From positions 1-60,712 of IMG/VR virus record IMGVR_UViG_3300032456_000003: a stretch of 60,712 nt of DNA, one strand, 5' to 3'. Origin of the DNA: a virus. Under the pieces are notes generated by a model. That model was not told where the DNA came from. It saw only the letters and a program-made list of their open reading frames with translations, and did not search any database. Positions 1 to 60,712 of this stretch are shown here, in pieces; the first letter of the stretch is position 1, and the number at the start of each line of letters is the position of its first letter. Made by a program: the position numbers and the translations under genes.

Positions 1-127
1 CGTCGCCCGACGAACGCTGGCAAGGTAGATCACCGACCGCCCTTCTCATCCTCCGAGTTGCGGGTGGACTCGATCCGCCCGTCCATCATGGCGTCCCACG
101 CACCCCTTGCGCGGGTCACCACGGCAT
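1..127. repeat. terminal overlap identical to 60586-60712 (circular assembly signature)
   Basis: The first 127 nt (cgtcgcccgacgaacgctgg...caccacggcat) recur verbatim as the last 127 nt of the window. Confidence 0.9.
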
Positions 128-494
128 ACTCCGAGACAGGTGCCAGCGTGGTGAGCGCCAGCTTGTTGCCATCGATAAAAGCCGCCCACTCCTTGAAGAG
201 CGGGTGCGCCAGCAGAGCGGCATCGCATGCCGCTCTTGATTCACGCATGGCCCGCTCGGCCTCGCCTCGAACTGGCGAGTTCCACGGGAACTCGTCCCAG
301 TTGAGCGATGCGTTGGCCCGGATTGCGCACCCGACCGGCAATCCTAGCTCCAGCAGGAGCGTCTCCATACGACAGTACATGTCTGCGTTCATGGCGTGCA
401 TGCGGCTGATGTACCGGAAGGCGTCATATTGCGACGCCATCTCTCGGCCCGCCCCGCCAATTGCGGGCATGAGCCAGTAACTCTCTAGGTTCAT
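30..494 (-). CDS. hypothetical protein (154 aa), second gene of early operon P2
   Basis: Full minus-strand ORF. An AAGGAG SD lies 6 nt upstream of the ATG at 494. It follows the T-arm-like hairpin 521-571, and its 3' end lies inside the terminal overlap. Confidence 0.6.
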   Translation of the reverse strand: MNLESYWLMPAIGGAGREMASQYDAFRYISRMHAMNADMYCRMETLLLELGLPVGCAIRANASLNWDEFPWNSPVRGEAERAMRESRAACDAALLAHPLFKEWAAFIDGNKLALTTLAPVSEYAVVTRARGAWDAMMDGRIESTRNSEDEKGGR

Positions 495-520
495 GTCTAA
501 CTCCTTATGACAGGTGTTCG

Positions 521-571
521 GTCACAATCCCCGGCGCGGGAGTCGAACCCGCGCTACACCATCGGGGCGGG
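521..571 (-). promoter_or_regulatory. tRNA T-arm/acceptor-like minihelix, copy 1 (cis RNA element)
   Basis: The minus strand reads CCCCG-AUGGUGUA-GCGCGGG-UUCGACU-CCCGCGC-CGGGG-AUUGUGACCGAAC. The 7-nt loop fits the T-loop consensus UUCRANY. It sits between the stop of 572-826 and the SD of 30-494. Confidence 0.6.
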
Positions 572-826
572 TCAGGCGTCAGTTGATTCGGCGTCCTCGG
601 CAGGGATGCCGTAGAGGATCATTTCGTATTCGTCCCTTGCGGCGGCTTCTGCCGCCGCAAATTCCGGCATCGTGTTGTCGATGCCAACCGCAAGCAAGCG
701 GTCGCCGTCCTCGATCTCAAGCCCCGTCCAGTCGCGGCCGATCTCGTTGTTGGCGAGTACATGATTCGCCAACGACCGGCCGCACTTGCGACCTGTCTCA
801 ACGGCGAGAATCATCAGGGTTGTCAT
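572..826 (-). CDS. hypothetical small protein (84 aa), first gene behind promoter P2
   Basis: Track ORF 572-874 trimmed to the ATG at 826 (MTTLMILAV...). This ATG is preceded by a CCGGAG SD and the conserved leader GTGTAAGGAAGAACGAC. The longer form would start inside that leader. Confidence 0.55.
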   Translation of the reverse strand: MTTLMILAVETGRKCGRSLANHVLANNEIGRDWTGLEIEDGDRLLAVGIDNTMPEFAAAEAAARDEYEMILYGIPAEDAESTDA

Positions 827-876
827 GGTCAGGACTCCGGTTCGCGTTTCGTTTCGTCGTTCTTCCTTACACATTC

Positions 877-928
877 ATAGTACGTCACTCGACATTCTAA
901 GTCAATGTCATTCGACGGATTATTTAGG
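877..928 (-). promoter_or_regulatory. early promoter P2 (TTGACT-17-TACTAT) plus 28-nt upstream block shared with P1
   Basis: On the minus strand the -35 TTGACT is at 900-905 and the -10 TACTAT at 877-882, with a 17-nt spacer. The block GTCAATGTCATTCGACGGATTATTTAGG (901-928) is identical to 60264-60291. Confidence 0.6.
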
Positions 929-930
929 AA

Positions 931-960
931 TTATTCGGAGGTGAGCCGATTTCCGAATAA
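931..960. promoter_or_regulatory. perfect 9-bp inverted repeat upstream of P2 (candidate operator)
   Basis: TTATTCGGA (931-939), a 12-nt spacer, then TCCGAATAA (952-960), in an AT-rich non-coding stretch. Confidence 0.4.
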
Positions 961-1041
961 TCTTCGGAAATTTACGTCGCATGAAGCGTTATACTGTTGC
1001 AGGCTACGGGATGTGGATGTGGATGGTGCGAACGCCGAAGG

Positions 1042-1061
1042 CTACTGGAGAGATCCAGTAG
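1042..1061 (-). terminator. stem-loop downstream of gene 1073-1699 (weak terminator candidate)
   Basis: CTACTGGA-gaga-TCCAGTAG forms an 8-bp perfect stem 12 nt after the stop codon. There is no U-tract. Confidence 0.3.
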
Positions 1062-1072
1062 CCCTTTGCGTT

Positions 1073-1699
1073 TCACGCGGCCTGGTCATCGATCCAGATC
1101 GTTAATTGCTTCCAGCCGACCCCTTCGGCCTGCTCTCGCCGCTTCCGCCGGCGGCCTCCCCGCGCCACGTCCCGCACGACGACGAAGCCCTCGGGCACGC
1201 GATGTTCCGGTGGTGAGCTGGCACGCACTCCGGACTCCTTCCAGATCGCGCTGACGATGGCCCGCAGGCCGTCGTCAGCGAAGTGCCGTTGCAGCGTCTC
1301 GGCGGCTTCCATCGGGTCGTAGGAAATGACGATGCTTGCCCCGTTCCGCATTGCCTCCTGGCACAACTTCCGACGAACGCTGCCGTTTCGATTCCGCACC
1401 CCGGCCGTCTCGTCGTGATCGTCACCCGTCGGCCAGGTCGCGTCGTCGGGATGAAAGAGCAACTGCCCCTTGCGGGCACGCTCGGCAAGGACTGCCTCCT
1501 TCGCCTCGGTGCCGGGCAAGGCGTCCGTCGGCGAGTCCGGCAGCGACCTTTCCTCGTCGTCCGTCGGCTCGGGCAGAATCACCTCCATCAATGCCGACAT
1601 CATGCCCCGCTCGATCGAGAGCAGAGCACAGGCGCGGTCGAGCCGTTCGAGAATGGTCAATTCGGAAAGCAGAATCTCATTCTGGACGGGAAAAATCAT
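1073..1699 (-). CDS. hypothetical protein (208 aa)
   Basis: Track ORF 1073-1750 trimmed to the ATG at 1699 (MIFPVQNEILL...), which has a purine-rich GGGAAGGGG upstream. No recognisable motifs. Confidence 0.5.
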   Translation of the reverse strand: MIFPVQNEILLSELTILERLDRACALLSIERGMMSALMEVILPEPTDDEERSLPDSPTDALPGTEAKEAVLAERARKGQLLFHPDDATWPTGDDHDETAGVRNRNGSVRRKLCQEAMRNGASIVISYDPMEAAETLQRHFADDGLRAIVSAIWKESGVRASSPPEHRVPEGFVVVRDVARGGRRRKRREQAEGVGWKQLTIWIDDQAA

Positions 1700-1810
1700 A
1701 ACGGCCCCTTCCCGCTGTGATATATTATCCACAGCGGTCAGGGGCCGCATTCAACGAAGCCTCGGGGTGGATCATACCCCGAGGCTCCTTTCGTCGATGT
1801 GATCGACATC

Positions 1811-2167
1811 CTACCGGAAATTGCCGACCGGATTCCAGGGCACGAAAGGCCCGCCCACGACCGGCTGGTAGTAGTACGTCCTGCCGATCTGGGCAGGGTA
1901 GGTCGCAGGTGCTACGGGCTGCGGGCTTGCCGTCGCGAAGGTCCAAACCAGCGGGGCTTGCGGGGCTTGCTGGACTGCGGCCTGCATCGGCAACCCCGGC
2001 CAGCAGACCCCGTCAGCGCACCGCATCGGGGCATAGGTCGCCACAGGAGCAGGGCGGCAGATTCCTCCGAAGCACTGAGCCGAGGCCTCCGTCGCGATTG
2101 CCGCAACAGCGAGCACGGCGAGTAGCAACAGAAGGACGGTTCGTAGGGCATAGCTGTTCTGCTTCAT
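1811..2167 (-). CDS. secreted cysteine-containing protein with signal peptide (118 aa)
   Basis: MKQNSYALRTVLLLLLAVLAVAAIATEASAQ has an n-h-c signal peptide layout. A GGAGG SD lies 5 nt upstream of the ATG at 2167. Confidence 0.55.
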   Translation of the reverse strand: MKQNSYALRTVLLLLLAVLAVAAIATEASAQCFGGICRPAPVATYAPMRCADGVCWPGLPMQAAVQQAPQAPLVWTFATASPQPVAPATYPAQIGRTYYYQPVVGGPFVPWNPVGNFR

Positions 2168-2190
2168 AGTTGCCTCCATTCGTTATCGAT

Positions 2191-2308
2191 CACATCGTCA
2201 GCCCGAACCAGGTGGAAGATTTCATTTTCCTGACCACAAGCGACCGCACATGCTGAAGATCAGAACCACCAGCACCAGGGCCGCCATTGCCTGCTCTGAT
2301 TCTGTCAT
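2191..2308. repeat. partial duplication of the 5' end of gene 3798-4274 (matches 4129-4274)
   Basis: Shared strings include cccgaaccagg(t/c)ggaagatttcattttcctg and ccagggccgccattgcctgctc. This copy lacks about 30 nt that are present in the other. Confidence 0.7.
2222..2308 (-). pseudogene. truncated paralogue of the N-terminal TM segment of 3798-4274 (28 codons)
   Basis: MTESEQAMAALVLVVLIFSMCGRLWSGK* compares with MTASEQAMAALALVAFGIAACAVVWG. The internal deletion shifts the frame. An ATGA overlap links it to a 20-codon upstream ORF. Confidence 0.3.
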
Positions 2309-2456
2309 TTGATGGCCCCCACCCGCGTCCAGCGGCGGACACCCAGCGGCGGATTCTGATTTTCCATGACTTTCTCCTGGTCAGGTATCGGATCACAAAC
2401 CCCAACGACATCGTCGAAGGGGAAATGAAAACCCGCTCCGGGTGAAGGGGGAACAA

Positions 2457-2484
2457 GCCGCCGGCCGCGACCAGAGCCGGCGGC
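2457..2484 (-). terminator. intrinsic-terminator-like hairpin after gene 2502-2852
   Basis: GCCGCCGGC, a 10-nt loop, then GCCGGCGGC give a 9-bp GC stem followed by UUGUU on the minus strand. It sits 17 nt after the stop codon. Confidence 0.4.
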
Positions 2485-2501
2485 CCCCGGAGCGGGGTAG
2501 A

Positions 2502-2852
2502 TTACGAGGGCTTGCCGCCGATGACCGCGCGAGCCAGAAGGTTCAGCAACCACGGCAGCACAAAACTCATCAGCATCCCGGACACCGGCACGGCACCCAC
2601 GACCGTAGCCCCGTCCTGCTTCGCCGAGTGGCAAAGAACGATGGCCTCCAACTGGTCGGCGACGCCGTCATCGGTCAACGGCTCCGAGTCGCCCACGACC
2701 AGCGGCAGCGGGGTGCTTCCGAGCTTCCCGCGCAGCCACAGCACCAGGGCCAGCCCCGGATCGATTGCGTTCCACAGATTACCGCTGCGGATCGCCTTGA
2801 CCAGATTCATGACATCCGCGCGCGGCATGTCCAGCAAATCGAGCAGGTCCAT
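2502..2852 (-). CDS. hypothetical protein with hydrophobic C-terminus (116 aa)
   Basis: Track ORF trimmed to the ATG at 2852 (MDLLDLLDMPRAD...), which has a GGGGGAG SD. The C-terminal SGMLMSFVLPWLLNLLARAVIGG looks like a TM helix. Confidence 0.5.
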   Translation of the reverse strand: MDLLDLLDMPRADVMNLVKAIRSGNLWNAIDPGLALVLWLRGKLGSTPLPLVVGDSEPLTDDGVADQLEAIVLCHSAKQDGATVVGAVPVSGMLMSFVLPWLLNLLARAVIGGKPS

Positions 2853-2866
2853 ATCTCCCCCTTTGT

Positions 2867-3805
2867 TCAGACTCCGAAAATCCAGTCGAGCGGCTTGACC
2901 GGGAATCCGCTGACGCCGCTGAGGGCGAACGAATCGCCCTGACGAAGCATACCCTCGATGACATTCCAGTCCGCGCAAAAACAACCCTCGGGCAGCTCGA
3001 TCCGCTTGCCGGTGTGGTCCTCGACGACCGGCTCACCCTTGAGGTTATCGCCCCAGGAATTCTGGACCACGAACGCGCGGCCCCGGTTCTTCGTGGTCAG
3101 GCGGCCTCGGAGAACCATGCAGTGCTGCCAGATTCCGCTCGCCTCGCAAAACCCGCCCTGGAGCGTCGTCGTGAAGCCCTGGCTCGAACAGACCGGGACC
3201 GGGTAGCCGCTACCCAGCGCCACCCACGCCTCCCGCGAACTCTTTACCTGCGCGACCGTTCTCACCGGGTACTTCTTCGCGATCGGCTCCAGCGAGTCCG
3301 GGCATCCCGAATAGCCCCATTCCCTGGCCCTGGACTCGTTGTACTCTCGCAGGTCGATGGCCCCGTAGACGCCGCGAACGAGCACGCCCCATCGCGTCAG
3401 CCACTGGCCAGCCCATGCACCTAACGAGCCGTCGCCTCTGATCTGACCGCCTCCGATCTCGACCCGCGAGCCTGCATAGATCGGCTCCGTCGCGACCTCG
3501 CCAGGAAACGTCCCAACCCCCCGGACCGCGTCGATGGCCAGGAGGTCGTTCGCGCCTCGGCCCCAGCCAAAGGCGACGCAAGTCCCCACCGCCCCCTGGC
3601 TCCACGACTTGCCCGGCCGGCCGAACAGTTGCCGCTCGGCATCCCACAGGCACGCGGTTTTGTCGTCGAGCGGGTCGTCCAGCCCCTCGCCGACGAGGCC
3701 GAAGATGGCCGGCATACCCTGCTGTGCGGCCATATATTGCATTGCCGTCTGAACCGATGCCGGATCATCGACCCAGCCCGGCGGCGAAAGCATCGCGTCA
3801 CTCAT
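2867..3805 (-). CDS. papain-like (C1-type) cysteine peptidase, candidate lysis enzyme
   Basis: QGAVGTCVAFGW (Cys context), WQHCMVLRG (His) and VVQNSWG (Asn-Ser-Trp-Gly) occur in canonical order. A GGGGAGGA SD lies 5 nt before the ATG at 3805. Confidence 0.6.
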   Translation of the reverse strand: MSDAMLSPPGWVDDPASVQTAMQYMAAQQGMPAIFGLVGEGLDDPLDDKTACLWDAERQLFGRPGKSWSQGAVGTCVAFGWGRGANDLLAIDAVRGVGTFPGEVATEPIYAGSRVEIGGGQIRGDGSLGAWAGQWLTRWGVLVRGVYGAIDLREYNESRAREWGYSGCPDSLEPIAKKYPVRTVAQVKSSREAWVALGSGYPVPVCSSQGFTTTLQGGFCEASGIWQHCMVLRGRLTTKNRGRAFVVQNSWGDNLKGEPVVEDHTGKRIELPEGCFCADWNVIEGMLRQGDSFALSGVSGFPVKPLDWIFGV

Positions 3806-4274
3806 CGGAGTCCTCCCCTGCTGCAACAGTCAGTTCGCGGATTTTGTCGAGGAGCCGATAGTACTGGTCTGCCCAGTAGTCCAGGCTCTTATTCAGGGTC
3901 TCGGCGAGGCTACGGGCCTCGTCCCGTTCGTCCGTGGCCGCGTTCATTCGGGCGATGGTTTCCTTCGCCCCACGCTCCATGCCGGAGAGGTGTCCTTCCA
4001 ACTCGCGAACCCTGGCCGCGAGCTTGTCCCGCACTTCGATCAGGAGTTCGGCTCGATCCCAATCGTCATTCGCTTCCTCTTGGTTTCGCGCGGCCTCTGC
4101 CATGTGCTTCTTGACTTCGTCATCGAGCACATCGCCGGCCCGAACCAGGCGGAAGATTTCATTTTCCTGCTCGTCGAGTTTTTTTTGCCGGTCCATACCC
4201 CAGACGACCGCACATGCCGCGATGCCGAAAGCCACCAGCGCCAGGGCCGCCATTGCCTGCTCCGATGCGGTCAT
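3798..4274 (-). CDS. membrane-anchored coiled-coil protein (spanin-like/lysis accessory)
   Basis: MTASEQAMAALALVAFGIAACAVVWG is an N-terminal TM segment, followed by a charged heptad-rich region. ATGA overlaps link it to both neighbours. Confidence 0.5.
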   Translation of the reverse strand: MTASEQAMAALALVAFGIAACAVVWGMDRQKKLDEQENEIFRLVRAGDVLDDEVKKHMAEAARNQEEANDDWDRAELLIEVRDKLAARVRELEGHLSGMERGAKETIARMNAATDERDEARSLAETLNKSLDYWADQYYRLLDKIRELTVAAGEDSDE

Positions 4275-4432
4275 CGAGTGTCCTCCAAAGACTTGATCCA
4301 TTCGCGCAGATTGCCGATCTCATGCCCGGCATCCCGAATCTCTTTGCGGAGTTCGGCGACGCGCCACCGGAGACGTAGCAGTTCGGCGAAGGCGATCGCC
4401 ACCAGCAGCATCCAGCCGAAATCAATAGTCAT
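4271..4432 (-). CDS. small single-TM protein (53 aa, below the ORF-track cutoff)
   Basis: MTIDFGWMLLVAIAFAELLRLRW... Its ATG at 4432 overlaps the stop of 4429-5100 (ATGA), and its stop overlaps the ATG at 4274. Confidence 0.4.
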   Translation of the reverse strand: MTIDFGWMLLVAIAFAELLRLRWRVAELRKEIRDAGHEIGNLREWIKSLEDTR

Positions 4433-5100
4433 TTCACGGCCTCCAAAGCCTTCGCGATTGCCTCGAACAGCGACGCCCCGGCCGCACGCTTTGCCGCCGT
4501 CAGTTCCATTGTCGGGTCGGCTCCGAGCACCTGCAACGTCAACGCCCCGGCGTAACGCTTCACGTCCGTCAGTCCCTCGCCCACGCCCGCCGCGTTGCGC
4601 GAGATTGCCGTCGCTAGCATCCCCGTCGTAAGGTACTGCCGGTCGGACGAAATGCCGGAAGCCACGCGATAGAGCGCCGCCAGCCGGTCCTTAACCTGAC
4701 GTTTTTGCTCGTGGGGAATCGGTTCCGCATCGAAGAGTTTTTGAAACTCCGCTGCGACCGGGTCGGAAGGCTGCGGAGGTTTTGGCGGGGTCGGCACGCC
4801 GACCGTCAAAACGCAAATGCTGGCCTCGGTCGGTACGCCTTCGAGCGCACTCCAGCACGCGATTCGGTAGACGCCCGCCTTGGGGCTGCTGACGATCGCC
4901 CACCGCCCGTTCTCGATCGGGATCAGATCCAGATTGTCGGGGTCCGGGTTCAACCAGCGAACCACCTTGCCCGTGCCCTCGGCCTCGATCTTGATCAGCC
5001 GCCCCGGCTCGCTCTTGAGGGTCGCCGGAATGGCCGGGTCGGCTGCGATGACGCAGGCGCACGCCACCGCCCCGAAGAATGTGAATAGTGCTCGGGTCAT
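4429..5100 (-). CDS. secreted protein with signal peptide (223 aa)
   Basis: MTRALFTFFGAVACACVIAADP is a signal peptide. There is a Pro-rich linker PTPPKPPQPSDP. An ATGA overlap links it to the upstream gene. Confidence 0.55.
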   Translation of the reverse strand: MTRALFTFFGAVACACVIAADPAIPATLKSEPGRLIKIEAEGTGKVVRWLNPDPDNLDLIPIENGRWAIVSSPKAGVYRIACWSALEGVPTEASICVLTVGVPTPPKPPQPSDPVAAEFQKLFDAEPIPHEQKRQVKDRLAALYRVASGISSDRQYLTTGMLATAISRNAAGVGEGLTDVKRYAGALTLQVLGADPTMELTAAKRAAGASLFEAIAKALEAVK

Positions 5101-5492
5101 GGTTTTTTCTCCCCCTCGATTTTTTCTTTGATTCCCTTGTGGTCCGCGTGGATCATCATTCGGAGTTCGAGGATTGCCTGCCGCTGCTCCTGTACGGACT
5201 GCGACAGACTGGCAATCGAACCCGACAGCGTGCCCACGGTTTGCACGGTCTCGCGCGTCAGCGCGAAGAGCGTCATGGTCGTCTGCTGGTGGCGGATGTC
5301 CTGCTCGCGCACGGCCGACAGTACATCGACCCGCGTAGCACTCAGTCCGGACTCGATGCGGACCACCAGCCCCACCAAAGAATCCGCTTGCGTCCTGTCC
5401 CGAGATTTCTGGAATTCCAGGAAATACCAGAGTGCTACTAGCAGCCCGATTGTCTGGCCAATATGCGGCACAAGCTGCATCATGTCACCCAT
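5097..5492 (-). CDS. membrane protein with coiled-coil C-terminus (131 aa)
   Basis: Trimmed to the ATG at 5492, which has a GGGAGGG SD 6 nt upstream. The TM segment is IGQTIGLLVALWYFLEF. Confidence 0.5.
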   Translation of the reverse strand: MGDMMQLVPHIGQTIGLLVALWYFLEFQKSRDRTQADSLVGLVVRIESGLSATRVDVLSAVREQDIRHQQTTMTLFALTRETVQTVGTLSGSIASLSQSVQEQRQAILELRMMIHADHKGIKEKIEGEKKP

Positions 5493-6108
5493 CCGATACC
5501 CTCCCACGGATCTCGGCGAGGTGCCCGCGCAACTCCATCGCCTCGCGATGCAGATGCAAGTCCGCTTGCAAGCGGTTGGCGAGTTCCTGCAAATCGGTAG
5601 CTTTTCGCTCGGCGACTTCTCGCAACCGCCTTGCCTCGGTCTCTGCTACTCTCGCCTCTACCTCTGCCACTCTCGCCTTGTGCGACTGCTCGCCGAATTC
5701 CTCCGTGGTCGGATGGGCCAGCAGCGCGCGAGTCACCGGGAACGCCGCCACGAACATCGCGGAACCAGCGACTGCTGTCAGCGCGTCCCAAACGACGATG
5801 ATCGTGGGCATGTCCCAGAGATCGTGCAGGTAGTATTCCGGGTGGCAAAAAACGAGGACGTTCCAGATTCGTCTGGTGCCAGAAAGAAGCATGAAAGCGA
5901 AGAATGCAATCATCATCCATTTGGCCGGCAAATGATGCCGGCTGCGGGAGTGTGCCCAGCCGTAGCAAAGAACGATTGGGAAAAGCAAGAATGCGATAGC
6001 CACAATCGAATTTGATACCTGGCTCATGACGACGAGCCACACTGGCCACTCCGCGCCGTTTCCCGATGCAAACCAACTCGCGTCGGCAAGAAATCTTAAC
6101 TGGGTCAT
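5485..6108 (-). CDS. multi-pass membrane protein with C-terminal coiled coil (207 aa)
   Basis: Trimmed to the ATG at 6108 (MTQLRFLADAS...), which has a GGGGGAAAAA SD. Several hydrophobic helices are followed by VAEVEARVAETEARRLREVAERK. Confidence 0.5.
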   Translation of the reverse strand: MTQLRFLADASWFASGNGAEWPVWLVVMSQVSNSIVAIAFLLFPIVLCYGWAHSRSRHHLPAKWMMIAFFAFMLLSGTRRIWNVLVFCHPEYYLHDLWDMPTIIVVWDALTAVAGSAMFVAAFPVTRALLAHPTTEEFGEQSHKARVAEVEARVAETEARRLREVAERKATDLQELANRLQADLHLHREAMELRGHLAEIRGRVSDG

Positions 6109-6170
6109 TTTTCCCCCTGCGCTGGCGTGTTGTGATGCGCCAGATCCTACCCGATCCGTTCTTCCGGCTC

Positions 6171-6929
6171 TCACGCGCGGAGCCTTTTAAGCCACCCGCT
6201 CATCCGTGGATGCCGCACCACATGCTCATCCAGGAACCGCACCACGCCCACGCCGGCGGCACCTTCGAGCCGCTCGACGAACCACGGCAGCCCGCCCTTG
6301 CCAGCGGGCAAATCCGATTGCTCTGGATCGCCCAGCACGATCAGTTTCGCCCCCTCGCCCACGCGAGACAGCACCAGGAGAAGCTCCGCCCGCGTGCAAT
6401 TTTGCGCCTCATCCAGCACCACGATCTCATGTCGGAACGTGCGGCCGCGCAGATACGCGAGAGCTTGCGGCTTCAGATTTTCAGCGGGGAATTTGCCCGG
6501 CCCCTTGAGCGGAACGACGCAACCCAGAGCCTCGAAAAACGCGGCGTAGTGCGGGCCGAGTTTGTCATCGACCTCGCCAGGCAGAAAGCCGAGCCGCTGA
6601 TTGCCAGCCTCGACGGCCGGACGAATCAGCGTGATGTGGTCGGCGTATCCATCGAGAACCTCGCGCGCTGCCAGGGCCATCGCGACGACGGTTTTGCCCG
6701 CGCCCGCTGGCCCCGGCATGATGAGGATATCCACGCCGGCGAACAATCCCCATGCTTGGCTCTGCGGCTCGTTGCGAGGCCGAAACCGAAAGGTGATCGG
6801 GATGGGTGCCACGGGTGCCGTGGCGATCTCCGCTGGCTGCGGTCGCCCCTTGCGTTCCTTTTGCTTTTGCCCCTCCTGTGGGCCTCGCTTCGAGCCGCGA
6901 CGTTTGAAATTCCAGGGACGTTTCGCCAT
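6171..6929 (-). CDS. phoH: PhoH-like ATPase
   Basis: It has Walker A GPAGAGKT, LGFLPGEVDDKLGPH, YLRGRTF, Walker B VVLDEAQN and GDPEQSDL. These are the characteristic PhoH family motifs in order. Confidence 0.85.
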   Translation of the reverse strand: MAKRPWNFKRRGSKRGPQEGQKQKERKGRPQPAEIATAPVAPIPITFRFRPRNEPQSQAWGLFAGVDILIMPGPAGAGKTVVAMALAAREVLDGYADHITLIRPAVEAGNQRLGFLPGEVDDKLGPHYAAFFEALGCVVPLKGPGKFPAENLKPQALAYLRGRTFRHEIVVLDEAQNCTRAELLLVLSRVGEGAKLIVLGDPEQSDLPAGKGGLPWFVERLEGAAGVGVVRFLDEHVVRHPRMSGWLKRLRA

Positions 6930-6961
6930 GAGCGCCTCGCCTCGGTTGTTTGAGATTGGGT

Positions 6962-9900
6962 TTACGCCTTCTTCTCGGCTCGCTTCTGGTCGGCGGCTGC
7001 GAGCCGACCGCGGAGCATCTTCGGCATCGGCTTCGCGACCATCTCCACCAGCAAGACCTCGTCGAAATCCTTCGGCCGATCCTTGCCTCGCCGCTCTTCA
7101 GCGGGCTTGCGGTCGTGCGCATCCTGCTCGGTCTCGCGGTCGCGGCGTCGCGCGCCCTGCTCCGCGACCTCGGTCTTGCGGCGGGCGACTTGCGCGGCCT
7201 GGTTGGCTTCCCACTTCTCGGTCGGCTCGTAGTATTCCTCGTGGACAAACGTCCGCTGACTCTGAGGCAGCAGTGCGATATTCTCGCCGGCGAATTGCCG
7301 TTCGAGCAGTCGCGCCTTGCGGCTCTCGTTCGTCCAGCGGCGGTATCCGATGTAGACGTTTTCCTCCTTGACGACGCGCGGCATCGGATCGTCGTCGTCG
7401 TAGAGCGAGGCCGGGGCGTCGGGCGCGTGCGGCGAGATCAGCGTGACGTTGCCCGCCTCATCCCAGGCATACAACTCGCACGTCCCAGCACTGTCCTTGG
7501 CAACCAGGCCCGCCGTGTTGCTGCCGATCCCGGTTGGGTTACCCGTCGCCTGGGAGAGTACCAGGCAGGGGGTTCCGCCGCCTGTGGGTGTCGCCCCTGT
7601 GCCTAGAACAGTATGGTTGCCGCTGACACGGAATTTTGCCGCGTTCTCCAGGGTGAGCGTAACGTCCACCGTGTCGAATCCGAAGTAGCCAAGCCTGGTT
7701 GGGCCGGTCGGGTGAAAAAACTGGATGGTGCCGGTTCGCGTTGCATCGCCAGGTAGCGCGTAAATGTACCCATTGCCCGACCCGATGTAAGCCGCGACAG
7801 ATCTCGCGTATACATCGCCACTCCAAGTTGTTTCGTTGTTATCGAGCAACGGAATCGTGTTGCCCGAGACGCCCGTGTCCTTGTATGCGGCCGTGCCCAG
7901 CCCTGAAAGTTTGGAAATACTTCCCGCTTCGTCGAAGCTATAAAGCTTTGCGGTTCCGCCATCGTCCTTGACGATCAGCCCAGCCGTGTTGCTACCGATT
8001 CCGGTTGGGTTACCCGTCGCCTGGGAGAGTACCAGGCAGGGGGTTCCGCCGCCCGTGGGGGCAGCACCTGCCCCCAGGACAGTGTGGTTGCCGCTGACAC
8101 GGAATTTTGCCCCGTTCTCCAGGGTGAGCGTAACGTCCACCGTGTCGAATCCGAAGTAGCCAAGCCTGGTTGGGCCGGTCGGGTGAAAAAACTGGATGGT
8201 GCCGGTTCGCGTTGCATCGCCGGGTAGCGCGTAAATGTACCCATTGCCCGGCCCGATGTAAGCCGCGACAGATCTCGCGTATACATCGCCACTCCAAGTG
8301 GTCTCGTTGTTATCGAGCAGCGGAATCGTGTTGCCGCTGGTGCCCGTGTTCTTGATTGCCGCCGTGCCCAGCCCCATCGTCGTCCGGGCCGCCGGTGCGT
8401 CGATGTCGTCGGCGAGCGACAGGCTAAAGTCGGTGATGGTTTTGGCGACGAGACTTCCGGTCGAAGACCTCGCCGGGAAGGTGTTGACCGCGAAGGAGGT
8501 CTGACTGAATGCGTCCGCCCCGGTCCCGATAGTGAGGGTGTTCGCTGCGATGGTCAGAGCAGCGAGCGCCGCGAGCGTTGCGTCGTACGCCTGGACGTTG
8601 GTCCCGATGACTAGACCGAGGTTGGTTCGGGCGGTGGGTACACTGGCGAGGTCGCTGAGGTTGTTTGCGACAGCGAGATAGTCTCCCGCTGCGGCGGTAG
8701 CGATAGTGCCTAGGGCTGCCGCCGTCCTCAGAGCCGCCGCGTTTGCCAGTTCGAGCAGCGAGCGCCCGTAGCTCGCCGTCGTCAGGGCTGCGATGGCGGC
8801 GAGGTCCGCGTCGTACGCCTGGACGTTGGTTCCGATGACCAGACCGAGGTTGGTTCGCGCCGTGGGTACACTGGCGAGGTCGGAGAGGTTGCTGGCTATG
8901 GCTAGGTATGTACTGGCCGCGCTGGAGACTGTCAGAAATCGCCCCTCGCTGCCGACAGTGACGTAGTCGTCGGCCGAAGCGGTCGCGATGGTGCCGAGGC
9001 CGAGGGCCGCGCGTGCGGCGGAGGCGCTGGTCTGGATGCCGACAATCAACCCGCCATGATAATCGTTCCCGATGACATCCAGCCCGTCCGCCCCGTCCAG
9101 CACCCCTGTTTGGCGATTGACCCGGTACCCAGTATTGCCTTTCCGGTTATCGCCGGCAGACGTGCTAGTCAGGGTGAACCACGTCCTGTAGAAAGTCTCG
9201 CCGGCAACTGGATCGAGAGATAAGTACCAACTGCCAGACTGTTGCCCCTCAAGTGGGTACGCAGTAGCCATCACGACCGGCCGACTTTGCGCTGCCAAAG
9301 TGTCATAGCCGCCGATGAAGCCCCCGTTGGGGAACATAACTTGAAGGCATCTCACTTCTCCCACCACGTCTACGCTCGCTCCCACCGTAAGATCAACACC
9401 GACATACATGTCGTAGATAGCCTCAGCACTTACGAAGGTCTTGTGTCCGCCAAAATTCTGTGCGGCCGTCGAGACGATGCCGGCCTGGCTCGCCGTCGCA
9501 GCACCGATGTCCACGCGGACCACGCCGGCTCCCGGCTGCGACACCACGAAGCCGTCCGCCTGGTCGAACTCAATCGTGGTCGTCGCAGCGTAGGACGGTG
9601 TCCCATCCACCTCGCGGACAGTGAGAGCGCCGGCGAAGTCGAGCCGGACCACGCCCGGCGATGGTTGCGACAGGGTAAGCCCGTCCGCCTGATCGACTTC
9701 GATTGTGGTAGTCGCGGCGTAGGACGGCGAGCCATCCACCTCGCGAATGGTGAGCGAGGGCAAGGTCGTCGCATCGTCCGGGGCCACCAGCAGCGTATCC
9801 TGCGTCGTCGTCGTTGCTTCCAGCGCGCGAAAGCCGAGCTTGTCTTTGGTGAGTTGGTACGATCCGCTGGCCGTGCCCAGCACGCCGTTGATCGCAAGAT

Positions 9901-10150
9901 TCCCCTCGGAATTGTCGTGCCAGGCCAAACACGGGGTCGTGCTGGTGGCATGGCCGATCGCGCTGGCCGGCACGCCGAACTTGCCAGCGAATACCACCCG
10001 CGCAGCCGGGATACTGTCCGTCGTCGGCTTGCGCACCCTGACCGCCGTGCCGTCCAGCGAGACGCCGAACACCTCCAGAGCCGCATACGGGGGAACAGGC
10101 GTCGTCTCCGTGTTCAGCACGGGCAACCATCGCAGTTCGGCCAGCTTCAT
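6962..10150 (-). CDS. tail fibre protein with internal tandem duplications (1062 aa)
   Basis: Largest distal tail ORF. It carries repeated NLSDLASVPTARTNLGL fibre-type motifs and a duplicated 157-aa module. The C-terminal tail is charged. Confidence 0.75.
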   Translation of the reverse strand: MKLAELRWLPVLNTETTPVPPYAALEVFGVSLDGTAVRVRKPTTDSIPAARVVFAGKFGVPASAIGHATSTTPCLAWHDNSEGNLAINGVLGTASGSYQLTKDKLGFRALEATTTTQDTLLVAPDDATTLPSLTIREVDGSPSYAATTTIEVDQADGLTLSQPSPGVVRLDFAGALTVREVDGTPSYAATTTIEFDQADGFVVSQPGAGVVRVDIGAATASQAGIVSTAAQNFGGHKTFVSAEAIYDMYVGVDLTVGASVDVVGEVRCLQVMFPNGGFIGGYDTLAAQSRPVVMATAYPLEGQQSGSWYLSLDPVAGETFYRTWFTLTSTSAGDNRKGNTGYRVNRQTGVLDGADGLDVIGNDYHGGLIVGIQTSASAARAALGLGTIATASADDYVTVGSEGRFLTVSSAASTYLAIASNLSDLASVPTARTNLGLVIGTNVQAYDADLAAIAALTTASYGRSLLELANAAALRTAAALGTIATAAAGDYLAVANNLSDLASVPTARTNLGLVIGTNVQAYDATLAALAALTIAANTLTIGTGADAFSQTSFAVNTFPARSSTGSLVAKTITDFSLSLADDIDAPAARTTMGLGTAAIKNTGTSGNTIPLLDNNETTWSGDVYARSVAAYIGPGNGYIYALPGDATRTGTIQFFHPTGPTRLGYFGFDTVDVTLTLENGAKFRVSGNHTVLGAGAAPTGGGTPCLVLSQATGNPTGIGSNTAGLIVKDDGGTAKLYSFDEAGSISKLSGLGTAAYKDTGVSGNTIPLLDNNETTWSGDVYARSVAAYIGSGNGYIYALPGDATRTGTIQFFHPTGPTRLGYFGFDTVDVTLTLENAAKFRVSGNHTVLGTGATPTGGGTPCLVLSQATGNPTGIGSNTAGLVAKDSAGTCELYAWDEAGNVTLISPHAPDAPASLYDDDDPMPRVVKEENVYIGYRRWTNESRKARLLERQFAGENIALLPQSQRTFVHEEYYEPTEKWEANQAAQVARRKTEVAEQGARRRDRETEQDAHDRKPAEERRGKDRPKDFDEVLLVEMVAKPMPKMLRGRLAAADQKRAEKKA
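7433..8374. repeat. 2 x 471-bp tandem duplication inside the tail fibre gene
   Basis: Residues 593-749 (GLGTAAIKNTG...SISKLS) and 750-906 (GLGTAAYKDTG...VTLIS) are near-identical. The plus-strand shadow ORFs 7443-7688 and 7968-8159 share the same peptides. Confidence 0.85.
8579..8896. repeat. 2 copies of a 228-bp-period repeat in the tail fibre gene
   Basis: (S/N)NLSDLASVPTARTNLGLVIGTNVQAYDA occurs at residues 420-448 and 496-524. Confidence 0.75.
9509..9745. repeat. 2 copies of a 129-bp-period repeat in the tail fibre gene
   Basis: REVDGSPSYAATTTIEVDQADGLTLSQPSPGVVRLD and REVDGTPSYAATTTIEFDQADGFVVSQPGAGVVRVD are 43 residues apart. Confidence 0.75.
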
Positions 10151-10151
10151 A

Positions 10152-12371
10152 TCAGAATCCCCCAGGGCTGTAAGGAGCCGGACCAGGACCGGACCGGCCC
10201 GGCATCGGGTTCGCCATCTGAGCGGCCGTCAGCACCGGCTCGGCCTGCTTCACGGCCGCTTGCAGATATTCGATCCGCAACCGCTCCGGGTACTGCGGCA
10301 CGTAGATGACGTGCTCCATATTCAGCGAGGCGGTCGTCTCCGCCCCACCCGGCCCGACCGACCACGAAACCTGTTGAATCGCTCCGTCGCAGAATATCAG
10401 TTTGATGCCGTTGTACAATCGCTCTGCGGAAAGCGGGGTCTGGTACTTCGCCGCCGCTGCCCTCAGGTAGTATTCCGCTCGCTCCAGCACCTCGCCCAGA
10501 TTCGTCACAGTGTCGCTGATCGTGTATCTCATTTCCACTTGCGCGATGCTCAGATTCACCCCAACGGTGGCGTCGTAAATCGCCTTGACGAGATACTCGA
10601 CATCGTCGTGGCGGATCACCGCCGGCATCGTGCCCAGCTTCGGCCCCGGCATCGTGTATGTATTGACGTACCTGAGCAGTTGGTTTGTTTCCGCGTCCCG
10701 GATATGACAGGCGCATCTCAATCTGATTTCCGCTGGGAGAAAATAACCCCCGTTGACGTGGCGGTGCATCGACTCGCTGAAGGTGACGAGCTTCCGCTCG
10801 GCGTTGATGCTGAAATCCACCAGCACCTCATCCGTGATTACGCTTTGGTGGGACTTGTCATCCAGCCTCCGCAATCCAACGTCTTGCTGCTGATAGACCC
10901 CGTAGCATCGCGCTGGCTTGACCTTGAACAAACCGTTGTAAAAATCGCGCGTGATGTCGAACCCATCCCGTCCGGTGATCTGCTGGTCCGCAGAAACCGG
11001 AAGCGTCTGATCGATCTGCTCGTTCAGCAAAACCACCCGGTGAATGCCCGCTTCCATGTCCAGCAGCCCGTACATCGGAATGTTTGCCTGGGGCAACCCG
11101 TTCTCGATGTTGACATTCAAAATTCGGTAGGTGCGATAAACCCATCGCTGGGCCATGTCGCGGGCCTCGGCATAAGTCAAGCGGCCTTCCACCGCCGACA
11201 CGTCGCCGAATGTGGGCGGACCCGAAGAGATCCAACGTCCCTTGATGCTTGCGCCGCGCGTGATTAATTGCCACTTGAGTTTGCCGGTGCCGGCTACCAC
11301 GGCCGTTGCAGTCGTGAACCCGGCCCCGCTCACCGGGCCAATGACGATAACGTACAGGCCGGTGTCTTCCGCAACGACCGTGAATCCCAGCCCGGCCAGA
11401 GCCGCATTGAGGGAATCGACGAGGCCATCGACGGCGCTGGGCACCAGGGCCGACGCCGTGTTGAATGGGGCTTCCCTGACTACGTCGCCGATCGTGATCG
11501 TCACCACGAGCGTTGCCGCAATGGCCAGCCCCGATGGCGTGATGTGAACGCGATGCCGGGCCGTGTGCATTTCCGGAGCATAGCTCAGCGCCTCGATTGG
11601 CTTGATTCGCCCGTCCCAGTCCTCGGCAACCGCTTCGAGTAGCCACTCAACCTGAAACTTGACCGGAGCGCCGACAAGGACGATTGTGTCCGGCTTTGAG
11701 GGGGCCTGGACCGAGGGGGAATAGCGGACCACGTCCTCATCGGGCAGCCCACCGCCCACGCCGACGCGGGTGATCCAGACGGTATCGGTGTCCGGCCGGT
11801 AGACGATGCGGCATCCGAGCGTCTCCACCAGCGAGGACAAAGATTGTGCCGGGTTGCTGTAATCCCAGTTGATCGCCGGCAACGGATAGAGCGTGTTCGG
11901 CGCGTCGATCCGGTATCCGGTTTCCCCCATCGCGTCGAGGCACAATTTGATCAGTTGGTGCGGCGTTTTTACCGTCCAGGGGACGTAGAGCTGTGCCGGT
12001 GCGAGGTACGCTCCGGATTCCACGTCACGCCTGGTCACGTCACGCGAGGCGTCCGGAACGTTGTGGCATCCCCGGACATATCCCGGAGCGTCCCGCCAGC
12101 GCCAGCGGCGGTCCAGGATTTCCACCGTCCAGGTCCGCCCGCCGCTGTCGAGCGTCTCGCGGATCGCAGTTACCTTGCAGTTTCGCAGGGTCACCGTGCC
12201 CACGCCATCGCTGAAGACAAGATTGCCTTGCAAGGCGATGTCGCCGACGCTGGCCTGGGGCAGAATGACCAGCGCGGCACCGCCTGGAGAGATCCCATGC
12301 GAGAGAGTGTATTGGCCCGAGATCACCTGCGCGATCCCCGGCCAGTACACGCCTACGATTCGGTCTGCCAT
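10152..12371 (-). CDS. tail tip/hub-like structural protein (739 aa)
   Basis: Long ORF immediately upstream of the fibre gene, with a 1-nt gap. The assignment rests on position and size only. Confidence 0.5.
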   Translation of the reverse strand: MADRIVGVYWPGIAQVISGQYTLSHGISPGGAALVILPQASVGDIALQGNLVFSDGVGTVTLRNCKVTAIRETLDSGGRTWTVEILDRRWRWRDAPGYVRGCHNVPDASRDVTRRDVESGAYLAPAQLYVPWTVKTPHQLIKLCLDAMGETGYRIDAPNTLYPLPAINWDYSNPAQSLSSLVETLGCRIVYRPDTDTVWITRVGVGGGLPDEDVVRYSPSVQAPSKPDTIVLVGAPVKFQVEWLLEAVAEDWDGRIKPIEALSYAPEMHTARHRVHITPSGLAIAATLVVTITIGDVVREAPFNTASALVPSAVDGLVDSLNAALAGLGFTVVAEDTGLYVIVIGPVSGAGFTTATAVVAGTGKLKWQLITRGASIKGRWISSGPPTFGDVSAVEGRLTYAEARDMAQRWVYRTYRILNVNIENGLPQANIPMYGLLDMEAGIHRVVLLNEQIDQTLPVSADQQITGRDGFDITRDFYNGLFKVKPARCYGVYQQQDVGLRRLDDKSHQSVITDEVLVDFSINAERKLVTFSESMHRHVNGGYFLPAEIRLRCACHIRDAETNQLLRYVNTYTMPGPKLGTMPAVIRHDDVEYLVKAIYDATVGVNLSIAQVEMRYTISDTVTNLGEVLERAEYYLRAAAAKYQTPLSAERLYNGIKLIFCDGAIQQVSWSVGPGGAETTASLNMEHVIYVPQYPERLRIEYLQAAVKQAEPVLTAAQMANPMPGRSGPGPAPYSPGGF

Positions 12372-12381
12372 CGGTCACCCC

Positions 12382-13632
12382 TCAATAGGCGCTGGGGGTC
12401 AAGGTCAGGTGCTCGCCAAGGTCCAGGATCACGCCTGCCGATCGGTTGCCCGACGTGATGCCGGCCCGCGTGAGCTTGATACCGTTGGACCAGACGATCG
12501 TTTTGTTGGGATCGATGATCTTGCACCCGGCTGTCGCCGTGCAGTTGGTGATGGTCTGTGACCCCTGCCCGCGCGAGCGGTCGAATGTGCCGTCGCCACC
12601 TGCCGAGAGCGTGGTGATGGTGCCGGTGGTCATCGACAAAAACGTGCCGCCGTCCAGGTTCAGCGTGCCCAGCGTGGCTGTGCCTCGCAGCGTGGCCGTG
12701 CCGTCTGTCAGGTTCCAGGTCGTGACGCTGCTGCTCAGATCCACGGTTCCGCCGGTTTGGATGAGCGTGGTAACCGCTGAGAGGCCAGTGCCGGCAATGA
12801 TTGTGACATCCGATGCCGGGCTGGAAAGGTAGCCGGAAGTGATGGTGGGGAAATTCGCGGTCTCGCCAGGACTGACGGCCAGCCCGACCGTACCCGAGTA
12901 GACCCGCAGCACGTTGTCCGCATGGCTCCCACGGAGCTGGAGCGGAGGCAAAGATCGGTCGGAGGAACTGCCGGTTTTCCACACCTTGACCGTGCTGGCG
13001 TTGCTGCCGGTGTTGAGCCGGATCAGGGGCGATCCGTTGCCATCGCCCAGGCCGATGTCCACGCTCGTCACCGTGCCGAAGGTGAGGTATGCCGGCCGAT
13101 ACTGGCGGTAGGTGCCGGTGTAATCGGGGAGTCCGACCTGGCCCACGCCAGCGTGGAACACGAGGCTGGCCAGGGCAACCGCCGACTGATCCATGTCGTA
13201 GAGAACGGGAATCGATCCGGCCCCGAAAATTACGTCGTCGGCGGACACCGGGACCGCATTGCCCGACCAGTTGGCGGCAATCCCATAATGGTTCGGCCCG
13301 CTGCTGTCCGTCGTTGTGGCGGTGACCAGGGCACCGCCACCAGTAGCCGAACTCGTCTGCGTGAACGGGACGCCAGCCGTGATGGCCGTGATCAATACCA
13401 CGGTCGTGCCATCGGTCGCAGTGGCCTCCCGGAATTCCGGCTCGCTCGATGCCGCGAACGCGACGACAAGTCCGGCTGTGATCTCAGCCACGGTGGCCGA
13501 GGCGTCGGCGGTGTAGGTGACCGCCTTGCCGCCGATTGTGATGGTGTAGGTCTGGGAGTTGCTCGCGGTGGGAGTCAGCGTGTTGACTTGCGCCGTCCTC
13601 CTCGCGTTCCCAATCCAGATGCAAGTCGCCAT
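12382..13632 (-). CDS. tail fibre/spike-like protein rich in T/S/G beta-strand repeats (416 aa)
   Basis: Trimmed to the ATG at 13632 (MATCIWIGN...), which has an AGGGGGGG SD. The T/G/S-rich repetitive sequence suggests a beta-helix-like fold. Confidence 0.5.
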   Translation of the reverse strand: MATCIWIGNARRTAQVNTLTPTASNSQTYTITIGGKAVTYTADASATVAEITAGLVVAFAASSEPEFREATATDGTTVVLITAITAGVPFTQTSSATGGGALVTATTTDSSGPNHYGIAANWSGNAVPVSADDVIFGAGSIPVLYDMDQSAVALASLVFHAGVGQVGLPDYTGTYRQYRPAYLTFGTVTSVDIGLGDGNGSPLIRLNTGSNASTVKVWKTGSSSDRSLPPLQLRGSHADNVLRVYSGTVGLAVSPGETANFPTITSGYLSSPASDVTIIAGTGLSAVTTLIQTGGTVDLSSSVTTWNLTDGTATLRGTATLGTLNLDGGTFLSMTTGTITTLSAGGDGTFDRSRGQGSQTITNCTATAGCKIIDPNKTIVWSNGIKLTRAGITSGNRSAGVILDLGEHLTLTPSAY

Positions 13633-13685
13633 GATGCCCCCCCTGGTGATGGGGGACATCATGGCCTAAAGTGGCGTCCGGGCGG

Positions 13686-13955
13686 TCAGGCGTTGTTTCT
13701 CCGCGACTTCTCAATGGACTCGAGCAGCTTTAAAGCCATGTCCTTGAAGACGAGGACGAGCTGCCCATGCGTTGCATCTTCATCTCTCACGATCCGCGCT
13801 AAGTTGAACTTAGCATCCCCGATCCAGATCGAGAGCGAATAAAATGTCGCCGCCACGCCCAGGAGGTCTTCCCACACCCGGAAAAAACAGTCGTAGACTT
13901 CGCCTGGGCAGTTGGCTGTGATCCACTCGCGGATCATCTTCAGAGTCTCTCTCAT
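13686..13955 (-). CDS. hypothetical protein (89 aa)
   Basis: Trimmed to the ATG at 13955 (MRETLKMIREW...), which has an AAAGGAGGAG SD. Confidence 0.45.
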   Translation of the reverse strand: MRETLKMIREWITANCPGEVYDCFFRVWEDLLGVAATFYSLSIWIGDAKFNLARIVRDEDATHGQLVLVFKDMALKLLESIEKSRRNNA

Positions 13956-13980
13956 AACTCCTCCTTTTGAATGTCTTTGG

Positions 13981-14625
13981 TCAGGCGTTGAGCGGGACGT
14001 ACCGCACCTCACGCCAGACTTTGCCGTCCTTGATCCAGTAGCGTTCGCCGGCCTCCGGATTGCGGCAGGGGCGGTAGTCCCGCTTGCCGACGTATGCGCC
14101 ACCCGCCCGGACGGTCACCGTGTGCAGGCCATCCGCGATACACACCACGGGCGGCTGTGACCTGGTCTCCGGTACGAACGCGGCTGCGTTCGTGGGGACG
14201 ACGCGGCGAGGGGCATCGGCCGCGACAACTTGCACATCTGGTGACTCCACGGGTGGCGTCTGGACGGCTTCCGCCACCACGGGCGGCTCTGGGGCCGTCC
14301 GAACAACCGGAACGTCCTGGCGGGCCTCTGGCGTCCGTGGTGGGGCATCCAGGCCAAACAACTCCGCCCACGCCTCTCCGGTGCCGGTGCTGCGATCCCG
14401 GAACTTGAGCCGAGCCGACGCGCCGACCGTGCTCGCGAACACCACGCCGAGCACGCCGACGACAAGGAAGATCGGGACCAGAAGCAGGAACAGCAGGCCG
14501 ATGCAGACCAGCCGCAAGCCGTCGGCGGTGCGGCTGGCTAGCCGCTGGAGTCCGTCGATGCAGTCTACCCCCAGGCCTGCGAGCAGTGCGGGTACGTCGG
14601 TGGCGTGCTTGAGGATGGCGGTCAT
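13981..14625 (-). CDS. membrane protein with Pro-rich linker (214 aa)
   Basis: Trimmed to the ATG at 14625, which has an AAAGGAG SD. The TM run is LVCIGLLFLLLVPIFLVVGVLGVVFA. A hairpin lies just 5' of the SD. Confidence 0.5.
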   Translation of the reverse strand: MTAILKHATDVPALLAGLGVDCIDGLQRLASRTADGLRLVCIGLLFLLLVPIFLVVGVLGVVFASTVGASARLKFRDRSTGTGEAWAELFGLDAPPRTPEARQDVPVVRTAPEPPVVAEAVQTPPVESPDVQVVAADAPRRVVPTNAAAFVPETRSQPPVVCIADGLHTVTVRAGGAYVGKRDYRPCRNPEAGERYWIKDGKVWREVRYVPLNA

Positions 14626-14640
14626 TTTCGTCTCCTTTTG

Positions 14641-14665
14641 AGCCGTCCGCACAGGGCGGACGGCT
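14641..14665 (-). promoter_or_regulatory. GC hairpin immediately 5' of the SD of gene 13981-14625
   Basis: AGCCGTCCGC-acagg-GCGGACGGCT forms a 10-bp perfect stem. The SD begins about 5 nt downstream on the minus strand. Confidence 0.45.
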
Positions 14666-14674
14666 GGTCTAAAA

Positions 14675-14868
14675 TCGGTATTACCTTTTCAGAAACTCAG
14701 GGCGTTTTTGCTCTGGGATAAATTCCCGGCCCTCTAGGTGCCCGTGGAATTTATCCCAGACCAGTTTTTTCGTTTTTAGCCTACGTTTGTAGGTTTTTGC
14801 TTGGGATAAATTCGTTTGGAAAAAACGAGTTCTTCCCACGGGGCTTTTCGGTATTACCTTTTCAGAAA
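14675..14868. repeat. composite AT-rich repeat element, copy A (173-bp-spaced direct repeats, 3 GGGATAAATTC boxes)
   Basis: TCGGTATTACCTTTTCAGAAA occurs at 14675-14695 and 14848-14868. The inverted repeat CTGGGATAAATTCC/GGAATTTATCCCAG lies at 14713-14726 and 14746-14759, and a third box lies at 14803-14813. It is homologous to 47340-47528. Confidence 0.8.
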
Positions 14869-15080
14869 GGGGCCTCCTCGGGGTCGTCTTCCTGGCCAGC
14901 GCCGTCGATGGCCTCGTCGAACTCCATCATGGCCGCGTAGGCCTCACCGTATATCCGATCCAGGGCGCGGTAGGCGTCCTCGTCGTTCTCGGCCGCACAG
15001 TTGGCGGTCGCTGCCAGAACGAGGATTCTGGCGATGGTGGCCTTGAGGTAGGCGGCCGGGCCAGTGGTCGTGGTCAGCAT
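14862..15080 (-). CDS. small acidic protein (72 aa), second gene of operon P3
   Basis: Trimmed to the ATG at 15080 (MLTTTTGPAAYLK...), which has a GAAGGAG SD. Its stop codon lies inside the direct repeat of element A. Confidence 0.5.
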   Translation of the reverse strand: MLTTTTGPAAYLKATIARILVLAATANCAAENDEDAYRALDRIYGEAYAAMMEFDEAIDGAGQEDDPEEAPF

Positions 15081-15114
15081 GATCGGGACTCCTTCGGTTC
15101 GGTCGTGTCGTTCG

Positions 15115-15162
15115 GTCAAAATCCCCGCCCCGGAATCGAACCGGGGAAGCCAGTCGGGGTGG
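15115..15162 (-). promoter_or_regulatory. tRNA T-arm/acceptor-like minihelix, copy 2
   Basis: The minus strand reads CCCCG-ACUGGCUU-CCCCGG-UUCGAUU-CCGGGG-CGGGG-AUUUUGACCGAAC. It starts about 10 nt after the stop of 15173-15328. Confidence 0.6.
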
Positions 15163-15172
15163 TTGCGCCGGG

Positions 15173-15328
15173 TTACTTACTGCTGGCCAGGTCGGCCAGG
15201 TCGGCAACGATGACGAAGATGATCAGACCGACAACCGGCATCGCGGTCAGCGAGCCGCAGTAGACCGTCAGGGCGATCGACAGGACGTTCAGCAGGACCA
15301 GCGTCGTCAGCGTGAGGAAAGCCTTCAT
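15173..15328 (-). CDS. small two-TM membrane protein (51 aa), first gene behind promoter P3
   Basis: MKAFLTLTTLVLLNVLSIALTVYCGSLTAMPVVGLIIFVIVADLADLASSK. The ATG at 15328 follows the conserved leader and a CCGGAG SD. Confidence 0.5.
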   Translation of the reverse strand: MKAFLTLTTLVLLNVLSIALTVYCGSLTAMPVVGLIIFVIVADLADLASSK

Positions 15329-15370
15329 GATCGTCTCCGGTTTGCGTGTGTCGTTCTTCCTTACACCACT

Positions 15371-15399
15371 ATAATAGTATCCATCGTCCATCAAGTCAA
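15371..15399 (-). promoter_or_regulatory. early promoter P3 (TTGACT-17-TATTAT)
   Basis: The -35 is at 15394-15399 and the -10 at 15371-15376 on the minus strand. The transcript starts with the conserved leader GTGTAAGGAAGAACGAC. Confidence 0.6.
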
Positions 15400-15403
15400 G
15401 CCT

Positions 15404-15426
15404 AATTCTGGACATTGTCCAGAATT
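15404..15426. promoter_or_regulatory. palindromic operator AATTCTGGAC-att-GTCCAGAATT upstream of P3
   Basis: Perfect 10-bp arms with a 3-nt spacer. The same palindrome occurs at 16193-16215 next to the RHH gene. Confidence 0.6.
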
Positions 15427-15436
15427 TTCTACCGGG

Positions 15437-15754
15437 TCACTCGTCGTCGAATCTGATGACATTCGCACGCTGGTAGGCGTGGCCAGCTTGCCAGTTGCTG
15501 AATGTCCTCTCGACGACGATCCTTCTTCCGTTGCTCGCGCAGCCGAACTGGATCGAGACCGTCACCCATCCGGCTTCCGCCATCGGCAGGAACGCGGCGG
15601 CGAAGCCCTCCGCGTTCTCGATGGTGGTGTCGATGGTCAGGCGGTCTGGCCGTCGGCAAGTGATGCCTGCGGACTGACTGCCGCCGATCATGGCTCGGGC
15701 ATCGCTCTCGGCAATGCAGAGGGTGGTCTCGGTCTCGGTGTCGAAGTAATACAT
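15437..15754 (-). CDS. hypothetical protein (105 aa), second gene of operon P4
   Basis: Trimmed to the ATG at 15754 (MYYFDTETETT...), which has a GAAGGAG SD. The longer track ORF would read through the hairpin and the upstream gene. Confidence 0.55.
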   Translation of the reverse strand: MYYFDTETETTLCIAESDARAMIGGSQSAGITCRRPDRLTIDTTIENAEGFAAAFLPMAEAGWVTVSIQFGCASNGRRIVVERTFSNWQAGHAYQRANVIRFDDE

Positions 15755-15777
15755 GGTCGTCTCCTTCGGGTTCAGCG

Positions 15778-15827
15778 GTCGAAAATCCCCGCCCCGGAAT
15801 CGAACCGGGGGAAGCCAGTCGGGGTGG
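15778..15827 (-). promoter_or_regulatory. tRNA T-arm/acceptor-like minihelix, copy 3
   Basis: Nearly identical to copy 2. It begins directly after the stop codon (15828-15830) of 15828-16109 and is followed by AUUUUCGAC and the next SD. Confidence 0.6.
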
Positions 15828-16109
15828 TCAGTCGATTTGATAGGTTGCCTTGATGAGTTTTGTTCTGCCGTGGTAGCCGTCGCTGAACGCCCGGATCTCG
15901 ATTTGCTTCTTGCCGCCGTAACTGGCGATCCGAACGTCCGCAAACCGTTTGCCGAGCTTCTTCTTCGCGATCTCGCGAAGAAGCTGGATGTCCGCAACAG
16001 TCGCGAACCGGGGGAAGCCGCCTGCCTGGTTGCCGTCGGCCCGAGAAATCAGGTCGCTAAGGTTGCATTGCAGGAAGAACAGGGGGGTGTCCGTCATCTT
16101 CATCTTCAT
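15828..16109 (-). CDS. hypothetical protein (93 aa), first gene behind promoter P4
   Basis: The ATG at 16109 follows the conserved leader and a GGAGAG SD. No recognisable motifs. Confidence 0.55.
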   Translation of the reverse strand: MKMKMTDTPLFFLQCNLSDLISRADGNQAGGFPRFATVADIQLLREIAKKKLGKRFADVRIASYGGKKQIEIRAFSDGYHGRTKLIKATYQID

Positions 16110-16159
16110 GGTCGTCTCTCCGGTTCGCGTTTCGTTTCGTCGTTCTTCCTTACACCGTT

Positions 16160-16188
16160 ATAATAGTATACGATGCCTATCAAGTCAA
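16160..16188 (-). promoter_or_regulatory. early promoter P4 (TTGACT-17-TATTAT)
   Basis: The -35 is at 16183-16188 and the -10 at 16160-16165 on the minus strand. It is followed by the leader GTGTAAGGAAGAACGACGAAACGAAACGCGAACCGGAG. Confidence 0.6.
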
Positions 16189-16192
16189 GCCG

Positions 16193-16215
16193 AATTCTGG
16201 ACGATGTCCAGAATT
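16193..16215. promoter_or_regulatory. palindromic operator AATTCTGGAC-gat-GTCCAGAATT between P4 and the divergent RHH gene
   Basis: Perfect 10-bp arms, identical to those at 15404-15426. Confidence 0.6.
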
Positions 16216-16238
16216 TTCTACCGGGCCGCATGGAAGTC

Positions 16239-16247
16239 TGGTAGAAT
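16239..16247 (+). promoter_or_regulatory. possible extended -10 promoter (TGgTAGAAT) for the RHH gene
   Basis: TG-n-TAGAAT lies about 22 nt upstream of the ATG at 16269. There is no good -35. Confidence 0.3.
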
Positions 16248-16268
16248 GGAGGCAAGGGGGATACGCGC

Positions 16269-16538
16269 ATGAAGAAGACGCAGATGACGATCCGGTTGAG
16301 TCAGCAGTGGTACGACTCGCTGCCGGGCATCCTGGACAAGATCCGTGCGGACCTCGGGATACCCGGCCTGACGACGACGGACATCGTTGTGATGGGGATT
16401 CAGATCCTGACGGAGTGGGCGGCTCAGGCCTGTGCTGACCGCCCCGGAGTGTTGGGCGGGATCAAGCCGCCGCAACCGCAAGAATCGGAGAAACGCAACA
16501 AGCCAGGTGCCGGGCGGAAGCGGAAGCCGAAGGAGTGA
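16269..16538 (+). CDS. ribbon-helix-helix-like DNA-binding protein, candidate repressor of P3/P4
   Basis: One of only two plus-strand genes. The N-terminal MKKTQMTIRLSQQWYDSL fits a beta-strand-then-helix RHH pattern, and the tail is basic. It is divergent from P4 and adjacent to the palindrome. Confidence 0.55.
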   Translation: MKKTQMTIRLSQQWYDSLPGILDKIRADLGIPGLTTTDIVVMGIQILTEWAAQACADRPGVLGGIKPPQPQESEKRNKPGAGRKRKPKE

Positions 16539-17255
16539 CTACGCTTTATTTGGGTAGCCGATGAAGGGAAAATTCGCCTCGAAGTTGTACGACCAATTCA
16601 CAGCATAATCCTGGAATCCGCCGCCCCGGAACTTCGGGCTGGTCCAGGTTATGCTCCGCTCGTCGAGCTTCTCGTCATTGGGCCAGAGCGGGGTCGGCAC
16701 GATTGGCTCGCTGAGGTAGCCGACCGCCGTCCCGCTCTGCGTGGCCCGGCATTTCGTGCGCTGGCTCGTGTACTGCTTTTGGGGCAATCCAGTTAGTGCT
16801 TCGCGGATCACGAAACGCGGGCCACCCGTTCCCGTCATCGAGATCCGCTCAGAGAACGATTGCAAGACGAACACACCAGGACTCAGCGGGTACTCGGCAC
16901 GGACGGTGAAACTGAACGACCGGAGCGTAGCCAGTTCGGCCCCCTTGCCGGTATCGAAGTTCGGGCCGCTGAGTGTCACCCCGGTCGTCGATCCAGAATT
17001 GAGAATTGCGACGTGCGACAGCAGCCCCGCGTCCGTGAACAGGCCGAAGTCGAGAAAAGGAGTGGCCAGCGCGGACGCCAGCAACGCGGCGGATGCGGAC
17101 AGTTCGATAGTGTTGCTGCCGTCGAGATAGCCTTTCACGTTGGCCATGCGGATCTGCGCATACGGTACGCCTCGGTCGTTGTTCAATGTCTGAATCTGCA
17201 TCGAGACCTCGACCGAATCGTTGGCGAACGTGTACGCCCCGTACCGCAAAAACAT
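16539..17255 (-). CDS. distal tail protein (Dit)-like structural protein
   Basis: 238-aa ORF, second after the tape measure gene (a 32-codon ORF intervenes). The assignment is by position. Confidence 0.5.
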   Translation of the reverse strand: MFLRYGAYTFANDSVEVSMQIQTLNNDRGVPYAQIRMANVKGYLDGSNTIELSASAALLASALATPFLDFGLFTDAGLLSHVAILNSGSTTGVTLSGPNFDTGKGAELATLRSFSFTVRAEYPLSPGVFVLQSFSERISMTGTGGPRFVIREALTGLPQKQYTSQRTKCRATQSGTAVGYLSEPIVPTPLWPNDEKLDERSITWTSPKFRGGGFQDYAVNWSYNFEANFPFIGYPNKA

Positions 17256-17365
17256 GGCTCGCCCCCTTCAACGCTGCTGGAACAACCACCAGATGATCGT
17301 GGACAGTATAACCGCGAACGCGAACCCAGCCCCTGCTGGGAACTCGGACTTGTCTTCCTCGCTCA

Positions 17366-19474
17366 TCACATTCCGCCCTTCGCCATATTTGCCAGGATTG
17401 TCCGCATCGTGATCTCGCCCTTGAGCGAAAGGGCCACTTTCGACATGAGCGCCACGATTGCTTCTTCCAAACCCGCGAAGCTGCCTTGCAACGCCTTTGT
17501 GGTGCTGGCCTCGATGGCCGTCCGCGTCTCGGCCAGTTTGATTTCCAGTCCCCTGGCCTCCGTGCGGATCTCGCCCAGCCCCTTGCGCGGTGCCGTAGGA
17601 TCGCCCGTGTTGTCCGCAATCAGGTGCTGGAACTTCTTGAAATCTGGGTCTTTGTCCATCATCTTTTCGATGCCGCGATCCACCACCTGCCCGCCGCCGT
17701 ATCGACGAAGGTCGTTGCGCTCGCCGAAGCTCAGGCTATCGAACCCGCGATCCCGCGACTTTTCCAGCAGGCGAATCGCCATGCTCTGCTGTGCTTTGGT
17801 AAGCGATCCGAAGCTCTGGACCTGCCCTTGAACGACTCCCTCTTGCTGGCGAAGGAGGGAGAGCCGGTCCTTGTCGTGCCCGGCGAGCGCCTTGAGTTCT
17901 TCGCCCTGCTTGCGGACCAAATCGGCGGCAGTCCCTCGAAGTTCGATTTCTTTCTCGATGACCCGATTATTGGCCGTCTGGAAATCCTTGTGGGCCTGCA
18001 AGCCGTCATGAGATTTCTTCGTGTCTTCCGGCTTCTTTTCGTCCGCGAGGCTCTGGTGAAATGCCTCGTTCCACGTCCTGCCAGCCCTGTTCCCTTGAAG
18101 CGCGGTCCCGAATTCGTTCCACGTCCGGCCCGGCCTGTCGGCACCAGCCACGTTCCCGACGTAATCGACCCACGACTTGTTGCTCGGCTTCCGCTTCTCG
18201 ATGTCGGCCGCGTGCTGATTGGCGTTCCACACCCCCCTCGCCAGGCCGGTCGATTTGTCCCCGTCTTCGACGCCACGCTTTTCGCGGAGTTCGTCAAGTT
18301 CCTTTTCCTGCGCCGCCTTCCTGGCCTCGATCCCGGACTTTTCGGCTCGCACGTCCTGGATGCGCTGCGCGGTTTCGATCTGCCTGGAGAAATGCGCTGC
18401 CCCCATCGTGTCGTGGACGTTATCGGGGATCGCAACACCCAGCCCCGCGAACCCGGCCCGATGCTGCTTGTCGCGCTCGGTTGCGATCCCGGTGGCCTCG
18501 GCCTCTTGCTGGCGAATGCCAGCACGCCGCTGCATCATCGCCCAATTGCTGGACGAATCGGATCGTGCCTTATCGGCGGTAATCCCGCCCTGATAAATCA
18601 CGTCGTGCTGCGGTGCCTGGATCATCGCCTGTGCGCCCGCGATCAGCCCGCCGATGATGGGGAGGTCTCTTGCGATTTGCTGCATTTGCTGGGCACTGGT
18701 CAGCGTCGAATCGGAGAGCGTCGTCAGGTGCTTGCCGAACTTTCCCATCACCCCGCCGACCGTGTTGCCGAGCTGCTCCAGGTTCTCGCCCGTTCGGCCG
18801 CCGCGCAAGGCGCTGGAGAGGTTCTGATTGAACTGGGAGAACTGATCGTTGGCGGTCGGCCCGTGCCCGCGTTTGGCCATTTCCTTGTCGTGGGCTTCCC
18901 GATCCTTCTTGCTCGCCTCGTAGGAGTCCACCTGCTCCTTGGCCTTCTGCTGGCTCCGCAACTTCTCGTCGGCCAGCACGCTCACCGGAGACGTGGGCAC
19001 GGGTCCGCGCGAGTCCCGTGCCACCTCGGCCAACTGCCCCATGAATCGCTTGCGTTCCGATTCGACCTGTGCCACGCCGCCCATGCCCGTGGACGGCGCT
19101 TGCCACGGCTGGGCCGCCCCTTTCCAATGGTCCCCCGCCGTCTCCCGAGCTGCCGCCTTTATCTCCTCTGGCGTTGACGCGCTCCGATTTGGTTCGCGGC
19201 GATTCCTCAGATCCAATTGCTCCCTCATGTCCAGTTGTTCCCGCGCCGTCTCGCCACCGGCCTGGCCGATCTGCCCCAGGAAGTGCCGACGCTGTGCCGC
19301 CTCCTCGCTCGTCTGAGCCGCCTGGCCCATGCCCTCGGCCGTTGCCCGCCACGCCTCGGCCGAACGCCCCCACCGCTCTCCCATGCGTTCCAGGGCTGAT
19401 GCCGCACGTTCGAGTCCCTCGGCCGTCTGCTCGTCCATCAGGATCGAGAGTTTCACGTCCTCTTCTTCAGCCAC
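17366..19474 (-). CDS. tail tape measure protein
   Basis: 702 aa, Q/E/R/A-rich and helical. It lies directly downstream of the chaperone pair and upstream of the Dit-like gene. Confidence 0.8.
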   Translation of the reverse strand: MAEEEDVKLSILMDEQTAEGLERAASALERMGERWGRSAEAWRATAEGMGQAAQTSEEAAQRRHFLGQIGQAGGETAREQLDMREQLDLRNRREPNRSASTPEEIKAAARETAGDHWKGAAQPWQAPSTGMGGVAQVESERKRFMGQLAEVARDSRGPVPTSPVSVLADEKLRSQQKAKEQVDSYEASKKDREAHDKEMAKRGHGPTANDQFSQFNQNLSSALRGGRTGENLEQLGNTVGGVMGKFGKHLTTLSDSTLTSAQQMQQIARDLPIIGGLIAGAQAMIQAPQHDVIYQGGITADKARSDSSSNWAMMQRRAGIRQQEAEATGIATERDKQHRAGFAGLGVAIPDNVHDTMGAAHFSRQIETAQRIQDVRAEKSGIEARKAAQEKELDELREKRGVEDGDKSTGLARGVWNANQHAADIEKRKPSNKSWVDYVGNVAGADRPGRTWNEFGTALQGNRAGRTWNEAFHQSLADEKKPEDTKKSHDGLQAHKDFQTANNRVIEKEIELRGTAADLVRKQGEELKALAGHDKDRLSLLRQQEGVVQGQVQSFGSLTKAQQSMAIRLLEKSRDRGFDSLSFGERNDLRRYGGGQVVDRGIEKMMDKDPDFKKFQHLIADNTGDPTAPRKGLGEIRTEARGLEIKLAETRTAIEASTTKALQGSFAGLEEAIVALMSKVALSLKGEITMRTILANMAKGGM

Positions 19475-19877
19475 GGAACAACCCCCCTAGCACGGCCCCA
19501 AGAGTCCGCATACTCAACTCGATCCGCTCCATCCTCGATGACTCCACCTGTTCCTCGACCGCGAGGAAAATCCTCGCGTTGTCCTCCACAAGATCATCAT
19601 CGGGGAACCGGCCGACCGCGCGACACCGGCGGTAGTGGACGTAAGCTCGGTAGAGTTGCGGCGTCAGCTCGACGGCGGACTCTGGGACAGGCTCGTCACC
19701 CTGCGGGATCTTGGGGCAGATGTGACACGGCGGCACCGTGCCCAGCGGCCGCCGCTGATTCTTTCCGCCCCGCTCGTACAGGGTCCAGTCCTCATTGACC
19801 ACCCACGCCTTGCACTTCGCACAAGGCAGAGCCGAGAGTTGCGGGCTGGTCAAAATGATCCAGACCCCGCGCGTCAT
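19467..19877 (-). CDS. tail assembly chaperone, T part (reached by -1 frameshift from 19874-20218)
   Basis: Its ATG overlaps the stop of the upstream gene within GAAAAAAAATGA. A -1 slip on A-AAA-AAA puts the ribosome exactly in this frame. Confidence 0.6.
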   Translation of the reverse strand: MTRGVWIILTSPQLSALPCAKCKAWVVNEDWTLYERGGKNQRRPLGTVPPCHICPKIPQGDEPVPESAVELTPQLYRAYVHYRRCRAVGRFPDDDLVEDNARIFLAVEEQVESSRMERIELSMRTLGAVLGGLFRG

Positions 19878-20218
19878 TTTTTTTCGTCGTCGTCCCGTGC
19901 GGCCGGGCTGTACCCCAGGACCGCATCGAGCATCTGGTCCAGCACGCGGGCGAAGACTCGCCGCAGAATGCGAGCGTCGATCGCGATCGCGTTCCCTGCC
20001 CCGTCCTTGGCGTCCCAGCCCGTCACCTGCTCCACCAGCAGCCTGACAGTCTCGTTCATGCGTTCGGTCGGGCCACGCCCGGTAACCGAGGCCGAGAACT
20101 CGTATGCCCGCTGCGGCAGCGTCGGCCGATACGTAAAATTGATCTCCGGGTGGACGCCCTGAAGAGGCGTCACCTTGCCCGGCAGTGTGAATGCGTCGTC
20201 GATGAAAATGCTACCCAC
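19874..20218 (-). CDS. tail assembly chaperone, G part
   Basis: 114-aa ORF between the tail tube and tape measure genes. It ends DDDEKK* on the slippery A-run. Confidence 0.65.
   Translation of the reverse strand: MGSIFIDDAFTLPGKVTPLQGVHPEINFTYRPTLPQRAYEFSASVTGRGPTERMNETVRLLVEQVTGWDAKDGAGNAIAIDARILRRVFARVLDQMLDAVLGYSPAARDDDEKK
19877..19883 (-). other. -1 programmed ribosomal frameshift heptamer A-AAA-AAA
   Basis: The last two sense codons of 19874-20218 are AAA AAA preceded by A, matching the X-XXY-YYZ pattern. This is the conserved position of the G/GT shift in siphoviruses. Confidence 0.6.
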
Positions 20219-20242
20219 TGAATCCCCCTTGCGTCAATCAGG

Positions 20243-21121
20243 TCATGGAGTCGAATCGAGCGTGGTGACCAACTCGAGCGTCGCGCCGCTGCGGTACGCC
20301 ACGCCTTCCAGCGGAAGCATCACTTCCTGGCGGCCGCCGACGGTCGGACTTCGCCTCGGGAACGCCACCTTGACCATCGAAAATAACACGCTCACCAAGT
20401 TGTTCGTGAACGTGCCCGCGACGAGCACGCCGCTGGCCCCCGTGGAGTAGACCGCCGTCGCGTCGCCATAGGGCAGGTTTGTCCGAAAATTGATCGTCCG
20501 GTCCATCGACTTCGTCGCCAGGCTCAAGACCTGGCTGTTGAACATGCGGTCCTTGTCGATGTGGTTGTTGACGGTCAAGTCGAAGTCTTTGGCCTGATAC
20601 GTCACCGAGGCAATGGACAGCGCGAGATCGTGGAACATGAATGCGTTGGTGGCCGTGTCGATTGCCAGGGACGGGAACGTGCCCGAGTTCGCTACGGTTT
20701 CGTCCGAGCCGACAATGTTGAGCGTCAGCGAAAGGGGCTGGCCCTGGCTGCTCCGGAACGTTGCCGAATCGACGAAGCATCCCGAGTAGGTGAAGACCTT
20801 CGCTCCGCGATCCACGGTGATGAATCGACTCGTCAGCGCGTCCGCGAGGGCGAACAGGGTGCCGGAAGCATTCGCCCCAAGAATCCACGGCAGCAACGCG
20901 GCCAACTCGACTGGAGTCGGCTGCATCGTGATCGAACCCTGCACGCGCCGGATGCCGGCCCGCACTCGCTCGATGACGTGAGAACGAGTCCCGCGCAAGC
21001 CGCCCGTATCCGGGAACTCCTCGCTGCACGAGAGGTTCTCGTTGAGGAAATCGTACCGGGTATCGACCGGGTCGGCCGTCCCGATTCCAACCTGACTCTG
21101 GAAGCCCCAATTGCCTGGCAT
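20243..21121 (-). CDS. major tail (tube) protein
   Basis: Trimmed to the ATG at 21121 (MPGNWGFQSQVG...). It is 292 aa and lies just upstream of the chaperone genes. No sheath gene is present, so the tail is non-contractile. Confidence 0.6.
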   Translation of the reverse strand: MPGNWGFQSQVGIGTADPVDTRYDFLNENLSCSEEFPDTGGLRGTRSHVIERVRAGIRRVQGSITMQPTPVELAALLPWILGANASGTLFALADALTSRFITVDRGAKVFTYSGCFVDSATFRSSQGQPLSLTLNIVGSDETVANSGTFPSLAIDTATNAFMFHDLALSIASVTYQAKDFDLTVNNHIDKDRMFNSQVLSLATKSMDRTINFRTNLPYGDATAVYSTGASGVLVAGTFTNNLVSVLFSMVKVAFPRRSPTVGGRQEVMLPLEGVAYRSGATLELVTTLDSTP

Positions 21122-21123
21122 GA

Positions 21124-21864
21124 TCAAGTCCCTCGCAGTTCGCGACAGAGTACCCGCACAACGAATCCGAGCACCACAATCTGATAGTCCGGCAGCTTCG
21201 GATCGAAGACCATGCCCGGCTCTACCTTGACCGTCAGCACCTCCGTCACGCCCGCCAGACGCTGATTCCGCAGCGAGCGAAACACCTGCTGACGCCACTT
21301 GAGCCAGCCCTTGCGGCGGGCCTCACGGCTCGCGTCGTCCCGATCCAGCACCCAAACATTGACCGGATATCCGATGTCGTCCTTGCCAGTCGTCGTGCCT
21401 TCCTGGCTCTCGCGCTGGCCCTCGTGACTCAGGACGATGCAGGGATAGGCCATCGTTCCATCCGGGGCTGCAACCGTCCTCTTGTAGATGCGGTCATTCG
21501 GGATGCTGACGCTCCCGTTCAGCGCCGCCATCGACAGGCCAGCCAAACGAGCCGCCACTGCATCCACGCAGCGAGCCGCCAGGGCATCCGTCGCTTCGGT
21601 CGCGTAGACGTAGGCCAGATTCGAGATGGCCAGCGCGCCGCTCACCAGCCCCTGCGCGTAGATCCAGTAGTATCCCGGAGCCAGGGTCAGGGTCAGCGTC
21701 CCGTTGCCCGACCTGGTGCCAGCGACGGCAAACGCTGGCGAGCGCAGGCCGGTGGCGTCCACGGTCTGCTTGTAGATCGTGACTGTGGCCGCGTCCGCAC
21801 CGGCCACCGTGGCCACGCCTCCGGTGCCGTCCTGCGAGTCGGCCCATGCGATCGAGATGGCCAC
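21124..21864 (-). CDS. neck/tail-completion protein (by position)
   Basis: 246-aa ORF between the head-tail joining genes and the tube gene. Confidence 0.45.
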   Translation of the reverse strand: MAISIAWADSQDGTGGVATVAGADAATVTIYKQTVDATGLRSPAFAVAGTRSGNGTLTLTLAPGYYWIYAQGLVSGALAISNLAYVYATEATDALAARCVDAVAARLAGLSMAALNGSVSIPNDRIYKRTVAAPDGTMAYPCIVLSHEGQRESQEGTTTGKDDIGYPVNVWVLDRDDASREARRKGWLKWRQQVFRSLRNQRLAGVTEVLTVKVEPGMVFDPKLPDYQIVVLGFVVRVLCRELRGT

Positions 21865-21867
21865 CGA

Positions 21868-22329
21868 TCACCCCCCGCCCGCGAGTACGTCACCCTTGAT
21901 CCAGTCCGCCAGCCACTCGGCCATTGCCGTGTTCAGCTTGATTTTCAACCGCTTGCCAGCCCCGATGAACCGCCTCGCCGGGATCGTCCTGGTGCCCCTC
22001 TGGTGGAAGATCGCATAGGGCACGTCCGAACGAAGCAGAGCCGTCGAGAACGCGCCTGTTGCCTTCACGCGATTGGTCAACAGCGTGAAGGAGTCACGGA
22101 GTTTCCCCGTGCGTATCAGTGGCTTCTTGCTGCCGTCCGCTCTGGGTTTCTTGAGCGGCCGCCAGGGGTTGCCGTCCGGGTCGTGCGACCCCTCGAAGTT
22201 GCTCAGGATGTCTTGCTGGAACAGAACGAGAACCCGCTCCCGCAAGGCGTCCTGCGCGACACCAGACGACAAACTCCGGGCGCGCGCCCGGAGCATCTCG
22301 GCCAGTTGTTTCGGGTTCATCGTCGGCAT
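21868..22329 (-). CDS. virion morphogenesis/head-tail joining protein (Mu gpG-like)
   Basis: SHDPDGNPWRPLKK...LIRTGKLRDS resembles the virion-morphogenesis family signature. It sits in the Mu-like head module. Confidence 0.55.
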   Translation of the reverse strand: MPTMNPKQLAEMLRARARSLSSGVAQDALRERVLVLFQQDILSNFEGSHDPDGNPWRPLKKPRADGSKKPLIRTGKLRDSFTLLTNRVKATGAFSTALLRSDVPYAIFHQRGTRTIPARRFIGAGKRLKIKLNTAMAEWLADWIKGDVLAGGG

Positions 22330-22332
22330 CGC

Positions 22333-22785
22333 TCACCACCTCATCGGATAGGGGTTGTCGTCTTCCCCGGTCTGCGAGATCGGATTGAAAATCCCCCTCT
22401 GATCGTTCATGCGGCCACTCCCCACCGTGCCGGGTTGCTCGGACGGATCGACCGCCGTGCCACTGGTGTAAACCTGCACCGCCTTCAGATCCTCTCGCTT
22501 GTCCCAGAGCTTCACCGCATTGAGATCGAAGCTGCCGATCCCTTGCGGCGAGGTCGCGCAGAAGTACAGTGCGATGGACCGCTCGAACTCGCTGCCACGG
22601 TCCCAGGTGTCGATGACGGACTTGCTAAACCCGCGTGCCAGCAGTGCCCCGACAACCTCCTGGTACGCGGCCGTGTGGCAACGGCTCACCACGTCGTCCC
22701 AGTAGGGCGGCAAGTCCGCAGAGCCGCCAGCCAGCTTCAGGCTGGCCGCTAGGTCGGTCTTGATTTGTGCGGCGGTCGTGAACAC
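22333..22785 (-). CDS. head-tail connector/adaptor protein (by position)
   Basis: 150-aa ORF downstream of the capsid gene. Confidence 0.45.
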   Translation of the reverse strand: MFTTAAQIKTDLAASLKLAGGSADLPPYWDDVVSRCHTAAYQEVVGALLARGFSKSVIDTWDRGSEFERSIALYFCATSPQGIGSFDLNAVKLWDKREDLKAVQVYTSGTAVDPSEQPGTVGSGRMNDQRGIFNPISQTGEDDNPYPMRW

Positions 22786-22788
22786 GGG

Positions 22789-23010
22789 TCAATCCTCCCC
22801 GATCGGTACGACCGTGGCCAGAACTCGTTTGGTGACCGGGACCGGGACCGGCTTCACCGGCTGCTTGACGACGATCACCGGGACCGGCTTCACCGCCGGC
22901 TCGACTGCCGCCGGTTCGGCGATCACTGGCAAGCCGCAAATGATGCAGCACGGGCCGTCCGGTCGGAGACAAAGTTCGCCCTGGCACTGCCTGCAAGTTC
23001 CACGCTTCAT
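22789..23010 (-). CDS. small Cys-rich, Pro/Val-rich protein (73 aa)
   Basis: CRQCQGELC...CCIICG is followed by repeated KPVPV units. Confidence 0.4.
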   Translation of the reverse strand: MKRGTCRQCQGELCLRPDGPCCIICGLPVIAEPAAVEPAVKPVPVIVVKQPVKPVPVPVTKRVLATVVPIGED

Positions 23011-23067
23011 TGATTGTCCCCATCGGATCGACCGTCCGCGGTGGACAGTCGATCCGCGTTAATCGGC

Positions 23068-24033
23068 TCACAGGAAGTTGGTTGTCACAACGTCCGCGAA
23101 GCCCTTCCAAAGATTGTTGTTGGCCACGCCGATGGCCCCGACGATGGCGGGGACCGTCTCGGCATTGATCGATTGGAAGGCCACCCGCTCCAGTGCGGGA
23201 GTGACAACCAGCGTCATCGCGTCGCTGTTGAATTCGGTCTGCTCGTGCATGTACTCGCCGTCCTCGCTGGACAGCGATTTCGGCAGCACGAACCCACGCA
23301 TTGCCGTGACAATGTCGCCGTAGGCCGTGTGCATGTCCGTCAGGCTCGGCCGGTTCGTCCAGGTGTAGTGAATGGCGTCCCACCAGTACCCGTAGCAGGC
23401 CGCCAGCTCGGTATCGATCCAATACTTGGCGACCTTCGCCAAGTCGCTCTGAGGCGTGCCCGCGTCGGTGCGGAATTCCGGTGCCATGCGGGTCTGACAG
23501 ATCAGCGGCTTGAGGGTTCCGCCGTTATGCAGCAGCACCATCCTGTAGGTGAGCCCGTCGCTGTTGCCGGTGCCGGTGCCGGTCAACAGGTTGTCGCCAG
23601 TGCCGATGGTGTGGCTATTGGCGAAGAACGCCGTGCCGTCGAAGCAGAGCTTCGACGTGCCCAAGGCCAGAGCCTTGAGGGACAACCGGCCGGGGAAAAG
23701 CTTGGCGCGAGCCGCGAGTTCCTGCGGCTTGATGCTGTAGCCGCCCGTCATATCGTCCTTGATGTCGCGCAACATCACTTCGAAGCCGGCATCGTACTCC
23801 AGATTTTCTACGCTGTATTTGATGACGTCGAGCTTCGCAAAGCGACGGTATCCCTGGTACAGAGCCAGGCCGGGCGAGGGAGACATCCAGGTGTAATGCT
23901 CGATACGAGCATCGCTGGGGATGATCTGCGTGAACCGCTCCCACTTGGCGGGCTTGGCGGTCGCAGCATATGCGATCTGAAATTCTGTCCGCATCCTCGT
24001 AGTGAAGATGCCGATCTTTTGATCTACTGCCAT
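23068..24033 (-). CDS. major capsid protein, Mu gpT-like
   Basis: HYTWMSPSPGL, NLEYDAGFEVMLRDIKDD, CFDGTAFFANSH and LKPLICQTRM parallel conserved blocks of the Mu gpT major head subunit as I recall them. Confidence 0.8.
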   Translation of the reverse strand: MAVDQKIGIFTTRMRTEFQIAYAATAKPAKWERFTQIIPSDARIEHYTWMSPSPGLALYQGYRRFAKLDVIKYSVENLEYDAGFEVMLRDIKDDMTGGYSIKPQELAARAKLFPGRLSLKALALGTSKLCFDGTAFFANSHTIGTGDNLLTGTGTGNSDGLTYRMVLLHNGGTLKPLICQTRMAPEFRTDAGTPQSDLAKVAKYWIDTELAACYGYWWDAIHYTWTNRPSLTDMHTAYGDIVTAMRGFVLPKSLSSEDGEYMHEQTEFNSDAMTLVVTPALERVAFQSINAETVPAIVGAIGVANNNLWKGFADVVTTNFL

Positions 24034-24149
24034 GAGCGTTCGCGCCCCTGGCCTGCCCCTCGTAGGCTGAATCTCCCTCGGTTTTCATTCCCGCCAGGCG
24101 GTCGAGGGGACCGCTTTTCAGGCCGCGAACCCTAGGCGGGTTTGACTCG

Positions 24150-24317
24150 TCACTGACCGGAAGTTTCGATCTTCCGGTCTTCTTCCTGCCGGATCTTTTC
24201 CAGCAGGAAGGTAGCCAACTGGATAGCCCCATCGGCATTCTGAACAATCCGCAATCCGGCAACCCGTTGCTGCTCCAGGACTGCGATTTGTTTCAGCAAT
24301 TCCTCTTTTCCGATCAT
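24150..24317 (-). CDS. small coiled-coil protein (55 aa, below track cutoff)
   Basis: MIGKEELLKQIAVLEQQRVAGLRIVQN... has a GGGAGACGGG SD. It fills the gap between the decoration and capsid genes. Confidence 0.35.
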   Translation of the reverse strand: MIGKEELLKQIAVLEQQRVAGLRIVQNADGAIQLATFLLEKIRQEEDRKIETSGQ

Positions 24318-24328
24318 CCCGTCTCCCG

Positions 24329-25480
24329 TTACGCAGCCACCGCTTTGATGACCGAGAAGTTAATCACGCTGGCACTCGTGTCGGCAGTGGCCGAGTGCAA
24401 GTTGCTCAGGGTGATCTTGAACGATCCGGCCGCCACCGTGGAAACGTACGGGATCGACGCGCCCGTGACGGACGACGTTTTGAGACAGACGACCACGGTG
24501 TCCGTGGCGGCAACCGTGCTGTTGGTGACGGAAAACTCGGCCTCGGCACCGGCCGCCAGCGAAGCGGTTGCCGTCGTGATTGCCCCACACAGCTTGTCGA
24601 GGGTGACCCCGGTCGATCGGTCGGTTGCCTGAATGACCGCACCGCCTGCGCCGGTCGTGTAGCCAATGCCAGCCCCGGTAGCCCCCGAAGAGGTCAGACC
24701 GGCCGTAACCGCCAGGCTCACGCCAGTCGTTGCCTTGCCCAGCACGATCGATTCGCTGGAATTCGTCGTGACGAATTTCAGGAAGGAATTGCTTCCTTCC
24801 TTGATGTTCAGGGCGTCCGCGAGATTGTCCACCAGCGCGATGATGTTGTTTGCCGTCGTGCCCGCGAATCGCAGAGTCTTCTTGACGTCGATCGATTCGC
24901 TAGAATTGGTCGTGGTGAACGTCAGGTAGGCGTTAGCCCCCTCGACGATGCTGAGAGCATCGGCCAGGTTGTCCGGCATCACAATCGTGTTGCCGCCAGT
25001 GGCCCCGGCAAAGGTCAGCGTCGCCCCGTCAAAGGAGGAGTCGCCACGGATGCCAGCGTAAATCGGCCGCACCGTCACGCTTGTCGAGTTGATGAAGGCA
25101 TCCACCCAGCCGACCAGGATCGAGTTGGTGACGCCGCTGAAGGCGACTTCGTTGTTGAACAGGGCGTAAACCGCCCGCCCGATGTCCGTGATCGCCGCCG
25201 ACGCGATCTTCATCGTGAAGCGAAACGGCCGCTGGACGCTGACCTTCTTGCGCGGGTCGGTGTCGTCAGTCGTCGTCTCGATCGGCGGCGAGTTCGCCAC
25301 CAGGCCGTCGAATTGCAGGCCGGCCGTGCCGTCTTCGCACTTGACAGCATAGCCGGACGAATTGATGGCGATCATCGTGCCGGCGTAGTGGGTCGCGGCC
25401 ACGGCCGCGAGATCCCGATAGATTTTGTCGTCGCCCCATGCGACCGTTGCGCTTTCAGCTTTGCTCGTTGCGGTTGCCAC
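24329..25480 (-). CDS. head decoration protein with internal repeats
   Basis: The N-terminus resembles the DUF2190 decoration fold. The motif FAG.T..N.I....DNLADAL.I.EG.N..L.F.TTNSSESI occurs twice. It lies between the protease/scaffold and capsid genes. Confidence 0.55.
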   Translation of the reverse strand: MATATSKAESATVAWGDDKIYRDLAAVAATHYAGTMIAINSSGYAVKCEDGTAGLQFDGLVANSPPIETTTDDTDPRKKVSVQRPFRFTMKIASAAITDIGRAVYALFNNEVAFSGVTNSILVGWVDAFINSTSVTVRPIYAGIRGDSSFDGATLTFAGATGGNTIVMPDNLADALSIVEGANAYLTFTTTNSSESIDVKKTLRFAGTTANNIIALVDNLADALNIKEGSNSFLKFVTTNSSESIVLGKATTGVSLAVTAGLTSSGATGAGIGYTTGAGGAVIQATDRSTGVTLDKLCGAITTATASLAAGAEAEFSVTNSTVAATDTVVVCLKTSSVTGASIPYVSTVAAGSFKITLSNLHSATADTSASVINFSVIKAVAA

Positions 25481-25525
25481 CGTCAGACCCTCTTGCTCAT
25501 AGAGCCGGCCCGGCCGGCGAATGGA

Positions 25526-27061
25526 TTAGACGTTCAGATATTCGTCGGCCGTCATCTTCGGCTTGCGGCTGCGCTCGGCCTTGAAGCCAGCGACAAGCGA
25601 CTCCTTCGGCAGCTTGTTGCGCTCGAACTGTTCGGAAAACCGATCGTAGTGGGCCTCGATCTTTTCGACCTCGACATCATCGCCGGCACCGTCCTTGCCG
25701 CTCGACGGGATGTGCTCGCCGAACCGCATCAGCACCGGACGCGCGTGAAGGATGCGCAGAGCGTTGTCGAGCGGGGTCAGGCTCACCACCTTCAAACCAT
25801 CGGAGAACTTCTCGACCCGCTCCGCGTCCAGGGCGTAGAGCGAGTCGTCCAGGCCAGTCTTCCGTTCGGCCGGCGACACCCGGCCCTGCGCCACCAGCGA
25901 ATCAACTTCGCCCTTGATGCGGGCCTTCTTTTCGGCGAGCAAGCGCAAGCGGCTCGTGGTCTCGATCGCGGCCAAACGTTTCTCGGCCTTGGCGTACCGT
26001 TCGGAGAACTTCTTCATCTCCGGATCGTTGTCGTCGGTTTTCTCGTCGTCGTCCGAGTCGGGATCGTCGCTCATCTTGCACATGCTTGCGTATTTGCGGT
26101 ACTTCGCCTTGTGGTAGGCCGCAAACTTTTGCGGCGGTGCCCCTTCTTCGGGCTGCACCTCGTCGGGATTTTCCTGGGCCGGGTCGGGGGTCTTTTCCTC
26201 GACCGGCGTGACCGTCATATCGTCCGGCATTTTCGGCTCCTTGGATTGCTGTTCCTGCGCGGCGTTCGCCTGCGTCACCTGATCGCGCAAGTCGGATACC
26301 ACCCGCAGGACTTCCGCGATTGCCTGCGGCTTCACGTTCGCCATCGCGTCCGTGTTCAATCCGCACTCGCGCAGTTTGTTCAGGACTTCTTCGGGGGTCA
26401 TCGGACGCACCTCGCTGAACGCCACATAACTACCCGACTCCGCACGCCTCAACAACTTGCCCGGCTCCAGCGTCACCGGGAACCAGAGCCGGCTGTCGCC
26501 CGATTCGCTGTGCGGGATCGGGATGTCCTCCAACGTCTTTATCTGGGGGATTTCTCCACCCAGAAAAGCCACCCGGCGAAGCATTTTTTTCTTTGTTCCG
26601 GCGCTGGCCAGTCCGGCCGGATGCAAGTCGTAAATCTCGGAGGAAACCGTCCGGTAGCGTCGGCCCACGATCAGGCGCATCACCTTCGGATGCACGTCCA
26701 CTAATCGGGCGAGCAAGATGTCGTCTTCGCGCCAGATCAGTTCAACCCAGGCCGCAGCCGGGATGCCCTTCTGCTGGAGCAGCGACTGCTCGTCTGCCTC
26801 GTCGTGTCCCAGCACGACCGGAACGTTGAGCCGGCCCTGCCGGGTTGCCGGTTTGCCGTTTGTCCCGATCGAATATCGGTTGAATGCGGCAATGATGTCG
26901 TCGAGGTCGGATCGCGTGTACGATTTTCCCCGATGCAATCCGGCGGAAAAGATCTCCACGCGAGGCAGCACGTTGGATGCCTCGCTGAATCTTGTCGCCA
27001 GTTGGATCGGGTTATTGCTCATGGCTACCCATACTACCCGGATCGCGAATCCGGGCTGCAT
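25526..27061 (-). CDS. prohead protease/scaffold protein, Mu gpI-like
   Basis: VPVVLGHDE...GIPAAAWVELIW...VGRRYRTVSSEIY matches the Mu-like I protein pattern. The C-terminal half is acidic and helical, like a scaffold. An alternative start is at 27022. Confidence 0.6.
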   Translation of the reverse strand: MQPGFAIRVVWVAMSNNPIQLATRFSEASNVLPRVEIFSAGLHRGKSYTRSDLDDIIAAFNRYSIGTNGKPATRQGRLNVPVVLGHDEADEQSLLQQKGIPAAAWVELIWREDDILLARLVDVHPKVMRLIVGRRYRTVSSEIYDLHPAGLASAGTKKKMLRRVAFLGGEIPQIKTLEDIPIPHSESGDSRLWFPVTLEPGKLLRRAESGSYVAFSEVRPMTPEEVLNKLRECGLNTDAMANVKPQAIAEVLRVVSDLRDQVTQANAAQEQQSKEPKMPDDMTVTPVEEKTPDPAQENPDEVQPEEGAPPQKFAAYHKAKYRKYASMCKMSDDPDSDDDEKTDDNDPEMKKFSERYAKAEKRLAAIETTSRLRLLAEKKARIKGEVDSLVAQGRVSPAERKTGLDDSLYALDAERVEKFSDGLKVVSLTPLDNALRILHARPVLMRFGEHIPSSGKDGAGDDVEVEKIEAHYDRFSEQFERNKLPKESLVAGFKAERSRKPKMTADEYLNV

Positions 27062-27064
27062 GGA

Positions 27065-29893
27065 TCAAACTTCCGTGATGTCGCGGTTGCCGAGTTGGTG
27101 TATCCTGCGGCACGCTTTAGCCAGAGCTTTTGCGTTTGCCAGCACATCGTTTGCCTCGTCGATGAACCCGTCCTCGTCCGCCTGCGGGTTGGCTTTGTTC
27201 TGCGAGTGGAACGACTCGGCCTCGCGAATCACATCCTGTGCGAGTGCGGCCAGTTCTTTCGGGGAAATCGGTGTTAGCTTGCTGCTGTGGGCATGGCTTG
27301 TGGCGCGAAGTGCGGCACGCAGATCGTCGATGGCCGCAACGTAATTTTCTCCGCCTGGGTACTCGTCCTGGCCACTGACCCCAACATCTTCATCCATCAG
27401 ACCTTTTCGATGGTCGTCGGACTTCTCCCACTCACTTGCGACTCGTTCGTTGTGATCGTCCTTGACCTGTTCCAACTGGCCAGCGTGCTTCTTGTGGTTT
27501 CCGGCGTGGGCCTTCTCGGCCTTTTCCTTTGCCCGCTCGTGTTTGTCTTCGTACTTTCCCTGCAAGGCGTCGTGAGCCTCGCCGGCCTCTTCCCTGTGGG
27601 CCTCGATCTTCTCGTTGGCGGACGCGATGGCCTCGTCCCTGTCGTTGTCCATATCGGCGATGTCGAGTTCGTGGTCCGCTGTGTCGGCTTCGATTTGCTC
27701 GTTGCGTTCCTCGGCCTTGGCACCGGCCTTGAGTTTCGCGCGCACGTCCGGGGTCATGATCTTCACCCCGCTCTCATTTTCGCAATCCTCGATAATGTCG
27801 ATGAGGTCCGAAGCCAAATTCTTCGACGGGTCGAGCAATTCGGCCGAGGTCGTTCGGTGTGCTTCGGGGAACGACGCCGCGTAGGCCTCCATCTCCGGGT
27901 GAGCCGCCAGATGCTGTACCGCTTCGCCTGCCGCCTTGATCGTCGCGAGGTTCGTTTCCGTCTCCGTCTTCATCGCGGCAATCTTGTCGCGCAACTTCTG
28001 CTGCTTGACCTTGATCGCGCCGACCGCCTTCTTGCCCTTCGTCTTTTCCTTGCTGATCTTTTCGTTCGCTTTGGCGGTGACCGCCTTCCGCTTTTCCTTA
28101 TGTTCGCCGGCGATCTTCGTGCGTTCCTCGCGATGGCTGGCGCGAACTGCGTCCTTGCCCTCCTGGTGGGACTTGCGGACGCCGGCCACCTTGTCCCGGT
28201 GCCCAGCCATTGCCCCGCCCGATCCGGATGCGAACTTGCCGCCTTCGGCGCGGTGGTGCTTTTCTTCTTCCCACTCGGCGAAGAGTTCCAGGTCGAGTTC
28301 ACCGCCGTCGTCGATGTCGTCCCACTCCTCCGCGAACTGACCGAACGGCTTCCTCGTCTTGCCCGAGTTGCCCTTGCCGCGGACTCGCACGTTGTCCCAG
28401 AGCCAGGTGCCCTTGCTGTCCGAATTCATCATCGAATCGGCCTCGTCTGGCGAGACGTGGCTGTAGGCGTACCGCTTGCCATTGAGGTACACCACCAGCA
28501 GGACGTTCTCCCGCGAGTCGTAGTTGACCCAGTCCACGTTGGAGCTGGCCACATGCTCCCAGTGCTTGCCAGAGTTCCAGTGTTCGGCGTGGGCTGCCGC
28601 CTGCTCGTCTGGCACCGGCGGCGTGTATCCGTCGATCCACTCCGCGATTTCCTCGGGCGTCACCTCATCAGCCAGGTCTTCGCCGTCCGGTTCTTTCGCA
28701 AACACTTCGTCCGCTGCCTGCATCGCGAAAGCAGAATCGTGAGTGAGGTCGAACGCGCCACAGAACAGGGCGTACCACCAGTCAGCACCCTTGCCCGCGT
28801 CCTCCATCCGCTCCAGCAGTTCGCCCATGAGCTTCTTGCCGACCAGCGGTTCGGGTCCGGACTCGGCATGAGCATGGACCTTACCACGACGGGCGTCGTC
28901 GGTCGTCTTGTCCTTCGGGCCGGCATTGTGGTAGATCTGCTGGGCACGGGTCTTGTAGCCCAGCCACGGCACCATACTCAACAACGTCTTGCTGGCCGCT
29001 TTGGCCATCGACAGCGGAGCGCGGAATCCCGAGTATACACAGTAGGAAAGGCTTGCCGTTGGCATGCAAAACCCGATCTTGGCGAGGCCGAATCCGAGCC
29101 AGCCGTCGAGATGATAAACCTCGTGCAAAATCTCGTGAGCGAGAGGAATGTTTGCGACCCACGACGCGATCCCGTCGAATGTGCGGCAGCCCTCGCCGAC
29201 CCGCAAGACGTGCTCATCCCCGAGGCCGCGTTCGTGAGCCACCTGCATCGCCAGCCGCTGCGTCAGTTCCTTGCCCTTTTCGAGGATGTTGTGATCGAGC
29301 CAGCCGTACAGGGCGGCGGCACCGTCCACGACAGTCTTGCCCTTCGCAGGCAGCGCGTCGTAGGTTTTCTTGCCGACCCAACTGAGAGCCTTGCCGACCA
29401 TGCCGACCGCTTCTTTGAGCGCGCCGAGGATCTTCGCTCGCTCCTTCTTGATGCGGTCGGGATCGCGGGCCAGGCCGACGAGGTGACTGTGCTTGTCGCC
29501 CTGCGTCACGTCCGCCCAGTCCGGCACGGGTCCGTGGTCGTCATCGGATTCCTTGATCGACTTCTTGCGCTGGTTGGTCTTCCAGTCGCTGGCCTCCTTG
29601 ACCGTCTCTTTCTTGCCTGCGTCTTTCTTGCCTGCCCCGCCACCGGAGCCGAATCGACCGCCAGCGCCGCGTTTGTGCTTCGACTCTTCCCATTCATGCT
29701 CGTCGAACTTTTGCGACATTGCGGCGTTGATGTTGGCGGGGTCCGCGATCCATTCGGCAAGGTCGGCAAGGTCGGCATGGCCGTCGCCGTGCAACCCATC
29801 CTCCTCACCTTCGCCGTGCGCGAGTCCGGCGTTGAGCATGGCGAGTAGTGCGGCCTGGCGCACGTCGGGAGAGTCTTCAGTGGTCGCTGGCAT
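27065..29893 (-). CDS. large virion-associated polyvalent protein with KTSC domain (942 aa)
   Basis: Trimmed to the ATG at 29893, which has a GAGGAGGG SD. SSNVDWVNYDSRENVLLVVYLNGKRYAYSHVSPDEADSMMNSDSKG resembles a KTSC domain. A long K/E/A-rich helical region follows. Confidence 0.55.
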   Translation of the reverse strand: MPATTEDSPDVRQAALLAMLNAGLAHGEGEEDGLHGDGHADLADLAEWIADPANINAAMSQKFDEHEWEESKHKRGAGGRFGSGGGAGKKDAGKKETVKEASDWKTNQRKKSIKESDDDHGPVPDWADVTQGDKHSHLVGLARDPDRIKKERAKILGALKEAVGMVGKALSWVGKKTYDALPAKGKTVVDGAAALYGWLDHNILEKGKELTQRLAMQVAHERGLGDEHVLRVGEGCRTFDGIASWVANIPLAHEILHEVYHLDGWLGFGLAKIGFCMPTASLSYCVYSGFRAPLSMAKAASKTLLSMVPWLGYKTRAQQIYHNAGPKDKTTDDARRGKVHAHAESGPEPLVGKKLMGELLERMEDAGKGADWWYALFCGAFDLTHDSAFAMQAADEVFAKEPDGEDLADEVTPEEIAEWIDGYTPPVPDEQAAAHAEHWNSGKHWEHVASSNVDWVNYDSRENVLLVVYLNGKRYAYSHVSPDEADSMMNSDSKGTWLWDNVRVRGKGNSGKTRKPFGQFAEEWDDIDDGGELDLELFAEWEEEKHHRAEGGKFASGSGGAMAGHRDKVAGVRKSHQEGKDAVRASHREERTKIAGEHKEKRKAVTAKANEKISKEKTKGKKAVGAIKVKQQKLRDKIAAMKTETETNLATIKAAGEAVQHLAAHPEMEAYAASFPEAHRTTSAELLDPSKNLASDLIDIIEDCENESGVKIMTPDVRAKLKAGAKAEERNEQIEADTADHELDIADMDNDRDEAIASANEKIEAHREEAGEAHDALQGKYEDKHERAKEKAEKAHAGNHKKHAGQLEQVKDDHNERVASEWEKSDDHRKGLMDEDVGVSGQDEYPGGENYVAAIDDLRAALRATSHAHSSKLTPISPKELAALAQDVIREAESFHSQNKANPQADEDGFIDEANDVLANAKALAKACRRIHQLGNRDITEV

Positions 29894-30194
29894 CGTTGTC
29901 GCCCTCCTCATCGGCCATCGGGTCGCGCACGCGGTCGGGATGGACTTCGGCCACGGCGTCCAGCGCGCGGGCTGCCTCGACCAGCCCGCCGACCCCGTAG
30001 GCCCGCTGATCAAGCGGGTAGAACATGCGGAACGCTTCCGGTGTGAAGTGGGCCAGGAACGGCTGGATTATTTCGTTGCCGCACTCCCACGTCCCGTCAT
30101 CCTTGAGGACCGCCGTCCACTTCCCGCCGTGGAACTCTCCGGTCAGCCGGCCGATGATGTTTTTGGGCAGACTCGCGTTTAGCTTTAGCGTCAT
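29877..30194 (-). CDS. hypothetical protein (105 aa)
   Basis: ORF starting 3 nt after the portal stop. Its C-terminus is acidic. Confidence 0.45.
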   Translation of the reverse strand: MTLKLNASLPKNIIGRLTGEFHGGKWTAVLKDDGTWECGNEIIQPFLAHFTPEAFRMFYPLDQRAYGVGGLVEAARALDAVAEVHPDRVRDPMADEEGDNDASDH

Positions 30195-30197
30195 GAC

Positions 30198-33100
30198 TTA
30201 CCCCCTGATCCGGCCGTGAAGAAGGCCGATAACGAACTGACACAACTCGGGGTCATTTTGGGCCAGTCCGGCCGGGTCTTCGACGAGCTTCTGCATCGTC
30301 ATGCTCAGCAACTCGGAATTCCCGGAAGGGTAGGTCTTGCCGACGTACCACGACGCATGCTTGCCGAATGTCTTCTCGAAGTCGTCCTGCCTGCCCATTT
30401 CGCTGTCGGCGTAGCCGTCGCTGACCACGTCCTTTAGTTTCCTGGGCTGCTCGTTGCCGCACCGCTTTTCGAGGAACGCCGCGAGCGCCTCTTTGATGCC
30501 TGGCTGCGACTCCAGGTGGTGGCAGAGTTCGTGGACGTGTACGGATACCGGGTCGCTTGGTTCGCAATGGACGGTCTGCGTCTTTGCATCGTAGTGGGCG
30601 CGTCCGCCCGTCGGCAGCTCTTCGATGGAGACGCTCATGTCCTGGCCAGCAGTGATCGCCCCGAGGAGGGATGCCGCAGCCTGAGCCTTCTTGTTCGTCG
30701 CGTCTCCGACCTTCCCCTTTATCGTCAAAGAAACCTTGCTTGGTTTATCGACGGACAGGGCGGACTGGACGGTCTTGAAACTCTCCTTTTGAGCTTCATC
30801 GTGCGCACGTTGGAGTGCAGGAAGTTGCTCCTTGAGGCGGTCAACTTCCTTGTGCATTTCTTCAGCCTTGTCCGGGTCTTCCGTTTTGAAAACCTTTGCA
30901 AACACCGTTCTAATTTTTCGCTGGTGGTCATCGACCATCTTTTTAGCCGTCGCCTCGCGTTTGCCGGTGGCCAGTTTCGCGACGAGATCCCGGCTCTTGT
31001 GGTCGTCTTTCATGCCGGCCTCGACCTTCGACCACGAATCGCCAGTCCCGGCAGGTTTTTTCGCTTCGGGTTGCGGCCCCGCTTCCGGCTTCTTCACTTC
31101 CGGTGCCGGTTTCTTCTCGCCCGGTGTGTGGAACGTTGCCTTGCCGCCCTGGATCTCGACCTGCCGCCCCTCCGGATCTCCCTTGAGCAAGTACGTCCCG
31201 TCCTTGAGCTTCATGCCATCGACCTTCTTCAACGCGGCTGCGTCCGTCTGTTCCTTCGTCGCCTTCTGCGCGACGGGCTTGACCGGCGCAAGGAGTGGCT
31301 CAGGCGTCGCCTTCTGCGCGACGGGCTTCTTCTCAGCACCCGGCTCGACGTAGTATTTCTGCTCCATGTCCAACGGGATCGTGTGCTGGACATCCTCATC
31401 CGGCATATCGTTCTGCGACTGGGTGTACGCACCCAGTTTGACCGCTCCTTGCTGTTGCAAATGGACCATCGCCTGCGAGAACGAATCCGTCGTCATCCCA
31501 GGAAACTTGCCAGCGATCTCCTTGAACAAATCCTTGAGCGTGGTCCTTGCCGGCCCCTTCCGTTTTGCCAGGCTCCCGGAGACTGAGTCCGCGAAGTTCT
31601 TCTCGTCCACACCTTCCGGCATACCCTTGTACCCGCGTGGATTGGAGTTTTGGTTTCCCGAATAAATCGAGTTGTCACGCCACTCCTTGCGCCGATCGCC
31701 AACCGACTTCTCGCCAACCGACTTCTCGGCGACCGGCGCAAGGAGTGGCTCAGGTGTCGGAGTCGCGTCCGGCTTCTTCTCGCCCTTGCCCTTGCTGGCC
31801 ATAAAAGCCTTGAGGATGCGGTCTGCAAGTTCGTGCGTCTTACCGTTTGCCTTCTCGCCAACTTCCTTCGCCAGCGCCTGAAGATCCTTGTACTTCGCCT
31901 TGCCCAGGATGTTCGCGGCTTGCTCGGGCGTCGAACCTTCCTTGTGCAATTGCCCCAGCAAGCCACCCTGTTCGCCCTCAGCAGGCGTCGGGGCTGGCGC
32001 TGGCGTCTTGGTAGCCTTTTTGGCCGCAGGCGTCTTCTTGCCAGCGCCAGGGGCCGTAGGAGGCGTAACGCCAGGGACGGGGGGCGGCTTGACCGCCCCC
32101 ACCGGGGCGACCGGAGAAACAGGCGCGGGACCGTCGCCCGCCTGTTTCTTCGCCCTGCCCTTGCCCTTGCCGCCCGGATTCTCCTTGCTGTACTCGATGC
32201 GGCCAGTCTTCGCGTTCTTCCAGCGGTTCTGGCTCCGAGCCGAGGGGTCGTGCGTCCAGTCCTCTTCCGCAAACCGCTGGAACGCGGATTCCGAGAACTG
32301 CAATGCCGAGAGCATCCCGCCCGCGCCATCGCCCGCGTCGTCCGGTGGAGCATCAGCCGGTGGCGATTCGGGTGGTGCCCCTGGCGTCGGAGGTCCGCCG
32401 GCCCCAGGCGCACCGCCAGGCGCGGGCGGCTGGCCCAGTGCGTCGTCAGGATCGTCTTCGTCTGGCGGGGTCCGGCTGTACTTCTCGTAGAGCGCACTCT
32501 TCGAGAGCTTCATCCCCATCGCGATCAGGGACTGATCCAACTGCGCCTCTTGAAGCAGATCGCCAGAGTCCACGGCGCTGAGCACCGCACGCGGGTATCG
32601 CGTGGTGACGTAATTGAGGTCCACCAGATCGCGAATCAGGCCGTTGTCGCGGTCGTTGAGCAGCACCTCTAGACAGCGAGCCAGGTACCAGCGGAAGAGA
32701 TCGGACGTGGATTTGTGGACGGCGCTGCTGCCCCGCATGGCCCCGTCTTGGCCCGTCAGCGCTTGCAGCGTCGCCCCCTGGATCGCAAGAAAGATGTCCT
32801 CCTTGAGGTCCGCCACCGCAGCGGCAAACATACCGTCTGCCGCTCCAGCAATGTTCAGCGCCTGGATCTGCACGCCCTTCGGGACGCTGAACCACGACTG
32901 AGATCGCGCCGAAGCAAGGGCAGCTTCGAGGCTGGGTTTCTGGGCGGTCGTCTCGTACTCGCCGTAAAGGACCGGCAGCGCCCGCTTCTCCAACCCCATC
33001 GCCCGGAGCTTCAGGACGGTGTCCAGCATCCACCAGCGGCCGTAAGCGGCCCGCAGATCGCTCATGCCCACTGGCGAACCGTACATGGGCATGTGCGTGA

Positions 33101-33842
33101 AGATCACGAAGTTGGCGGGCGAATAAACTTCGCCCGCGTTGTAGCGAATGGTTTTCACGCCGACCACATTGCGATATTGGTCGGTTTCGAGCACCACGTC
33201 CCGGCCGGTGTCCTTCGGCTTCAGTGCGGAGAGAATGTAGCTGCCGGCATAATCGCCGTCCGGCTCGTGGCGGATCACCTTCTCGCAGACCGAATAGCCG
33301 TCCACAAGCCCGCCCGACAGGATCGCCCACGCCACTTCAGGGAAGCATCCCTGCACTCGCTCGACGAGGTTCCAGCGGACAAACTCCGCGATCTCTTCGT
33401 CACGCGGGTCCGTGTTCTTCTTCGAGCGCTGGCCCTTCTGCTTGGCCGCGATTACGTTCAAATCGAGGGCACAGATCGAGAGGAGCTTGCCAAAGAGCGC
33501 GGCCTTGACGTTGGGGTCTGCTACCATGCGGCGGTAGGCCAGCCGCATGATTGAAGTTTCCTGGGTGTAGTTGTCGACGTAAGGCTCGAACCAAGGGAAG
33601 ATAATCCCACTCGGCCCGGACTTCACTCTCTCGGATGTGATCTCTTCTTCGGCTTGCGTGCCAACTGCCGATTGCTTGCCGAGCCAGCCGCCGAAGGCGG
33701 TGCGAAGCCAGTTCAGGATGCCGGACGACGGCTCGTAGATTTGCCGGTCGGGCATACGTTCGTCGCGCGTGGCAACGGCCTGCGGGCCGCGCGGCGCGTT
33801 TTCCTTCCCGCCCAACCAGGAGAGCCAGCCGGCCATTGCCAC
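30198..33842 (-). CDS. portal protein (Mu gp29/DUF935-like) fused to a long Pro/Lys-rich linker and an HExxH MuF-like C-terminal domain
   Basis: 1214 aa. The N-terminal ~470 aa are portal-like and sit downstream of the terminase genes (one small ORF, 33879-34313, intervenes). The middle holds low-complexity PAPGGAPGAGGPPTPGAPP and KKP repeats. The C-terminus carries SVHVHELCHHLE (HExxH). Confidence 0.7.
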   Translation of the reverse strand: MAMAGWLSWLGGKENAPRGPQAVATRDERMPDRQIYEPSSGILNWLRTAFGGWLGKQSAVGTQAEEEITSERVKSGPSGIIFPWFEPYVDNYTQETSIMRLAYRRMVADPNVKAALFGKLLSICALDLNVIAAKQKGQRSKKNTDPRDEEIAEFVRWNLVERVQGCFPEVAWAILSGGLVDGYSVCEKVIRHEPDGDYAGSYILSALKPKDTGRDVVLETDQYRNVVGVKTIRYNAGEVYSPANFVIFTHMPMYGSPVGMSDLRAAYGRWWMLDTVLKLRAMGLEKRALPVLYGEYETTAQKPSLEAALASARSQSWFSVPKGVQIQALNIAGAADGMFAAAVADLKEDIFLAIQGATLQALTGQDGAMRGSSAVHKSTSDLFRWYLARCLEVLLNDRDNGLIRDLVDLNYVTTRYPRAVLSAVDSGDLLQEAQLDQSLIAMGMKLSKSALYEKYSRTPPDEDDPDDALGQPPAPGGAPGAGGPPTPGAPPESPPADAPPDDAGDGAGGMLSALQFSESAFQRFAEEDWTHDPSARSQNRWKNAKTGRIEYSKENPGGKGKGRAKKQAGDGPAPVSPVAPVGAVKPPPVPGVTPPTAPGAGKKTPAAKKATKTPAPAPTPAEGEQGGLLGQLHKEGSTPEQAANILGKAKYKDLQALAKEVGEKANGKTHELADRILKAFMASKGKGEKKPDATPTPEPLLAPVAEKSVGEKSVGDRRKEWRDNSIYSGNQNSNPRGYKGMPEGVDEKNFADSVSGSLAKRKGPARTTLKDLFKEIAGKFPGMTTDSFSQAMVHLQQQGAVKLGAYTQSQNDMPDEDVQHTIPLDMEQKYYVEPGAEKKPVAQKATPEPLLAPVKPVAQKATKEQTDAAALKKVDGMKLKDGTYLLKGDPEGRQVEIQGGKATFHTPGEKKPAPEVKKPEAGPQPEAKKPAGTGDSWSKVEAGMKDDHKSRDLVAKLATGKREATAKKMVDDHQRKIRTVFAKVFKTEDPDKAEEMHKEVDRLKEQLPALQRAHDEAQKESFKTVQSALSVDKPSKVSLTIKGKVGDATNKKAQAAASLLGAITAGQDMSVSIEELPTGGRAHYDAKTQTVHCEPSDPVSVHVHELCHHLESQPGIKEALAAFLEKRCGNEQPRKLKDVVSDGYADSEMGRQDDFEKTFGKHASWYVGKTYPSGNSELLSMTMQKLVEDPAGLAQNDPELCQFVIGLLHGRIRG

Positions 33843-33878
33843 ACCCTCTGAGATGCAGGTGAATTAGACAGCCGCCGA

Positions 33879-34313
33879 TTATCCAGAAATGGCCTTCCCG
33901 CTTACATGGATCGGCGCGTAAAGTTCTCTGGCCACTCCGAGCCGGATGAGAAGTGGGTCGTCGGCAAAAACGCCTGCTTCGATTGCGTCCTTGAGATGCA
34001 CCGACCCGCGTAGCAGGATCGTTGCAAGTTGGCGTTTGATGTAATCGGCCAGCCTGGACTCGTCCTCGCTCTTGTCCCACGGGCAGCAGAACGTGCTTTC
34101 GTTGTTGACATCGATCATCAAACGCGGCCTTTCACCGGATGCGTCGATGCAGAAAAGAGAAACCTTGTCGGGATCATCTTCGACGACAAGGAACAGGCCG
34201 TCGTGGATATGCACGCTGGCACGTCCAGAATGCTCGCCCTCGTAAAAACAGCTTGACACCACCGATTCGATGCCGACCATCCTCACGTTCGGCACCACGA
34301 TTTGCTTTGCCAT
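33879..34313 (-). CDS. hypothetical protein (144 aa)
   Basis: ORF between the terminase nuclease gene and the portal gene. Confidence 0.45.
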   Translation of the reverse strand: MAKQIVVPNVRMVGIESVVSSCFYEGEHSGRASVHIHDGLFLVVEDDPDKVSLFCIDASGERPRLMIDVNNESTFCCPWDKSEDESRLADYIKRQLATILLRGSVHLKDAIEAGVFADDPLLIRLGVARELYAPIHVSGKAISG

Positions 34314-34337
34314 ATTCCCTCCCTTTGATTGTCTCGC

Positions 34338-35018
34338 TCAGAGGTCGCGTTCCCAGATCGGTTTGCCCTCGTCTCCACTGCTCTGCCCCGGCCCGAAGTC
34401 GTCGAAGTCTGCCGTTAGCGACCGACTGCTCTCCGCCGACCCGCCCCCGCCCCACGCGCCGAGTGTGAACCGCTCGGCCAGCCAGCACGCCATTGCGGCC
34501 GCAAGGACAAGGTCATCGTGGTCACCACTGCGGTGCGCCTCGTAGGTGTCGTTGCCGGACAGGGAAATCTTTGCTTTGAAGTTTTGAAGTTCCTTCATGA
34601 GCATTTCGCCCTCGCGAAGTCCCTTCGCGACCTGGAACCGGCGACGGCGAAGCAGGATTTGCATGATGGAGCAGAGGTCTCGCTTGGGGACGTTCCAGCC
34701 GTGGGCGGTCTCGGTGGCCGCGCTGCCTGACGTGATGCAGATAGCGCGAATTGGGATCTCGGCCCGGTGGAGGAAGATATCCACGATGGGCCGACCTACC
34801 CCCGTGTAATCGACGCACAGAATCGAATCGCCGAGGTTGTGCTTGCGCCAGGTGTCGTGTACCATATCGACGATGTCGGGATAGGACGTGCCCAGCGGGT
34901 AGCGGATCAGTTCGCGAAGTTTGTGGATGGCCGGATCGCCTTCCACCTCGTTGATCGCGAGGGCAGAGGGGTCGCCCGCTTGCCCGAGGTCCAGCCCGCC
35001 GATGAACATGCTCACCAC
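34338..35018 (-). CDS. terL: terminase large subunit, nuclease domain only (separate ORF)
   Basis: GGLDLGQAGDPSAL (first catalytic Asp region) and SGDHDDLVLAAAMA fit the RNase H-like TerL nuclease. The likely start is the ATG at 35009, 3 nt after the upstream stop. Confidence 0.7.
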   Translation of the reverse strand: MVSMFIGGLDLGQAGDPSALAINEVEGDPAIHKLRELIRYPLGTSYPDIVDMVHDTWRKHNLGDSILCVDYTGVGRPIVDIFLHRAEIPIRAICITSGSAATETAHGWNVPKRDLCSIMQILLRRRRFQVAKGLREGEMLMKELQNFKAKISLSGNDTYEAHRSGDHDDLVLAAAMACWLAERFTLGAWGGGGSAESSRSLTADFDDFGPGQSSGDEGKPIWERDL

Positions 35019-35224
35019 CGATTCTCAACAAGATGCTGTAAGTAATTTGCGTCTCGAATGATGTTCATCTGGCCCTGAACGATGCCAATTTGAGACCAAA
35101 CGGCATTCCGGTCCTCGGCCCACTTTACGCGCTGTGGGCTTCCAGGTGGTCCGCCGTCTACACGCATCAGCATATTGGATCGGTTCATCAGCCGATCCAT
35201 TCTGTTGTTAAGTTCGTCCATCAC
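35012..35224 (-). CDS. small protein (70 aa) inserted within the split terminase locus
   Basis: ATGA overlap with the upstream gene. Its GC content is noticeably lower than that of its neighbours. No motifs. Confidence 0.4.
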   Translation of the reverse strand: MMDELNNRMDRLMNRSNMLMRVDGGPPGSPQRVKWAEDRNAVWSQIGIVQGQMNIIRDANYLQHLVENRW

Positions 35225-35718
35225 TTCCCCATGCCCAACGAGACCGTCGAGAAAAACGTGTAGGTGCCGCTGGCCTCAATCATCGCATCGAAAGGCGTGT
35301 TTGTTGCCGTGGCAAAAATCGCCACGCGATTTCCCATCATGGGACGAATTGCTAGAGCCATATCGTACCTGACGAGGTCGGCGTCGTCGATTACCAGGAG
35401 GTCCGGGACGTATCCCCGGCCCTGGGAAGAGATCACCTGAATCACTGACGAGCCGCCCATGCTGACGGTCAATCCCCGGATCAGGGCCAGGGGGTTGAAT
35501 CGGCGGATGCACTCGACTTGCATCATCTCGTGGCTCGGCGTCACCATAACCACCTTCGCGCCAGGATTGCCCATTGCGAAACTGACCGCGAGAGCCGCCG
35601 CCGTGGTCGATTTTCCGCACCTCCGGTCGGCTCGAACAAGAATCCTCTTTGCGTCGCACCGCAGCACGGATAGCTGCCACGCCTCCGGTGTCAGCCCGAT
35701 TTTCTCGAACATGATCAT
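35221..35718 (-). CDS. second, shorter TerL-ATPase-like paralogue (165 aa)
   Basis: It has Walker A RRCGKST and Walker B DLLVIDDA. GLTPEAWQLSVL parallels PPDPWQDQVL of the upstream gene. It ends SLGMGK, like the upstream PLGMGK. Confidence 0.6.
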   Translation of the reverse strand: MIMFEKIGLTPEAWQLSVLRCDAKRILVRADRRCGKSTTAAALAVSFAMGNPGAKVVMVTPSHEMMQVECIRRFNPLALIRGLTVSMGGSSVIQVISSQGRGYVPDLLVIDDADLVRYDMALAIRPMMGNRVAIFATATNTPFDAMIEASGTYTFFSTVSLGMGK

Positions 35719-36419
35719 TTCCCCATGCCCAACGGCATCACGTCCGCGCGGAACGCTGCCCGGATGTCCTCATCGGCGAACGCCGCGCCGATCGAATCGA
35801 CGAATTCCGTCATGTACTCCTGATTGAACCACCGATCGCCCATCGACAGCAGTTCGTCCGCGAGGAACTCCTTGCTGTACCGCGGGCACATATGAGCCGT
35901 GATCCGCTCCCGGTGCCACTTCATGCCGCTGCCCCGCTCGGCCCCGCGTTCCCACTCCTCAAAAAACCAGCCCCTCTTGCCGAACGGCGTCGAGCATGCC
36001 ACCAGCCTCCCTTGCGAGATGCCCAGCATCGGGCGACACGCAAAGTACAGATCGTCCGGGATGCGGCTCGCCTCATCGATCATCAGCAGGTTGACCCCCG
36101 AGTAGCCCCGCACGCCCTTCTCGCTGCCAGGAATGCCGATGACACGCGAGCCATTGGCCAGCACCAGGCTCTGCTTCAAGTCCTCGGCGATCTTCGCCCC
36201 ACTGGCCACCAGCAGCGGCCTCACCTTCGTCTGAAGAAACTCGATGCTCTTTTCCATGTTCTGGGCGAGCACCAGGGCGAAGCACGGGGATTCGACGATC
36301 ATGGCCTTCGCCACCATCGCGCCGGCCACCGTGCTTTTGCCAACCTGTCGCGAACAGAGCATCATCAGGCGGGAGTGCGAGGACTTGAGGACTTGATCCT
36401 GCCACGGGTCAGGTGGCAT
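35715..36419 (-). CDS. terL: terminase large subunit, ATPase domain only
   Basis: It has Walker A SRQVGKST, Walker B LLMIDEA, the coupling motif ACSTP and FNQEYMTEF. The start was chosen at ATG 36419, which overlaps the TerS stop (ATGCCACCTGA). The track ORF extends to 36581. Confidence 0.75.
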   Translation of the reverse strand: MPPDPWQDQVLKSSHSRLMMLCSRQVGKSTVAGAMVAKAMIVESPCFALVLAQNMEKSIEFLQTKVRPLLVASGAKIAEDLKQSLVLANGSRVIGIPGSEKGVRGYSGVNLLMIDEASRIPDDLYFACRPMLGISQGRLVACSTPFGKRGWFFEEWERGAERGSGMKWHRERITAHMCPRYSKEFLADELLSMGDRWFNQEYMTEFVDSIGAAFADEDIRAAFRADVMPLGMGK

Positions 36420-36942
36420 GCCCGCCTGGGAGAGAATCGCCCCCGGCTCCATCCAAAAGCGATCCGTCGGTAGGAGCTTGCCCGTCAACAACCGACACTC
36501 CAGCCGCTGCATCCACGCGGGCATGGAGGCGAGCGACGGCGGTGAGGCGTTCTTGCTCGGTCCAGGTCGCGATGGGTCCACCTTCCGCCCCCGTGTGTTC
36601 CAGCCGCGTCACATCACCGTAGACAGGACGCCGGCGAGTTTTGAGGAAAAACATGAGAAGCGAGTCATTCGAGCCGTCCAGCGCCCGCTGGTAGCCAGCC
36701 AGTTCCAGCGAATCGATGGCGTCCTCTACCGCGTCCTCCCACGCCCTGGCGAAGTCCGGGTCTTCCTTCCTGCGGAGGTAGACCGCTGTCCTCCCGATCT
36801 GGGCCGCATCGCAAGAAGCCCGCACATTCGCCGTCAGACTCAGCACCTTGATGAACTGAATCGACCAGTCCGGAGGCGGGTTCGGCTTGCGGTATTTCTT
36901 GGCCGTAGTCCGTTTCGTTCTCTTTGCAGCCACGTCAACCAC
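36409..36942 (-). CDS. terS: terminase small subunit
   Basis: It has a basic N-terminus. ANVRASCDAAQIGRTAVYLRRKEDPDFARAWEDA is HTH-like, and SLLMFFLKTRRRPVY is a typical TerS block. It lies directly upstream of TerL. Confidence 0.65.
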   Translation of the reverse strand: MVDVAAKRTKRTTAKKYRKPNPPPDWSIQFIKVLSLTANVRASCDAAQIGRTAVYLRRKEDPDFARAWEDAVEDAIDSLELAGYQRALDGSNDSLLMFFLKTRRRPVYGDVTRLEHTGAEGGPIATWTEQERLTAVARLHARVDAAAGVSVVDGQAPTDGSLLDGAGGDSLPGGHAT

Positions 36943-37615
36943 CCTGCGCTAGAACGCGCTCGAGAGCCGAGCCGAAGCAGATCAGGAACTGCTCGTCGGT
37001 CAGGTCGAGGTACTGGTCAGCCTGCTCCAGTGTGGCACGAGCCTTCCACGGATCGCTCAGGCGTCCTTTTATTCGTTTCAACAATTGCCTTACTGCGTCG
37101 ATGTCTTCGGCGGGTCCGTAGAGGGTCATGGAGCCATGCACGTCCGGCTTGCCCTGCTGGGCCTGTTTGACGCCGGCGCGAGTGCGTTGCTGTGTGGCCT
37201 CGACGATTTGGCGGATGTTGTCGGTGGCGGTCAGTGCCCCCAGGGCGGCGAGGTCTGCGGTCCTGCGGGCGAGTTCGGTGAGTTGTGCGACGACGGCATC
37301 TTCGTCGAAGACTTTCCGATTGCGGTCGTGTGCGAGGACGAACGTCCTCCGCTCGTCGGGTTCCATGCCTGCCATGATAATGCAGGGGATGTCGGCCACG
37401 CCGGACGCTTCGAGTTCATCGAGTCGCGTGTTGCCGTCCAGGACTTCGTAGGTGCCGTCGTCGTTGGATGCGACGACAAGGACGCCAGCGAATCCGAATT
37501 TCTTCAGGCTCGCCTTCAGCCCCTTGGAGAATCTGGCTCCAAGGGGCTTCTTCGGATTATCGGAATTGTGGTGCAACTTGCCGATCGGCAAGAGTTGCAC
37601 CGGGTTGACCTTCAT
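36935..37615 (-). CDS. ParB-like nuclease domain protein
   Basis: LLPIGKLHHNSDNPKKP and YEVLDGNTRLDE resemble the ParB N-terminal/sulfiredoxin-like motifs. No ParA partner is present. Confidence 0.7.
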   Translation of the reverse strand: MKVNPVQLLPIGKLHHNSDNPKKPLGARFSKGLKASLKKFGFAGVLVVASNDDGTYEVLDGNTRLDELEASGVADIPCIIMAGMEPDERRTFVLAHDRNRKVFDEDAVVAQLTELARRTADLAALGALTATDNIRQIVEATQQRTRAGVKQAQQGKPDVHGSMTLYGPAEDIDAVRQLLKRIKGRLSDPWKARATLEQADQYLDLTDEQFLICFGSALERVLAQGG

Positions 37616-37771
37616 CGGTTATCCCCTGTTAACCACCGTAGGCCGCGCGTCGGGCGAGCTTGCGCTTGCTCTTCGCCGACTTGCCGCCTGTCCGCATCGT
37701 TCGGGAACTGGAAGATCGTTCCGCCACAGCTTCGCCCGGTCCTGTGCCGCCGCCCATACGTCACCCCTCAA

Positions 37772-39121
37772 TTAATCGTCCATCTTGCTGAGAACTTCCC
37801 GCAGATTGAATAGTAACGCATCTTCGAGTCCGGCTTCCGGGAAATCGCGACTGCCGTTCCATTTGATGTCCGGGTTGCGGACGCCTACGAGGTTGCCGTC
37901 TTCGTCGGCGAGCCAGTTGCCGTCCGACGTGCTAACGGCCTGGACGTAAGGCAGATACCAGAACAGGTAGTTGTTGTGCCAGGGATGGTTCCAGTAGTAG
38001 CGCAGGATCTCGTGGAGTCCGTTGCGCTTGCCGAGCCTGGCGCGGTATTCCTTGTGATCCGCTTTGACCTTGCTGTTGAATGGCCCCCAGAATTCGCTCA
38101 TGTCGAGTTCCTGGTCGGGCACGCCGAGGTGTTCGAGGGTTGCCTTGAAATCGTCCCAGGTGACGACCAGCTTCTTGCCAGCGTTCTCGCGGGCCGTGTC
38201 TTCCAGCATGCTCGTGAACTGAAACGCCACATCGAAGGTGTTGCCGCCCAGCCACTTGGGGTCCGCACATTCGGGATGCTTCGACGCGCATCCGAAGTAG
38301 GCGTCCCAGTACGGCGTGGGGAAGAAGTCGAGTCCGTAATCAGCAGTGGCCTTGTACCATTCCTTCAGATCGCGGATAAAATACCCAGGGTTCACGTTGG
38401 CTGCCGGGTAGAGTTCGTCGTGGTAGGTCTCTCGAACCTGACCGAACTGAGCCGCGCTGAAGTGAAGCCTCTCCAGCCAGACCCCTTTCGCGCCGACCGC
38501 AGCCGCCCGCTTGCAGTATTCGACCGGGGACGGCACCCACGCCTTAACGTACGGATTGCATGCCATCACGACCGGGATGCCGTGGTCAGTCAGTCGTGCG
38601 GCGAGTTCCCATCGCGACTCGATCGATTGCGCACCCGGCTCGAACCGCTTGCGAAGTTTGTCATCGAGTTGGCACAGCGACATGGCCACCACCACGCGGC
38701 CCGGTTCCAGCAGTGGCGCGTAGCGGTCGAAGTCGCTGGAGAGTACATTGCCCCGCGTCTGGATGTAGACGGGCACCTTTCGTTCCTTGCACCAGGAGAG
38801 GAACGCTTCGCTGGCCCGGTACGTTTTCTCGTCGCGCTGGAATGGATCGGTCGTGTTCGAGAAGCAGACCGGGTATCGGTTGCGCAGGAAGAAACCGATC
38901 GGGCTGTATTCGTCGTCCCACTCGCGGTCTAGCTTTCGCAGTGCGGACGCAGTGCTGTTGACCGGGTTCGGATCGCGATCGAATGCGTCGCGGTTCAGAT
39001 TGGCGAAGCAGAAGGAGCAAGATACGCTGCAATAGCCGTAGATGCTGACCTCGACCGGGAAGGGAGTTTGCGGCCAGATGCCGAAAAGCCGAACCGGGTC
39101 TTTGTTGAAATCGAACGCCAT
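37772..39121 (-). CDS. radical SAM enzyme (449 aa)
   Basis: YGYCSVSCSFCFANLN carries the CxxxCxxC cluster motif near the N-terminus. Trimmed to the ATG at 39121 (MAFDFNKDP...). Confidence 0.75.
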   Translation of the reverse strand: MAFDFNKDPVRLFGIWPQTPFPVEVSIYGYCSVSCSFCFANLNRDAFDRDPNPVNSTASALRKLDREWDDEYSPIGFFLRNRYPVCFSNTTDPFQRDEKTYRASEAFLSWCKERKVPVYIQTRGNVLSSDFDRYAPLLEPGRVVVAMSLCQLDDKLRKRFEPGAQSIESRWELAARLTDHGIPVVMACNPYVKAWVPSPVEYCKRAAAVGAKGVWLERLHFSAAQFGQVRETYHDELYPAANVNPGYFIRDLKEWYKATADYGLDFFPTPYWDAYFGCASKHPECADPKWLGGNTFDVAFQFTSMLEDTARENAGKKLVVTWDDFKATLEHLGVPDQELDMSEFWGPFNSKVKADHKEYRARLGKRNGLHEILRYYWNHPWHNNYLFWYLPYVQAVSTSDGNWLADEDGNLVGVRNPDIKWNGSRDFPEAGLEDALLFNLREVLSKMDD

Positions 39122-39131
39122 CGAGTCCCCC

Positions 39132-39782
39132 CTACTTGTTGTTCGCCGTGATCCTACCCGAATCCCGTGCCCAGAGGATACACGCGCGGGAGAGGTCGTC
39201 GTGGGCTTCCTGCGCCGTGTCGTAGCCCATCTCTGTCTTTTGCGGACCAAGGAAAAGCCACAGAAGATTTCTCACATAGCCTGACGGCTGTCCCGTTCTT
39301 TGCTCAGAACTGGGCCACCATCTGTACACGCTGCGAGTGGATTCCGCGTTTGAAAAGCGCGGCTCCTTGCCCGTCAGCCTCACCACCTCCACCGGCTGGC
39401 TCCTCATGATGGCCTGGCCATACTCTAGCCAGTAGGATTCCTCGCATCGAATTGCGTGGACGAACCCACGACGGAAAACGCATCCGAGTGGGTCGATGCT
39501 CGATAGCGATTCGCCTGCCCAGACGGATCGGAATTCATCAAGCAATTCATCTTCCCTGACCATGAGATTCATTAGCTTGACGGACTCATCACGGTTCTCA
39601 TCGAGATCGATCAAGACAGCGTCTGCCAGCGACAACTCGCACTGCACGCGAATGAGTTCGGCTCGCTTTTCCTCCCCGTGTTCCTCCAGCCAGTCGGCAT
39701 AGATCAGCCTCGGCGTGTCGTCTGCTGGATGATCGCAGATGTCCGCTACGAATGCGGCCCGCATGTCGGCATCAGTCGGCAT
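39132..39782 (-). CDS. TIGR02996 repeat-companion domain protein
   Basis: AAFVADICDHPADDTPRLIYADWLEEHGEEKRAELIRVQCEL matches the TIGR02996 signature known from Gemmata and myxobacteria. Confidence 0.7.
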   Translation of the reverse strand: MPTDADMRAAFVADICDHPADDTPRLIYADWLEEHGEEKRAELIRVQCELSLADAVLIDLDENRDESVKLMNLMVREDELLDEFRSVWAGESLSSIDPLGCVFRRGFVHAIRCEESYWLEYGQAIMRSQPVEVVRLTGKEPRFSNAESTRSVYRWWPSSEQRTGQPSGYVRNLLWLFLGPQKTEMGYDTAQEAHDDLSRACILWARDSGRITANNK

Positions 39783-39785
39783 AGA

Positions 39786-39932
39786 TCATTCTCGGCGTGT
39801 CGGGATGTTCTTTGTCCTGCTGTCGATTTTCACAACGGGCCGTTGTAGTATCGAAGAGACTACAGCGGCGAGACGAAATTCCGCTGCCAGGACGATTGCT
39901 GCAAGAAGAATGTGGAAGTCATCTTTAGTCAT
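39786..39932 (-). CDS. possible small membrane protein (48 aa, below track cutoff)
   Basis: MTKDDFHILLAAIVLAAEFRLAAVVSSIL... fills the gap between two genes. The support is weak. Confidence 0.3.
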   Translation of the reverse strand: MTKDDFHILLAAIVLAAEFRLAAVVSSILQRPVVKIDSRTKNIPTRRE

Positions 39933-40173
39933 GGCTCCCCTCCTCTTTCTCGTCGGCCCATATCAGCGTGGCGGTAGACCTTTGCTCGACTGCGTCCCAG
40001 ATGTAGCGATAGACCGTGACCGAGCAAGCTCTGGTCGATTCTTCCAGGAATCTTCTGGCGGCGACGATGGCTGCGTCCTTGACGATATAACTCCTGACAG
40101 GCGTGTAGCCCGTCGCGCCGTCGCGGGTATAGCGGACCCAGACGGCGAATGTCACATATCTACTCGGGCGCAT
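39925..40173 (-). CDS. hypothetical protein, tandem paralogue 2 (82 aa)
   Basis: It shares VTF.VWVR...IV.D.AI.AA...LEEST..C.V.VYR.I......RST.T.IW..EKEEG with 40160-40414. Confidence 0.5.
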   Translation of the reverse strand: MRPSRYVTFAVWVRYTRDGATGYTPVRSYIVKDAAIVAARRFLEESTRACSVTVYRYIWDAVEQRSTATLIWADEKEEGSHD

Positions 40174-40414
40174 GGTTCCCCTCCTCTTTCTCTTCGGACC
40201 ATATCACAGTGCAGGTAGAGCGGAGTTCGGCCCCGTTCCGGATGAAGCGATAGACCGACACCACGCAGGGCTCGGTCGATTCCTCCAGGAGTTTCTCAGC
40301 GGCGTCGATGGCCTCGTCTTTGCTGAGGATGTTCCGGCCTGCCCAGTGGCCCCATGTGTCTGAGGAGCGGGTTCTCACCCAGACTCCGAAGGTCACGTCT
40401 CTATTCGGGCACAT
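40160..40414 (-). CDS. hypothetical protein, tandem paralogue 1 (84 aa)
   Basis: Paralogous to 39925-40173, with overlapping ends. Confidence 0.5.
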   Translation of the reverse strand: MCPNRDVTFGVWVRTRSSDTWGHWAGRNILSKDEAIDAAEKLLEESTEPCVVSVYRFIRNGAELRSTCTVIWSEEKEEGNHAPE

Positions 40415-40632
40415 GGCTCTTGCTCCTCTCTCAGTCGCCCCTCACGAATCCAGTAGAGGATTTTTTCGGCCGGTCCCTGCGGATCGACCAGCAGCACAGG
40501 GACGCAGCCAGACGGCAGCCGGTCAACCGCCGTTGCCCCGCCGAAGTCGAGATACATTGCAACGATCCGATCATAGGGCTGGACGACGCACTCTCGCCCG
40601 GCCGCGATCTGTCCATCGTTCGCGATCCACAT
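40393..40632 (-). CDS. hypothetical protein (79 aa)
   Basis: ORF in the operon frame chain. No motifs. Confidence 0.4.
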   Translation of the reverse strand: MWIANDGQIAAGRECVVQPYDRIVAMYLDFGGATAVDRLPSGCVPVLLVDPQGPAEKILYWIREGRLREEQEPCARIET

Positions 40633-40635
40633 GGC

Positions 40636-40920
40636 TCACACCCTCCCCGTTCCGTGGCACACATAGCACTCCTCCAACTGAGCCTCCTTGTTGTGCATCT
40701 CGCCGAGACCCTGGCACAGACGGCACCCGCGCACAATCTCCCTCGGCAAGGTCTCATCGGCGAGGTATATCTCCGCCCGACATACCACGTCCTTTGCGCT
40801 GGCTGCCGCCCCGAGGCGACGAGCATCTTCGAGAGACAGTCCGCCGTGATGCCATTCGCGTTCGCCGTTGTAGCTGAGGACGAGGAGGTATTGCGGCTCA
40901 TCCGGTCGGTTCTTCGACAT
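40636..40920 (-). CDS. small protein with DnaJ-type CxxCxGxG zinc-finger motifs (94 aa)
   Basis: CRLCQGLG and CYVCHGTG lie at the C-terminus. The ATG at 40920 has a GAGGAGAG SD. Confidence 0.5.
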   Translation of the reverse strand: MSKNRPDEPQYLLVLSYNGEREWHHGGLSLEDARRLGAAASAKDVVCRAEIYLADETLPREIVRGCRLCQGLGEMHNKEAQLEECYVCHGTGRV

Positions 40921-41224
40921 GGCTCTCCTCAATTGCTCGGTCGCTCGCCCAGTTAATCAGCGCGTTCGACAGCCAGACGGCCAGTTCTTCCTGGCTCTGG
41001 AATGACTGGCTCGCCACATCCACGATCGTGGCCAGCAGCCGGCTCGCAAAGCAGGCGTCGCCGGACCACAACCCCTCCCAACTTTGCGTCGGCTCCCAGT
41101 CCGTGACTCGCACGCGGAAGACTGAACCCTTCCTGACCCATGTCGGCCCGTGGTCGATCCACTCGGCCGCTGTGCATTCGATGGTTGGCACCACAATCGC
41201 CTTACCTGCCTCTTCCGTCGTCAT
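40898..41224 (-). CDS. hypothetical protein (108 aa)
   Basis: ORF with an ATGA-type junction to the upstream gene. Confidence 0.45.
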   Translation of the reverse strand: MTTEEAGKAIVVPTIECTAAEWIDHGPTWVRKGSVFRVRVTDWEPTQSWEGLWSGDACFASRLLATIVDVASQSFQSQEELAVWLSNALINWASDRAIEESHVEEPTG

Positions 41225-41454
41225 GATGCTTTATCCTCATTCCTCGTCTGGCACTCATGCTTTCTGGCGGTCATCCCGTTGACGCGCTCGGCGGGAGGGA
41301 CGTGGCGAGTCTCGCTCACGAACCCATCGAGCATGATCGTGTACTTGCCGCGCGGGTCTGTCACACCGTCGAGGTAGACGTTCTTTGCCACCCACGGCAT
41401 CACGCCCCGCAAGACAAGCTGGCCGCAGTGTCGGCAGTTTTCGGCGATTGTCAT
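41221..41454 (-). CDS. small Cys-containing protein (77 aa)
   Basis: Trimmed to the ATG at 41454 (MTIAENCRHCGQ...), 20 nt after the upstream stop. Confidence 0.4.
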   Translation of the reverse strand: MTIAENCRHCGQLVLRGVMPWVAKNVYLDGVTDPRGKYTIMLDGFVSETRHVPPAERVNGMTARKHECQTRNEDKAS

Positions 41455-41473
41455 GATGTCTTGCCGTCCTCCC

Positions 41474-42235
41474 TCAAAAACACATCCCGGAAGTGCAACC
41501 ACCAGAAAATAAATCGCCGCCCTTGCGATCCAGCGTCACCATACGCAGCGGGATCGCTTTGCGGTGCAGGTAGACATGCGGGTCTACCTGGCGAATTCGC
41601 TCGTCTAGCAGGCACGCGGACTCCCACTCCTCTGCGGTCAGTTGGCCCCACTCCTCATCGCCCTGGTTGGGGCAGAAGTGGCACCGCGATCTGGCCGGCT
41701 CTGGCCAGCCGACACGCTCGACGGCGGCGAGGCAACCGGAGACGTGCATCGGACACACGTCGAGCAGGGGGTAGACCGGCTGAATCCACTGCTTGCGAGA
41801 CGCGCGTCTACGGTGTCGTTCCTCCCACGAGATGCCCAGCCACACATCGACCCCGCGATCCTTCCAGCCGGGCTGTTCCGCAGCCCAGCGGTTTCCGACT
41901 TCGCGCTTCCATTCTCCGGAGCAATACTCGCCGAATTTCGAGACTCCCCCGCTCTGATTTGTGTACGCGGGTATCAGCAGAGTGTCGCCGTCCGCGCCGC
42001 CCCATAGGTCTTTCGTCGCGTACTTCGCTCGGTCGATGACCGAGAACGGAATACCCATCCGCTCCATCGCCGGACGGATGTAGGTATCGACGTAGGGCCA
42101 GACGGTTCCGATTTCCCCCTCAAGCCGGATCATGCACGCATGGTCCGGCTTGGGCAATCGCCCCTCGACGATTAGGGCCGCGATTCCTGCGGACTGCCGA
42201 CCGCCACCGCACGACCATAGTTGCACACGGCTCAT
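41474..42235 (-). CDS. PAPS reductase-like PP-loop enzyme
   Basis: The N-terminal LWSCGGGRQSAGI resembles the SGGxDS PP-loop. The size, the Cys-rich C-terminal region (CHFCPNQ) and the C-terminal end GGCTSGMCF are typical of phage PAPS-reductase/DndC-like proteins. Confidence 0.6.
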   Translation of the reverse strand: MSRVQLWSCGGGRQSAGIAALIVEGRLPKPDHACMIRLEGEIGTVWPYVDTYIRPAMERMGIPFSVIDRAKYATKDLWGGADGDTLLIPAYTNQSGGVSKFGEYCSGEWKREVGNRWAAEQPGWKDRGVDVWLGISWEERHRRRASRKQWIQPVYPLLDVCPMHVSGCLAAVERVGWPEPARSRCHFCPNQGDEEWGQLTAEEWESACLLDERIRQVDPHVYLHRKAIPLRMVTLDRKGGDLFSGGCTSGMCF

Positions 42236-42612
42236 GTTGTCACCTCTCCCAGAATATCCGCGAGGACTTTCTCGATTGCATCGCAGGTCGGCCCCACCAC
42301 GCCCAGGCCGGCGAGCAGCACGACCGTATCGCAGAGCAGCAAGTACATCACCGGCGCGGCCAAGATCAGCCGCATGTTAGCGGCTGGCTGGTCGCCAGGC
42401 GGCGGAATGTGAACGGTGTTCGCATTGCCGATCCTCGCGATTAGCACCTCTACGATGACATCGTCGTCGTCGTAGCCGTCCTTTGCTACGTCGTCGTAGT
42501 CATCGTCGTCGTAGTGGCCATCGTTGTCGTAGTCCTCGTTGTCGATCTCGTCCGCGACGATGTTGTCTCCGTCGATCCGCCACGGACCCGGCGTATGTTT
42601 CGATTCGCTCAT
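42232..42612 (-). CDS. Ead/Ea22-like protein with an acidic D/Y-rich insert (126 aa)
   Basis: It has KHTPGPWRI near the N-terminus and LILAAPVMYLLL later. The low-complexity run is DNEDYDNDGHYDDDDYDD. An ATGA overlap sits at 42612. Confidence 0.5.
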   Translation of the reverse strand: MSESKHTPGPWRIDGDNIVADEIDNEDYDNDGHYDDDDYDDVAKDGYDDDDVIVEVLIARIGNANTVHIPPPGDQPAANMRLILAAPVMYLLLCDTVVLLAGLGVVGPTCDAIEKVLADILGEVTT

Positions 42613-42893
42613 CACTTCTCTCCCTTGCAAAACAGACACCCAGCCGATCCCACGCCACCACACGCCGGACACCCAGACGACGGCTCTCTCACCACGGACT
42701 GCGGGAACCGAATCTGCATCGCGTACCGCAACGCCCGCAGCCACATTTTGTACGGGTGGTACGCGCGGGGTCCGCCAGGCCAGGCCGCGTTGACGATCCG
42801 TCGGCACTCGGCCGGATCGGTGCCGGCGGGAATGGTCCGCATGACGCGGTCGATGATTGCCAGCGATTCGTCGTACCAGTGCGAGCGGCTCAT
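42612..42893 (-). CDS. small protein with C-terminal Cys cluster (93 aa)
   Basis: CPACGGVGSAGCLFCKGEK lies at the C-terminus. Confidence 0.45.
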   Translation of the reverse strand: MSRSHWYDESLAIIDRVMRTIPAGTDPAECRRIVNAAWPGGPRAYHPYKMWLRALRYAMQIRFPQSVVREPSSGCPACGGVGSAGCLFCKGEK

Positions 42894-43066
42894 GGTGTTG
42901 CTTTCCCTTCACTCGGACACTCGGGGCACTCCAGGTACGCCTCTTCCAGTTGGCTCGCCAGGACGATCAGGCGATTGAGCTGCTCCTGGCTTTCGATGGC
43001 TCGCTCACCATGCACCTTAATCAGCACCTTGATGATCTTCGAGAACAACGTAGAGTCCACGCCCAT
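42890..43066 (-). CDS. small protein (58 aa)
   Basis: Trimmed to the ATG at 43066 (MGVDSTLFSKII...), which overlaps the upstream stop (TGATG). It has CPECP at the C-terminus. Confidence 0.4.
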   Translation of the reverse strand: MGVDSTLFSKIIKVLIKVHGERAIESQEQLNRLIVLASQLEEAYLECPECPSEGKATP

Positions 43067-43683
43067 CACTTCACCTCCACCGCATGCAGACGCTCCCACA
43101 GATCGGGGCTGTGCGCATACAACCGATCCCACAAATCCAGAGCAGCAGTCGCGCACTCGATGATGGTTGCATCTCGCTCGGCGGTGCCGATGTAGACAGC
43201 GTTACGCGGCAACGGTAGTCCCGTTGCGTTGTGCCAGATGTAGGCGCAGGCAGAACGCTCGTTCGACGAGCTGATTTTGACAGTCATGCTTGAGAGATAC
43301 AAGTCGCGGATAGGGTCAACGGCCAGCCACGCCGCCAGCCTGGCCCACACCGCGTTCTCGTTGCGCAGGCGATCGATCTCTTCGCCGGCGTGCGCCATCG
43401 CGGCCTGCCACGCGGGGAGTCCGACCGCATCGCCGACCGGGCACAGGGCTTCGACGATCTCCTTTAGGTCGGCGTTCTCGGCACGCAGCACCCTAACCTC
43501 GGCCACCAGCCGCTCCAGCACGGCAGCCCAGCCACGCCGCAGTAGCGAGTTACCGAGGGCCACTCGCTGCCCGGCTGGGCTGTCCTCCTGCCCACGCTCG
43601 ACGGGGCCGTTCCTGTCGAGAAAAGACTGGAGCGTGTCGTCGGACAGTTCGGCAAGCAGCCGGTCCAGTTCTTCGGTCTTCAT
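43066..43683 (-). CDS. hypothetical protein (205 aa)
   Basis: Trimmed to the ATG at 43683, which has an AGGAGG SD 8 nt upstream and an ATGA overlap with the methylase stop. Confidence 0.5.
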   Translation of the reverse strand: MKTEELDRLLAELSDDTLQSFLDRNGPVERGQEDSPAGQRVALGNSLLRRGWAAVLERLVAEVRVLRAENADLKEIVEALCPVGDAVGLPAWQAAMAHAGEEIDRLRNENAVWARLAAWLAVDPIRDLYLSSMTVKISSSNERSACAYIWHNATGLPLPRNAVYIGTAERDATIIECATAALDLWDRLYAHSPDLWERLHAVEVK

Positions 43684-44933
43684 CGCATCAACCTCCTGTA
43701 GAGTTCCACGAAAGCCAGTGCTGCGCACTGCGGCACGACACTGTTGCCCAAAGCGCGAAGCCTATCTATTCGCAGGGGGTCACTGCCTCCCACGGTATGC
43801 CCATCAGCCAGCACACAAATCGCGGGTTCAGACGGAAGCGCAGGGGCAAGCCAGGGGTAGCGGGCGAGAACCAGCCGCCAGCCGGCATCATCCTCGGGGC
43901 CGGGTGGCCAGACAGGGAATCCGTCCCCGACTCCTCCGATTGGCTGGCCCACATCTGAGACCACTCCCGAAGGTTGCGGCACCCGCCCTTGGCTAAGGCT
44001 CTCGCTCTTGCTTCCTCGCTTCGATCGCAGGCGTTCGAGTCGAACGCCTGCGGAGTCGGCCACATATCCGCCGTCGGCGTCGCCCACAACTGCGTCTGAA
44101 CCGCCAACGAAGGGCAAAAGCCGCTGCCGCCTTGCGCTTTGTGCTCCTCCCGCCTGGCCAGGAACGTCTCGGGAGTATCCCCGTCGTTGAACACGCCGGC
44201 GTCTGGTGTCGCCCACAACTGCGTCTGAACTGCCAACGGAAAGCCCATGCCGCCTTGCGCTTTGTGCTTCTCCCGCCTGGCCAGGAACGTCTCTGGCGTC
44301 TCCATGCAGAGAAACGACGTTGGTGTCGCCCACATCGTCGCCATCCCGCACGGAGTGAGCCAGCAAGAACCACCGCTCCCGCCTGTGCGTCGTGCCCACG
44401 TCGGATGCGCGGAACATGTCGTAGGTCCACCGATAGCCGAGGTCGGCCAATCCCCCGAGTACGGCTCCCATCGCTCCGCCTCGAACAGGGTCGCCGGAAT
44501 CCGCACCACCCACCTTCCCTGGTGCCGTTCGCAGACCGGGGACGTTTTCGAGGAAGACCCACGCTGGCTGCACCTCGCCGATGATTCGCTGGATGTCGTC
44601 CCAGAGCCATCGGGAATCGGCGTCTCCCTGCCGCTTGCCGGCGGTACTGAACGGCTGGCATGGGAAGCCAGCAATGATTGTGTCCACGATCTCACGCCAC
44701 GGGACGCCTGCGAACGTCGTGGCATCTGACCACACAGGGCAATCAGCCAGGGTGCCTTGCCGCATCTGTTCGACCAGACACGCGCCGCCGAACGCTTCCC
44801 CCTCCACCATGCAGACCGCGCGAGAATCCGGCACTGCCAGTCGTAATCCGTGGTCGAGCATTCCAATCCCAGAGCAGAGGGAGAGGACGTTGCGGGGCAA
44901 ATGATGGACGGAACGTGTAGCCACATCGGTCAC
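43680..44933 (-). CDS. DNA (cytosine-5)-methyltransferase with a frame anomaly in the target-recognition region
   Basis: It has motif I LCSGIGML, IV GFPCQPFS, VI FLENVPGL, VIII RRERWFLLA and X LGNSVVPQ. The central ~400 nt encode typical W-x-T-P repeats only in the overlapping frame (ORF 43766-44926). Confidence 0.75.
   Translation of the reverse strand: MTDVATRSVHHLPRNVLSLCSGIGMLDHGLRLAVPDSRAVCMVEGEAFGGACLVEQMRQGTLADCPVWSDATTFAGVPWREIVDTIIAGFPCQPFSTAGKRQGDADSRWLWDDIQRIIGEVQPAWVFLENVPGLRTAPGKVGGADSGDPVRGGAMGAVLGGLADLGYRWTYDMFRASDVGTTHRRERWFLLAHSVRDGDDVGDTNVVSLHGDARDVPGQAGEAQSARRHGLSVGSSDAVVGDTRRRRVQRRGYSRDVPGQAGGAQSARRQRLLPFVGGSDAVVGDADGGYVADSAGVRLERLRSKRGSKSESLSQGRVPQPSGVVSDVGQPIGGVGDGFPVWPPGPEDDAGWRLVLARYPWLAPALPSEPAICVLADGHTVGGSDPLRIDRLRALGNSVVPQCAALAFVELYRRLMR
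44079..44340. repeat. about 2.3 copies of a 129-bp tandem repeat inside the methylase gene
   Basis: GTCGCCCACAACTGCGTCTGAAC recurs at 44079 and 44208, with a partial copy at 44325. GCCGCCTTGCGCTTTGTGCT.CTCCCGCCTGGCCAGGAACGTCTC also occurs twice. Confidence 0.8.
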
Positions 44934-45181
44934 TCCTCAACATCGGCGATGCTCGCGATGTACTCGTTGATCTCTGCGATAGCCGCCCGCAACGCGAGCT
45001 GGATTTTCTTCCTCTTCGGCAACCGATCGGCAGATACTTCGTTCAGCGCGGCTAACGACTGCGTGTACGCCTCACCCCAGACGTAGCAGACGATCTGCTC
45101 CACACTCTCACCGCCAGTGCCGCCGTGCATCCGCTTCTGTAGTCGGCGCTTTCGGGTCCGCGTGTCCACTTCGGCAGTCAT
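44930..45181 (-). CDS. hypothetical protein (83 aa)
   Basis: Only the last 83 codons (MTAEVDTRTRK...) of track ORF 44930-45922 are used. The ATG overlaps the stop of 45178-45822. Confidence 0.5.
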   Translation of the reverse strand: MTAEVDTRTRKRRLQKRMHGGTGGESVEQIVCYVWGEAYTQSLAALNEVSADRLPKRKKIQLALRAAIAEINEYIASIADVEE

Positions 45182-45822
45182 TCCGCCACCTCCCTGTATT
45201 TCTTCAGGTTGCGCACCTCGCCGCTTCGCCGCTTCGCCGAGGACTCCTCCGCGTCGTGGGTGACCCACGGCGGGGACGGCGAGAACAGAGGCAGACCTGC
45301 ATCGGCCCGTGCCCGGAAATAATCGAGCCGCTCCTTGAGTTGCGGGATCTTTTCGATCTCGGCGCAGACGTGGCATATGCCGGAAGCCGCCCCGTCGCAT
45401 GCGACGGACTCCATCCCGGAATTGAGCGGGTAATGGCACGCGAGGCACTTCTTCGACGCCCCCCGACGCTCGGCCATATTCTGCCTCCGGGAAGGCTCCA
45501 GGGTCCGCCCGAGCATGTCCAGCAGCCGCCGGCAGTCGATGCCGTCGCCGGGGGCGGCTCGCCCCCACGAGAACGCCCCGCCGGTGCCGTGCTTCGGCCG
45601 GCGGACCACGCCGACCCGGACCAGTGCCCACATAGCGCGGACCATCGTCCGGCCGCCAGAGATCCCGATGATGGTCGCGACACCCCTGGCGCTGAGTGGC
45701 GTCCCCCCATCGACCCACGCCGCCAGCCACGCGCGGGCCGAATTCCGCACCGAACTGGCCTCGCCAAGAATCCCGACATACGCCGCTTCCGTCGCGTCCA
45801 TCACGTCCATCACGTCCATCAC
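45178..45822 (-). CDS. winged-HTH plus zinc-ribbon DNA-binding protein (214 aa)
   Basis: ARGVATIIGISGGRTMVRAMWALVRVGVV is HTH-like. CLACH...CHVC forms a Zn ribbon. The N-terminus carries three MDV repeats. Confidence 0.5.
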   Translation of the reverse strand: MMDVMDVMDATEAAYVGILGEASSVRNSARAWLAAWVDGGTPLSARGVATIIGISGGRTMVRAMWALVRVGVVRRPKHGTGGAFSWGRAAPGDGIDCRRLLDMLGRTLEPSRRQNMAERRGASKKCLACHYPLNSGMESVACDGAASGICHVCAEIEKIPQLKERLDYFRARADAGLPLFSPSPPWVTHDAEESSAKRRSGEVRNLKKYREVAE

Positions 45823-45928
45823 AGTTGCCCCTCGCGAAAAATAATGCCCCCACCGAGGCCCAACCGTTGGCCATTTGAGGGGAGGCGTAACCCCTCTGCC
45901 TCCGTCCCCTCGGCGGGGGCAAGCCGCA

Positions 45929-46270
45929 TCAAGTCCCGAACGCCGCTGCCGCCCGCACCAGCAGATGGATCAATTCCCCCGAGCCGAGTTGCTGGGGGGT
46001 CAGCCGCAGCAAGTGCCAGCCCCGCAGGGCCAGCTCGTTGTACTTTTCCATGTCCCGCATGAACCCGCTGCCGCGAGTGTGCCGCCCGCCCGTCCAGACG
46101 CCGCCCTCGCACTCCACCGCGATCAGCTGCGCTGGCCAGGCGAAGTCAACCCGCCACAGGCGAGGACGGGCAAAGACGTACTCAGGCTCCGGAGCGGGCA
46201 GCCCGGCCTCGCATGCCGCTATCATGACCGCGACCGGGATAGCTTTTGCAGCCTTCCGTTTCGCCATCAC
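45929..46270 (-). CDS. Vsr/DUF559-like PD-(D/E)xK endonuclease
   Basis: WRVDFAWPAQLIAVECEGGVWTGGRHTRG...DMEKYNELALRGWHLLRLT matches the D...E.(D/E)G...K.N...GW.V.R pattern. Confidence 0.6.
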   Translation of the reverse strand: MMAKRKAAKAIPVAVMIAACEAGLPAPEPEYVFARPRLWRVDFAWPAQLIAVECEGGVWTGGRHTRGSGFMRDMEKYNELALRGWHLLRLTPQQLGSGELIHLLVRAAAAFGT

Positions 46271-46698
46271 GTCGCCTCCACGGTGCCGTAGAGTTCAGCC
46301 CACTTCGCCAGCGCGTAAAAGATCATCTCATCCACCGTCGCGGGCTTCTCTTCGGTGCCCGCAGCGTAGTCGTGGGTGCATTCGAGCCACGGTTCCGGAT
46401 GCACCCAAAGCCGAAGCGTCCGGTCGTTCAATTGGTTATCGAACAGGCCAACGACATTGTCCTGGATCACGAATAACCTCGTCCCATTGCCCGCCTCCAC
46501 CCACGCTTCCAGCAGTTGCGTCGGGGTCTTCGGCTTCAGCGCCCGCTTCGTCAGCAGTTCGCTTTGGGCCGCGATCCGGCCCGCCATTCCCACGATCATT
46601 CGTCGGAGCGAGACGTTCTCTTCGCGGAGTGCGTCTCGCTCCGAATCGATCCCTTCCATGCAGAGAATCGCCTGATTGATGGCGTCGTTTTCGCTCAT
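46267..46698 (-). CDS. hypothetical protein (143 aa)
   Basis: ORF with ATGA-type overlaps at both ends. Confidence 0.5.
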   Translation of the reverse strand: MSENDAINQAILCMEGIDSERDALREENVSLRRMIVGMAGRIAAQSELLTKRALKPKTPTQLLEAWVEAGNGTRLFVIQDNVVGLFDNQLNDRTLRLWVHPEPWLECTHDYAAGTEEKPATVDEMIFYALAKWAELYGTVEAT

Positions 46699-47168
46699 TT
46701 CTCTTCCCCCTTGATGTCCAGCAACACCTTGAGCCGTTTGAGGAACCCCTTAACTTCGCTCTTCATACCCCCGCCCTGGGCGATCCTGGCGAGGTAATAG
46801 GCCCAACACTTCGGCGGCTCGACGATCTCGACGCATGGCTTGCCAAGTGGTGTCCGTTGCAGCACCAGCGGACCTTGCGTCGGCAGTCTCCCGGCCCCGG
46901 CTTCGCCGACGAACCATGCTCCCAGTGCGTCGTATTCCTCGTCGTCGAATAACTCGCACGCGGGCGTCCGGCCCGCGAACAGTCGGGCACACGCACTTGC
47001 TCCCGGCTGGTCCCGGATCATCTCAGCTATCTCCGCGTGCCAGCAACCCACCGCGAACCGCAGATCATCCGTCAAGCCGGCCGACTTCCTCACTATCAGA
47101 CATCCGCCGTCGACGGACACCTCGCATCCGGCCAGAAGCAACTCGCCGTAGGTCGTCGCCGCGCTCAC
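46695..47168 (-). CDS. hypothetical protein (157 aa)
   Basis: Track ORF 46695-47240 trimmed to the GTG at 47168, which overlaps the stop of the 50-codon ORF 47165-47317 (GTGA). Confidence 0.45.
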   Translation of the reverse strand: MSAATTYGELLLAGCEVSVDGGCLIVRKSAGLTDDLRFAVGCWHAEIAEMIRDQPGASACARLFAGRTPACELFDDEEYDALGAWFVGEAGAGRLPTQGPLVLQRTPLGKPCVEIVEPPKCWAYYLARIAQGGGMKSEVKGFLKRLKVLLDIKGEEK

Positions 47169-47317
47169 GGTGCCCCCTCTTCCGCCAGACGCACCATGCT
47201 GTCGCCCCCCGAGATCATCCCGAGTAGCAGTTGCCAGCATTCACTCCGGGTCGATGCTCCGCACACGGCTTTCCAGGTTCTGCTGCCCCTGGACTTGTAC
47301 CATCCGACGAAAGGCAT
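47165..47317 (-). CDS. small protein (50 aa, below track cutoff)
   Basis: MPFVGWYKSRGSRTWKAVCGASTRSECWQLLLG... has a strong AAGGAG SD 7 nt upstream. It is the first ORF after repeat element B. Confidence 0.4.
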   Translation of the reverse strand: MPFVGWYKSRGSRTWKAVCGASTRSECWQLLLGMISGGDSMVRLAEEGAP

Positions 47318-47339
47318 TTGCTACTCCTTGAGTCCGCTA

Positions 47340-47528
47340 TTCGGTATTACCTTTTCTCGGAAGGCGTCTTTTTTTGCTCTGGGATAAATTCCCGGGCACC
47401 TAGGAGGGCGAGCATTTTATCCCAGAGCAGTTTTTACGTTTCTAGCCTACGTTTCTAGGTTTTTGCTTGGGATAAATTCGTTTGAAAAAAACGAGTTCTT
47501 CCCACGGGGCGTTTCGGTATTACCTTTT
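47340..47528. repeat. composite AT-rich repeat element, copy B
   Basis: TTCGGTATTACCTTTT occurs at 47340-47355 and 47513-47528, 173 bp apart. GGGATAAATTC boxes lie at 47381-47391 and 47469-47479, with an inverted box at 47416-47425. It starts 5 nt after the primase-helicase stop. Confidence 0.8.
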
Positions 47529-47532
47529 TTGT

Positions 47533-49623
47533 TCACTCCTCGAAAAGCACCGCTTTTGCCGGCTTCGTTTCGCCCGGAGTAAGGAGCCACTTCTGGCCGT
47601 TTCTGCTCTCGTCCTCGATCCCCATTTCGGCCCTGGCGTTGGTGAGAGTCCGCCTGTCGATCCCGATTTTCTCCGCCGCTGCCGTTGTTTCCGCAAGAGA
47701 CTTGTCGCCACCGGAAAGCCAGCCGGTCAGCCAGGCAGTCGCGACGTTGATCGCCGTGGCTGGCCGGCCACGGGACCGCCCTGCGGTGCCCGGCTCCGCG
47801 TCCGGTGACACGGGAGGGGCATCGTCGTAGTCGCACCCATCGCTGTGCATCGTGACGCCCAGGGCCGGCGGTTTGATCGCGTTGGACTTCGATACCCAGA
47901 TCCTGCGGCGGTTCGGCTGCCCCTCCGGGTCCGGCTCCGTCATGGTGATGACCTGACGTGCCTTCTCCACGATCCGCCGGCCCAGCACACCACCGTTTGC
48001 GTTCAGGTGCGTCAGGCAGATGATCGCGCAATCGAATTCGATTGCCAGCTTGCGGAGAGGCCGCGTCAGCGCCTCGGCCTCCTCCTGCGAGTGCATCTTC
48101 AGGCTGGTGGCCGAGCCGAGCGTGTCCACCACAAAAAACGTCGGCTTGACAATCTGCATGTAGTGACTCAGGCGTCCCAGTTGGCCATCGAGTTGCGTCC
48201 CCGCGAACGGGTCCGCTTTGAGGGCCGGCAGGTAAAACGCGGAGTCGAGTCCCCACGCCTCGACCATCGTGGCGGCCTCGGCGTGGTTGTCGTCGGCGAG
48301 CATCCAGAGCCATCGGCTGTCGCGGCCGATGGTGGCCGGGTGGAAGTCTGGCCAGTCCAGCCCCAGGCACACCCGGCGCATCAGGTCCATCGCGAACCGG
48401 GTCTTGCCGACGCCTCCGTTGGCTGCGACGATGGTGAGGACGCCTCGGGCGATCCAGTTGGGCCAGATCCATTTGACCGACGCTCCTGCCGCCTTCAAGT
48501 CGGCCAGGCGGGCAACCCCGTGGATGTCGTCGGGTAGCAGTTCTTCGTCGTCGTCCTCTTCCTCCGTGCGTGCGGCGACCGGCAGCGTCTTCTCTGGGAT
48601 CGGCTCGTTCAGCAGGTAGCCGCGCGACTTGTCGGATGGCGCTTTGCCAGCCTGTTCGATCTTGCGGCGCAAGTCCTTCTCGCTCCAGGGCGGGACGCAC
48701 GTCGCGTTCCACCCCTGGATTGCTTCCAGTGCCTGCCCGTCGTCAAGGGCGAATCCTTGCACCAGCACGCAGGCCACGCGGAAAGTGGTGTCGTGCCCGC
48801 GCTGGCCGGCGACGGCCGGCTCTGCTTTCCCGAGGTACAATTTTGCCCGCTCCAGGGCCGACTGGACGGCCGGGCGATCCGGTGTCCGTTCCTGCGCGTC
48901 GCGCAAGGCGAACCGTTCGATGGCGATTGCCAGGGCGGCAGTGTTCGCCGCCGCATCGGCTCGCGGGTCTTCGGGCATCTCCAGAACGCCGCCGATGCGA
49001 TGCGGTCGCTCGGGCGTGTCCTTGCCCTTGCGGGCTTTCGTGCCCCAGACCCGGCAGATCCTGGAGGCGTTGAAGCAGGGCGTGTCGATCTTCACGTCGG
49101 CATTGCCGACGTACTTGTTCAGGGCGATTAACAGCGAACGTACCGCCTCGCGAGAGGCTTCGTCGTTGGGCATCGTGACCGGGTAGAGCAGGTGGTAGCC
49201 GTTGCCGCTGTCGGCAATGACCGGCCGGCCGAACCCTAGAGCCGACAGTCCATTGACTACGTCGATGGCGATCTCATACGATAACGCCTTCTCTTCGTCG
49301 TCCGAACTGATTTCGGCCTGACGTAGCGGGTCGATGTCGAGCAGCACCCAATCGCGTTGGGAGATGTGCGCGTCACTGGCCGCACGTCCCTGGTCGTGGT
49401 CCTCGGTCACTGGGTTGATCGTCCAGTAGACACCCTTGAATCCTTTGCCTTCCATCTTGATCGCTTCGCGGGCCATCGCTTCCGCGTCTTCCGGCAACCG
49501 GAAGAATGCGGAACGCGCGGACCCATGAGCCGAGAGACTGCGCAGTTCGGTGAGACGCGGCCCGTCCGCGGACAGGGCCGTCAGCCATGCGACTATAGAC
49601 GTAACACGATCATCTGCCCGCAT
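47533..49623 (-). CDS. primase-polymerase (AEP) fused to a RepA/AAA_25-like helicase ATPase
   Basis: WVLLDIDP (DxD) and ADSGNGYHLLY are AEP motifs. ANGGVGKTRF is a Walker A in the C-terminal half. The ATG at 49623 has an AAAGGAG SD 8 nt upstream. Confidence 0.8.
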   Translation of the reverse strand: MRADDRVTSIVAWLTALSADGPRLTELRSLSAHGSARSAFFRLPEDAEAMAREAIKMEGKGFKGVYWTINPVTEDHDQGRAASDAHISQRDWVLLDIDPLRQAEISSDDEEKALSYEIAIDVVNGLSALGFGRPVIADSGNGYHLLYPVTMPNDEASREAVRSLLIALNKYVGNADVKIDTPCFNASRICRVWGTKARKGKDTPERPHRIGGVLEMPEDPRADAAANTAALAIAIERFALRDAQERTPDRPAVQSALERAKLYLGKAEPAVAGQRGHDTTFRVACVLVQGFALDDGQALEAIQGWNATCVPPWSEKDLRRKIEQAGKAPSDKSRGYLLNEPIPEKTLPVAARTEEEDDDEELLPDDIHGVARLADLKAAGASVKWIWPNWIARGVLTIVAANGGVGKTRFAMDLMRRVCLGLDWPDFHPATIGRDSRWLWMLADDNHAEAATMVEAWGLDSAFYLPALKADPFAGTQLDGQLGRLSHYMQIVKPTFFVVDTLGSATSLKMHSQEEAEALTRPLRKLAIEFDCAIICLTHLNANGGVLGRRIVEKARQVITMTEPDPEGQPNRRRIWVSKSNAIKPPALGVTMHSDGCDYDDAPPVSPDAEPGTAGRSRGRPATAINVATAWLTGWLSGGDKSLAETTAAAEKIGIDRRTLTNARAEMGIEDESRNGQKWLLTPGETKPAKAVLFEE

Positions 49624-49645
49624 GGCGGACGCTCCTTTCATGATG

Positions 49646-50212
49646 TCAGAACAGAATCTCTTCTTCATCATCCGGTGCCGGCTCCGGAGGCACGTTGGTC
49701 GTCCTGGCTGGTTGACGTTGCGATCCGGGCGTTGCCGGCTTGCCTGGCGCGACCTTCGACTTGCCGAGACCCCAGTTGATGTAGAGCTTGTGGAACGTTT
49801 TCTTGTCGCCCTTCTGGGTCGTTTTTTTGCCCTTGAACCGGATTCCGACCATCGCGCGGGCTTCGAGCAGCTTCATCAGTTCGGATGAAAACCTCCCCCT
49901 CCACTCGGCGGCCTCGAAGCCGAGAGTAGCCAGATCGCAGCCGAGAATGTTGACGGCAATCTGGTTGTTCAGCCAGTACGTATGCTCGATTGTGTCGCCG
50001 ACCAGGCTCGCGTCTGCCGCCGCGATGATCTTCAGCCCGACGCGGACGACAACCTGGTTGTCAGTGCCGACCTTGTCGCTTGCCGCATAAACGATCTCGA
50101 ACGTGTACGATCCGTCGGCAAGCGACTCGACATCCGGGGGGCGGTTGCCACCGCCCTCCGTCGTCGTGTAGTCCTTGTCGTATCCCCTGAGTTCCTTGCT
50201 GATGTCTGTCAC
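49646..50212 (-). CDS. putative ssDNA-binding protein (DUF669-like position, acidic SSB-type tail)
   Basis: It ends PDDEEEILF, resembling SSB C-terminal tips. It follows the Sak4-like ATPase, as in many phage recombination modules. Confidence 0.5.
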   Translation of the reverse strand: MTDISKELRGYDKDYTTTEGGGNRPPDVESLADGSYTFEIVYAASDKVGTDNQVVVRVGLKIIAAADASLVGDTIEHTYWLNNQIAVNILGCDLATLGFEAAEWRGRFSSELMKLLEARAMVGIRFKGKKTTQKGDKKTFHKLYINWGLGKSKVAPGKPATPGSQRQPARTTNVPPEPAPDDEEEILF

Positions 50213-51258
50213 GTTCGCTCCTTTTTCTGCTTCACCTTCTTCAGCCCCTCGATGGTCCGCGAGGCCTGCTCCTGCGTCAGTTCCCGCGTGACCCTAACCC
50301 TGAATTGCTTCATCAGATTCCGGGCAAGGACTTCGTCGGTCCAGCCGATGCGGAGGATTTCCGCATCGATTTCGTCGATCTGGTCGCCCGTCGCGTACCC
50401 TACCGCGCTGGCAGCCTGTTCGTCCATCGCCGGCTCGGATTCGCCGGCGGCGGCCCGCGTCTCGGCCTGGTGGTCGTCCTGCACTTGGTCGTCCGTGTCC
50501 TGCTGCGTCGGCGGTTGCAGGACGACCTCGACGCTCTCACCGGCGAGCCAGCGGACCACGGGCAGCAGGAACGCGGCACCGGGCAAGGGGAACTGTTCCC
50601 CCATCGGCACGGCGCGACAGCGGCTCTTGTTGACGGTCAGGTTGTGCTCGATATCCAGCGAGACGTAGATGTCGAACTCGTACTCCATCCCGTCCCGCTG
50701 GATCGGGGCCAGTCCGACCTTGCGGGGGGCCATTTTGCCGTAGCGGTTCGGCTCGACGACGTACTCGGTCTTCGTCCTCATCGTGGCAATGACGTGGATG
50801 GGCGAATTGATGATCGCCTCGACGAGACGCCGCTGCTTTGGCGTCACGTCGCGCCACGCGCTGAAGCTGTTGCCCTTTGGGTCGGCGGACGCCTTGCGGT
50901 CCACCTGATCGAGTGCCCCGTCAACGCCGATCCATGCGTGAGACAGGCTGTCGATGATGACCGCGTCATAACCGGCTTCGGCGGCTTCTCTGAGGCAGAC
51001 CGAGTATTCGTCGGGATCGTGCGTCTCAGGAGTCAGCACGTCGAAGTCGAACGGAACCCCGTCGGGAGATTCGCCGGCGTACAGCTCGCTCGACCTGTGT
51101 TCGGTGTCGATGACGAGAACGCGGCTCCCCAGTGCAAAGGCGAACCGCAGGGCCGTCATGGTTTTGCCGGACCCGGACGGGCCGTCGATGGCCATGCGCA
51201 AGGCTCTTGCCTTGCGCTCGGCCTTCCGAATTCGGGAGGGTGGCTGTTGTTGTCCCAC
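50209..51258 (-). CDS. Sak4/AAA_24-like RecA-family ATPase with extended C-terminus
   Basis: It has MAIDGPSGSGKT (Walker A), VLVIDTE and VIIDSLS. The start was chosen at GTG 51258 after AAGGAA. The track ORF extends to 51342. Confidence 0.7.
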   Translation of the reverse strand: MGQQQPPSRIRKAERKARALRMAIDGPSGSGKTMTALRFAFALGSRVLVIDTEHRSSELYAGESPDGVPFDFDVLTPETHDPDEYSVCLREAAEAGYDAVIIDSLSHAWIGVDGALDQVDRKASADPKGNSFSAWRDVTPKQRRLVEAIINSPIHVIATMRTKTEYVVEPNRYGKMAPRKVGLAPIQRDGMEYEFDIYVSLDIEHNLTVNKSRCRAVPMGEQFPLPGAAFLLPVVRWLAGESVEVVLQPPTQQDTDDQVQDDHQAETRAAAGESEPAMDEQAASAVGYATGDQIDEIDAEILRIGWTDEVLARNLMKQFRVRVTRELTQEQASRTIEGLKKVKQKKERT

Positions 51259-51313
51259 GATGACACGTTCCTTGTAGATGTTTTGAATCACTATTCCACA
51301 AAACGATTCCCGA

Positions 51314-51601
51314 CTACAACTCGACCACTGAGGCGAGGGCAAATACCGTCACCACCGCCCGGCCGATCAGCACGAAGATTGCCCCGTTGGCCTCGTCGAT
51401 GCGGTAGTCGCGTGGCGTCCCGTTCCAGGCCGTATTACGGGGCTTCCCCGGCCGGACGTACCTCCTCGACGCTCGCACCATCCAGGGCGGTGCCGGTCTC
51501 GACCGTCGCAGCGATCCGAGACACGCCTGCCGGTCGCCGCCGACCCGCTGGAAAAACCGATCGACCGCGTGCGTGGTCAGGTAAGCCTTTCCGTCGTCCA
51601 T
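51314..51601 (-). CDS. hypothetical protein (95 aa)
   Basis: ORF between the CsrA and ATPase genes. Confidence 0.4.
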   Translation of the reverse strand: MDDGKAYLTTHAVDRFFQRVGGDRQACLGSLRRSRPAPPWMVRASRRYVRPGKPRNTAWNGTPRDYRIDEANGAIFVLIGRAVVTVFALASVVEL

Positions 51602-51605
51602 TGCT

Positions 51606-51971
51606 TTACCCTCCAGCGACGCCCCAATCCAGGACGTTTGCCAGCGCGAACGTCATCCGCAAGGCGCTGTTCAAGTCGATTACATCCATCATCCACTGCG
51701 GCGATGGATGCCACTCGGTCGCGCCGAACCAGATTTTCAGCGGCATGATTCGCCGCATCGCGATCTCGCCGCGATGGTTGAGGTACTGGACATGCACATC
51801 AGCGTCTGGCTTCGCCCCTGGATTTCTTTCGGGCTGCCCCCTGTGAATCTCCAGGTCTTGCGGCGCTTCGACCCCGATCCGAATCTGCCCCCGTTCGATG
51901 TCAACGACGGTGATGACGATGTCCTTGCCGATGTAGATTTTCTCGGTCACCTTGCGAGTCAGTACCAGCAT
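51606..51971 (-). CDS. csrA: CsrA-family RNA-binding regulator fused to a ~70-aa C-terminal domain
   Basis: MLVLTRKVTEKIYIGKDIVITVVDIERGQIRIGVEAPQDLEIHRG matches the CsrA consensus nearly position by position. The extra domain is HRGEIAMRRIMPLKIWFGATEWHPSPQW... Confidence 0.75.
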   Translation of the reverse strand: MLVLTRKVTEKIYIGKDIVITVVDIERGQIRIGVEAPQDLEIHRGQPERNPGAKPDADVHVQYLNHRGEIAMRRIMPLKIWFGATEWHPSPQWMMDVIDLNSALRMTFALANVLDWGVAGG

Positions 51972-51972
51972 G

Positions 51973-52518
51973 TCATACCTCCTGATTGCTATTAACCGCC
52001 GCCACCAACCGCTCAATGTCATACGGACGTTGCAGGACCAGCCCGAACCATTCCGCCAGCCCCTCGGGCGGCTCCATCCCATCCGGCACGATCCCCACTC
52101 GCAGAGGCGTCTCCTTGCACCTGCTCGCGATCAGCGTGCCGGATGGGATGCCGATGCACAGATCGACGATCAGAACGTCCGGGGCAATCTGGCATAAAAT
52201 TCCGGCCTCGAACTCGTTATCGGCGTGCCCGAATTCGTGGCTCGCCGACCGCACAACCCGCTGGCGCTCGTTCGGCGGAAGGCAGACCGTGACGACGTAT
52301 GGGACTGCTGCAAGCGGCATCATGTCCAGTGGAAAGTTGTTCTCCTTCAGGAACCTGACGAATTGCTCCGTCGGAATGCGGCGGTCGTTTCCTCCGGGGA
52401 TGCGGTAGCCCTTCAGCCGTCCATCGTCCACCCACTTGCACACCGTCCTGGGCGTCACCATGCAAATTTTCGCAACCTGCCCGGTGGTGTAGACTCGCTT
52501 TCTGGCCATCGTTGTCAC
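51973..52518 (-). CDS. excisionase/MerR-type HTH fused to a pseudo-receiver domain
   Basis: YTTGQVAKICMVTPRTVCKWVDDGRLKGYRIPG is the HTH. The C-terminal PDVLIVDL...LQRPYDIERL resembles a CheY-like receiver that lacks the N-terminal acidic pair. Confidence 0.55.
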   Translation of the reverse strand: MTTMARKRVYTTGQVAKICMVTPRTVCKWVDDGRLKGYRIPGGNDRRIPTEQFVRFLKENNFPLDMMPLAAVPYVVTVCLPPNERQRVVRSASHEFGHADNEFEAGILCQIAPDVLIVDLCIGIPSGTLIASRCKETPLRVGIVPDGMEPPEGLAEWFGLVLQRPYDIERLVAAVNSNQEV

Positions 52519-52742
52519 TCCTTGATTTCGTCCGTCGAGACCACTGTCAGGGACAGCAGCAGTCCCTCCGCTTCTCGAACGAAAATCCGCCCGGCCTCAA
52601 GCGAGTCAACGGCCATGCTCCGCATCGCGGACGGAGACAGCACCCGTCCGCCCAAAACCATCGCCCGCGCGACCGCGTCCGTGTAAATCTCCCGCCCCAC
52701 ATCGATCACGACCGCCGCATTGATGCCGAACGAATCCGCCAT
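52515..52742 (-). CDS. hypothetical protein (75 aa)
   Basis: ORF with an ATGA-type junction. Confidence 0.4.
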   Translation of the reverse strand: MADSFGINAAVVIDVGREIYTDAVARAMVLGGRVLSPSAMRSMAVDSLEAGRIFVREAEGLLLSLTVVSTDEIKE

Positions 52743-52763
52743 TGATGGTCCCCTTTGGTTTGG

Positions 52764-53111
52764 TCAGCTTGTCGCCGTGGCATCATCCACGGAGTCGGGT
52801 TCCGGGGTAGCCGACATCTGCTCACCGTTGCTCGGCGACACGGCCTTCTGTAGCTCTGCCAGGAACTCCAGCCGGGCGGCTGCGTTCATCGACCGTACCA
52901 TGCGTCTGATGCGAGTCGTTGCCGCCCTCCCTGGGAGGTCGATCCGGTTCAGTTCGGCGTCCAGGGCGGATCTCAGGACGCCGTGGTTGTCGAACCAAAT
53001 CCCGCGCCGAATGGAAGCATTAAGCATCCGCATCAACTGCTCCATGAGAATCACCGTGGCTGCTGTCATCTCTTCGTGGCCAGCTTTGTTCATCGCTCGC
53101 TCCTTGGTCAC
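52764..53111 (-). CDS. hypothetical protein (115 aa)
   Basis: ORF downstream of the ACP-like gene. No motifs. Confidence 0.4.
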   Translation of the reverse strand: MTKERAMNKAGHEEMTAATVILMEQLMRMLNASIRRGIWFDNHGVLRSALDAELNRIDLPGRAATTRIRRMVRSMNAAARLEFLAELQKAVSPSNGEQMSATPEPDSVDDATATS

Positions 53112-53132
53112 TTCGCCGCTTCGGTTGCACGA

Positions 53133-53357
53133 TCAACTCTTTTTTCGGCGGACCAGTTCCACCAACTGGTCCATCGAAAACGTCGCCCACATTTCGCTTT
53201 GCGTGATCCGCACGCCCAACTTGTCCTCGGTCTCGTAATGGATCTGAGCGAGGGCGAGGGAGTCCACCCCGATCTCGCCCCATGTCGCGTGCGGATCGTT
53301 GCTGACCACCGTGTGGTGCCCGACAATGGTCCGCACCTGCATCTCGATATCGTCCAT
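53133..53357 (-). CDS. acyl/peptidyl carrier protein-like (74 aa)
   Basis: WGEIGVDSLALAQIHYETEDKLGVRI fits the G.DSL phosphopantetheine attachment motif and the ACP helix pattern, and the size is typical. The ATG at 53357 overlaps the upstream stop (TGATG). Confidence 0.6.
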   Translation of the reverse strand: MDDIEMQVRTIVGHHTVVSNDPHATWGEIGVDSLALAQIHYETEDKLGVRITQSEMWATFSMDQLVELVRRKKS

Positions 53358-53614
53358 CACGGCCTCCCGTCGATGGCCAGTTGCTCGCGCCGGCTCATCA
53401 GCGCGAGGACGGCGCTCTCCACCGTCAACGCCCGGTCAACGACTCTCCTGATGTGGACGGCGGCGAGGTCGAGATTGCCCTCGTCGAATGCGGCCTGGAC
53501 CGCCCGGCATTCGGCCGCAATCAGCGCGTTGTGGAGCAACAGGTTCCCTGGGATCTTCACGATGCACCCCCATTCACCAGCGACCCGAGTTGCGTCTGGC
53601 TGTCGCCAGGCCAT
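53357..53614 (-). CDS. hypothetical protein (85 aa; alternative GTG start at 53560)
   Basis: The ATG at 53614 has a GAAGG SD but overlaps the upstream gene by 58 nt. A GTGA-coupled start at 53560 is also possible. Confidence 0.35.
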   Translation of the reverse strand: MAWRQPDATRVAGEWGCIVKIPGNLLLHNALIAAECRAVQAAFDEGNLDLAAVHIRRVVDRALTVESAVLALMSRREQLAIDGRP

Positions 53615-54132
53615 TGCATACCTTCGTTGATCCACCGGACGAATTCGTGATCGCCGATAAAGACGCAAAGGATTTTCCCACGACTATTTGCGACCGCCCG
53701 CATCGCGAACGCGATGATCCCTGAATCGCTCGTCATGTGAGCGCCGGTCAGGACCATGACGGAATGAATTGGGGCCAGCATCAGATCCAGCATGGCCTTG
53801 ACTAGCTTCTCGTCCGCGCTGCCGGTCACGTCCTGGTTCTGCAGCTCGATCCCGAGCGGGACGTTCCACGAATTAGGCCGGATCACGAACGGCAATTCCA
53901 GGTCGCGGCCGTACTCGCACTTGCCGACAAGAACGTTCGTCCCGTAGCAGCCTCGCCCGTGAAACGTCGCCTGATCATTCGTGATGCTCGCGAGCGTGTT
54001 CGCTCTGGTGAACAGCAGCCCGACTTCCTGGAACAGTCCATTCAGCATCGCTCTGATGGCGATGCCGCTCCTCATCGCCATGCCGCCCTGGCTTGGCTTC
54101 GCCTCGCCCGGCACGTTCTCGAAACCGTTCAT
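53557..54132 (-). CDS. hypothetical protein translationally coupled to the MT-A70 methylase (possible nuclease partner)
   Basis: Trimmed to the ATG at 54132, with an ATGA overlap with the methylase stop. LGIELQNQDVTGSADEKL is faintly PD-(D/E)xK-like. The function is not established. Confidence 0.45.
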   Translation of the reverse strand: MNGFENVPGEAKPSQGGMAMRSGIAIRAMLNGLFQEVGLLFTRANTLASITNDQATFHGRGCYGTNVLVGKCEYGRDLELPFVIRPNSWNVPLGIELQNQDVTGSADEKLVKAMLDLMLAPIHSVMVLTGAHMTSDSGIIAFAMRAVANSRGKILCVFIGDHEFVRWINEGMQWPGDSQTQLGSLVNGGAS

Positions 54133-55181
54133 GGTGCCTCCTCCGTCCTGGTGAATAAATCCCGCTCCACCTCGTTTCCGAAGACGGCCCAGCCGTCCAC
54201 GGCTCTGCGTCCGAAAAGCTCCAGGTACGGGCCGGGGCTGGCCCGCTCGACCAGGTGCCGTACCCGCTCGGGCTTGGCGCTGTGCTGGCCTCGATCCTCC
54301 TCCATCCACGACCGCAGCGAGTGATCTGCGAAAGGGCAGGAGCCGCGCACGCCCAGCAGCAGGAACTCGTGGCTCACCCGCCAGTAGTTGCCCATGCCGA
54401 TCTGCGGCTTCGCCCAGATGAACATGGATCGAAACTCGAAACCCCACGCAGCCATAATCCGGGGGCAGTCGAACAGGAAGGCGTTCGTAGTCCACAGGTG
54501 CAGGTGTGCGTCATCGGCAACCAGTTTCGCAATCGGCATCGCGGCGATCTCGTCAACGCTTAGACCAACGTAGTGATCGCTGGTTGCTCCCCTTGTCCGC
54601 TGGTTGTCGTAGACCCACGGCGGGTCGGCGTATACGGTCCCGAACTTCCTCTCGTCGGCGATCAGGCCGTCAAGCGACACCAGACATTCAGCCCCGGCCG
54701 CACGCTCCCGGATGTCATTCCGCTTCTCCTGCTTGACCACGGACTTTGCCAGCCGCAACGCCCCCGCCGTGGTCAACTGCTCCCCCGATTCGCGAACCTC
54801 GCGAATGTGAGCCTCGAAGGCTTCGGCTGGTAGGGAAGCGAGCTTTTGCCACTGTGCGGACTGGTCGCGAGTGACTTCGACTTCCGAGAGTCTTAAACCT
54901 GTCGTTGCCAACGACAGGTTTCCTGATGGCCGTCCGCCCTTGTGAATCTCGCCGTTGTCTTGCATCTCAGCAATTAACACCCCGATCCGCCGTTCCGCCC
55001 TCAACTTCATCTCCGCAGCTTCGTTGCACGCCTCCACGGCCTCGCCGCTCACCTGGCGATAGTGGCGGATGGCCTCGGCCTGGTCGCGGAACTCCAGCAC
55101 GTCCTCAATGTTCTTTGCCTCGATGATCCACTGGCGGGCTTGCGAGAGTGTCGCAAGCTGCCGTTCGTGCAAGACACTCAT
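54129..55181 (-). CDS. MT-A70 family N6-adenine DNA methyltransferase
   Basis: It has the catalytic VYADPPW, then HLHLWTTN and FIWAKPQIGMGNYWR. The N-terminal helical DNA-binding extension is common in phage versions. Confidence 0.8.
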   Translation of the reverse strand: MSVLHERQLATLSQARQWIIEAKNIEDVLEFRDQAEAIRHYRQVSGEAVEACNEAAEMKLRAERRIGVLIAEMQDNGEIHKGGRPSGNLSLATTGLRLSEVEVTRDQSAQWQKLASLPAEAFEAHIREVRESGEQLTTAGALRLAKSVVKQEKRNDIRERAAGAECLVSLDGLIADERKFGTVYADPPWVYDNQRTRGATSDHYVGLSVDEIAAMPIAKLVADDAHLHLWTTNAFLFDCPRIMAAWGFEFRSMFIWAKPQIGMGNYWRVSHEFLLLGVRGSCPFADHSLRSWMEEDRGQHSAKPERVRHLVERASPGPYLELFGRRAVDGWAVFGNEVERDLFTRTEEAP

Positions 55182-55474
55182 GACATCTCCTCGAACTGAG
55201 GTACTCCCCCCGTCACCGGGGCAAGCTCGCCCTCGGCGATGCACCGACGGATTGCGTCGATGTGTTTGCACGTCCGGCCCGTGCCACGGAGCCGGATTGT
55301 GTAGTGCGGGCAGGTGCATCGCCCGCCAGGCTGCGGGGTTACCTCGTATACCTCGCCCTCGCGAACCGGCGAGAGGAGCAGGTAGCCGTAGAGGCTACCG
55401 TCCCGCTCGTCGATTGCCTGCTCCACCCCGTACTCGGCCCCGCCGATGTTGACGTAGCCGTAAACCTGAGCCAT
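55178..55474 (-). CDS. SWIM zinc-finger protein (98 aa)
   Basis: CTCPHYTIRLRGTGRTCKHI fits the CxCx(n)CxH SWIM signature. An ATGA overlap links it to the methylase gene. Confidence 0.6.
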   Translation of the reverse strand: MAQVYGYVNIGGAEYGVEQAIDERDGSLYGYLLLSPVREGEVYEVTPQPGGRCTCPHYTIRLRGTGRTCKHIDAIRRCIAEGELAPVTGGVPQFEEMS

Positions 55475-55490
55475 GGTCTTTCTCCCCTTG

Positions 55491-55727
55491 TTAGCGGCGA
55501 GGCCGCTTGTTCTCGACCGCGAAAAGAACCGCGTCGATGGCCTTGATGACGGCCACCACCGTGACGTATCCGGTCAGCGAGCCGGCCGCCGCAAGGGCGA
55601 AAAGCCAGCCCGGGTCGATCTGGTAGGCCAGCCCGAAGGACACCGCCCCCCCCGCACACCCAGCCGGGATGCCCCCCAGCATTGCAATGCTGACCCATTC
55701 AATATTGTCGTTGATGAACTTGCTCAT
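55491..55727 (-). CDS. small membrane protein (78 aa)
   Basis: Trimmed to the ATG at 55727 (MSKFINDNIEWVSIAMLGGIPAG...). It has two or three hydrophobic helices. Confidence 0.45.
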   Translation of the reverse strand: MSKFINDNIEWVSIAMLGGIPAGCAGGAVSFGLAYQIDPGWLFALAAAGSLTGYVTVVAVIKAIDAVLFAVENKRPRR

Positions 55728-55732
55728 AACTC

Positions 55733-55942
55733 TCACCAGTCCTGATTGAATCCCAGATCCTTGAGAGCCGAAACCAATTCGGCCCACTTTGCCCGTGCCG
55801 CCTCGATGCGGCCGAACTCGAATCGCTCGCTGGCCAGCCCAGGACACCCGACGAAGCTGACAACGTGCGAGCCGTATCGAGTGGTCGAATAGATCACCTC
55901 GACTTCGACCTCACACCTTGTCCAGATCTTCGCGACTGTCAT
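55733..55942 (-). CDS. hypothetical protein (69 aa), first gene behind the 56-kb promoter
   Basis: The ATG at 55942 has an AAAGGTGAGG SD. The GTG at 55972 would be almost leaderless. Confidence 0.45.
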   Translation of the reverse strand: MTVAKIWTRCEVEVEVIYSTTRYGSHVVSFVGCPGLASERFEFGRIEAARAKWAELVSALKDLGFNQDW

Positions 55943-55983
55943 GACTGACCTCACCTTTGCGACTCGTTTCACCTTGCACTATC

Positions 55984-56011
55984 ACTATACCACAGTGTAT
56001 GGTATAGTCAA
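55984..56011 (-). promoter_or_regulatory. promoter TTGACT-16-TATAGT overlapped by the palindrome CTATACCA-n7-TGGTATAG
   Basis: The -35 is at 56006-56011 and the -10 at 55984-55989 on the minus strand. A perfect 8-bp inverted repeat spans 55985-56007. The region is divergent to the RHH-like gene. Confidence 0.55.
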
Positions 56012-56105
56012 GTAGAATCCTAGATAATCGTCGATTGTCATTCGTCTGCAAGGACTACGGGTATAGAATGGAATGTCAAGTTGCCCGTCATACGAGAGGC
56101 TTCAA

Positions 56106-56315
56106 ATGGCGATTGTAAAGAAGCGGTTTCCTTCGCGGGACCGCGTAAAGTATCTTGGGGTTCCGGTCGCCTTCCATGAGGCTCTGGAGCGGTACGCTGA
56201 TGCGCACTCCACGGAATTCGATCGCAAGTCCGTCTCGTGGGCGGCTCGGGTTCTGTTCGGCCCAATTTTGCGCGAACTCGATCTCCTCGACGTGCCCATC
56301 GAGCAAGAGGAGTGA
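56106..56315 (+). CDS. ribbon-helix-helix-like regulator (69 aa)
   Basis: Second plus-strand gene. VKYLGVPVAFHEALERYA fits a beta-strand/helix RHH pattern. A GAGAGG SD lies 6 nt before the ATG at 56106. Confidence 0.5.
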   Translation: MAIVKKRFPSRDRVKYLGVPVAFHEALERYADAHSTEFDRKSVSWAARVLFGPILRELDLLDVPIEQEE

Positions 56316-56334
56316 TTGCACATCTTAAACGCGG

Positions 56335-56370
56335 CCGGGCCGATCACCCCTTGCGAGATGACCGGCCCGG
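56335..56370. terminator. bidirectional terminator-like hairpin between convergent genes
   Basis: CCGGGCCGATCA, a 12-nt loop, then TGACCGGCCCGG (one mismatch). It lies between the stop at 56315 (+) and the stop at 56384 (-). Confidence 0.4.
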
Positions 56371-56383
56371 AGATTCCATCGCG

Positions 56384-56842
56384 TCAAGGCATCAGCTTCA
56401 GCGCTCGCAGCGCCTCGATGGCGCGGGCGTGATACCATGTGTGGACTGCGGCCAGCGCTGCAGCCTGAATCTGGCGAGCGTTTTCCTGGGCAACGTCGAA
56501 GATGTCCCGGAGGCGTAGCCATCCCCGGTATGCGATCAGATCGGGGATGTCCTTTGCGCAGGCGGGGTCTGTCACCACCACGGGGATGACATCGTGTTTG
56601 CGCCACCAGTCCGCCCACAGTTTGGGCCACCGCTCCTGCTGCGTCTCGCCATCGTCATGCGAGACGACGGTATCCACGGGGCATGGCACCGAGAAATACG
56701 CCGCATACGCGACCGTCATGGGCACGCCGTCCCGCTTCATCGCCTGCTCGGCGATGTCCATCGGGTCGATCCGCGTGCCAGGGGACATGTTGATCTCGAT
56801 GCCGAGCGCGAAGACTCGGCTGCCCTGCATATCCGTATCCAT
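56384..56842 (-). CDS. hypothetical protein (152 aa)
   Basis: The ATG at 56842 is preceded by the repeated hairpin-SD module. Confidence 0.5.
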   Translation of the reverse strand: MDTDMQGSRVFALGIEINMSPGTRIDPMDIAEQAMKRDGVPMTVAYAAYFSVPCPVDTVVSHDDGETQQERWPKLWADWWRKHDVIPVVVTDPACAKDIPDLIAYRGWLRLRDIFDVAQENARQIQAAALAAVHTWYHARAIEALRALKLMP

Positions 56843-56880
56843 TGTCTCATCTCCTTCTGGCCCGGCCGCGTGGCCGGGCG
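56840..56880 (-). repeat. 41-nt hairpin-plus-SD module, copy 1 (identical to 57404-57444)
   Basis: The minus strand reads GCCCGGCCACGCGGCCGGGC-CAGAAGGAGAUGAGACA-AUG. The 8-bp GC stem sits directly 5' of the SD. Confidence 0.75.
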
Positions 56881-56893
56881 AACTCGTGATCGA

Positions 56894-57406
56894 TCAGACT
56901 GCCACATATTCGCTCTGCGACTTTGCCCAGCGGATCAGATCCGACATCGTCGCGATGTCTGCGATCTCCAGGATGCGAGGCACAGACTCGCCCGCCACCA
57001 TGAGGAAATTCTTTGCCCCGGTGGACTCCGTCCACCAGATCGCGCGGCCGACGCGATCCGCCGTAACGCACTCCAGGTACTTCCTGGGGAGTTCGCGGTA
57101 CTCCGCGAACGTCCACCGCCTCACCCCGTCCTCGCCCTGCCACTTTGACACTCCCGCGATTCCCTCGGGTGCCCCCAGCGGAGGCGGCCCGAAGACCGTG
57201 TATCCGCCATGTCCGAGGTAAGCCAGGCGAAGGGCTAGATCCAGGTCCCTATGCCTCCACTTTGTCTCGAACGCTCCCGAGACGGCCGCGCAGTGAATGG
57301 CGTGGCCCTTGTTAACTGGCCCCCCGCAGCACTTGTGGTTGCTGGGGTACTCCTCGAACCGGAGACCCCCCTCCACCACGATCATTGGCTCTGGGATTAA
57401 TCTCAT
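56894..57406 (-). CDS. hypothetical protein (170 aa)
   Basis: Trimmed to the ATG at 57406 (MRLIPEPMIVV...), preceded by the repeated hairpin-SD module. Confidence 0.5.
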   Translation of the reverse strand: MRLIPEPMIVVEGGLRFEEYPSNHKCCGGPVNKGHAIHCAAVSGAFETKWRHRDLDLALRLAYLGHGGYTVFGPPPLGAPEGIAGVSKWQGEDGVRRWTFAEYRELPRKYLECVTADRVGRAIWWTESTGAKNFLMVAGESVPRILEIADIATMSDLIRWAKSQSEYVAV

Positions 57407-57444
57407 TGTCTCATCTCCTTCTGGCCCGGCCGCGTGGCCGGGCA
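57404..57444 (-). repeat. 41-nt hairpin-plus-SD module, copy 2
   Basis: Identical to 56840-56880. Confidence 0.75.
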
Positions 57445-57491
57445 ACATGGGAATCGAATCAACCGATCGGCACCCGCGCCTCGGTCGCGGA

Positions 57492-58172
57492 TCAGGTGCC
57501 AGGCGTTGGCGTCAGGCGGGAGAGTGCGCGGAGCAGTTGCTCCGCGACCGGGGGCCGATTCAGCGCCTCCACAGCGGAGGCGATCCTCCGGTGAATCCGC
57601 AGCGTCCCGGATAGTTCCGGGTCCATGTCGGCCCGGCCTGCTGCGGCAAGCTCGCCGGCAAGCTCGCCGGCAAGACCGAGGAACAGGTCGATGCGGCCGG
57701 CGAAGTCCGCCTCCGCCCGGTCCAGTCCGGGGTCCGGAGGCAAGGGCCGGCCGGTGAGCTTGCCAACCGCCCAGCGGACGAGCAGGGCGTCGTCCAACTG
57801 GGCGAAGCTGTCCCAGGCGAGGCCGAACCGCTCACCTTCCGGCTCGTCATCGTCCTCGACGAGCCAGCCGAACCGCCTCCGCCAGTGGGCGAGATCGAAC
57901 GCCGCGGCCCCGACCAGATCCAGAATCCGCTCGCGGTCAGCCTGGACCCACAGGTCCAGCAGTCGGGCGGATTCAGTGACCCAAGGAATCTCGATGGGGT
58001 CCGGGGCCAGTCGTTCCAGGCCGGCCCACAAGGCCAGCAGCTCGCTGGCGAGCTGCTGAGTCGGGTAGAGTTCCCAGATCGAAAGCGGACCCGTGATTCG
58101 GCCGGCGACCATCTGGCGAGGCGTCAGCGGCCGCACGTCCACACTGTGGACGTGCAAGGGTTTGTCGGTCAT
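57492..58172 (-). CDS. hypothetical protein (226 aa)
   Basis: Trimmed to the ATG at 58172 (MTDKPLHVHSV...), which has an AAAGGAGGG SD and overlaps the upstream stop. Confidence 0.5.
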   Translation of the reverse strand: MTDKPLHVHSVDVRPLTPRQMVAGRITGPLSIWELYPTQQLASELLALWAGLERLAPDPIEIPWVTESARLLDLWVQADRERILDLVGAAAFDLAHWRRRFGWLVEDDDEPEGERFGLAWDSFAQLDDALLVRWAVGKLTGRPLPPDPGLDRAEADFAGRIDLFLGLAGELAGELAAAGRADMDPELSGTLRIHRRIASAVEALNRPPVAEQLLRALSRLTPTPGT

Positions 58173-58522
58173 AGACCCTCCTTTTCTGCCTGCGTCCCCG
58201 GAGGGGGGACGCGGTGGAATGTGACGTAGCACCCTGTCGGCAGTCCTGGGATCATGGCGATGAGGGCGCGGAACGCCTCCGCCTCCCGATCCTCTGGCCC
58301 TTCCCGCTCCCGCTCCCCCCTGGTGGAGAGACATCGCAGGAGTCTCCCTTCGTGACAGAGCCAGAGATAGTAATCTCGTGGCACCGGTGGCGCGGGCGGC
58401 GGCACGGGCACGAGGCCCTTGCCGTCGCAGTTGTTGCAGTCCCCGTACTCGTTGTAGCCGGGCGCGAAGCCCGTGCCGCCGCACAGCGGGCATTCCTTTT
58501 CCGTCGTCGAAATCGTAACCAT
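58169..58522 (-). CDS. small protein with DnaJ-type zinc-finger motifs (117 aa)
   Basis: It carries CPLCGGTG and CNNCDGKG. The ATG at 58522 has a GAAGGAG SD. Confidence 0.5.
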   Translation of the reverse strand: MVTISTTEKECPLCGGTGFAPGYNEYGDCNNCDGKGLVPVPPPAPPVPRDYYLWLCHEGRLLRCLSTRGEREREGPEDREAEAFRALIAMIPGLPTGCYVTFHRVPPPGTQAEKEGL

Positions 58523-58523
58523 C

Positions 58524-58754
58524 TCATCTCCTTCGCGCCCGGAATATCCGGGCGGAAACCGTGTCCTCGTCGTCCTTTTCCGCGCGGGCGGGGGAACTGA
58601 TCCGCCCGCTGCCCTGGCAAGATGGGCATTCCGTTTCGCGGCGTCCGCCGCCGTGCGGGTCGCCGCACCACAGGCCACCACACACGTCGCAGCCGCAGAG
58701 ACAAAGCCAGGAGCCGATCCGTCCAACTCCCTGGCACCCGCCGCATTCGTTCAC
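58524..58754 (-). CDS. Cys-rich small protein (76 aa)
   Basis: It has CGGCQGVG, CLCGCDVCG and CPSCQGSG. Its start overlaps the upstream stop. Confidence 0.4.
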   Translation of the reverse strand: MNECGGCQGVGRIGSWLCLCGCDVCGGLWCGDPHGGGRRETECPSCQGSGRISSPARAEKDDEDTVSARIFRARRR

Positions 58755-59254
58755 GGGGTGTGCCCTCCATCCCGGAGAACGTACACGTGACGGCCGACGC
58801 CTCCCCGCACCCAGGCGTCAGCCTCCGCCTCCGAGTGGAGAAGCTGCACCTCGTAGGGCATCGCCGAGCCGTCGCTGGCCATGCCCACCCAGTGGGGTCC
58901 GGTGGTCGGGACGGTGCCGGCCACCAGCCTGGTCACCGCCCGTACCTGTCCGTTTTCCCTGATGGCGGTTGCCCCTGTGTCCGGGGCGAAGACAATGCCC
59001 AGGTCCGGGTGCTTGGACGCAGACATGGCGTCCAGGCACATCGACGACACGATGGCGATCGCGCCATCGGGGATGAGTGGCATCGCCACCCGCCCGTAGG
59101 TACGGCGGACAACGGGCACCCCACCGATGACATCGCCCGTCGGCGTCTCGACGGCGGTTACCAGGGCGACATGCCCAGACGGGGGGTAGGTCACCTCGGT
59201 GCCGTCGGCGTGCCGCAGCGTGATCGCGTGCGGCGTGAGATTCAGGATGTTCAT
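58751..59254 (-). CDS. hypothetical protein (167 aa)
   Basis: Trimmed to the ATG at 59254 (MNILNLTPHAITL...), which has an AAAGAGGAG SD. Confidence 0.5.
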   Translation of the reverse strand: MNILNLTPHAITLRHADGTEVTYPPSGHVALVTAVETPTGDVIGGVPVVRRTYGRVAMPLIPDGAIAIVSSMCLDAMSASKHPDLGIVFAPDTGATAIRENGQVRAVTRLVAGTVPTTGPHWVGMASDGSAMPYEVQLLHSEAEADAWVRGGVGRHVYVLRDGGHTP

Positions 59255-59321
59255 GGTCCGCTCCTCTTTGTTGGCTCCACCTGGGAAACGCATCTCAGGT
59301 GGGGCCAGTGACAAGAATTTC

Positions 59322-59375
59322 GTTCACAATCCCGCCGCCGGCATCGAGCCGGCTCGCATCCACTGCGGCGGGTGG
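59322..59375 (-). promoter_or_regulatory. tRNA T-arm/acceptor-like minihelix, copy 4 (divergent loop)
   Basis: The minus strand reads CCCGCC-GCAGUGGAUGCGA-GCCGG-CUCGAUG-CCGGC-GGCGGG-AUUGUGAAC. It begins about 5 nt after the stop of 59380-59823. Confidence 0.5.
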
Positions 59376-59379
59376 CTGG

Positions 59380-59823
59380 TCAGCCAGCCACTCGGCTGGG
59401 GTCTATCGGAATGCGGATGGTCAGCATCCTGCGACTGAGGCCGGCCCCGGTCGGCAAAATGGAGGCATGCCACCCGGCAAACCGCAGCGCCTCGATGATT
59501 TGATTTCGTGCAAAGGGCCGCCCCCATACCATGTCCAGCAGCATCGGGGCTGCGCCCCATGTATGCGGCCAGTCGTTACCCTCACCCGCGTGCCGCACCC
59601 ACGAAGCAGGGGGCGGCGTGCGGGTGCCGACGCTGACGCCGTCAGCGACGAGGTGGCGATACTCCATCTCCTGGCCGGGGATGGTGGCAGCCACCGACGG
59701 GTCGATCGAGAATTCGATCAGGAGCGAAAGTGAAGTCGCTCCTGGCCCGAGTGTGACGTGATTCGCCGCCGCGTGTTCTGCGGCGCGTAGGATGATCGCG
59801 ATCTCAGAATCGAAACTCGTCAT
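59380..59823 (-). CDS. hypothetical protein (147 aa)
   Basis: Trimmed to the ATG at 59823 (MTSFDSEIAII...), which has a CAGGAGAG SD. It lies between two minihelix elements. Confidence 0.5.
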   Translation of the reverse strand: MTSFDSEIAIILRAAEHAAANHVTLGPGATSLSLLIEFSIDPSVAATIPGQEMEYRHLVADGVSVGTRTPPPASWVRHAGEGNDWPHTWGAAPMLLDMVWGRPFARNQIIEALRFAGWHASILPTGAGLSRRMLTIRIPIDPSRVAG

Positions 59824-59851
59824 GGTCGTCTCTCCTGTTCGTCTCGTGTTC

Positions 59852-59906
59852 GTCACAATCCCGCCCCCGGAGTCGAACCGGGGAAGCCGCCTATCGGCCG
59901 GGGTGG
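59852..59906 (-). promoter_or_regulatory. tRNA T-arm/acceptor-like minihelix, copy 5 (with extra 4-bp arm)
   Basis: The minus strand reads ACCCCG-GCCG-AUAGG-CGGC-UU-CCCCGG-UUCGACU-CCGGGG-GCGGG-AUUGUGAC. It begins about 4 nt after the stop of 59910-60194. Confidence 0.55.
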
Positions 59907-59909
59907 ATA

Positions 59910-60194
59910 TCAGCACTGGCCGCACTGGCCATCATCGTCGAGCGGTGCGGTGCATCCGCATTCCCAGCATCGACCTTCCTCGCCGCGACTGCGACGGCGG
60001 GGATTACTTGCGGTCGGTGCGGCCGTAGCCGAGGCCACACCGCCGACCGTGTCCGCCATCACCCAGAACTCTTTGCTCCCGTCGAGGAAGCTCAGCTTGG
60101 CCTTGCGGCCGAACTTCGTTTGACCGAGGAACAACAGGCGGTACGTCTTGCCCTTGTAGGTGCAGGTCTTGGCGTTCGTGGTCGTGGTCGGCAT
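59910..60194 (-). CDS. small protein with C-terminal zinc-ribbon-like Cys pairs (94 aa), first gene behind P1
   Basis: The ATG at 60194 follows the conserved leader and a GGAGAG SD. It ends CWECGC...DDDGQCGQC. Confidence 0.5.
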   Translation of the reverse strand: MPTTTTNAKTCTYKGKTYRLLFLGQTKFGRKAKLSFLDGSKEFWVMADTVGGVASATAAPTASNPRRRSRGEEGRCWECGCTAPLDDDGQCGQC

Positions 60195-60238
60195 GGTCGT
60201 CTCTCCGGTTTGCGTGTGTCGTTCTTCCTTACACCTTT

Positions 60239-60291
60239 AATATACGTCGCATGACATTGGATGTCAATGTCATTCGACGGATTATTTAGGA
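60239..60291 (-). promoter_or_regulatory. early promoter P1 (TTGACA-17-TATATT) with palindrome and 28-nt block shared with P2
   Basis: The -35 is at 60262-60267 and the -10 at 60239-60244 on the minus strand. ATGACATTG-gatgt-CAATGTCAT (60251-60273) overlaps the -35. The block 60264-60291 equals 901-928. Confidence 0.6.
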
Positions 60292-60546
60292 AAGCTTTCT
60301 TCGGCGGATTTCCTGGTCCACGGCGAGCATCGCATCGGTCGGAACCCCCCGACGGTCGGCGAGCCACTGATCCACAGTCGTCTTGCGCACGCCGCAAATT
60401 GCGGCGAGGGTAGCTCGGTCGTACTCGAGTAGGGCCATCGCGGCCCGAAGCCCTGCGATGTCCTCGGTTGGTTCTCCATCGACGATAAAGACCGGCCGGC
60501 CAGCAATGCTGGCCGGGTGGTCTACGGTTGCTTCGATCTTCGGCAT
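60286..60546 (-). CDS. XRE/Cro-like HTH DNA-binding protein (86 aa), last gene of operon P2
   Basis: Trimmed to the ATG at 60546 (MPKIEATVD...), which has a GGAGAAAG SD. ATLAAICGVRKTTVDQWLADRRGVP is a helix-turn-helix. Confidence 0.6.
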   Translation of the reverse strand: MPKIEATVDHPASIAGRPVFIVDGEPTEDIAGLRAAMALLEYDRATLAAICGVRKTTVDQWLADRRGVPTDAMLAVDQEIRRRKLS

Positions 60547-60563
60547 GATTGCTTTCTCCGATT

Positions 60564-60596
60564 GTCGGGCGACGACTAGATTGTACGTCGCCCGAC
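60564..60596 (-). promoter_or_regulatory. 11-bp perfect hairpin immediately 5' of the SD of the HTH gene
   Basis: GTCGGGCGACG, an 11-nt loop, then CGTCGCCCGAC. The 3' arm coincides with position 1 of the contig. Confidence 0.45.
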
Positions 60597-60712
60597 GAAC
60601 GCTGGCAAGGTAGATCACCGACCGCCCTTCTCATCCTCCGAGTTGCGGGTGGACTCGATCCGCCCGTCCATCATGGCGTCCCACGCACCCCTTGCGCGGG
60701 TCACCACGGCAT
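60586..60712. repeat. terminal overlap identical to 1-127
   Basis: Verbatim repeat of the first 127 nt. Confidence 0.9.

Follow-up and report, generated by a model that had tools for sequence, protein, structure and literature searches.

Two AT-rich repeat cassettes in the genome of an uncultured phage, one of them directly after a putative primase-helicase gene, as candidate origin or priming sites

The window, that is, the whole stretch of 60,712 nucleotides analysed here, is identical at its ends over the first and last 127 bases (1-127 = 60586-60712), which indicates a circular assembly with k=127 and a true length of 60,585 bp. The contig, phage-like and either circular or circularly permuted, comes from an uncultured phage and has about 62% GC, with nearly all genes on the minus strand. 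A scan of the window's ORFs revealed Mu-like head genes, and neither a DNA polymerase nor an RNA polymerase was found among them. Two AT-rich cassettes of about 190 bp, copy A at 14675-14868 and copy B at 47341-47528, occupy gaps of 45% and 48% GC, near the genome minimum; these two gaps, like the promoter gaps, are among the AT-richest non-coding stretches of the window, in line with the initial annotation, which had described copy A as an AT-rich element in a GC-rich genome. The features of the two cassettes and of the neighbouring gene are as follows.

14675..14695, plus strand: copy A left flanking direct repeat TCGGTATTACCTTTTCAGAAA, with the shared 15-nt core at 14675-14689, which includes the palindrome GGTATTACC
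14705..14725, plus strand: copy A T-run and box 1, GTTTTTGCTCTGGGATAAATTC, the box itself at 14715-14725
14713..14759, unstranded: copy A long inverted repeat or hairpin, arms 14713-14726 and 14746-14759
14727-14745, unstranded: copy A hairpin spacer, 19 nt, GC-rich, CTAG centre at 14734
14747-14757, minus strand: copy A box 2, in the long inverted repeat
14760..14802, unstranded: copy A AT-rich centre, 35% GC, with T/A tracts, a small hairpin at 14778-14795 and CTAnAAACG repeats
14803..14837, unstranded: copy A second inverted pair, imperfect, box 3 at 14803-14813 (plus strand)
about 14826-14838, minus strand: copy A box 4, degenerate, GGGAAGAACTCG, pairs with box 3
14848..14868, plus strand: copy A right flanking direct repeat, covering the TGA stop at 14862-14864 (minus strand) of ORF 14862-15080
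47341..47355, plus strand: copy B left flanking direct repeat, followed after 27 nt, in the direction of transcription, by the start codon (ATG) of a small ORF, 47165-47317
47379..47425, unstranded: copy B long inverted repeat, box 1 at 47381-47391 (plus strand), spacer inverted relative to copy A
47413-47424, minus strand: copy B box 2, two mismatches, in the long inverted repeat
47426..47468, unstranded: copy B AT-rich centre, 37% GC, with CTAGAAACGTA twice on the minus strand
47469..47504, unstranded: copy B box 3 at 47469-47479 (plus strand) and degenerate box 4 at 47493-47504 (minus strand)
47514..47528, plus strand: copy B right flanking direct repeat, a few nt past the stop of the primase-helicase gene
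47533..49623, minus strand: putative replication initiator, 696 aa; the longest ORF extends to 49671

The flanking repeat TCGGTATTACCTTTTCAGAAA was found at 14675-14695 and again at 14848-14868, 173 bp apart, just as the initial annotation had placed it. Its 15-nt core TCGGTATTACCTTTT occurs at exactly four sites in the window (14675, 14848, 47341 and 47514, with up to 2 mismatches allowed and none expected), and the flanking-repeat pairs of copies A and B are thus both spaced by 173 bp. The centre of this repeat, GGTATTACC, is a 9-bp palindrome, so that the "direct" flanking repeats would also be able to pair with each other. The flanking repeat of copy A reaches 6 nt further, into the end of the gene beside it, and, as had been noted, covers the stop codon of this gene, a TGA on the minus strand.

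Between the flanking repeats, the sequence GGGATAAATTC has five exact occurrences in the window against 0.4 expected, all of them within the two cassettes. Three boxes had originally been recognized in copy A; the third, at 14803-14813, is indeed present, but each copy holds four GGGATAAATTC-type boxes, the fourth being a degenerate inverted box, TGGGAAGAACTC, on the minus strand, which follows box 3 in both copies. The four boxes form two inverted pairs that flank an AT-rich centre (-> <- AT -> <-). Read along the minus strand, in the direction of transcription, each cassette consists of a flanking repeat, the imperfect pair of boxes 4 and 3, the 43-bp centre, the long pair of boxes 2 and 1, a variable 15 nt, and the second flanking repeat. 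The centre, with 35-37% GC, contains A-tracts, a hairpin of 4-5 bp and CTAnAAACG repeats, and the repeats and T/A tracts of copy A correspond to those reported earlier. The long pair encloses a GC-rich, CTAG-centred spacer, and the perfect 14-bp inverted repeat claimed for copy A (14713-14726/14746-14759) was confirmed. Inverted box pairs with inner hairpins are present on both strands of the cassette. In addition, GTTTTTGCTyTGGGATAAATTC forms a direct repeat with a spacing of 88 nt; tandem iterons of about 20 bp are absent from the cassettes, where the only direct repeats lie 88 and 173 nt apart.

Both copies fold far better than shuffled sequence, with z values of -4.1 to -5.7 over the two strands. 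The minus (sense) strand of either copy lacks the hairpin followed by a U-run of an intrinsic terminator, and the terminator scan returned a single weak candidate, on the plus strand of copy A only. Neither copy matched sigma-70 -35/-10 hexamers with a spacing of 16-18 nt. None of the Rfam 15 covariance models reached its gathering score on the cassettes, and at E<=10 only chance matches to miRNA and snoRNA hairpin models were obtained. Copy A is spanned by a single ORF, of 52 aa on the minus strand, which is not intact in copy B, in agreement with the earlier view that no credible ORF explains the element. The cassette is a real, non-random cis element and is probably functional.

Comparison of the two copies revealed 91% identity over 158 nt, with the differences distributed unevenly: about 150 nt are about 96% identical, while the spacer of the long hairpin differs strongly and 15 nt beside one flanking repeat cannot be aligned. 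That unconstrained parts have diverged beyond alignment, whereas about 150 nt have remained at about 96%, points to selection or gene conversion. The initial annotation had recorded a second copy with the same spacing, which was correct as to the 173 bp, but the flanking repeat of copy B measures only 15-16 nt, against 21 nt in copy A, and its long inverted repeat is imperfect, with 10 bp plus a partial extension. The copy A spacer GCCCTCTAGGTGCCCG matches the reverse complement of the copy B spacer GCCCTCCTAGGTGCCCG, whereas on the same strand only 12 of the 19 positions match; the hairpin loop is thus flipped between the copies. Compensatory changes between A and B were not found, and one difference breaks a pair of the small hairpin. 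On the circle, the copies are separated by 32.7 and 27.9 kb, and are thus nearly antipodal.

Copy B begins a few nucleotides beyond the stop codon of the gene for the 696-aa protein, which is the only replication-initiator-like gene of the window. Upstream of it are encoded a conserved protein of 188 aa and a Sak4-like AAA_24 ATPase. Copy B is followed by genes of early or middle type (methyltransferases, a tRNA), with no structural genes among them in the ORF scan. Copy A lies between the tail genes and a short unit with two early-type promoters (16188 and 15399), and no replication gene adjoins it. The early promoter cassettes of the phage, all on the minus strand (15350-15436, 16139-16225, 856-930 and 60218-60292), carry TTGACT-17-TATTAT or similar; a palindrome, TTCTGGACAnnGTCCAGAA, which is likely an operator, precedes the cassettes at 15350-15436 and 16139-16225, and a conserved leader, GTGTAAGGAAGAACGAC, follows all four. 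The early units also contain three occurrences (15118-15163, 15782-15827 and 59855-59900) of the motif CCCCGGTTCGATTCCGGGGCGGGGATTTT, which on the minus strand has the look of a tRNA T-arm and acceptor end and may be a terminator, or a tRNA-like or att-like element.

A gene for a ParB_N protein (36935-37615) adjoins the terminase and is thus some 10 and 22 kb away from the cassettes. The terminase large subunit seems to be split over 34338-36581 (minus strand), with Terminase_6N in a 288-aa ORF (35715-36581) followed by separate ORFs of 165 and 226 aa and then, ahead of the portal gene, a gap of 495 nt; this may reflect an intervening element or a frameshift. The phage also encodes a CsrA homologue (51606-52082, minus strand), with a Pfam E value of 1e-19, a score below the NCBIfam cutoff and an N-terminal extension of about 37 aa.

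We then considered the domains of the 696-aa protein. Pfam and PHROGs identified only an AAA_25/DnaB-like ATPase, a sequence search of the PDB returned RecA/RadA-like ATPase matches only, and an NCBIfam search yielded nothing useful. The N-terminal third, however, contains D..D and SGNG.H motifs that are invariant in an alignment of 13 homologues. Its AlphaFold model (pLDDT 93) gave as the best structure match the primase RepB' of RSF1010 (3h20, E 4e-10), with 3h25, also RepB', at E 2e-6, followed by other archaeo-eukaryotic (AEP) Prim-Pols; the match to RepB', at 14-16% identity, is one of fold only. The C-terminal residues, about 70 in number, were modelled by AF2 as helix-helix-helix-beta-hairpin with pLDDT >90. 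The top Foldseek matches of this domain were nearly all winged-helix DNA binders or regulators, with E values of at least 0.1 and none significant by itself, and Pfam gave only a weak hint of HTH_8. These models suggest that the protein is a putative initiator, composed of a RepB'-like AEP primase, a DnaB/RecA-like helicase and a C-terminal winged helix.

Full-length relatives of this protein number only about 15 among 5.8 billion proteins, none of them from a cultured phage or plasmid, and matches in cultured phages and plasmids were partial (24-47% identity over 11-44% of the query). Two of the relatives, encoded on contigs L059 (51% identical) and L061 (37% identical), are followed at the same post-helicase position by a non-coding gap of 215-277 nt, in which two long inverted repeats lie on either side of an AT-rich stretch, with folding z values of -4 to -10. 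The gap of L059 contains a perfect 38-bp palindrome of TGTACA boxes, and six of the seven TGTACA sites in 22 kb of L059 fall inside this gap; then follow an AT-rich stretch with CCTAGAAAAC and a second inverted repeat, TGTACATAATTC...GAATTATGTACA, whose spacer CCACGGCCCTAGGGGGCCGGGG resembles that of the window. The hairpin centre (..CCTAG..GGCCGGGGAATT) and the motif CCTAGAAA(A)C are common to the window and L059. In L061, two inverted repeats with arms TGTACACTTGTACGGTTTA surround the AT-rich stretch, and CCTAG lies in the first spacer. CTAG is about 7-fold depleted across the window (29 sites, against 207 expected from base composition), and nonetheless it is retained at the centre of the long hairpin in copies A and B, as well as in L059 and L061.

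In these three phages, the post-helicase layout and its position are conserved, while the boxes are lineage-specific. Within the C-terminal half of the protein, conservation is lowest in the winged-helix tail, with 35% identity between the window and L059, against 60-80% in the helicase core; the co-variation of box and winged helix concerns three genomes only. The homology of the cassette core to the syntenic region of L059 indicates vertical descent. The 19-mer of the L061 arm occurs at one locus only on its 51.9-kb contig, so that this phage seems to have only one such site, and the second copy of the window is probably a lineage-specific duplication. The relatives lack the motif of the flanking repeat, and the contigs that encode homologues of the 238-aa and 214-aa proteins next to copy A stop short of the site. 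The distant relatives L063, L064 and L171-L174 have no gap after the helicase gene. A structured non-coding gap is found instead upstream of the primase-helicase gene in two of them (L064:5795-6000 and L173:2743-3000), containing an inverted repeat, GCTATAGG..CCTATAGC, a T-arm-like hairpin and TGCTAGC..GCTAGCA; a tRNA was rejected as the cause of this structure, since ARAGORN finds none.

Further copies were sought in phage, viral, metagenome and genome collections, as the initial annotation had proposed as a check for mobility, and none beyond the two of the window were found. The cultured phages of INPHARED hold no DNA similar to the cassettes, and in IMG/VR neither the 16-nt flanking repeat nor the pattern of inverted boxes brought up anything but chance matches in AT-rich phages; the L059 pattern was likewise not found in IMG/VR, and a match in L177 was dismissed as chance. 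A two-box scan of the JGI metagenomes and 185,579 species genomes returned 104 loci, none related to the phage, and blastn of the cassette against them gave nothing past the imposed 11-mer. The window itself contains neither solo flanking repeats nor empty sites. The loci from the two-box scan (L065-L168) mostly represent an unrelated, widespread family of hairpin repeats that recur in tandem every 80-105 nt, in which the unit is 'GATCCCnnn-loop-nnnGGGATAAATTCG' plus a second hairpin and the arrays comprise 2-5 units (for example, L125:130-450, L149:2550-2700 and L168:780-900). Multiple sites per genome carry this family in MAGs of Smithella/Syntrophaceae, Omnitrophota, Planctomycetia and Bacteroidota; Rfam has no match to it, and its motif was not found in the literature.

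The likeness to origins that lie just past an initiator gene, as in the SaPI ori and pRN1, together with the hairpins used by RepB', leads us to a tentative reading, held at somewhat less than even confidence, of the cassettes as cis-acting replication origin and/or priming sites for the phage's own primase-helicase-winged-helix protein. The ori of the Staphylococcus aureus pathogenicity islands (SaPIs; Pri/Rep system), located directly downstream of rep, has 6-12 short repeats that are divided equally between the two sides of an AT-rich region and oppositely oriented; the repeats are bound by the winged helix of Rep and vary between lineages (PMC9371898). The position of copy B, the layout of inverted pairs, the predicted C-terminal winged helix and the lineage-specific boxes all correspond to this arrangement, whereas copy A does not share the position. 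The window further differs from the SaPIs in having four boxes of 11-12 nt per cassette rather than 6-12 repeats of 5-6 nt, in that its boxes build long inverted repeats, capable of forming hairpins, around a GC-rich spacer that is conserved, and in its second copy 33 kb away and the flanking direct repeats of 15-21 nt. The helicase is RecA/DnaB-like (AAA_25), unlike the SF3/AAA+ helicases of SaPI Rep and pRN1 ORF904. In pRN1, the replication protein combines an AEP primase, a helicase and a winged helix, and a stem-loop origin of about 100 nt lies within 166 bp downstream of its gene; a similar stem-loop is found 3' of the replication protein gene of the Bordetella phage BIP-1 (PMC4234260). 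The pRN1 origin, which goes with an SF3 helicase, is a single stem-loop without repeated boxes, whereas the present cassette has two inverted pairs and an AT-rich centre, and exists in two copies.

The oriV of IncQ plasmids such as RSF1010 offers a further comparison, because RepB' primes only at ssiA and ssiB, two hairpin-forming inverted repeats of 40 nt on complementary strands (PMC8567376). RepB' is the best structural match of the modelled primase domain, and the cassettes likewise have hairpins on both strands. In contrast to IncQ, the three functions of RepB', RepA and RepC seem to be fused into one protein, and 20-bp tandem iterons are lacking; any priming at the cassette hairpins is hypothetical. 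Phage P4 needs a second, distant site, crr, which carries the same repeats as ori. Its alpha protein is a primase-helicase whose winged helix binds the ori repeats (PMC4234260). P4, however, has a TOPRIM-type primase and 8-bp direct iterons, and its ori and crr, 4.5 kb apart, are not near-identical cassettes. Taken with these precedents, the cassette is most likely a variant of the known kind of origin that lies next to its initiator gene. Unusual here are the near-antipodal duplication, the flanking direct repeats, the flipped loop and the fusion of RepB'-like primase, helicase and winged helix in the putative initiator.

As an origin or priming site, the cassette would work in the following manner. 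The C-terminal winged helix would recognize the GGGATAAATTC-type boxes, arranged as two inverted pairs beside the 43-bp centre; the helicase would assemble there and open the AT-rich centre; the long inverted repeats would be extruded as hairpins on both strands; the RepB'-like primase domain would begin synthesis at or beside these hairpins; and host polymerases would then take over. Copy B, beside the initiator gene, would be the ancestral site and copy A a lineage-specific duplicate, which may serve, almost opposite on the circle, as a second origin or priming site or as a partner site for initiator binding. In a more specific and rather unlikely form, replication would be IncQ-like: a single fused protein would open the cassettes and prime only at their hairpins, which is why a 60-kb circle would need, and would have acquired, two near-antipodal cassettes, and the flipped loop would be a footprint of extrusion in vivo. 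The initial annotation had listed a replication origin among its candidates. The location of copy B directly after an initiator-like gene and the layout kept in two relatives argue for it, but the expected skew signal is missing: neither GC nor AT skew has a turning point at copy A or copy B, a test that is uninformative here because the genome is transcribed almost entirely from one strand. Against an origin also stand copy A, which has no neighbouring replication gene and is not required by the model, and the flanking direct repeats, which have no role in it, as well as the apparently single site of L061, the missing gap in the distant relatives and the helicase type, which is not that of SaPI Rep or pRN1 ORF904.

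A protein-binding site, an RNA hairpin or a DNA hairpin would each account just as well for the symmetric changes in the arms. Several other explanations were weighed. One is an activator-dependent middle or late promoter or operator, whose boxes would be bound by a DNA-binding protein of the phage, such as the HTH_17 protein at 51973-52518, which would thereby activate the two gene blocks right after the cassettes. A start codon lies 27-52 nt downstream of the end of each copy, both copies close units with early-type promoters, and the blocks 47317->16539 and 14625->1073 are devoid of strong sigma-70 promoters, which were found only at 60608, 60267, 56011, 16188 and 15399; lineage-specific symmetric boxes are typical of activator or repressor sites, and the A/T tracts could be UP-like or bending elements. 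We nevertheless consider such a promoter improbable, though an alternative of some weight, since neither copy has a -35/-10 pair, whereas the early promoters of the phage score 10-11/12, and since copy B is followed by methyltransferase and tRNA genes rather than structural genes. The same 16-nt repeat, moreover, recurs at the cassette's upstream end, where it lies on the stop codon of the gene before it, and the long arms, the self-complementary spacers and the perfect 38-bp palindrome of L059 resemble hairpin-forming DNA more than ordinary operators. A role in the sense (minus-strand) polycistronic RNA, as a processing or stabilizing element like the RNase III sites of T7, an antitermination signal like HK022 put or lambda nut, or a platform for CsrA, is doubtful. 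Both copies are intergenic and oriented as the genes are, the put and nut signals likewise come in two copies, the sense strand folds with z of -4.1 to -4.7, far under shuffled sequence, and the palindromic flanking repeats can pair to close a three-hairpin structure. However, the antisense strand folds better (z -4.8 to -5.7), the sense-strand hairpins have no following U-run, no Rfam family matches in earnest even at E<=10, the A/B differences are never compensatory and in one case disrupt the small hairpin, and the inverted loop would alter the RNA loop sequence. The reading of the GGGAU boxes as CsrA sites is of low probability: the phage encodes its own CsrA, L061 apparently does too, and all three phages have GG(G)AU at the long hairpin's 5' base, but these GGA motifs lie in stems, whereas typical CsrA sites have GGA in loops.

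The remaining two explanations had both been raised in the initial annotation. A short selfish or mobile repeat, whether MITE-, REP- or PATE-like or a module inserted site-specifically, perhaps akin to host hairpin repeats, would account for 91%-identical copies at two unrelated sites, for the apparently lineage-specific copy A, whose flanking repeat runs into the neighbouring gene end in the manner of a duplication junction, and for the same 11-12-mer in a hairpin arm of the widespread bacterial repeat family. Mobility is quite improbable, though, as the ends of the cassette are direct rather than inverted repeats and the flanking repeat is identical at both sites, hence no target-site duplication; the lack of solo repeats or empty sites, the searches for further copies, which ended at the imposed 11-mer, and the core shared with the syntenic region of L059 all oppose it, and the proposed MITE was accordingly set aside. 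The repeated boxes in two copies, as in parS clusters, and the presence of a ParB_N gene recall a centromere-like site (parS) of the ParB-like protein or a packaging site (pac) of the terminase. The ParB_N gene, however, sits beside the terminase at 35.7-37.6 kb, distant from both copies and with no boxes near it, and the relatives keep the element at the helicase gene and not at packaging genes, so that a partition or packaging site seems very improbable.

Should the origin or priming reading hold, both the origin and the initiator would be identified for a phage lineage that has hardly been sampled, and three naturally occurring initiator/box pairs of differing specificity would be at hand, in which the retargeting of a winged helix can be studied. 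The phage would also be a system in which one can test the use of two equivalent origin cassettes together with a helicase fused to a primase that is of RepB' type and may be site-specific. The gain would be only moderate, because origins beside initiator genes are well known; the IncQ-like form, if true, would amount to a site-specific-priming, multi-origin strategy not described for tailed phages.

Several minor observations were made elsewhere in the window and in its relatives. An Rfam int-alpA RNA motif (24075-24142, minus strand; 43 bits, above the gathering score) lies immediately upstream of the Mu-like major head gene, with no integrase nearby. ARAGORN called a tRNA-Ile(GAT) at 45869-45968 (minus strand), which at 100 nt is unusually long and may contain an insertion or be a mis-call. 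L061, like the window, has a CsrA match, although a weak one. Finally, L059 carries at 5572-8061 a 600-aa Cas12f1/TnpB-like gene followed by seven direct repeats of about 37-49 nt, spaced by 73-77 nt, which together look like a phage-borne mini CRISPR-type array.

Follow-up and report, generated by a model that had tools for sequence, protein, structure and literature searches.

A hairpin-iteron element beside a phage primase-helicase gene, a possible origin-type site whose loop is inverted relative to a second copy

Genomic setting and boundaries of the element

In this phage-like genome, the gene for a primase-helicase is followed by an intergenic repeat element, termed copy B, of which a second copy, termed copy A, is found among the tail genes. 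The window, meaning the whole 60,712-nucleotide stretch that was analysed, represents a genome of approximately 60,585 bp with 127 nt identical at both ends, as in a circular or terminally redundant assembly. It has a GC content of 62%, and nearly every ORF is on the minus strand. In gene orientation, early and replication genes (approximately 60 to 40 kb) are followed by terminase and portal, protease, major capsid and tail genes. A ParB_N protein adjoins the terminase. Repeated intergenic cassettes are abundant in the genome, with four promoter-operator cassettes and four terminators resembling tRNA T arms. Because nearly all genes sit on one strand, GC skew is uninformative for locating an origin. 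The genes and boundaries relevant here are as follows:

47340-47528: element copy B, 189 bp, 43.9% GC, between the primase-helicase stop codon and the next ORF
14674-14862: element copy A, 189 bp, 43.4% GC, oriented as copy B, within a variable tail-region segment of small genes
47533-49671, minus strand: primase-helicase gene, encoding 712 aa with the motifs of an AEP prim-pol, a helicase domain of the AAA_25 family and, by prediction, a winged helix at the C terminus
47165-47317, minus strand: ORF of 50 codons on the downstream side of copy B, translationally coupled to the next ORF through GTGA
47340-47355, plus strand: first boundary direct repeat of copy B, TTCGGTATTACCTTTT, containing the 9-bp near-palindrome GGTATTACC
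47513-47528, plus strand: second boundary direct repeat of copy B, 173 bp from the first
14674-14689 and 14847-14862: boundary direct repeats of copy A
14848-14868 (also 14675-14695), plus strand: extended 21-nt boundary repeat of copy A, TCGGTATTACCTTTTCAGAAA, which includes the last codon and stop of the upstream gene

Copy B abuts the replication gene, as originally predicted: its right end, at 47528, is 4 nt away from the stop codon of the primase-helicase gene, a TGA on the minus strand at 47533-47535. The small ORF that follows the element is indeed strongly led: the Shine-Dalgarno sequence AAGGAG stands 6 nt ahead of its ATG, and its terminal GTGA overlaps the GTG start of the next ORF. 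The two copies align collinearly, in the same orientation, with 90.5% identity across 158 nt; they are 32.7 kb apart, with 27.9 kb in the other arc of the 60.6-kb circle. Both are intergenic and situated at the edges of conserved modules, and their GC content of 43% to 44%, compared with 62% for the window, places them among the lowest-GC 150-bp intervals of the genome.

The element is bounded by TCGGTATTACCTTTT repeats, 173 bp apart in A and in B, and similarity between the copies ends exactly at these direct repeats. The pair in copy B was located where the original prediction had placed the outer repeats, and beyond the two pairs there were no further matches. The 16-mer TTCGGTATTACCTTTT occurs four times in the window against 0.01 expected by chance, with one mismatch in the repeat at 14674-14689. 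Likewise, GGTAWTACC occurs four times, compared with 0.04 expected, and is confined to the two elements.

Searches of GenBank phages by blastn and megablast gave no DNA match to the window phage, tblastn against phages gave nothing above 35% identity, and a protein-based search for related loci in IMG/VR found none. In the collections searched, the sole other record of this phage, JGI 3300009084 Ga0105046_10000380 (L163), is the same contig.

Iterons, hairpins and 13-mers

Within its boundaries, the element is built largely from direct and inverted versions of a single motif. Read along the plus strand, the first boundary repeat of copy B gives way to a 13-nt poorly conserved stretch (47356-47368) and then to a run of seven T residues (47369-47375), which leads into the following features:

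47371-47391, plus strand: iteron 1, TTTTTGCTCTGGGATAAATTC, 21 nt, which doubles as the left arm of hairpin IR-1
47375-47429: hairpin IR-1 of copy B, with 14-nt arms (47375-47388 and 47416-47429) that are 100% complementary and enclose a 27-nt interior
47393-47411: core of the IR-1 loop, CGGGCACCTAGGAGGGCGA, 19 nt, GC-rich and centred on CTAG, in the opposite orientation to its counterpart in copy A (14727-14745)
47436-47461, plus strand: tandem 13-mers ACGTTTCTAGCCT and ACGTTTCTAGGTT, an AT-rich stretch between the hairpins
47460-47479, plus strand: iteron 2, TTTTTGCTTGGGATAAATTC
47469-47503: hairpin IR-2 of copy B, with a 5-nt loop between GGGATAAATTCGTTT and its pairing partner AAACGAGTTCTTCCC, an inverted iteron in degenerate form
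14709-14763: hairpin IR-1 of copy A, with 18-nt arms (14709-14726 and 14746-14763) that are 94% complementary and flank the loop CGGCCCTCTAGGTGCCCGT (14727-14745)

The internal direct repeat is 21 to 22 nt long and 95% identical, and the GGGATAAATTC core of iteron 2 (47469) lies 88 bp after that of iteron 1 (47381). Each element thus carries four GGGATAAATTC-type motifs: two belong to the 21-nt direct iterons, which are spaced 88 bp apart, and two to their inverted partners. Classical iteron origins typically carry four to six repeats, and the present count of two direct iterons and two inverted partial copies is below that number. The sequence GGGATAAA, from the hairpin arms, occurs six times compared with 0.71 expected, in the elements only. 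The inverted iteron pairs can extrude as hairpins or as a cruciform.

The iterons are adjoined by an AT-rich region, a 39-nt T-rich stretch between the hairpins that holds both 13-mers; in copy B these read ACGTTTCTAG(CCT/GTT), and the tandem block is a candidate DNA-unwinding region. Following IR-2 in copy B are a short GC-rich stretch (TCCCACGGGGCG) and the second boundary repeat. Folding of the single-stranded DNA predicts IR-1 and IR-2 in A (z = -5.9) as well as in B (z = -3.4). IR-1 is better in A, with its longer arms, and the tandem 13-mers are better in B. As for a DnaA box, the best candidate, TTATCCCAG, matches the consensus at 6/9 positions and was rejected.

An inverted loop between collinear copies

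The loop of IR-1 departs from the collinearity of the two copies. The original prediction, which had read the loop correctly as CGGGCACCTAGGAGGGCGA in B and CGGCCCTCTAGGTGCCCGT in A, held that it aligns better when flipped, and pairwise alignment bears this out. Aligned directly, the 19-mers share 12/19 identities and score 5; flipped, they share 16 identities with one indel pair and score 10, including an 11-nt identical run, CGGGCACCTAG. For the full 27-nt interior within the GGGATAAA/TTTATCCC arms, the scores are 14 flipped and 9 direct. In a random control in which copy A received nine random substitutions, the observed flipped score was reached in 1 of 20,000 trials (P ~5e-5). Moreover, BLAST independently aligned the whole A hairpin to B as its reverse complement, with 88.7% identity over 53 nt. 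The direct alignment is not poor because the loop is partly self-complementary around its central CTAG; copy A scores 10 against its own reverse complement.

Two processes had been offered for this pattern, a hairpin-mediated inversion and a small invertible segment. The first stands, in that the flip between collinear copies is the footprint of a past mutational event; the second is unsupported, given a segment of 19 to 27 bp and no recombinase among the approximately 50 ORFs scanned with Pfam. Even after flipping, the interiors differ by several substitutions and indels, and one B arm has decayed from GGAATTT to GCATTTT, which indicates an old, fixed event with no ongoing switching. The flip is therefore best described as a fixed mutational inversion of an inverted-repeat spacer, plausibly arising via template switching. 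Polymerase template switching between short inverted repeats is known to invert the spacer (PMC8604942) and is able to create and maintain hairpins (PMC8794818). As in those cases, the spacer here is replaced by its reverse complement, the flanks remain collinear and the result resembles a cluster of substitutions (PMC8604942, PMC8794818). Such inversions have been described mostly in eukaryotic genomes and RNA genes, whereas this one lies between two paralogous copies in one phage genome. Template switching or recombination between the IR-1 arms would have flipped the spacer in one copy, probably B, leaving a neutral footprint; alternatively, the two copies may have recombined in inverted register. 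In gene orientation, the hairpin interior of a related phage contig (L122, below) aligns best to A (score 14) and scores 6 and 8 against B in either orientation, a comparison that weakly points to B as the one that was flipped.

A programmed, actively invertible micro-segment, that is, a phase-variable switch whose orientations represent different functional states at each locus, is extremely improbable. Such a switch would account for a loop flipped between otherwise collinear copies and flanked by inverted repeats of 14 to 18 nt. However, a segment of 19 to 27 bp is far below the length of any recombinase-driven invertible segment, the single consensus assembly has one orientation per locus, and the differences that persist after flipping, together with the decayed B arm, point to an old fixed event. 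Furthermore, Pfam searches of approximately 50 of the roughly 75 window ORFs revealed no invertase, integrase, recombinase or transposase domain, in a set where many of the scanned proteins had no match at all and a novel recombinase could go unseen.

A related idea assigns direction to the loop. The asymmetric, GC-rich IR-1 loop might be a strand-specific priming or loading signal (ssi-like) for the prim-pol helicase, making A and B unidirectional origins on opposite strands; in its weaker form, the loop inverts actively. This idea is very unlikely to be correct. If it were true, replication would start from nearly opposite points on the circle and run in a direction dictated by which way round a 19-nt hairpin loop lies.

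Hairpins downstream of homologous replication genes

The window phage has no close relative among the GenBank phages and IMG/VR records searched. Its primase-helicase has a 51% identical homologue on a 61-kb ENA contig (L122), and those on several further phage contigs are roughly 33% to 38% identical. Both L122 and the lineage L124/125/126 (38% identity) have two long hairpins directly after the primase-helicase stop codon. The intergenic region after the L122 gene spans 214 bp and contains a perfect 38-bp palindrome, GCTGTACAAGGCTTGTACA|TGTACAAGCCTTGTACAGC, with the string AGCCTAGAAAAC, and a second hairpin with TGTACATAATTC arms around CCACGGCCCTAGGGGGCCGG (DNA fold z = -9.7 for the region). 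In L124/125/126, the two hairpins after the stop codon have arms of approximately 20 bp that are built from TGTACACTTGTACGG (z = -5.5). In gene orientation, the window element has the same order as L122: a small-loop palindrome (IR-2), CCTAGAAACG and a large-loop hairpin centred on CCTAG. CCTAG is also central in the hairpin loops of L122 and in the first L124 hairpin. Upstream synteny is retained (AAA_24, orf188, primase-helicase), and the genes downstream of the hairpins are unrelated.

The arms in L122 and L124/125/126 are built from TGTAC-N3-TGTAC motifs, and no TGTAC-type motif was found in the window. Within the loci examined, TGTAC motifs cluster almost exclusively at the post-gene spot, and the L124 19-mer motif has a single locus on its 51.9-kb contig. 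The L122 motif had no match in IMG/VR, and an apparent second-copy match in L167 was rejected as a chance match. The hairpin cluster thus travels with the replication module in three lineages, with lineage-specific arm sequences. A position that is conserved across lineages while the sequence is not supports an origin-type function, as does the element's place directly downstream of the replication gene, which holds for B, L122 and L124/126 and does not hold for A. In contrast, no cluster of intergenic hairpins follows the gene in the more distant homologue lineages L127, L128, L168 and L170, which counts against an origin; in L128, a 23-bp perfect TGTAC palindrome lies two genes upstream.

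The primase-helicase as a candidate initiator

The protein encoded beside copy B has AEP motifs (DxD and SGNGxH), and Pfam identifies an AAA_25 (RepA/DnaB-like) helicase domain rather than an SF3 helicase; the Prim-Pol Pfam family gave no match at E = 0.01 or below. Its C-terminal residues, approximately 60 in number, model as a three-helix winged helix with a pLDDT of approximately 90. The top Foldseek matches of this region are all winged-helix DNA binders (PadR, ArsR, Z-alpha, the ArgR N-terminal domain and ORC), with weak E-values (0.07 or higher) and probabilities of approximately 0.9 to 1.0. On the basis of this model, the primase-helicase is a candidate initiator that would bind the iterons. 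The putative recognition helix reads LTNAR in the window protein and LY[KR]AR in proteins of the TGTAC-type phages, a difference that fits a changed specificity and amounts to weak evidence for one. Across the lineages, a different initiator seems to go with a different arm motif, GGGATAAATTC here and TGTAC-type motifs in the relatives.

These observations favour, with slightly less than even confidence, a reading in which copy B is an origin-type initiator-binding site and copy A is a secondary copy in the variable tail-region segment. By this proposal, the prim-pol/AAA_25 helicase protein would bind the iterons through its C-terminal winged helix, oligomerise, melt the AT-rich block and prime DNA synthesis. 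The suggestion of an origin in the original prediction is accordingly retained in part: the post-gene hairpins of relatives, the iterons, the AT-rich 13-mers, the predicted winged helix and the precedents described below speak for it, and the position of copy A among tail genes speaks against it.

Locus A and the case for an inserted cassette

Copy A lies inside a segment of roughly 2.9 kb, between conserved tail genes, that contains small ORFs, two promoter-operator cassettes and two terminators. The corresponding locus in L164 and L174, whose tail proteins are 67% and 50% identical, has different content and lacks the element, so that A looks like a secondary acquisition. The TTTCTGA within the A boundary repeat is the last codon and stop of the upstream gene, and L164 retains this gene end (...CCGTTCTGA) without the element, which makes it native to locus A. 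Since a native gene end lies within the A repeat, the duplicate at the far end would have been made in situ, in the manner of a target-site duplication. This duplication is the strongest argument for an inserted cassette. At the same locus, L164 has a 174-aa gene flanked by 16-nt direct repeats.

Sharp boundary repeats of 16 to 21 nt, which at locus A include a native gene end, are insertion-like, and origin function leaves them unexplained. They raise the unlikely alternative of a small mobile or duplicated cassette, non-autonomous and with no replication role, that inserts into or duplicates an approximately 15-nt target, AAAAGGTAATACCGA (gene strand), just after stop codons; its place beside the primase-helicase gene would then be incidental. 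An insertion would explain why the similarity of A and B stops exactly at the boundary repeats, and excising the element with one repeat yields plausible, tight gene junctions. The variability of locus A and the direct repeats around the L164 gene fit the same picture. Against it, only two copies exist and they lack terminal inverted repeats; a Pfam scan of approximately 50 window ORFs found neither a transposase nor a recombinase. A cassette would also require the shared 15-nt core to pre-exist at both loci, yet the genome has no empty copy, and it leaves the analogous hairpin clusters of relatives at the position of B unexplained.

Nor did element-specific patterns uncover related copies in GTDB genomes, a metagenome collection or IMG/VR. 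Matches of the 15-mer boundary repeat in IMG/VR were single and attributable to chance, and the 18-mer iteron pattern gave three chance matches. The pattern CTGGGATAAA-N22-32-TTTATCCCAG matched 0 loci in IMG/VR, 29 in the metagenome collection and 5 in GTDB, none related by BLAST. Two more specific identities were rejected: a MITE or small transposon, because the inverted repeats are internal and the flanks are direct repeats of 16 to 21 nt with the same 15-nt core at both loci, and a host-derived MITE, because the hairpin pattern has no copies in GTDB genomes. Insertion and origin function are compatible, since origins can move as cassettes. Under the favoured origin-type reading, copy A would be a later, secondary copy inserted into the plastic small-gene (moron) segment of the tail region, where it may be a second initiator-binding site like oriR of phage SPP1 or may be inert.

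Transcription and RNA-level roles

The element could instead mark a transcription or RNA boundary, as a cluster of regulator operators, perhaps with an antisense terminator on the plus strand, or as an RNase III-type processing or stabilising hairpin in the polycistronic minus-strand mRNA. Such a role is in keeping with a genome rich in repeated intergenic promoter-operator and terminator cassettes and with the location of both copies between genes, at conserved-module edges. The near-palindrome GGTATTACC is typical of sites for dimeric helix-turn-helix proteins, and on the plus strand IR-1 is followed by T-runs (AGTTTTT), with a weak terminator-like site flagged in A. Moreover, L122 carries an additional partial TGTAC site approximately 10 kb upstream, in another intergenic region at the cut edge of the locus, so that the motif of the relatives may be a regulator's operator rather than an initiator site.

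This role is nevertheless unlikely. No sigma-70-type promoter was found in the element, and the phage's own promoters and terminators are of different, recognisable types. A Rho-independent terminator on the gene strand was rejected, since neither copy has a minus-strand match and the hairpins there are followed by A-runs; on the plus strand, no nearby genes need termination. Searches of Rfam 15, even at E = 10, returned only sub-threshold matches to eukaryotic snoRNA and miRNA hairpins. Furthermore, an extra, unpaired direct copy of the 21-nt arm and a loop that can be flipped are easier to reconcile with recognition of DNA by a protein than with a sequence-specific RNA.

Several other identities were considered and rejected. 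A sigma-54 promoter in the loop has the required GGCAC-N-GC spacing on the minus strand of copy A only and lacks the -12 TTGC. No R''/R' core sites (RYYYAAC ... GTTRRRY) of an integron attC site are visible. Template and variable repeats of a DGR are at odds with copies that are non-coding, and no reverse transcriptase was found by Pfam in approximately 50 ORFs. A pac/cos or parS site was dismissed because the terminase region, where the ParB_N protein is encoded, is distant.

Comparison with known origins

An origin-type site at copy B would have several partial precedents. In plasmid pRN1, the origin takes the form of a stem-loop downstream of a gene whose product combines prim-pol, helicase and winged-helix domains; the replication gene of Bordetella phage BIP-1 has a similar stem-loop on its 3ʹ side, and such proteins have been proposed to assemble at stem-loops (PMC4234260). 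As with pRN1 (ORF904) and BIP-1/BPP-1, the present cis element lies immediately 3ʹ of the gene for a multidomain replication protein (PMC4234260). The protein here appears to join an AEP prim-pol, recognised by its motifs, to a helicase and a predicted C-terminal winged helix, and the dominant long stem-loop is kept in position, not in sequence, among relatives. Unlike pRN1, which has an SF3 helicase, the window protein has one of the AAA_25 (RepA/DnaB-like) type. In addition, the arms are 14 to 18 bp here compared with a 100-nt stem-loop there, and the direct iterons, the tandem 13-mers and the second copy 32.7 kb away are features of the present element.

The arrangement of two copies recalls Bacillus phage SPP1, in which oriL lies in a replication gene and oriR lies in a late-region moron segment bracketed by transcription signals; initiator binding at oriR may stall forks (PMC6316719). 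Both phages have two similar sequences of repeats and AT-rich DNA, one at the replication genes and one in the late structural region (PMC6316719). However, SPP1 oriL is inside the initiator gene, and in SPP1 origin binding falls to a separate initiator, gp38, alongside a dedicated loader and a DnaB-type helicase. No flipped-spacer hairpin has been described for SPP1, which has no sequence similarity to the element.

Satellite phage P4 requires a second, distant repeat-bearing cis site, crr. Its alpha primase-helicase binds the origin repeats and has a C-terminal winged helix (PMC4234260). The window phage resembles P4 in combining such a protein, with its winged helix predicted, with a second distant repeat site; it differs in that the P4 primase is of the Toprim type and the helicase is SF3. 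In plasmid RSF1010, an iteron origin exposes hairpins that are used by the prim-pol-type primase RepB' together with the RepA helicase (PMC4234260), and RepA is the model protein for the helicase type found in the window. Unlike the window phage, RSF1010 divides these functions over three proteins and places ssiA and ssiB on opposite strands within one origin, whereas the opposite-strand relation here exists only between the distant copies A and B.

Implications

Neither the element nor the flip overturns current understanding. If the origin-type reading is correct, the locus of this uncultivated phage lineage would be a further example of a little-studied type of origin, in which a hairpin-iteron site lies downstream of the gene for a fused prim-pol/helicase/winged-helix initiator. 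The series of arm motifs and initiators across the three lineages would form a natural specificity-swap set for studying initiator-DNA recognition. Additionally, the late-region copy parallels SPP1 oriR and would allow the idea of fork arrest or of a second origin to be tested. The flipped loop, for its part, is a clean example of spacer inversion within one genome, an event that can mimic a cluster of point mutations.

Repeat-bounded cassettes at the tail-region locus

Each copy of the hairpin-and-iteron element is bounded by a direct repeat, which is 21 nt long in the tail-region copy A (14675-14695 and 14848-14868) versus 16 nt in copy B, the copy 3ʹ of the primase-helicase gene. The 21-nt repeat takes in the final codon and the stop codon of the gene upstream; this gene-end part is native sequence, so it was duplicated in situ. 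At the same locus position, L164 (Logan SRR31221252), a relative that shares tail-region proteins with the window, carries a 174-aa gene in place of copy A (L164 205-812). This gene is bracketed by 16-nt direct repeats, TGACCCCTGACACCAC, which include stop codons, and a GC-rich hairpin follows each repeat. The L164 gene cassette is of the same repeat-bounded style as copy A and occupies the same locus.

Repeated promoter-like cassettes and terminator-like hairpins

Two further kinds of repeated element are found in the window, each in four copies:

856-930, 15350-15436, 16139-16225 and 60218-60292, read on the minus strand: promoter-like cassette
15118-15163, 15782-15827, 59324-59352 and 59855-59900, minus strand: terminator-like hairpin

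In the cassette at 15350-15436, the palindrome AATTCTGGACAATGTCCAGAATT comes first on the minus strand; TTGACT-17 nt-TATTAT is next, followed by a conserved 5ʹ leader (GTGTAAGGAAGAACGAC...GGAGAGACGACCATG). All four cassettes have the appearance of sigma-70 promoters under operator control that drive small transcription units. The four terminator-like hairpins mimic a tRNA T-arm, with CCCCGGTTCGATTCCGGGG followed by CGGGGATTTT. Another low-GC intergenic region, 55960-56060 on the minus strand, contains TTGACT-N17-TATAGT together with an overlapping palindrome, ACTATACCA...TGGTATAGT, and is probably an early promoter with its operator.

Genome ends and other features of the window

The ends of the window (1-127 and 60586-60712) are 100% identical over 127 nt, a hallmark of assemblies that are circular or terminally redundant; the genome unit is then approximately 60,585 bp. 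Four other features were recorded, all on the minus strand:

24075-24142, minus strand: int-alpA RNA motif (Rfam; 43.1 bits vs a gathering score of 35.8)
37772-39250, minus strand: radical-SAM-like protein of 492 aa, in the packaging-gene region
45869-45968, minus strand: tRNA-Ile(GAT) of 100 nt, anticodon at position 39 (ARAGORN)
54129-55319, minus strand: MT-A70 family adenine methyltransferase, in the early region

The int-alpA motif sits a short distance upstream of the gene for the major capsid protein (24033-23068), and neither an integrase nor an alpA gene adjoins it. The tRNA-Ile call is of unusual length and overlaps an ORF at 45929-46270; it may be an insertion-bearing tRNA or a false call. 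Downstream of the radical-SAM-like gene are an ORF with a ParB_N domain and a terminase-like ORF.

Related phage L122

L122 (ENA ERZ25038328 NODE_101) is a related 61-kb phage with a TGTAC-type hairpin-arm motif just after its primase-helicase stop. A partial site of this type, CGTACAGACGCTGTACA, is located where the locus is cut off (L122 1-20; record position ~36539), approximately 10 kb upstream of the primase-helicase; because of this partial site, the motif may be present at a second intergenic site in L122. L122 5572-8061 holds a gene of 600 aa whose product has a Cas12f1-like_TNB (TnpB-type) domain, and after it come seven repeats. These are ~37-49 nt long, share the core GTGACAATGCTTATCCAGTAGCTACCAAGACTGGAAC and are spaced 49-130 nt apart (mostly 73-77). 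The arrangement resembles a CRISPR-like array carried by a phage, and it sits a short way upstream of the replication module.

Follow-up and report, generated by a model that had tools for sequence, protein, structure and literature searches.

Transfer RNA-shaped RNAs that mark the cut sites of transcripts are textbook knowledge for mitochondria and are known for a few eukaryotic long non-coding RNAs. In mitochondrial tRNA punctuation, as in bacterial tRNA-mRNA co-transcripts, a tRNA-shaped RNA stands between two genes and the cistrons are split by the enzymes of tRNA maturation. The RNase III sites of the phage T7 early operon also cut polycistronic RNA and leave a protective 3′ hairpin on each message. 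Plant mitochondrial t-elements were found via the motif GGTTCRANYCC, and their ends coincide with mapped mRNA ends that were attributed to RNase P/RNase Z (PMC1920247). Elbow mimics with a T-arm and a D-loop-like GG occur in bacteria and some mycobacteriophages as the bacterial Y RNAs (YrlA) and the tRNA-like domains of tmRNA (PMC4201824), and mascRNA/MEN-beta (RF01684) combines an acceptor stem, a small GG-bearing D-like hairpin and a T-arm, and acts in cis as part of a long transcript.

The window analysed here (the whole 60,712-nt stretch of the IMG/VR virus record IMGVR_UViG_3300032456_000003) carries intercistronic elements that share features with each of these systems. They follow the same motif logic as the t-elements, with a truncated tRNA-like fold beside coding regions; the t-element motif lies within such a fold in four copies (copy 5 and E1-E3), and copy 4 is off at two positions. 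However, t-elements are organellar, few per genome and mostly of non-canonical cloverleaf shape (PMC1920247), whereas the phage elements number from 5 to 17 or more copies, have no anticodon arm and stand at a fixed 0-13 nt after a stop codon, and are putatively processed. The arrangement of mascRNA is similar, but that RNA is eukaryotic and keeps a short anticodon stem, which the phage elements do not. It was the best Rfam match of a copy from Gordonia phage VanLee (mascRNA/menRNA, 26.8 bits, E=0.03, below the gathering threshold of 42.5), and Rfam scans gave no RF01684 match for the window copies. Mitochondrial punctuation and bacterial co-transcripts use real functional tRNAs, whereas the phage elements are non-decoding mimics: ARAGORN found no tRNA at the five sites (a tRNA-Ile call by the program was a false positive), Rfam E-value scans gave no tRNA match, and the linker is only 8-14 nt long. 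The T7 sites are likewise structured intercistronic elements of a phage early operon, but they are long double-stranded RNase III substrates rather than tRNA mimics and bear no sequence or structure relation to the elements. YrlA and tmRNA stand alone as single-copy RNAs, measure 100-350 nt and bear additional domains, namely a Ro-binding stem or an mRNA-like region; the phage elements are 40-55 nt long and repeated between genes, and at gathering or E-value level no Rfam family matched the window copies. Literature searches retrieved no description of such phage elements.

Five elements behind small genes of one phage genome

An earlier note on this DNA had described two T-arm-like hairpins flanking the second gene of the operon of promoter P1. 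Both are real, lie where it had placed them and belong to the minus (coding) strand, and their likeness to the T-arm and acceptor of tRNA holds. They are copies 4 and 5 of a five-copy set in the phage genome (Table 1), all on the coding strand. The common plan is an outer stem of 4-6 bp, a 5′-side linker with GG and an inner stem of 5-7 bp capped by UUCGAYU; on the 3′ side the strands of the two stems adjoin, with a gap of 0 in all five copies. The helix lengths (outer + inner) of E1, E2, E3, copy 5 and copy 4 are 5+6, 5+6, 5+7, 4+7 and 6+5, so that the combined helix comes to 11-12 bp in all copies though the break point shifts, a length that matches the acceptor/T-arm helix of tRNA. The GG is found in every linker (loop AUAGG in copy 5, loop GUGGA in copy 4, ACUGGCUU in E1 and E2, AUGGUGUA in E3). 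E1 and E2, together with promoters P3 and P4, resemble a recent cassette duplication.

Table 1. Positions of the elements, promoters and operon P1 genes in the window; stems and loops are given in minus-strand reading (R1 and R2, covariance models).
Feature	Position	Strand	Basis	Sequence or remark
E1	15776..15824	(-)	fold, descriptor, R1 35.5 bits, E=6e-7	core identical to E2 core; tail AUUUUCGACCG
E2	15109..15159	(-)	fold, descriptor, R1 34.9 bits, E=9e-7	CCCCG - ACUGGCUU - CCCCGG UUCGAUU CCGGGG - CGGGG - AUUUUGACCGAA
E3	517..567	(-)	fold, descriptor, R1 29.2 bits, E=2.7e-5	CCCCG - AUGGUGUA - GCGCGGG UUCGACU CCCGCGC - CGGGG - AUUGUGACCGAA
Copy 5 (= E4)	59848..59902	(-)	sequence, fold, descriptor, models R1 and R2	tail AUUGUGACGAAC
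Copy 5, outer stem	59902-59899 / 59863-59860	(-)		CCCG / CGGG
Copy 5, D-arm-like mini-hairpin	59898-59886	(-)		GCCG-AUAGG-CGGC
Copy 5, inner stem (7-bp T-stem)	59884-59878 / 59870-59864	(-)		UCCCCGG / CCGGGGG
Copy 5, loop	59877-59871	(-)		UUCGACU
Copy 4 (= E5)	59319..59372	(-)	sequence, fold z=-1.9, descriptor	linker GCAGUGGAUGCGA; loop CUCGAUG; tail AUUGUGAACGAA
Copy 4, outer stem	59372-59367 / 59336-59331	(-)		CCCGCC / GGCGGG
Copy 4, inner T-stem	59353-59349 / 59341-59337	(-)		GCCGG / CCGGC
Promoter P1 and conserved leader	60195..60267	(-)	promoter scans, alignment	TTGACA-17-TATATT; leader GGTGTAAGGAAGAACGAC...GGAGAGACGACC
Sister promoter P2	~905-826			
Sister promoter P3	15399-15328			
Sister promoter P4	16188-16110			
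P1 first gene, 94 aa	59910..60194	(-)		Arg-rich stretch and C-terminal CxxC...CxxC
P1 second gene, 147 aa	59380..59823	(-)		between copies 5 and 4
P1 third gene, 167 aa	58751..59254	(-)		downstream of copy 4

For all five copies, both the minimum free energy and the centroid structure of RNAfold are exactly the nested structures described. Single-sequence fold z-scores are weak (-0.2 for copy 5, -1.9 for copy 4) because the DNA is G+C-rich. A structure descriptor with a zero 3′ gap and an ATT tail has exactly five coding-strand matches, which are the five copies, and three tail-less matches on the opposite strand, against a shuffle mean of 1.1. The motif GGTTCGAYTCC, with at most one mismatch, occurs 11 times in the window versus 3.3 expected, a count reached by 0 of 100 shuffles; the element tail tested alone was not significant in the window. 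MAFFT gave no structural alignment of the five copies because the bulge position shifts, and the descriptor and model-based alignment were therefore used. From copy to copy both strands of the stems vary, whereas loop and proximal tail are conserved, which bears out the selection on structure suggested earlier.

Two covariance models were searched against the window: R1, built only from copies of VanLee, Mycobacterium phage Cuke and IMG/VR and holding no window sequence, and R2, a wider model that includes E1-E3. With filters off and over both strands of the 60.7 kb, the top four matches of R1 are E1, E2, E3 and the T-arm of copy 5. For copy 5 the match to the foreign-only model is restricted to the T-arm (21 bits, E=0.0036), and R2 recovers it at full length (59902-59860, 27 bits, E=0.005), with AUAGG falling on the family AuGG. 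Its T-loop region (GGUUCGACUCC) agrees with GG-UUCRAYU-CC. The T-arm that the earlier note gave as CCCCGG/CCGGGG lies within a longer, 7-bp stem with the loop it had named, and the additional 4-bp hairpin is indeed present in both sequence and fold and is D-arm-like. Between the TGA of the 94-aa gene and the start of copy 5 the distance is 7 nt, and 36 nt separate the end of the copy from the next ATG. Copy 4, which begins 7 nt past the TGA of the 147-aa gene, is the most degenerate of the five: its loop has diverged as reported, the T-loop region GGCUCGAUGCC differs from GG-UUCRAYU-CC at two loop positions, U54 and U60 are lost, and neither R1 nor R2 matches it in a whole-window search. It had been taken as purely two-stemmed, but a 3-bp hairpin (GCA-GUGGA-UGC) is also predicted in its linker, so that this description does not hold.

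The four promoters are near-identical, and their leader occurs four times versus 0.1 expected. At each of them the element comes after the first gene: E3 after the 84-aa first gene of P2, E2 after that of P3 (a 51-aa membrane peptide), E1 after the 93-aa first gene of P4, and copy 5 in operon P1. Judged from the DNA, P1 appears to drive a segmented operon, in the order gene-element-gene-element-gene read earlier, and the stop codons ahead of its two elements are as claimed (TGA 59912-59910 and TGA 59382-59380). The 94-aa product has no family match and the 147-aa product was an orphan in the homologue search. Stop codons and element starts are 3, 13, 4, 7 and 7 nt apart in the window, and more widely the elements belong to the sense strand, follow a stop codon by 0-13 nt and leave 30-80 nt to the next start. 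E1 and E2 stand upstream of tail and tail-fibre genes. The case for the conserved 3′ flank as a recognition sequence is weaker than had been claimed: only A-U-U-K-U is element-specific, and the distal flank (CGAAC...GGAG...ACGACCAUG) aligns with the leaders of the four promoters and is therefore partly a common 5′-UTR module rather than part of the element. Other lineages carry a different tail, ACG.

A family of unannotated elements in other phages

The same element is present, unannotated, in cultured phages of Mycobacterium and Gordonia, with at least 17 copies in VanLee and 10-13 copies each in the Mycobacterium phages Cuke and Fowlmouth, and a related pattern matched more than 100 IMG/VR stretches. 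We consider it very probable that the window copies are members of a widespread, hitherto unannotated phage RNA element family with a common RNA structure. In alignment A9, which holds 60 distinct sequences, 97.2% of cells pair compared with 72.7% after shuffling, and pairing falls to 29-59% in a control with the partner shifted by 1-3 columns. The compensatory changes to be expected under selection on structure, a check set by the earlier note, were sought in the wider family and are found there: double changes occur in 9 of the 12 pairs, the covariation score is 0.57 versus 0.12 shuffled, and Cuke and Fowlmouth orthologues show fully compensated stem swaps (e.g. GGUAGG/CCUACC versus GGGGAG/CUCCCC). 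Comparison of these sequences indicates that the predicted structure is kept by compensatory change. The 22 G.U cells against 8 A.C cells point to sense-strand RNA, and family column 30, in the unpaired linker GG, is G in 56 of 60 sequences.

In Cuke, Fowlmouth and VanLee an element stands behind almost every small gene, at 0-11 nt from the stop codon in Cuke, and is followed only by 'ACG', a second hairpin, a Shine-Dalgarno leader and then ATG. With no space for a promoter and no U-tract after them, these elements must lie inside polycistronic RNA. The TTGAY after the Cuke elements, considered as a -35 box, is actually the 5′ arm of the second hairpin. Cuke gp43/gp44 and the 72-aa call at P3 in the window seem to be mis-called open reading frames caused by elements.

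Relatives of the window phage itself were sparse. Megablast of 58000-60712 against phages gave no match, and the 147-aa and 208-aa neighbour proteins are orphans, apart from one remote relative of the latter on a 1.2-kb contig in a different context. Homologues of the 702-aa tail protein led to three real relatives (L017-L019), with structural proteins 54-80% identical; no element copy was found on these contigs, which end before the element regions. When IMG/VR proteins were scanned with the 702-aa, MT-A70 and tube proteins, no relative with elements was found, and every contig that encodes identical proteins matches the window at 100% identity, so that none is a strain variant. Exact-pattern scans with the window-type tail covered viral, genome and metagenome sequences (71 loci in the last) and yielded for the most part tRNAs, matches within coding sequence and att remnants of tmRNA genes; relatives are encoded at none of these loci, and only the low-GC contig L063 carries a family member, of the same subtype as the window. 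The leader pattern had one chance match in IMG/VR. A match in Mycobacterium phage DyoEdafos was set aside as a tRNA/tmRNA-like RNA with an ACCA end outside the family. An origin of the elements as tRNA fragments or att remnants was also rejected, since all have their own complementary 5′ strand, the five copies have different stems and none lies beside an integrase. True remnants (L009 and L012, 3′ ends of tmRNA) differ from the elements in appearance and in fold.

Processing signal, terminator or other role

On their modelled fold, the elements imitate the upper half of a tRNA, with an acceptor-like stem stacked on a T-arm and without an anticodon arm. The T-loop is the canonical GGUUCGAYUCC, and the GG of the linker or mini-hairpin takes the place of G18-G19 of the D-loop. 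Minihelices made up of an acceptor stem and a T-arm can serve as substrates for RNase P, RNase Z and the CCA-adding enzyme, which recognise the T-loop/D-loop elbow. By analogy, we tentatively favour the reading that the mimics are used by host tRNA-end nucleases to segment and cap operon mRNAs, a proposal that is plausible but well short of assured. The folded mimic would be recognised by the host enzymes of tRNA-end maturation; the cut by RNase Z or RNase E would fall immediately 3′ of the unpaired A after the helix, and RNase P could act at the 5′ base of that helix. In this way the operon transcript would be severed between cistrons, the upstream cistron keeping (or shedding) a nuclease-resistant tRNA-like 3′ cap and the downstream one beginning with its own leader, and the expression and stability of promoter-proximal small genes could be uncoupled from those of the genes downstream. 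The elements have no 3′ CCA, and the window copies also have no terminal G-C pair (A.A, G.A or C.A instead), so that they should be poorer RNase P substrates. Also against processing, a 5′-side cut would leave the upstream mRNA only 3-13 nt past its stop codon, and the AUUUU/AUUGU tail with the promoter-gene-element layout of the window would also fit a weak terminator. The retention of copy 4, despite its lost U54 and U60 and its failure to match both models, suggests that strict tRNA mimicry may be unnecessary.

The main rival holds that the elements are leaky intrinsic terminators or attenuators that close moron-like units of a promoter and a small gene, read-through or antitermination then feeding the downstream genes; we regard it as unlikely. 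Like intrinsic and moron terminators, the window elements are G+C-rich structures behind a gene with its own promoter, with the tail AUUUU/AUUGU. The order promoter, first open reading frame, element recurs at all four promoters, the outer stem runs directly into A and 3-4 U in 8 nt, the L063 copies end in AUUUC and UUUUG, and elsewhere the coding strand shows no enrichment of canonical hairpin-plus-U-run terminators, which means that the host may use weak ones. However, although the G+C-rich hairpin of an intrinsic terminator is present, the U-tract (at least 5 U in 8) is not: the tails hold 3-4 U, and 0 of 5 elements pass a scan that needs at least 5 T in 8. Bulged or branched, the stem is broken by 8-14 nt beside the tail, and termination does not account for the conservation of the T-loop, the GG in the linker or a helix that keeps to 11-12 bp. 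Phage phiC31 is known for terminators without poly-U, but it has no family member, and that link was rejected for this reason. In the window, late transcripts have to extend into the tail and tail-fibre genes, which lie downstream of E1 and E2. The members in Cuke, Fowlmouth and VanLee, which have no U at all after the helix (ACG...), stand behind nearly every gene with no promoter space, and mycobacterial RNA polymerase is reported to require a U-tract (PMC3993855).

The tRNA elbow features are conserved, and the copies are many (5 in the window, 10-17 or more in Cuke, Fowlmouth and VanLee) and lie in early or promoter-proximal transcripts; this would also be expected of trans-acting tRNA decoys, i.e. 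excised or accumulating minihelices of ~45 nt that titrate host factors binding the acceptor and T-arm, such as defence toxins acting on tRNA 3′ ends by modification or cleavage, enzymes of CCA addition or repair, or EF-Tu, with the intergenic site being merely where elements can be carried and transcribed. VanLee encodes a Ro-like protein, a nucleotidyltransferase and a polynucleotide kinase, but the window phage encodes no tRNA-repair genes, a decoy would have no need to sit so close to stop codons (0-13 nt) and to the leader of the next gene, and the acceptor sequences vary so widely that no specific tRNA identity is copied. A decoy role by itself is in our view distinctly improbable. We hold it more doubtful still that unrelated lineages (actinophages, the 62%-GC window phage and a low-GC phage) share a 'tRNA punctuation' that dices early operons via RNase P/Z/E and in addition releases decoys against defences aimed at tRNA acceptor ends. 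Under such a dual role the decoy targets could be nucleotidyltransferase or nuclease toxins, and an element would be both a processing signal and an anti-defence small RNA. Only slight credence goes to DNA-level cassette boundaries, in which the elements would be homologous linkers or folded single-strand sites for swaps of small genes, broadly like integron attC sites, with the RNA structure secondary. The arrays do alternate orphan small genes and elements, Cuke-Fowlmouth homology blocks end at element/leader borders (3038|3336 and 3936|4329), and E1/E2 and P3/P4 look duplicated; yet ordinary homologous recombination alone predicts junctions at conserved sequence, no recombinase is linked, and the elements are strictly strand-specific relative to genes, with an asymmetric T-loop motif and the excess of G.U over A.C cells given above. 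Very unlikely as well are binding sites for regulatory proteins that control the next cistron, through nut/put-like antitermination or translational control, for example by a phage CsrA homologue acting via the GGA at the helix-tail junction and the Shine-Dalgarno sequence. The promoter-proximal position after the first gene is that of lambda nutR and HK022 putR, the window phage encodes CsrA (PF02599), two GGA motifs with a spacing of 23-31 nt are present in each downstream UTR, and the first gene of P1 combines its Arg-rich stretch with a zinc ribbon. Against this, the first GGA is base-paired, the actinophage members have a different tail and no CsrA, Rfam scans show no likeness to boxA/boxB or put, and arrays of more than ten copies elsewhere fit promoter-proximal antitermination poorly.

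Repeated, dedicated tRNA-shaped punctuation of bacteriophage operons has so far not been described. The elements are small and strongly covarying and lack annotation in phages amenable to laboratory culture (Cuke and Fowlmouth on M. smegmatis, VanLee on Gordonia), which makes the question directly testable. If they were terminators or decoys instead, this would be equally new for an RNA of such shape. If they are processed, as we tentatively favour, annotation pipelines should flag them because of the mis-called open reading frames that they cause, and they would provide compact insulator or stabiliser parts for engineering and would explain how phages give single small early genes an mRNA fate of their own.

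Structure and setting of the elements in the window

Copies 4 and 5 of operon P1 are both found on the minus strand as the earlier note described them, with sequence and RNAfold folding in agreement and with the preceding stop codons correctly placed, and their nested structures are at once the MFE and the centroid predictions. The two-stem layout ascribed to copy 4 holds for the nested stems, but an extra 3-bp linker hairpin is predicted. A descriptor of the architecture (outer stem ≥4 bp, 5′ bulge of 5–18 nt, inner stem ≥5 bp, YUCRANN loop, abutting 3′ strands) matched exactly five sites on the coding strand, namely the two copies and three further elements, E1, E2 and E3, compared with three tail-less matches on the other strand and a shuffle mean of 1.1. 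The combined helix measures 11–12 bp in all five while the stem break moves (5+6, 5+6, 5+7, 4+7 and 6+5), and an unpaired GG is found in every linker. Combined with the GG-UUCGAYU-CC motif, this helix and linker GG correspond to the acceptor/T-arm stack and D-loop/T-loop elbow of a tRNA without the anticodon arm. Copy 4, whose T-loop is damaged, is the most degenerate of the five.

At four places (P1–P4; at 60267, 905, 15399 and 16188) a consensus promoter of sigma-70 type is joined to one and the same leader, GTGTAAGGAAGAACGAC, of which 0.1 occurrences would be expected, and in each case an element comes after the first small ORF downstream. P3 and P4 lie within the tail-gene region in a moron-like manner. 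In an alignment of the four leaders and five post-element UTRs, the 3′ flank previously regarded as conserved was element-specific only in the A-U-U-(G/U)-U directly after the helix; leaders and UTRs have the module (GAC)CGAAC...CGAAC(C/A)GGAGAGACGACCAUG in common.

Several further features adjoin these cassettes. P1 and P2 are tandem promoters ~640 bp apart across the circular junction and have in common a palindrome that covers the -35 box, TGACATTG..CAATGTCA, while AATTCTGGACA..TGTCCAGAATT lies upstream of both P3 and P4, adjoining an 89-aa gene that runs divergently (16269-16538, plus strand); two separate repressor circuits are suggested by this arrangement. A CsrA homologue (PF02599) is encoded at ~51606-51971 (minus strand). 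The conserved leaders contain AAGGAAG and, as SD, GGAG; the UTR behind every element has two GGA motifs 23–31 nt apart. All of these are possible targets for translational shut-off. The UGA that ends the 147-aa gene lies in the loop of an 8-bp hairpin, GUGGCUGG-CUGA-CCAGCCAC (59372-59391, minus strand), whose last C is also part of the copy 4 outer stem. This hairpin could compete with copy 4 folding or couple folding to translation termination. Directly before the stop codon of the 94-aa gene and copy 5, a tandem 9-nt repeat (GGCCAGTGC twice; 59913-59930, minus strand) codes GQCGQC, the final CxxC of this zinc-ribbon protein.

Elements, transcription units and cassettes in the window and in other phages
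Feature	Position	Strand	Sequence or arrangement
Copy 5		minus	UGA-UAUCCAC-CCCG-[GCCG AUAGG CGGC]-U-UCCCCGG-UUCGACU-CCGGGGG-CGGG-AUUGUGACGAAC
Copy 4		minus	UGA-CCAGCCA-CCCGCC-[GCA GUGGA UGC]GA-GCCGG-CUCGAUG-CCGGC-GGCGGG-AUUGUGAACGAA
E1	15824-15787		
E2	15159-15123		
E3	567-529		
P1 unit			P1 - 94 aa - copy 5 - 147 aa - copy 4
P2 unit			P2 - 84 aa - E3
P3 unit			P3 - 51-aa membrane peptide - E2
P4 unit			P4 - 93 aa - E1
Promoter and leader cassettes (n=4)	60195-60300, 826-925, 15328-15430, 16110-16220	minus	near-identical
L063 elements	2559-2600, ~3179-3235	minus	
Cuke stretch (L151/L218)	27743-37224		
Fowlmouth stretch (L219)	31000-42000		
VanLee stretch (L097)	40001-84560		

The phage genome

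The window, 60,712 bp long, is a phage genome from metagenomic data that assembled as a circle. Its ends are identical over 127 bp (1-127 and 60586-60712), which is the circular-assembly overlap, and the real genome is therefore ~60,585 bp. Contigs 100% identical to it are found in three independent assemblies (JGI 3300009084, ENA ERZ27246977 and SRR5208700), and no close relative was found among deposited phages. Nearly all genes lie on the minus strand, including a Mu-gpT-type capsid, a Mu-type portal, tail proteins, PhoH, MT-A70 and C5 methylases, a helicase and the CsrA homologue. The repeated promoter/element cassettes break up short-read assemblies, which may be why relatives' contigs end there; in another, independent assembly of this phage, the contig (L093, Logan SRR5208700_4657) ends exactly at P4 (~16190).

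The 1062-aa tail-fibre gene has an internal 412-bp direct repeat of 92% identity (7493-7903 and 7964-8374). The sole Rfam gathering-level match in the window is an int-alpA RNA (43.1 bits; 24075-24142, minus strand), and the gene immediately downstream of it encodes the Mu-gpT-type major capsid protein (23068-24033), not an integrase. A tRNA-Ile(GAT) called by ARAGORN at 45869-45968 (minus strand) is almost certainly a false positive, being 100 nt long, within an ORF and without an Rfam tRNA match.

Family members in other phages and covariation

Exact-pattern scans using the window-type tail recovered almost no family members. Among deposited phages, E2 matched (blastn) Gordonia phage VanLee in intergenic DNA that has no annotation. 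VanLee contains at least 17 elements with this architecture, all on the gene strand, in the gaps of its leftward right-arm operon. The pattern GGTTCGAYTCC-N5-9-GGGCACG was found in at least 120 IMG/VR stretches; Mycobacterium phage Cuke, among the matches listed, has 10 copies, each 0–11 nt after a stop codon, and Fowlmouth has 11–13. Nearly all small genes of these three phages have an element behind them, and between the element and the next ATG there is nothing but ACG, another hairpin that also covaries, and a conserved SD leader. The annotated ORFs Cuke gp43 and gp44 overlap elements and may be mis-called. Two copies of a window-like subtype (CCCGG...CCGGG-AUUU), each beginning 6–7 nt past a stop codon and ahead of an SD, are carried by a low-GC metagenomic contig (L063) of a second lineage, so this subtype is not confined to high-GC phages.

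A covariance model (R1) built from eight copies, none from the window, was run with filters off on both strands of the whole window, and its four best matches were E1 (35.5 bits, E=6e-7), E2 (34.9 bits), E3 (29.2 bits) and the T-arm of copy 5 (21 bits, E=0.0036). R1 gathered 63 matches (60 distinct sequences) from ~45 contigs, from which a second model (R2), E1–E3 included, was built. R2 aligned copy 5 at full length (27 bits, E=0.005), placing its AUAGG on the family AuGG, and, like R1, gave no match to copy 4 in the window. By model score copy 5 is probably a family member, and copy 4 is a degenerate paralogue linked by position, architecture and tail.

In the alignment of R1 matches, which is model-fitted, 97.2% of pair cells are standard pairs vs 72.7% when shuffled, double changes occur at 9 of 12 pairs, and the covariation score is 0.57 vs 0.12 shuffled; pairing falls to 29–59% once the partner is slid by 1–3 columns. 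G.U cells number 22 vs 8 A.C cells, favouring a sense-strand RNA. The invariance of the T-loop and GGGCACG columns is partly by construction, because the IMG/VR members were picked through those motifs. Less biased evidence comes from orthologous Cuke and Fowlmouth copies in 92–94% identical DNA, whose stems are swapped with full compensation (GGUAGG/CCUACC vs GGGGAG/CUCCCC; UGAUGG/CCAUCA vs UAGAGG/CCUCUA). The element is a strand-specific, structure-conserved feature of RNA type with tRNA upper-half features; its place immediately behind stop codons is constant, either within a transcription unit or where one ends. The finding is real, and the earlier structural reading is right; chance or a tRNA-fragment relic is ruled out by the covariation and the matching 5′ strand.

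Two kinds of RNA were set apart. Duplicated tmRNA 3′ ends by a hipBA module in betaproteobacterial MAGs (L009 3469-3496; L012 1799-1826) are unrelated to the elements and resemble att remnants left by an island that had integrated in ssrA, the real ssrA of L009 lying 3.6 kb away. An unannotated RNA of Mycobacterium phage DyoEdafos (34970-35085; L096 ~1930-2045), with acceptor GCGAUAC/GUAUCGC, canonical T-arm, 3′ ACCA and a long internal insert, may be a tmRNA or an unusual tRNA-like gene.

Possible function of the elements

The Cuke, Fowlmouth and VanLee elements must lie inside polycistronic RNA, because there is no promoter room before the next ATG and no U-tract, and they cannot be efficient canonical terminators; mycobacterial RNA polymerase is described as requiring a U-tract (PMC3993855). 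Leaky terminators or attenuators would suit the order of promoter, ORF and element in the window and its tails, AUUUU or AUUGU, yet none of its five copies passes a terminator scan, U-tracts are missing from the actinophage members, no family member is present in phiC31, and the conserved tRNA features would go unexplained, which makes this reading unlikely. DNA-level cassette linkers would account for Cuke–Fowlmouth homology blocks ending at element borders, but strand specificity and the G.U excess point to RNA, and we consider such a role very improbable. Little weight is likewise given to protein-binding regulatory sites, nut/put-like or for CsrA, and trans-acting decoys are rather doubtful.

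We tentatively favour cis-acting tRNA mimics that might recruit host nucleases, since the closest precedents, plant mitochondrial t-elements, mascRNA-type signals and mitochondrial tRNA punctuation, have edges cut by tRNA-end enzymes; the t-elements were found via the same motif, and their RNase P and RNase Z ends were mapped (PMC1920247). Cleavage by RNase Z or RNase E would fall immediately 3′ to the unpaired A that follows the helix, possibly with RNase P cutting at the 5′ edge. A single 3′-side cut would cap the upstream cistron with a stable tRNA-like 3′ end and let the downstream cistron start with its own leader, which begins with a 5′ hairpin in the actinophages and resembles the primary-transcript leader in the window. 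The unpaired A is followed by CG in mycobacterial and Gordonia phages and by UU in the window and L063, a difference that, from general knowledge, could reflect host nuclease preferences. Against nuclease-recruiting tRNA mimics stand the absence of CCA, the lack of a terminal G-C pair in the window subtype and the damaged T-loop of copy 4. The mechanistic suggestion of the earlier note is a plausible hypothesis.

No Rfam family covers these elements, the nearest match being a sub-threshold one of a single VanLee copy to mascRNA/menRNA. No description was found in the literature searched: the VanLee genome announcement is silent on them, and a catalogue listing 10,006 candidate structured RNAs of viruses names tRNA-like motifs only generically. 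The main value of copies 4 and 5 is that they open up a widespread family of tRNA-like punctuation elements, apparently undescribed so far and present in cultivable phages.
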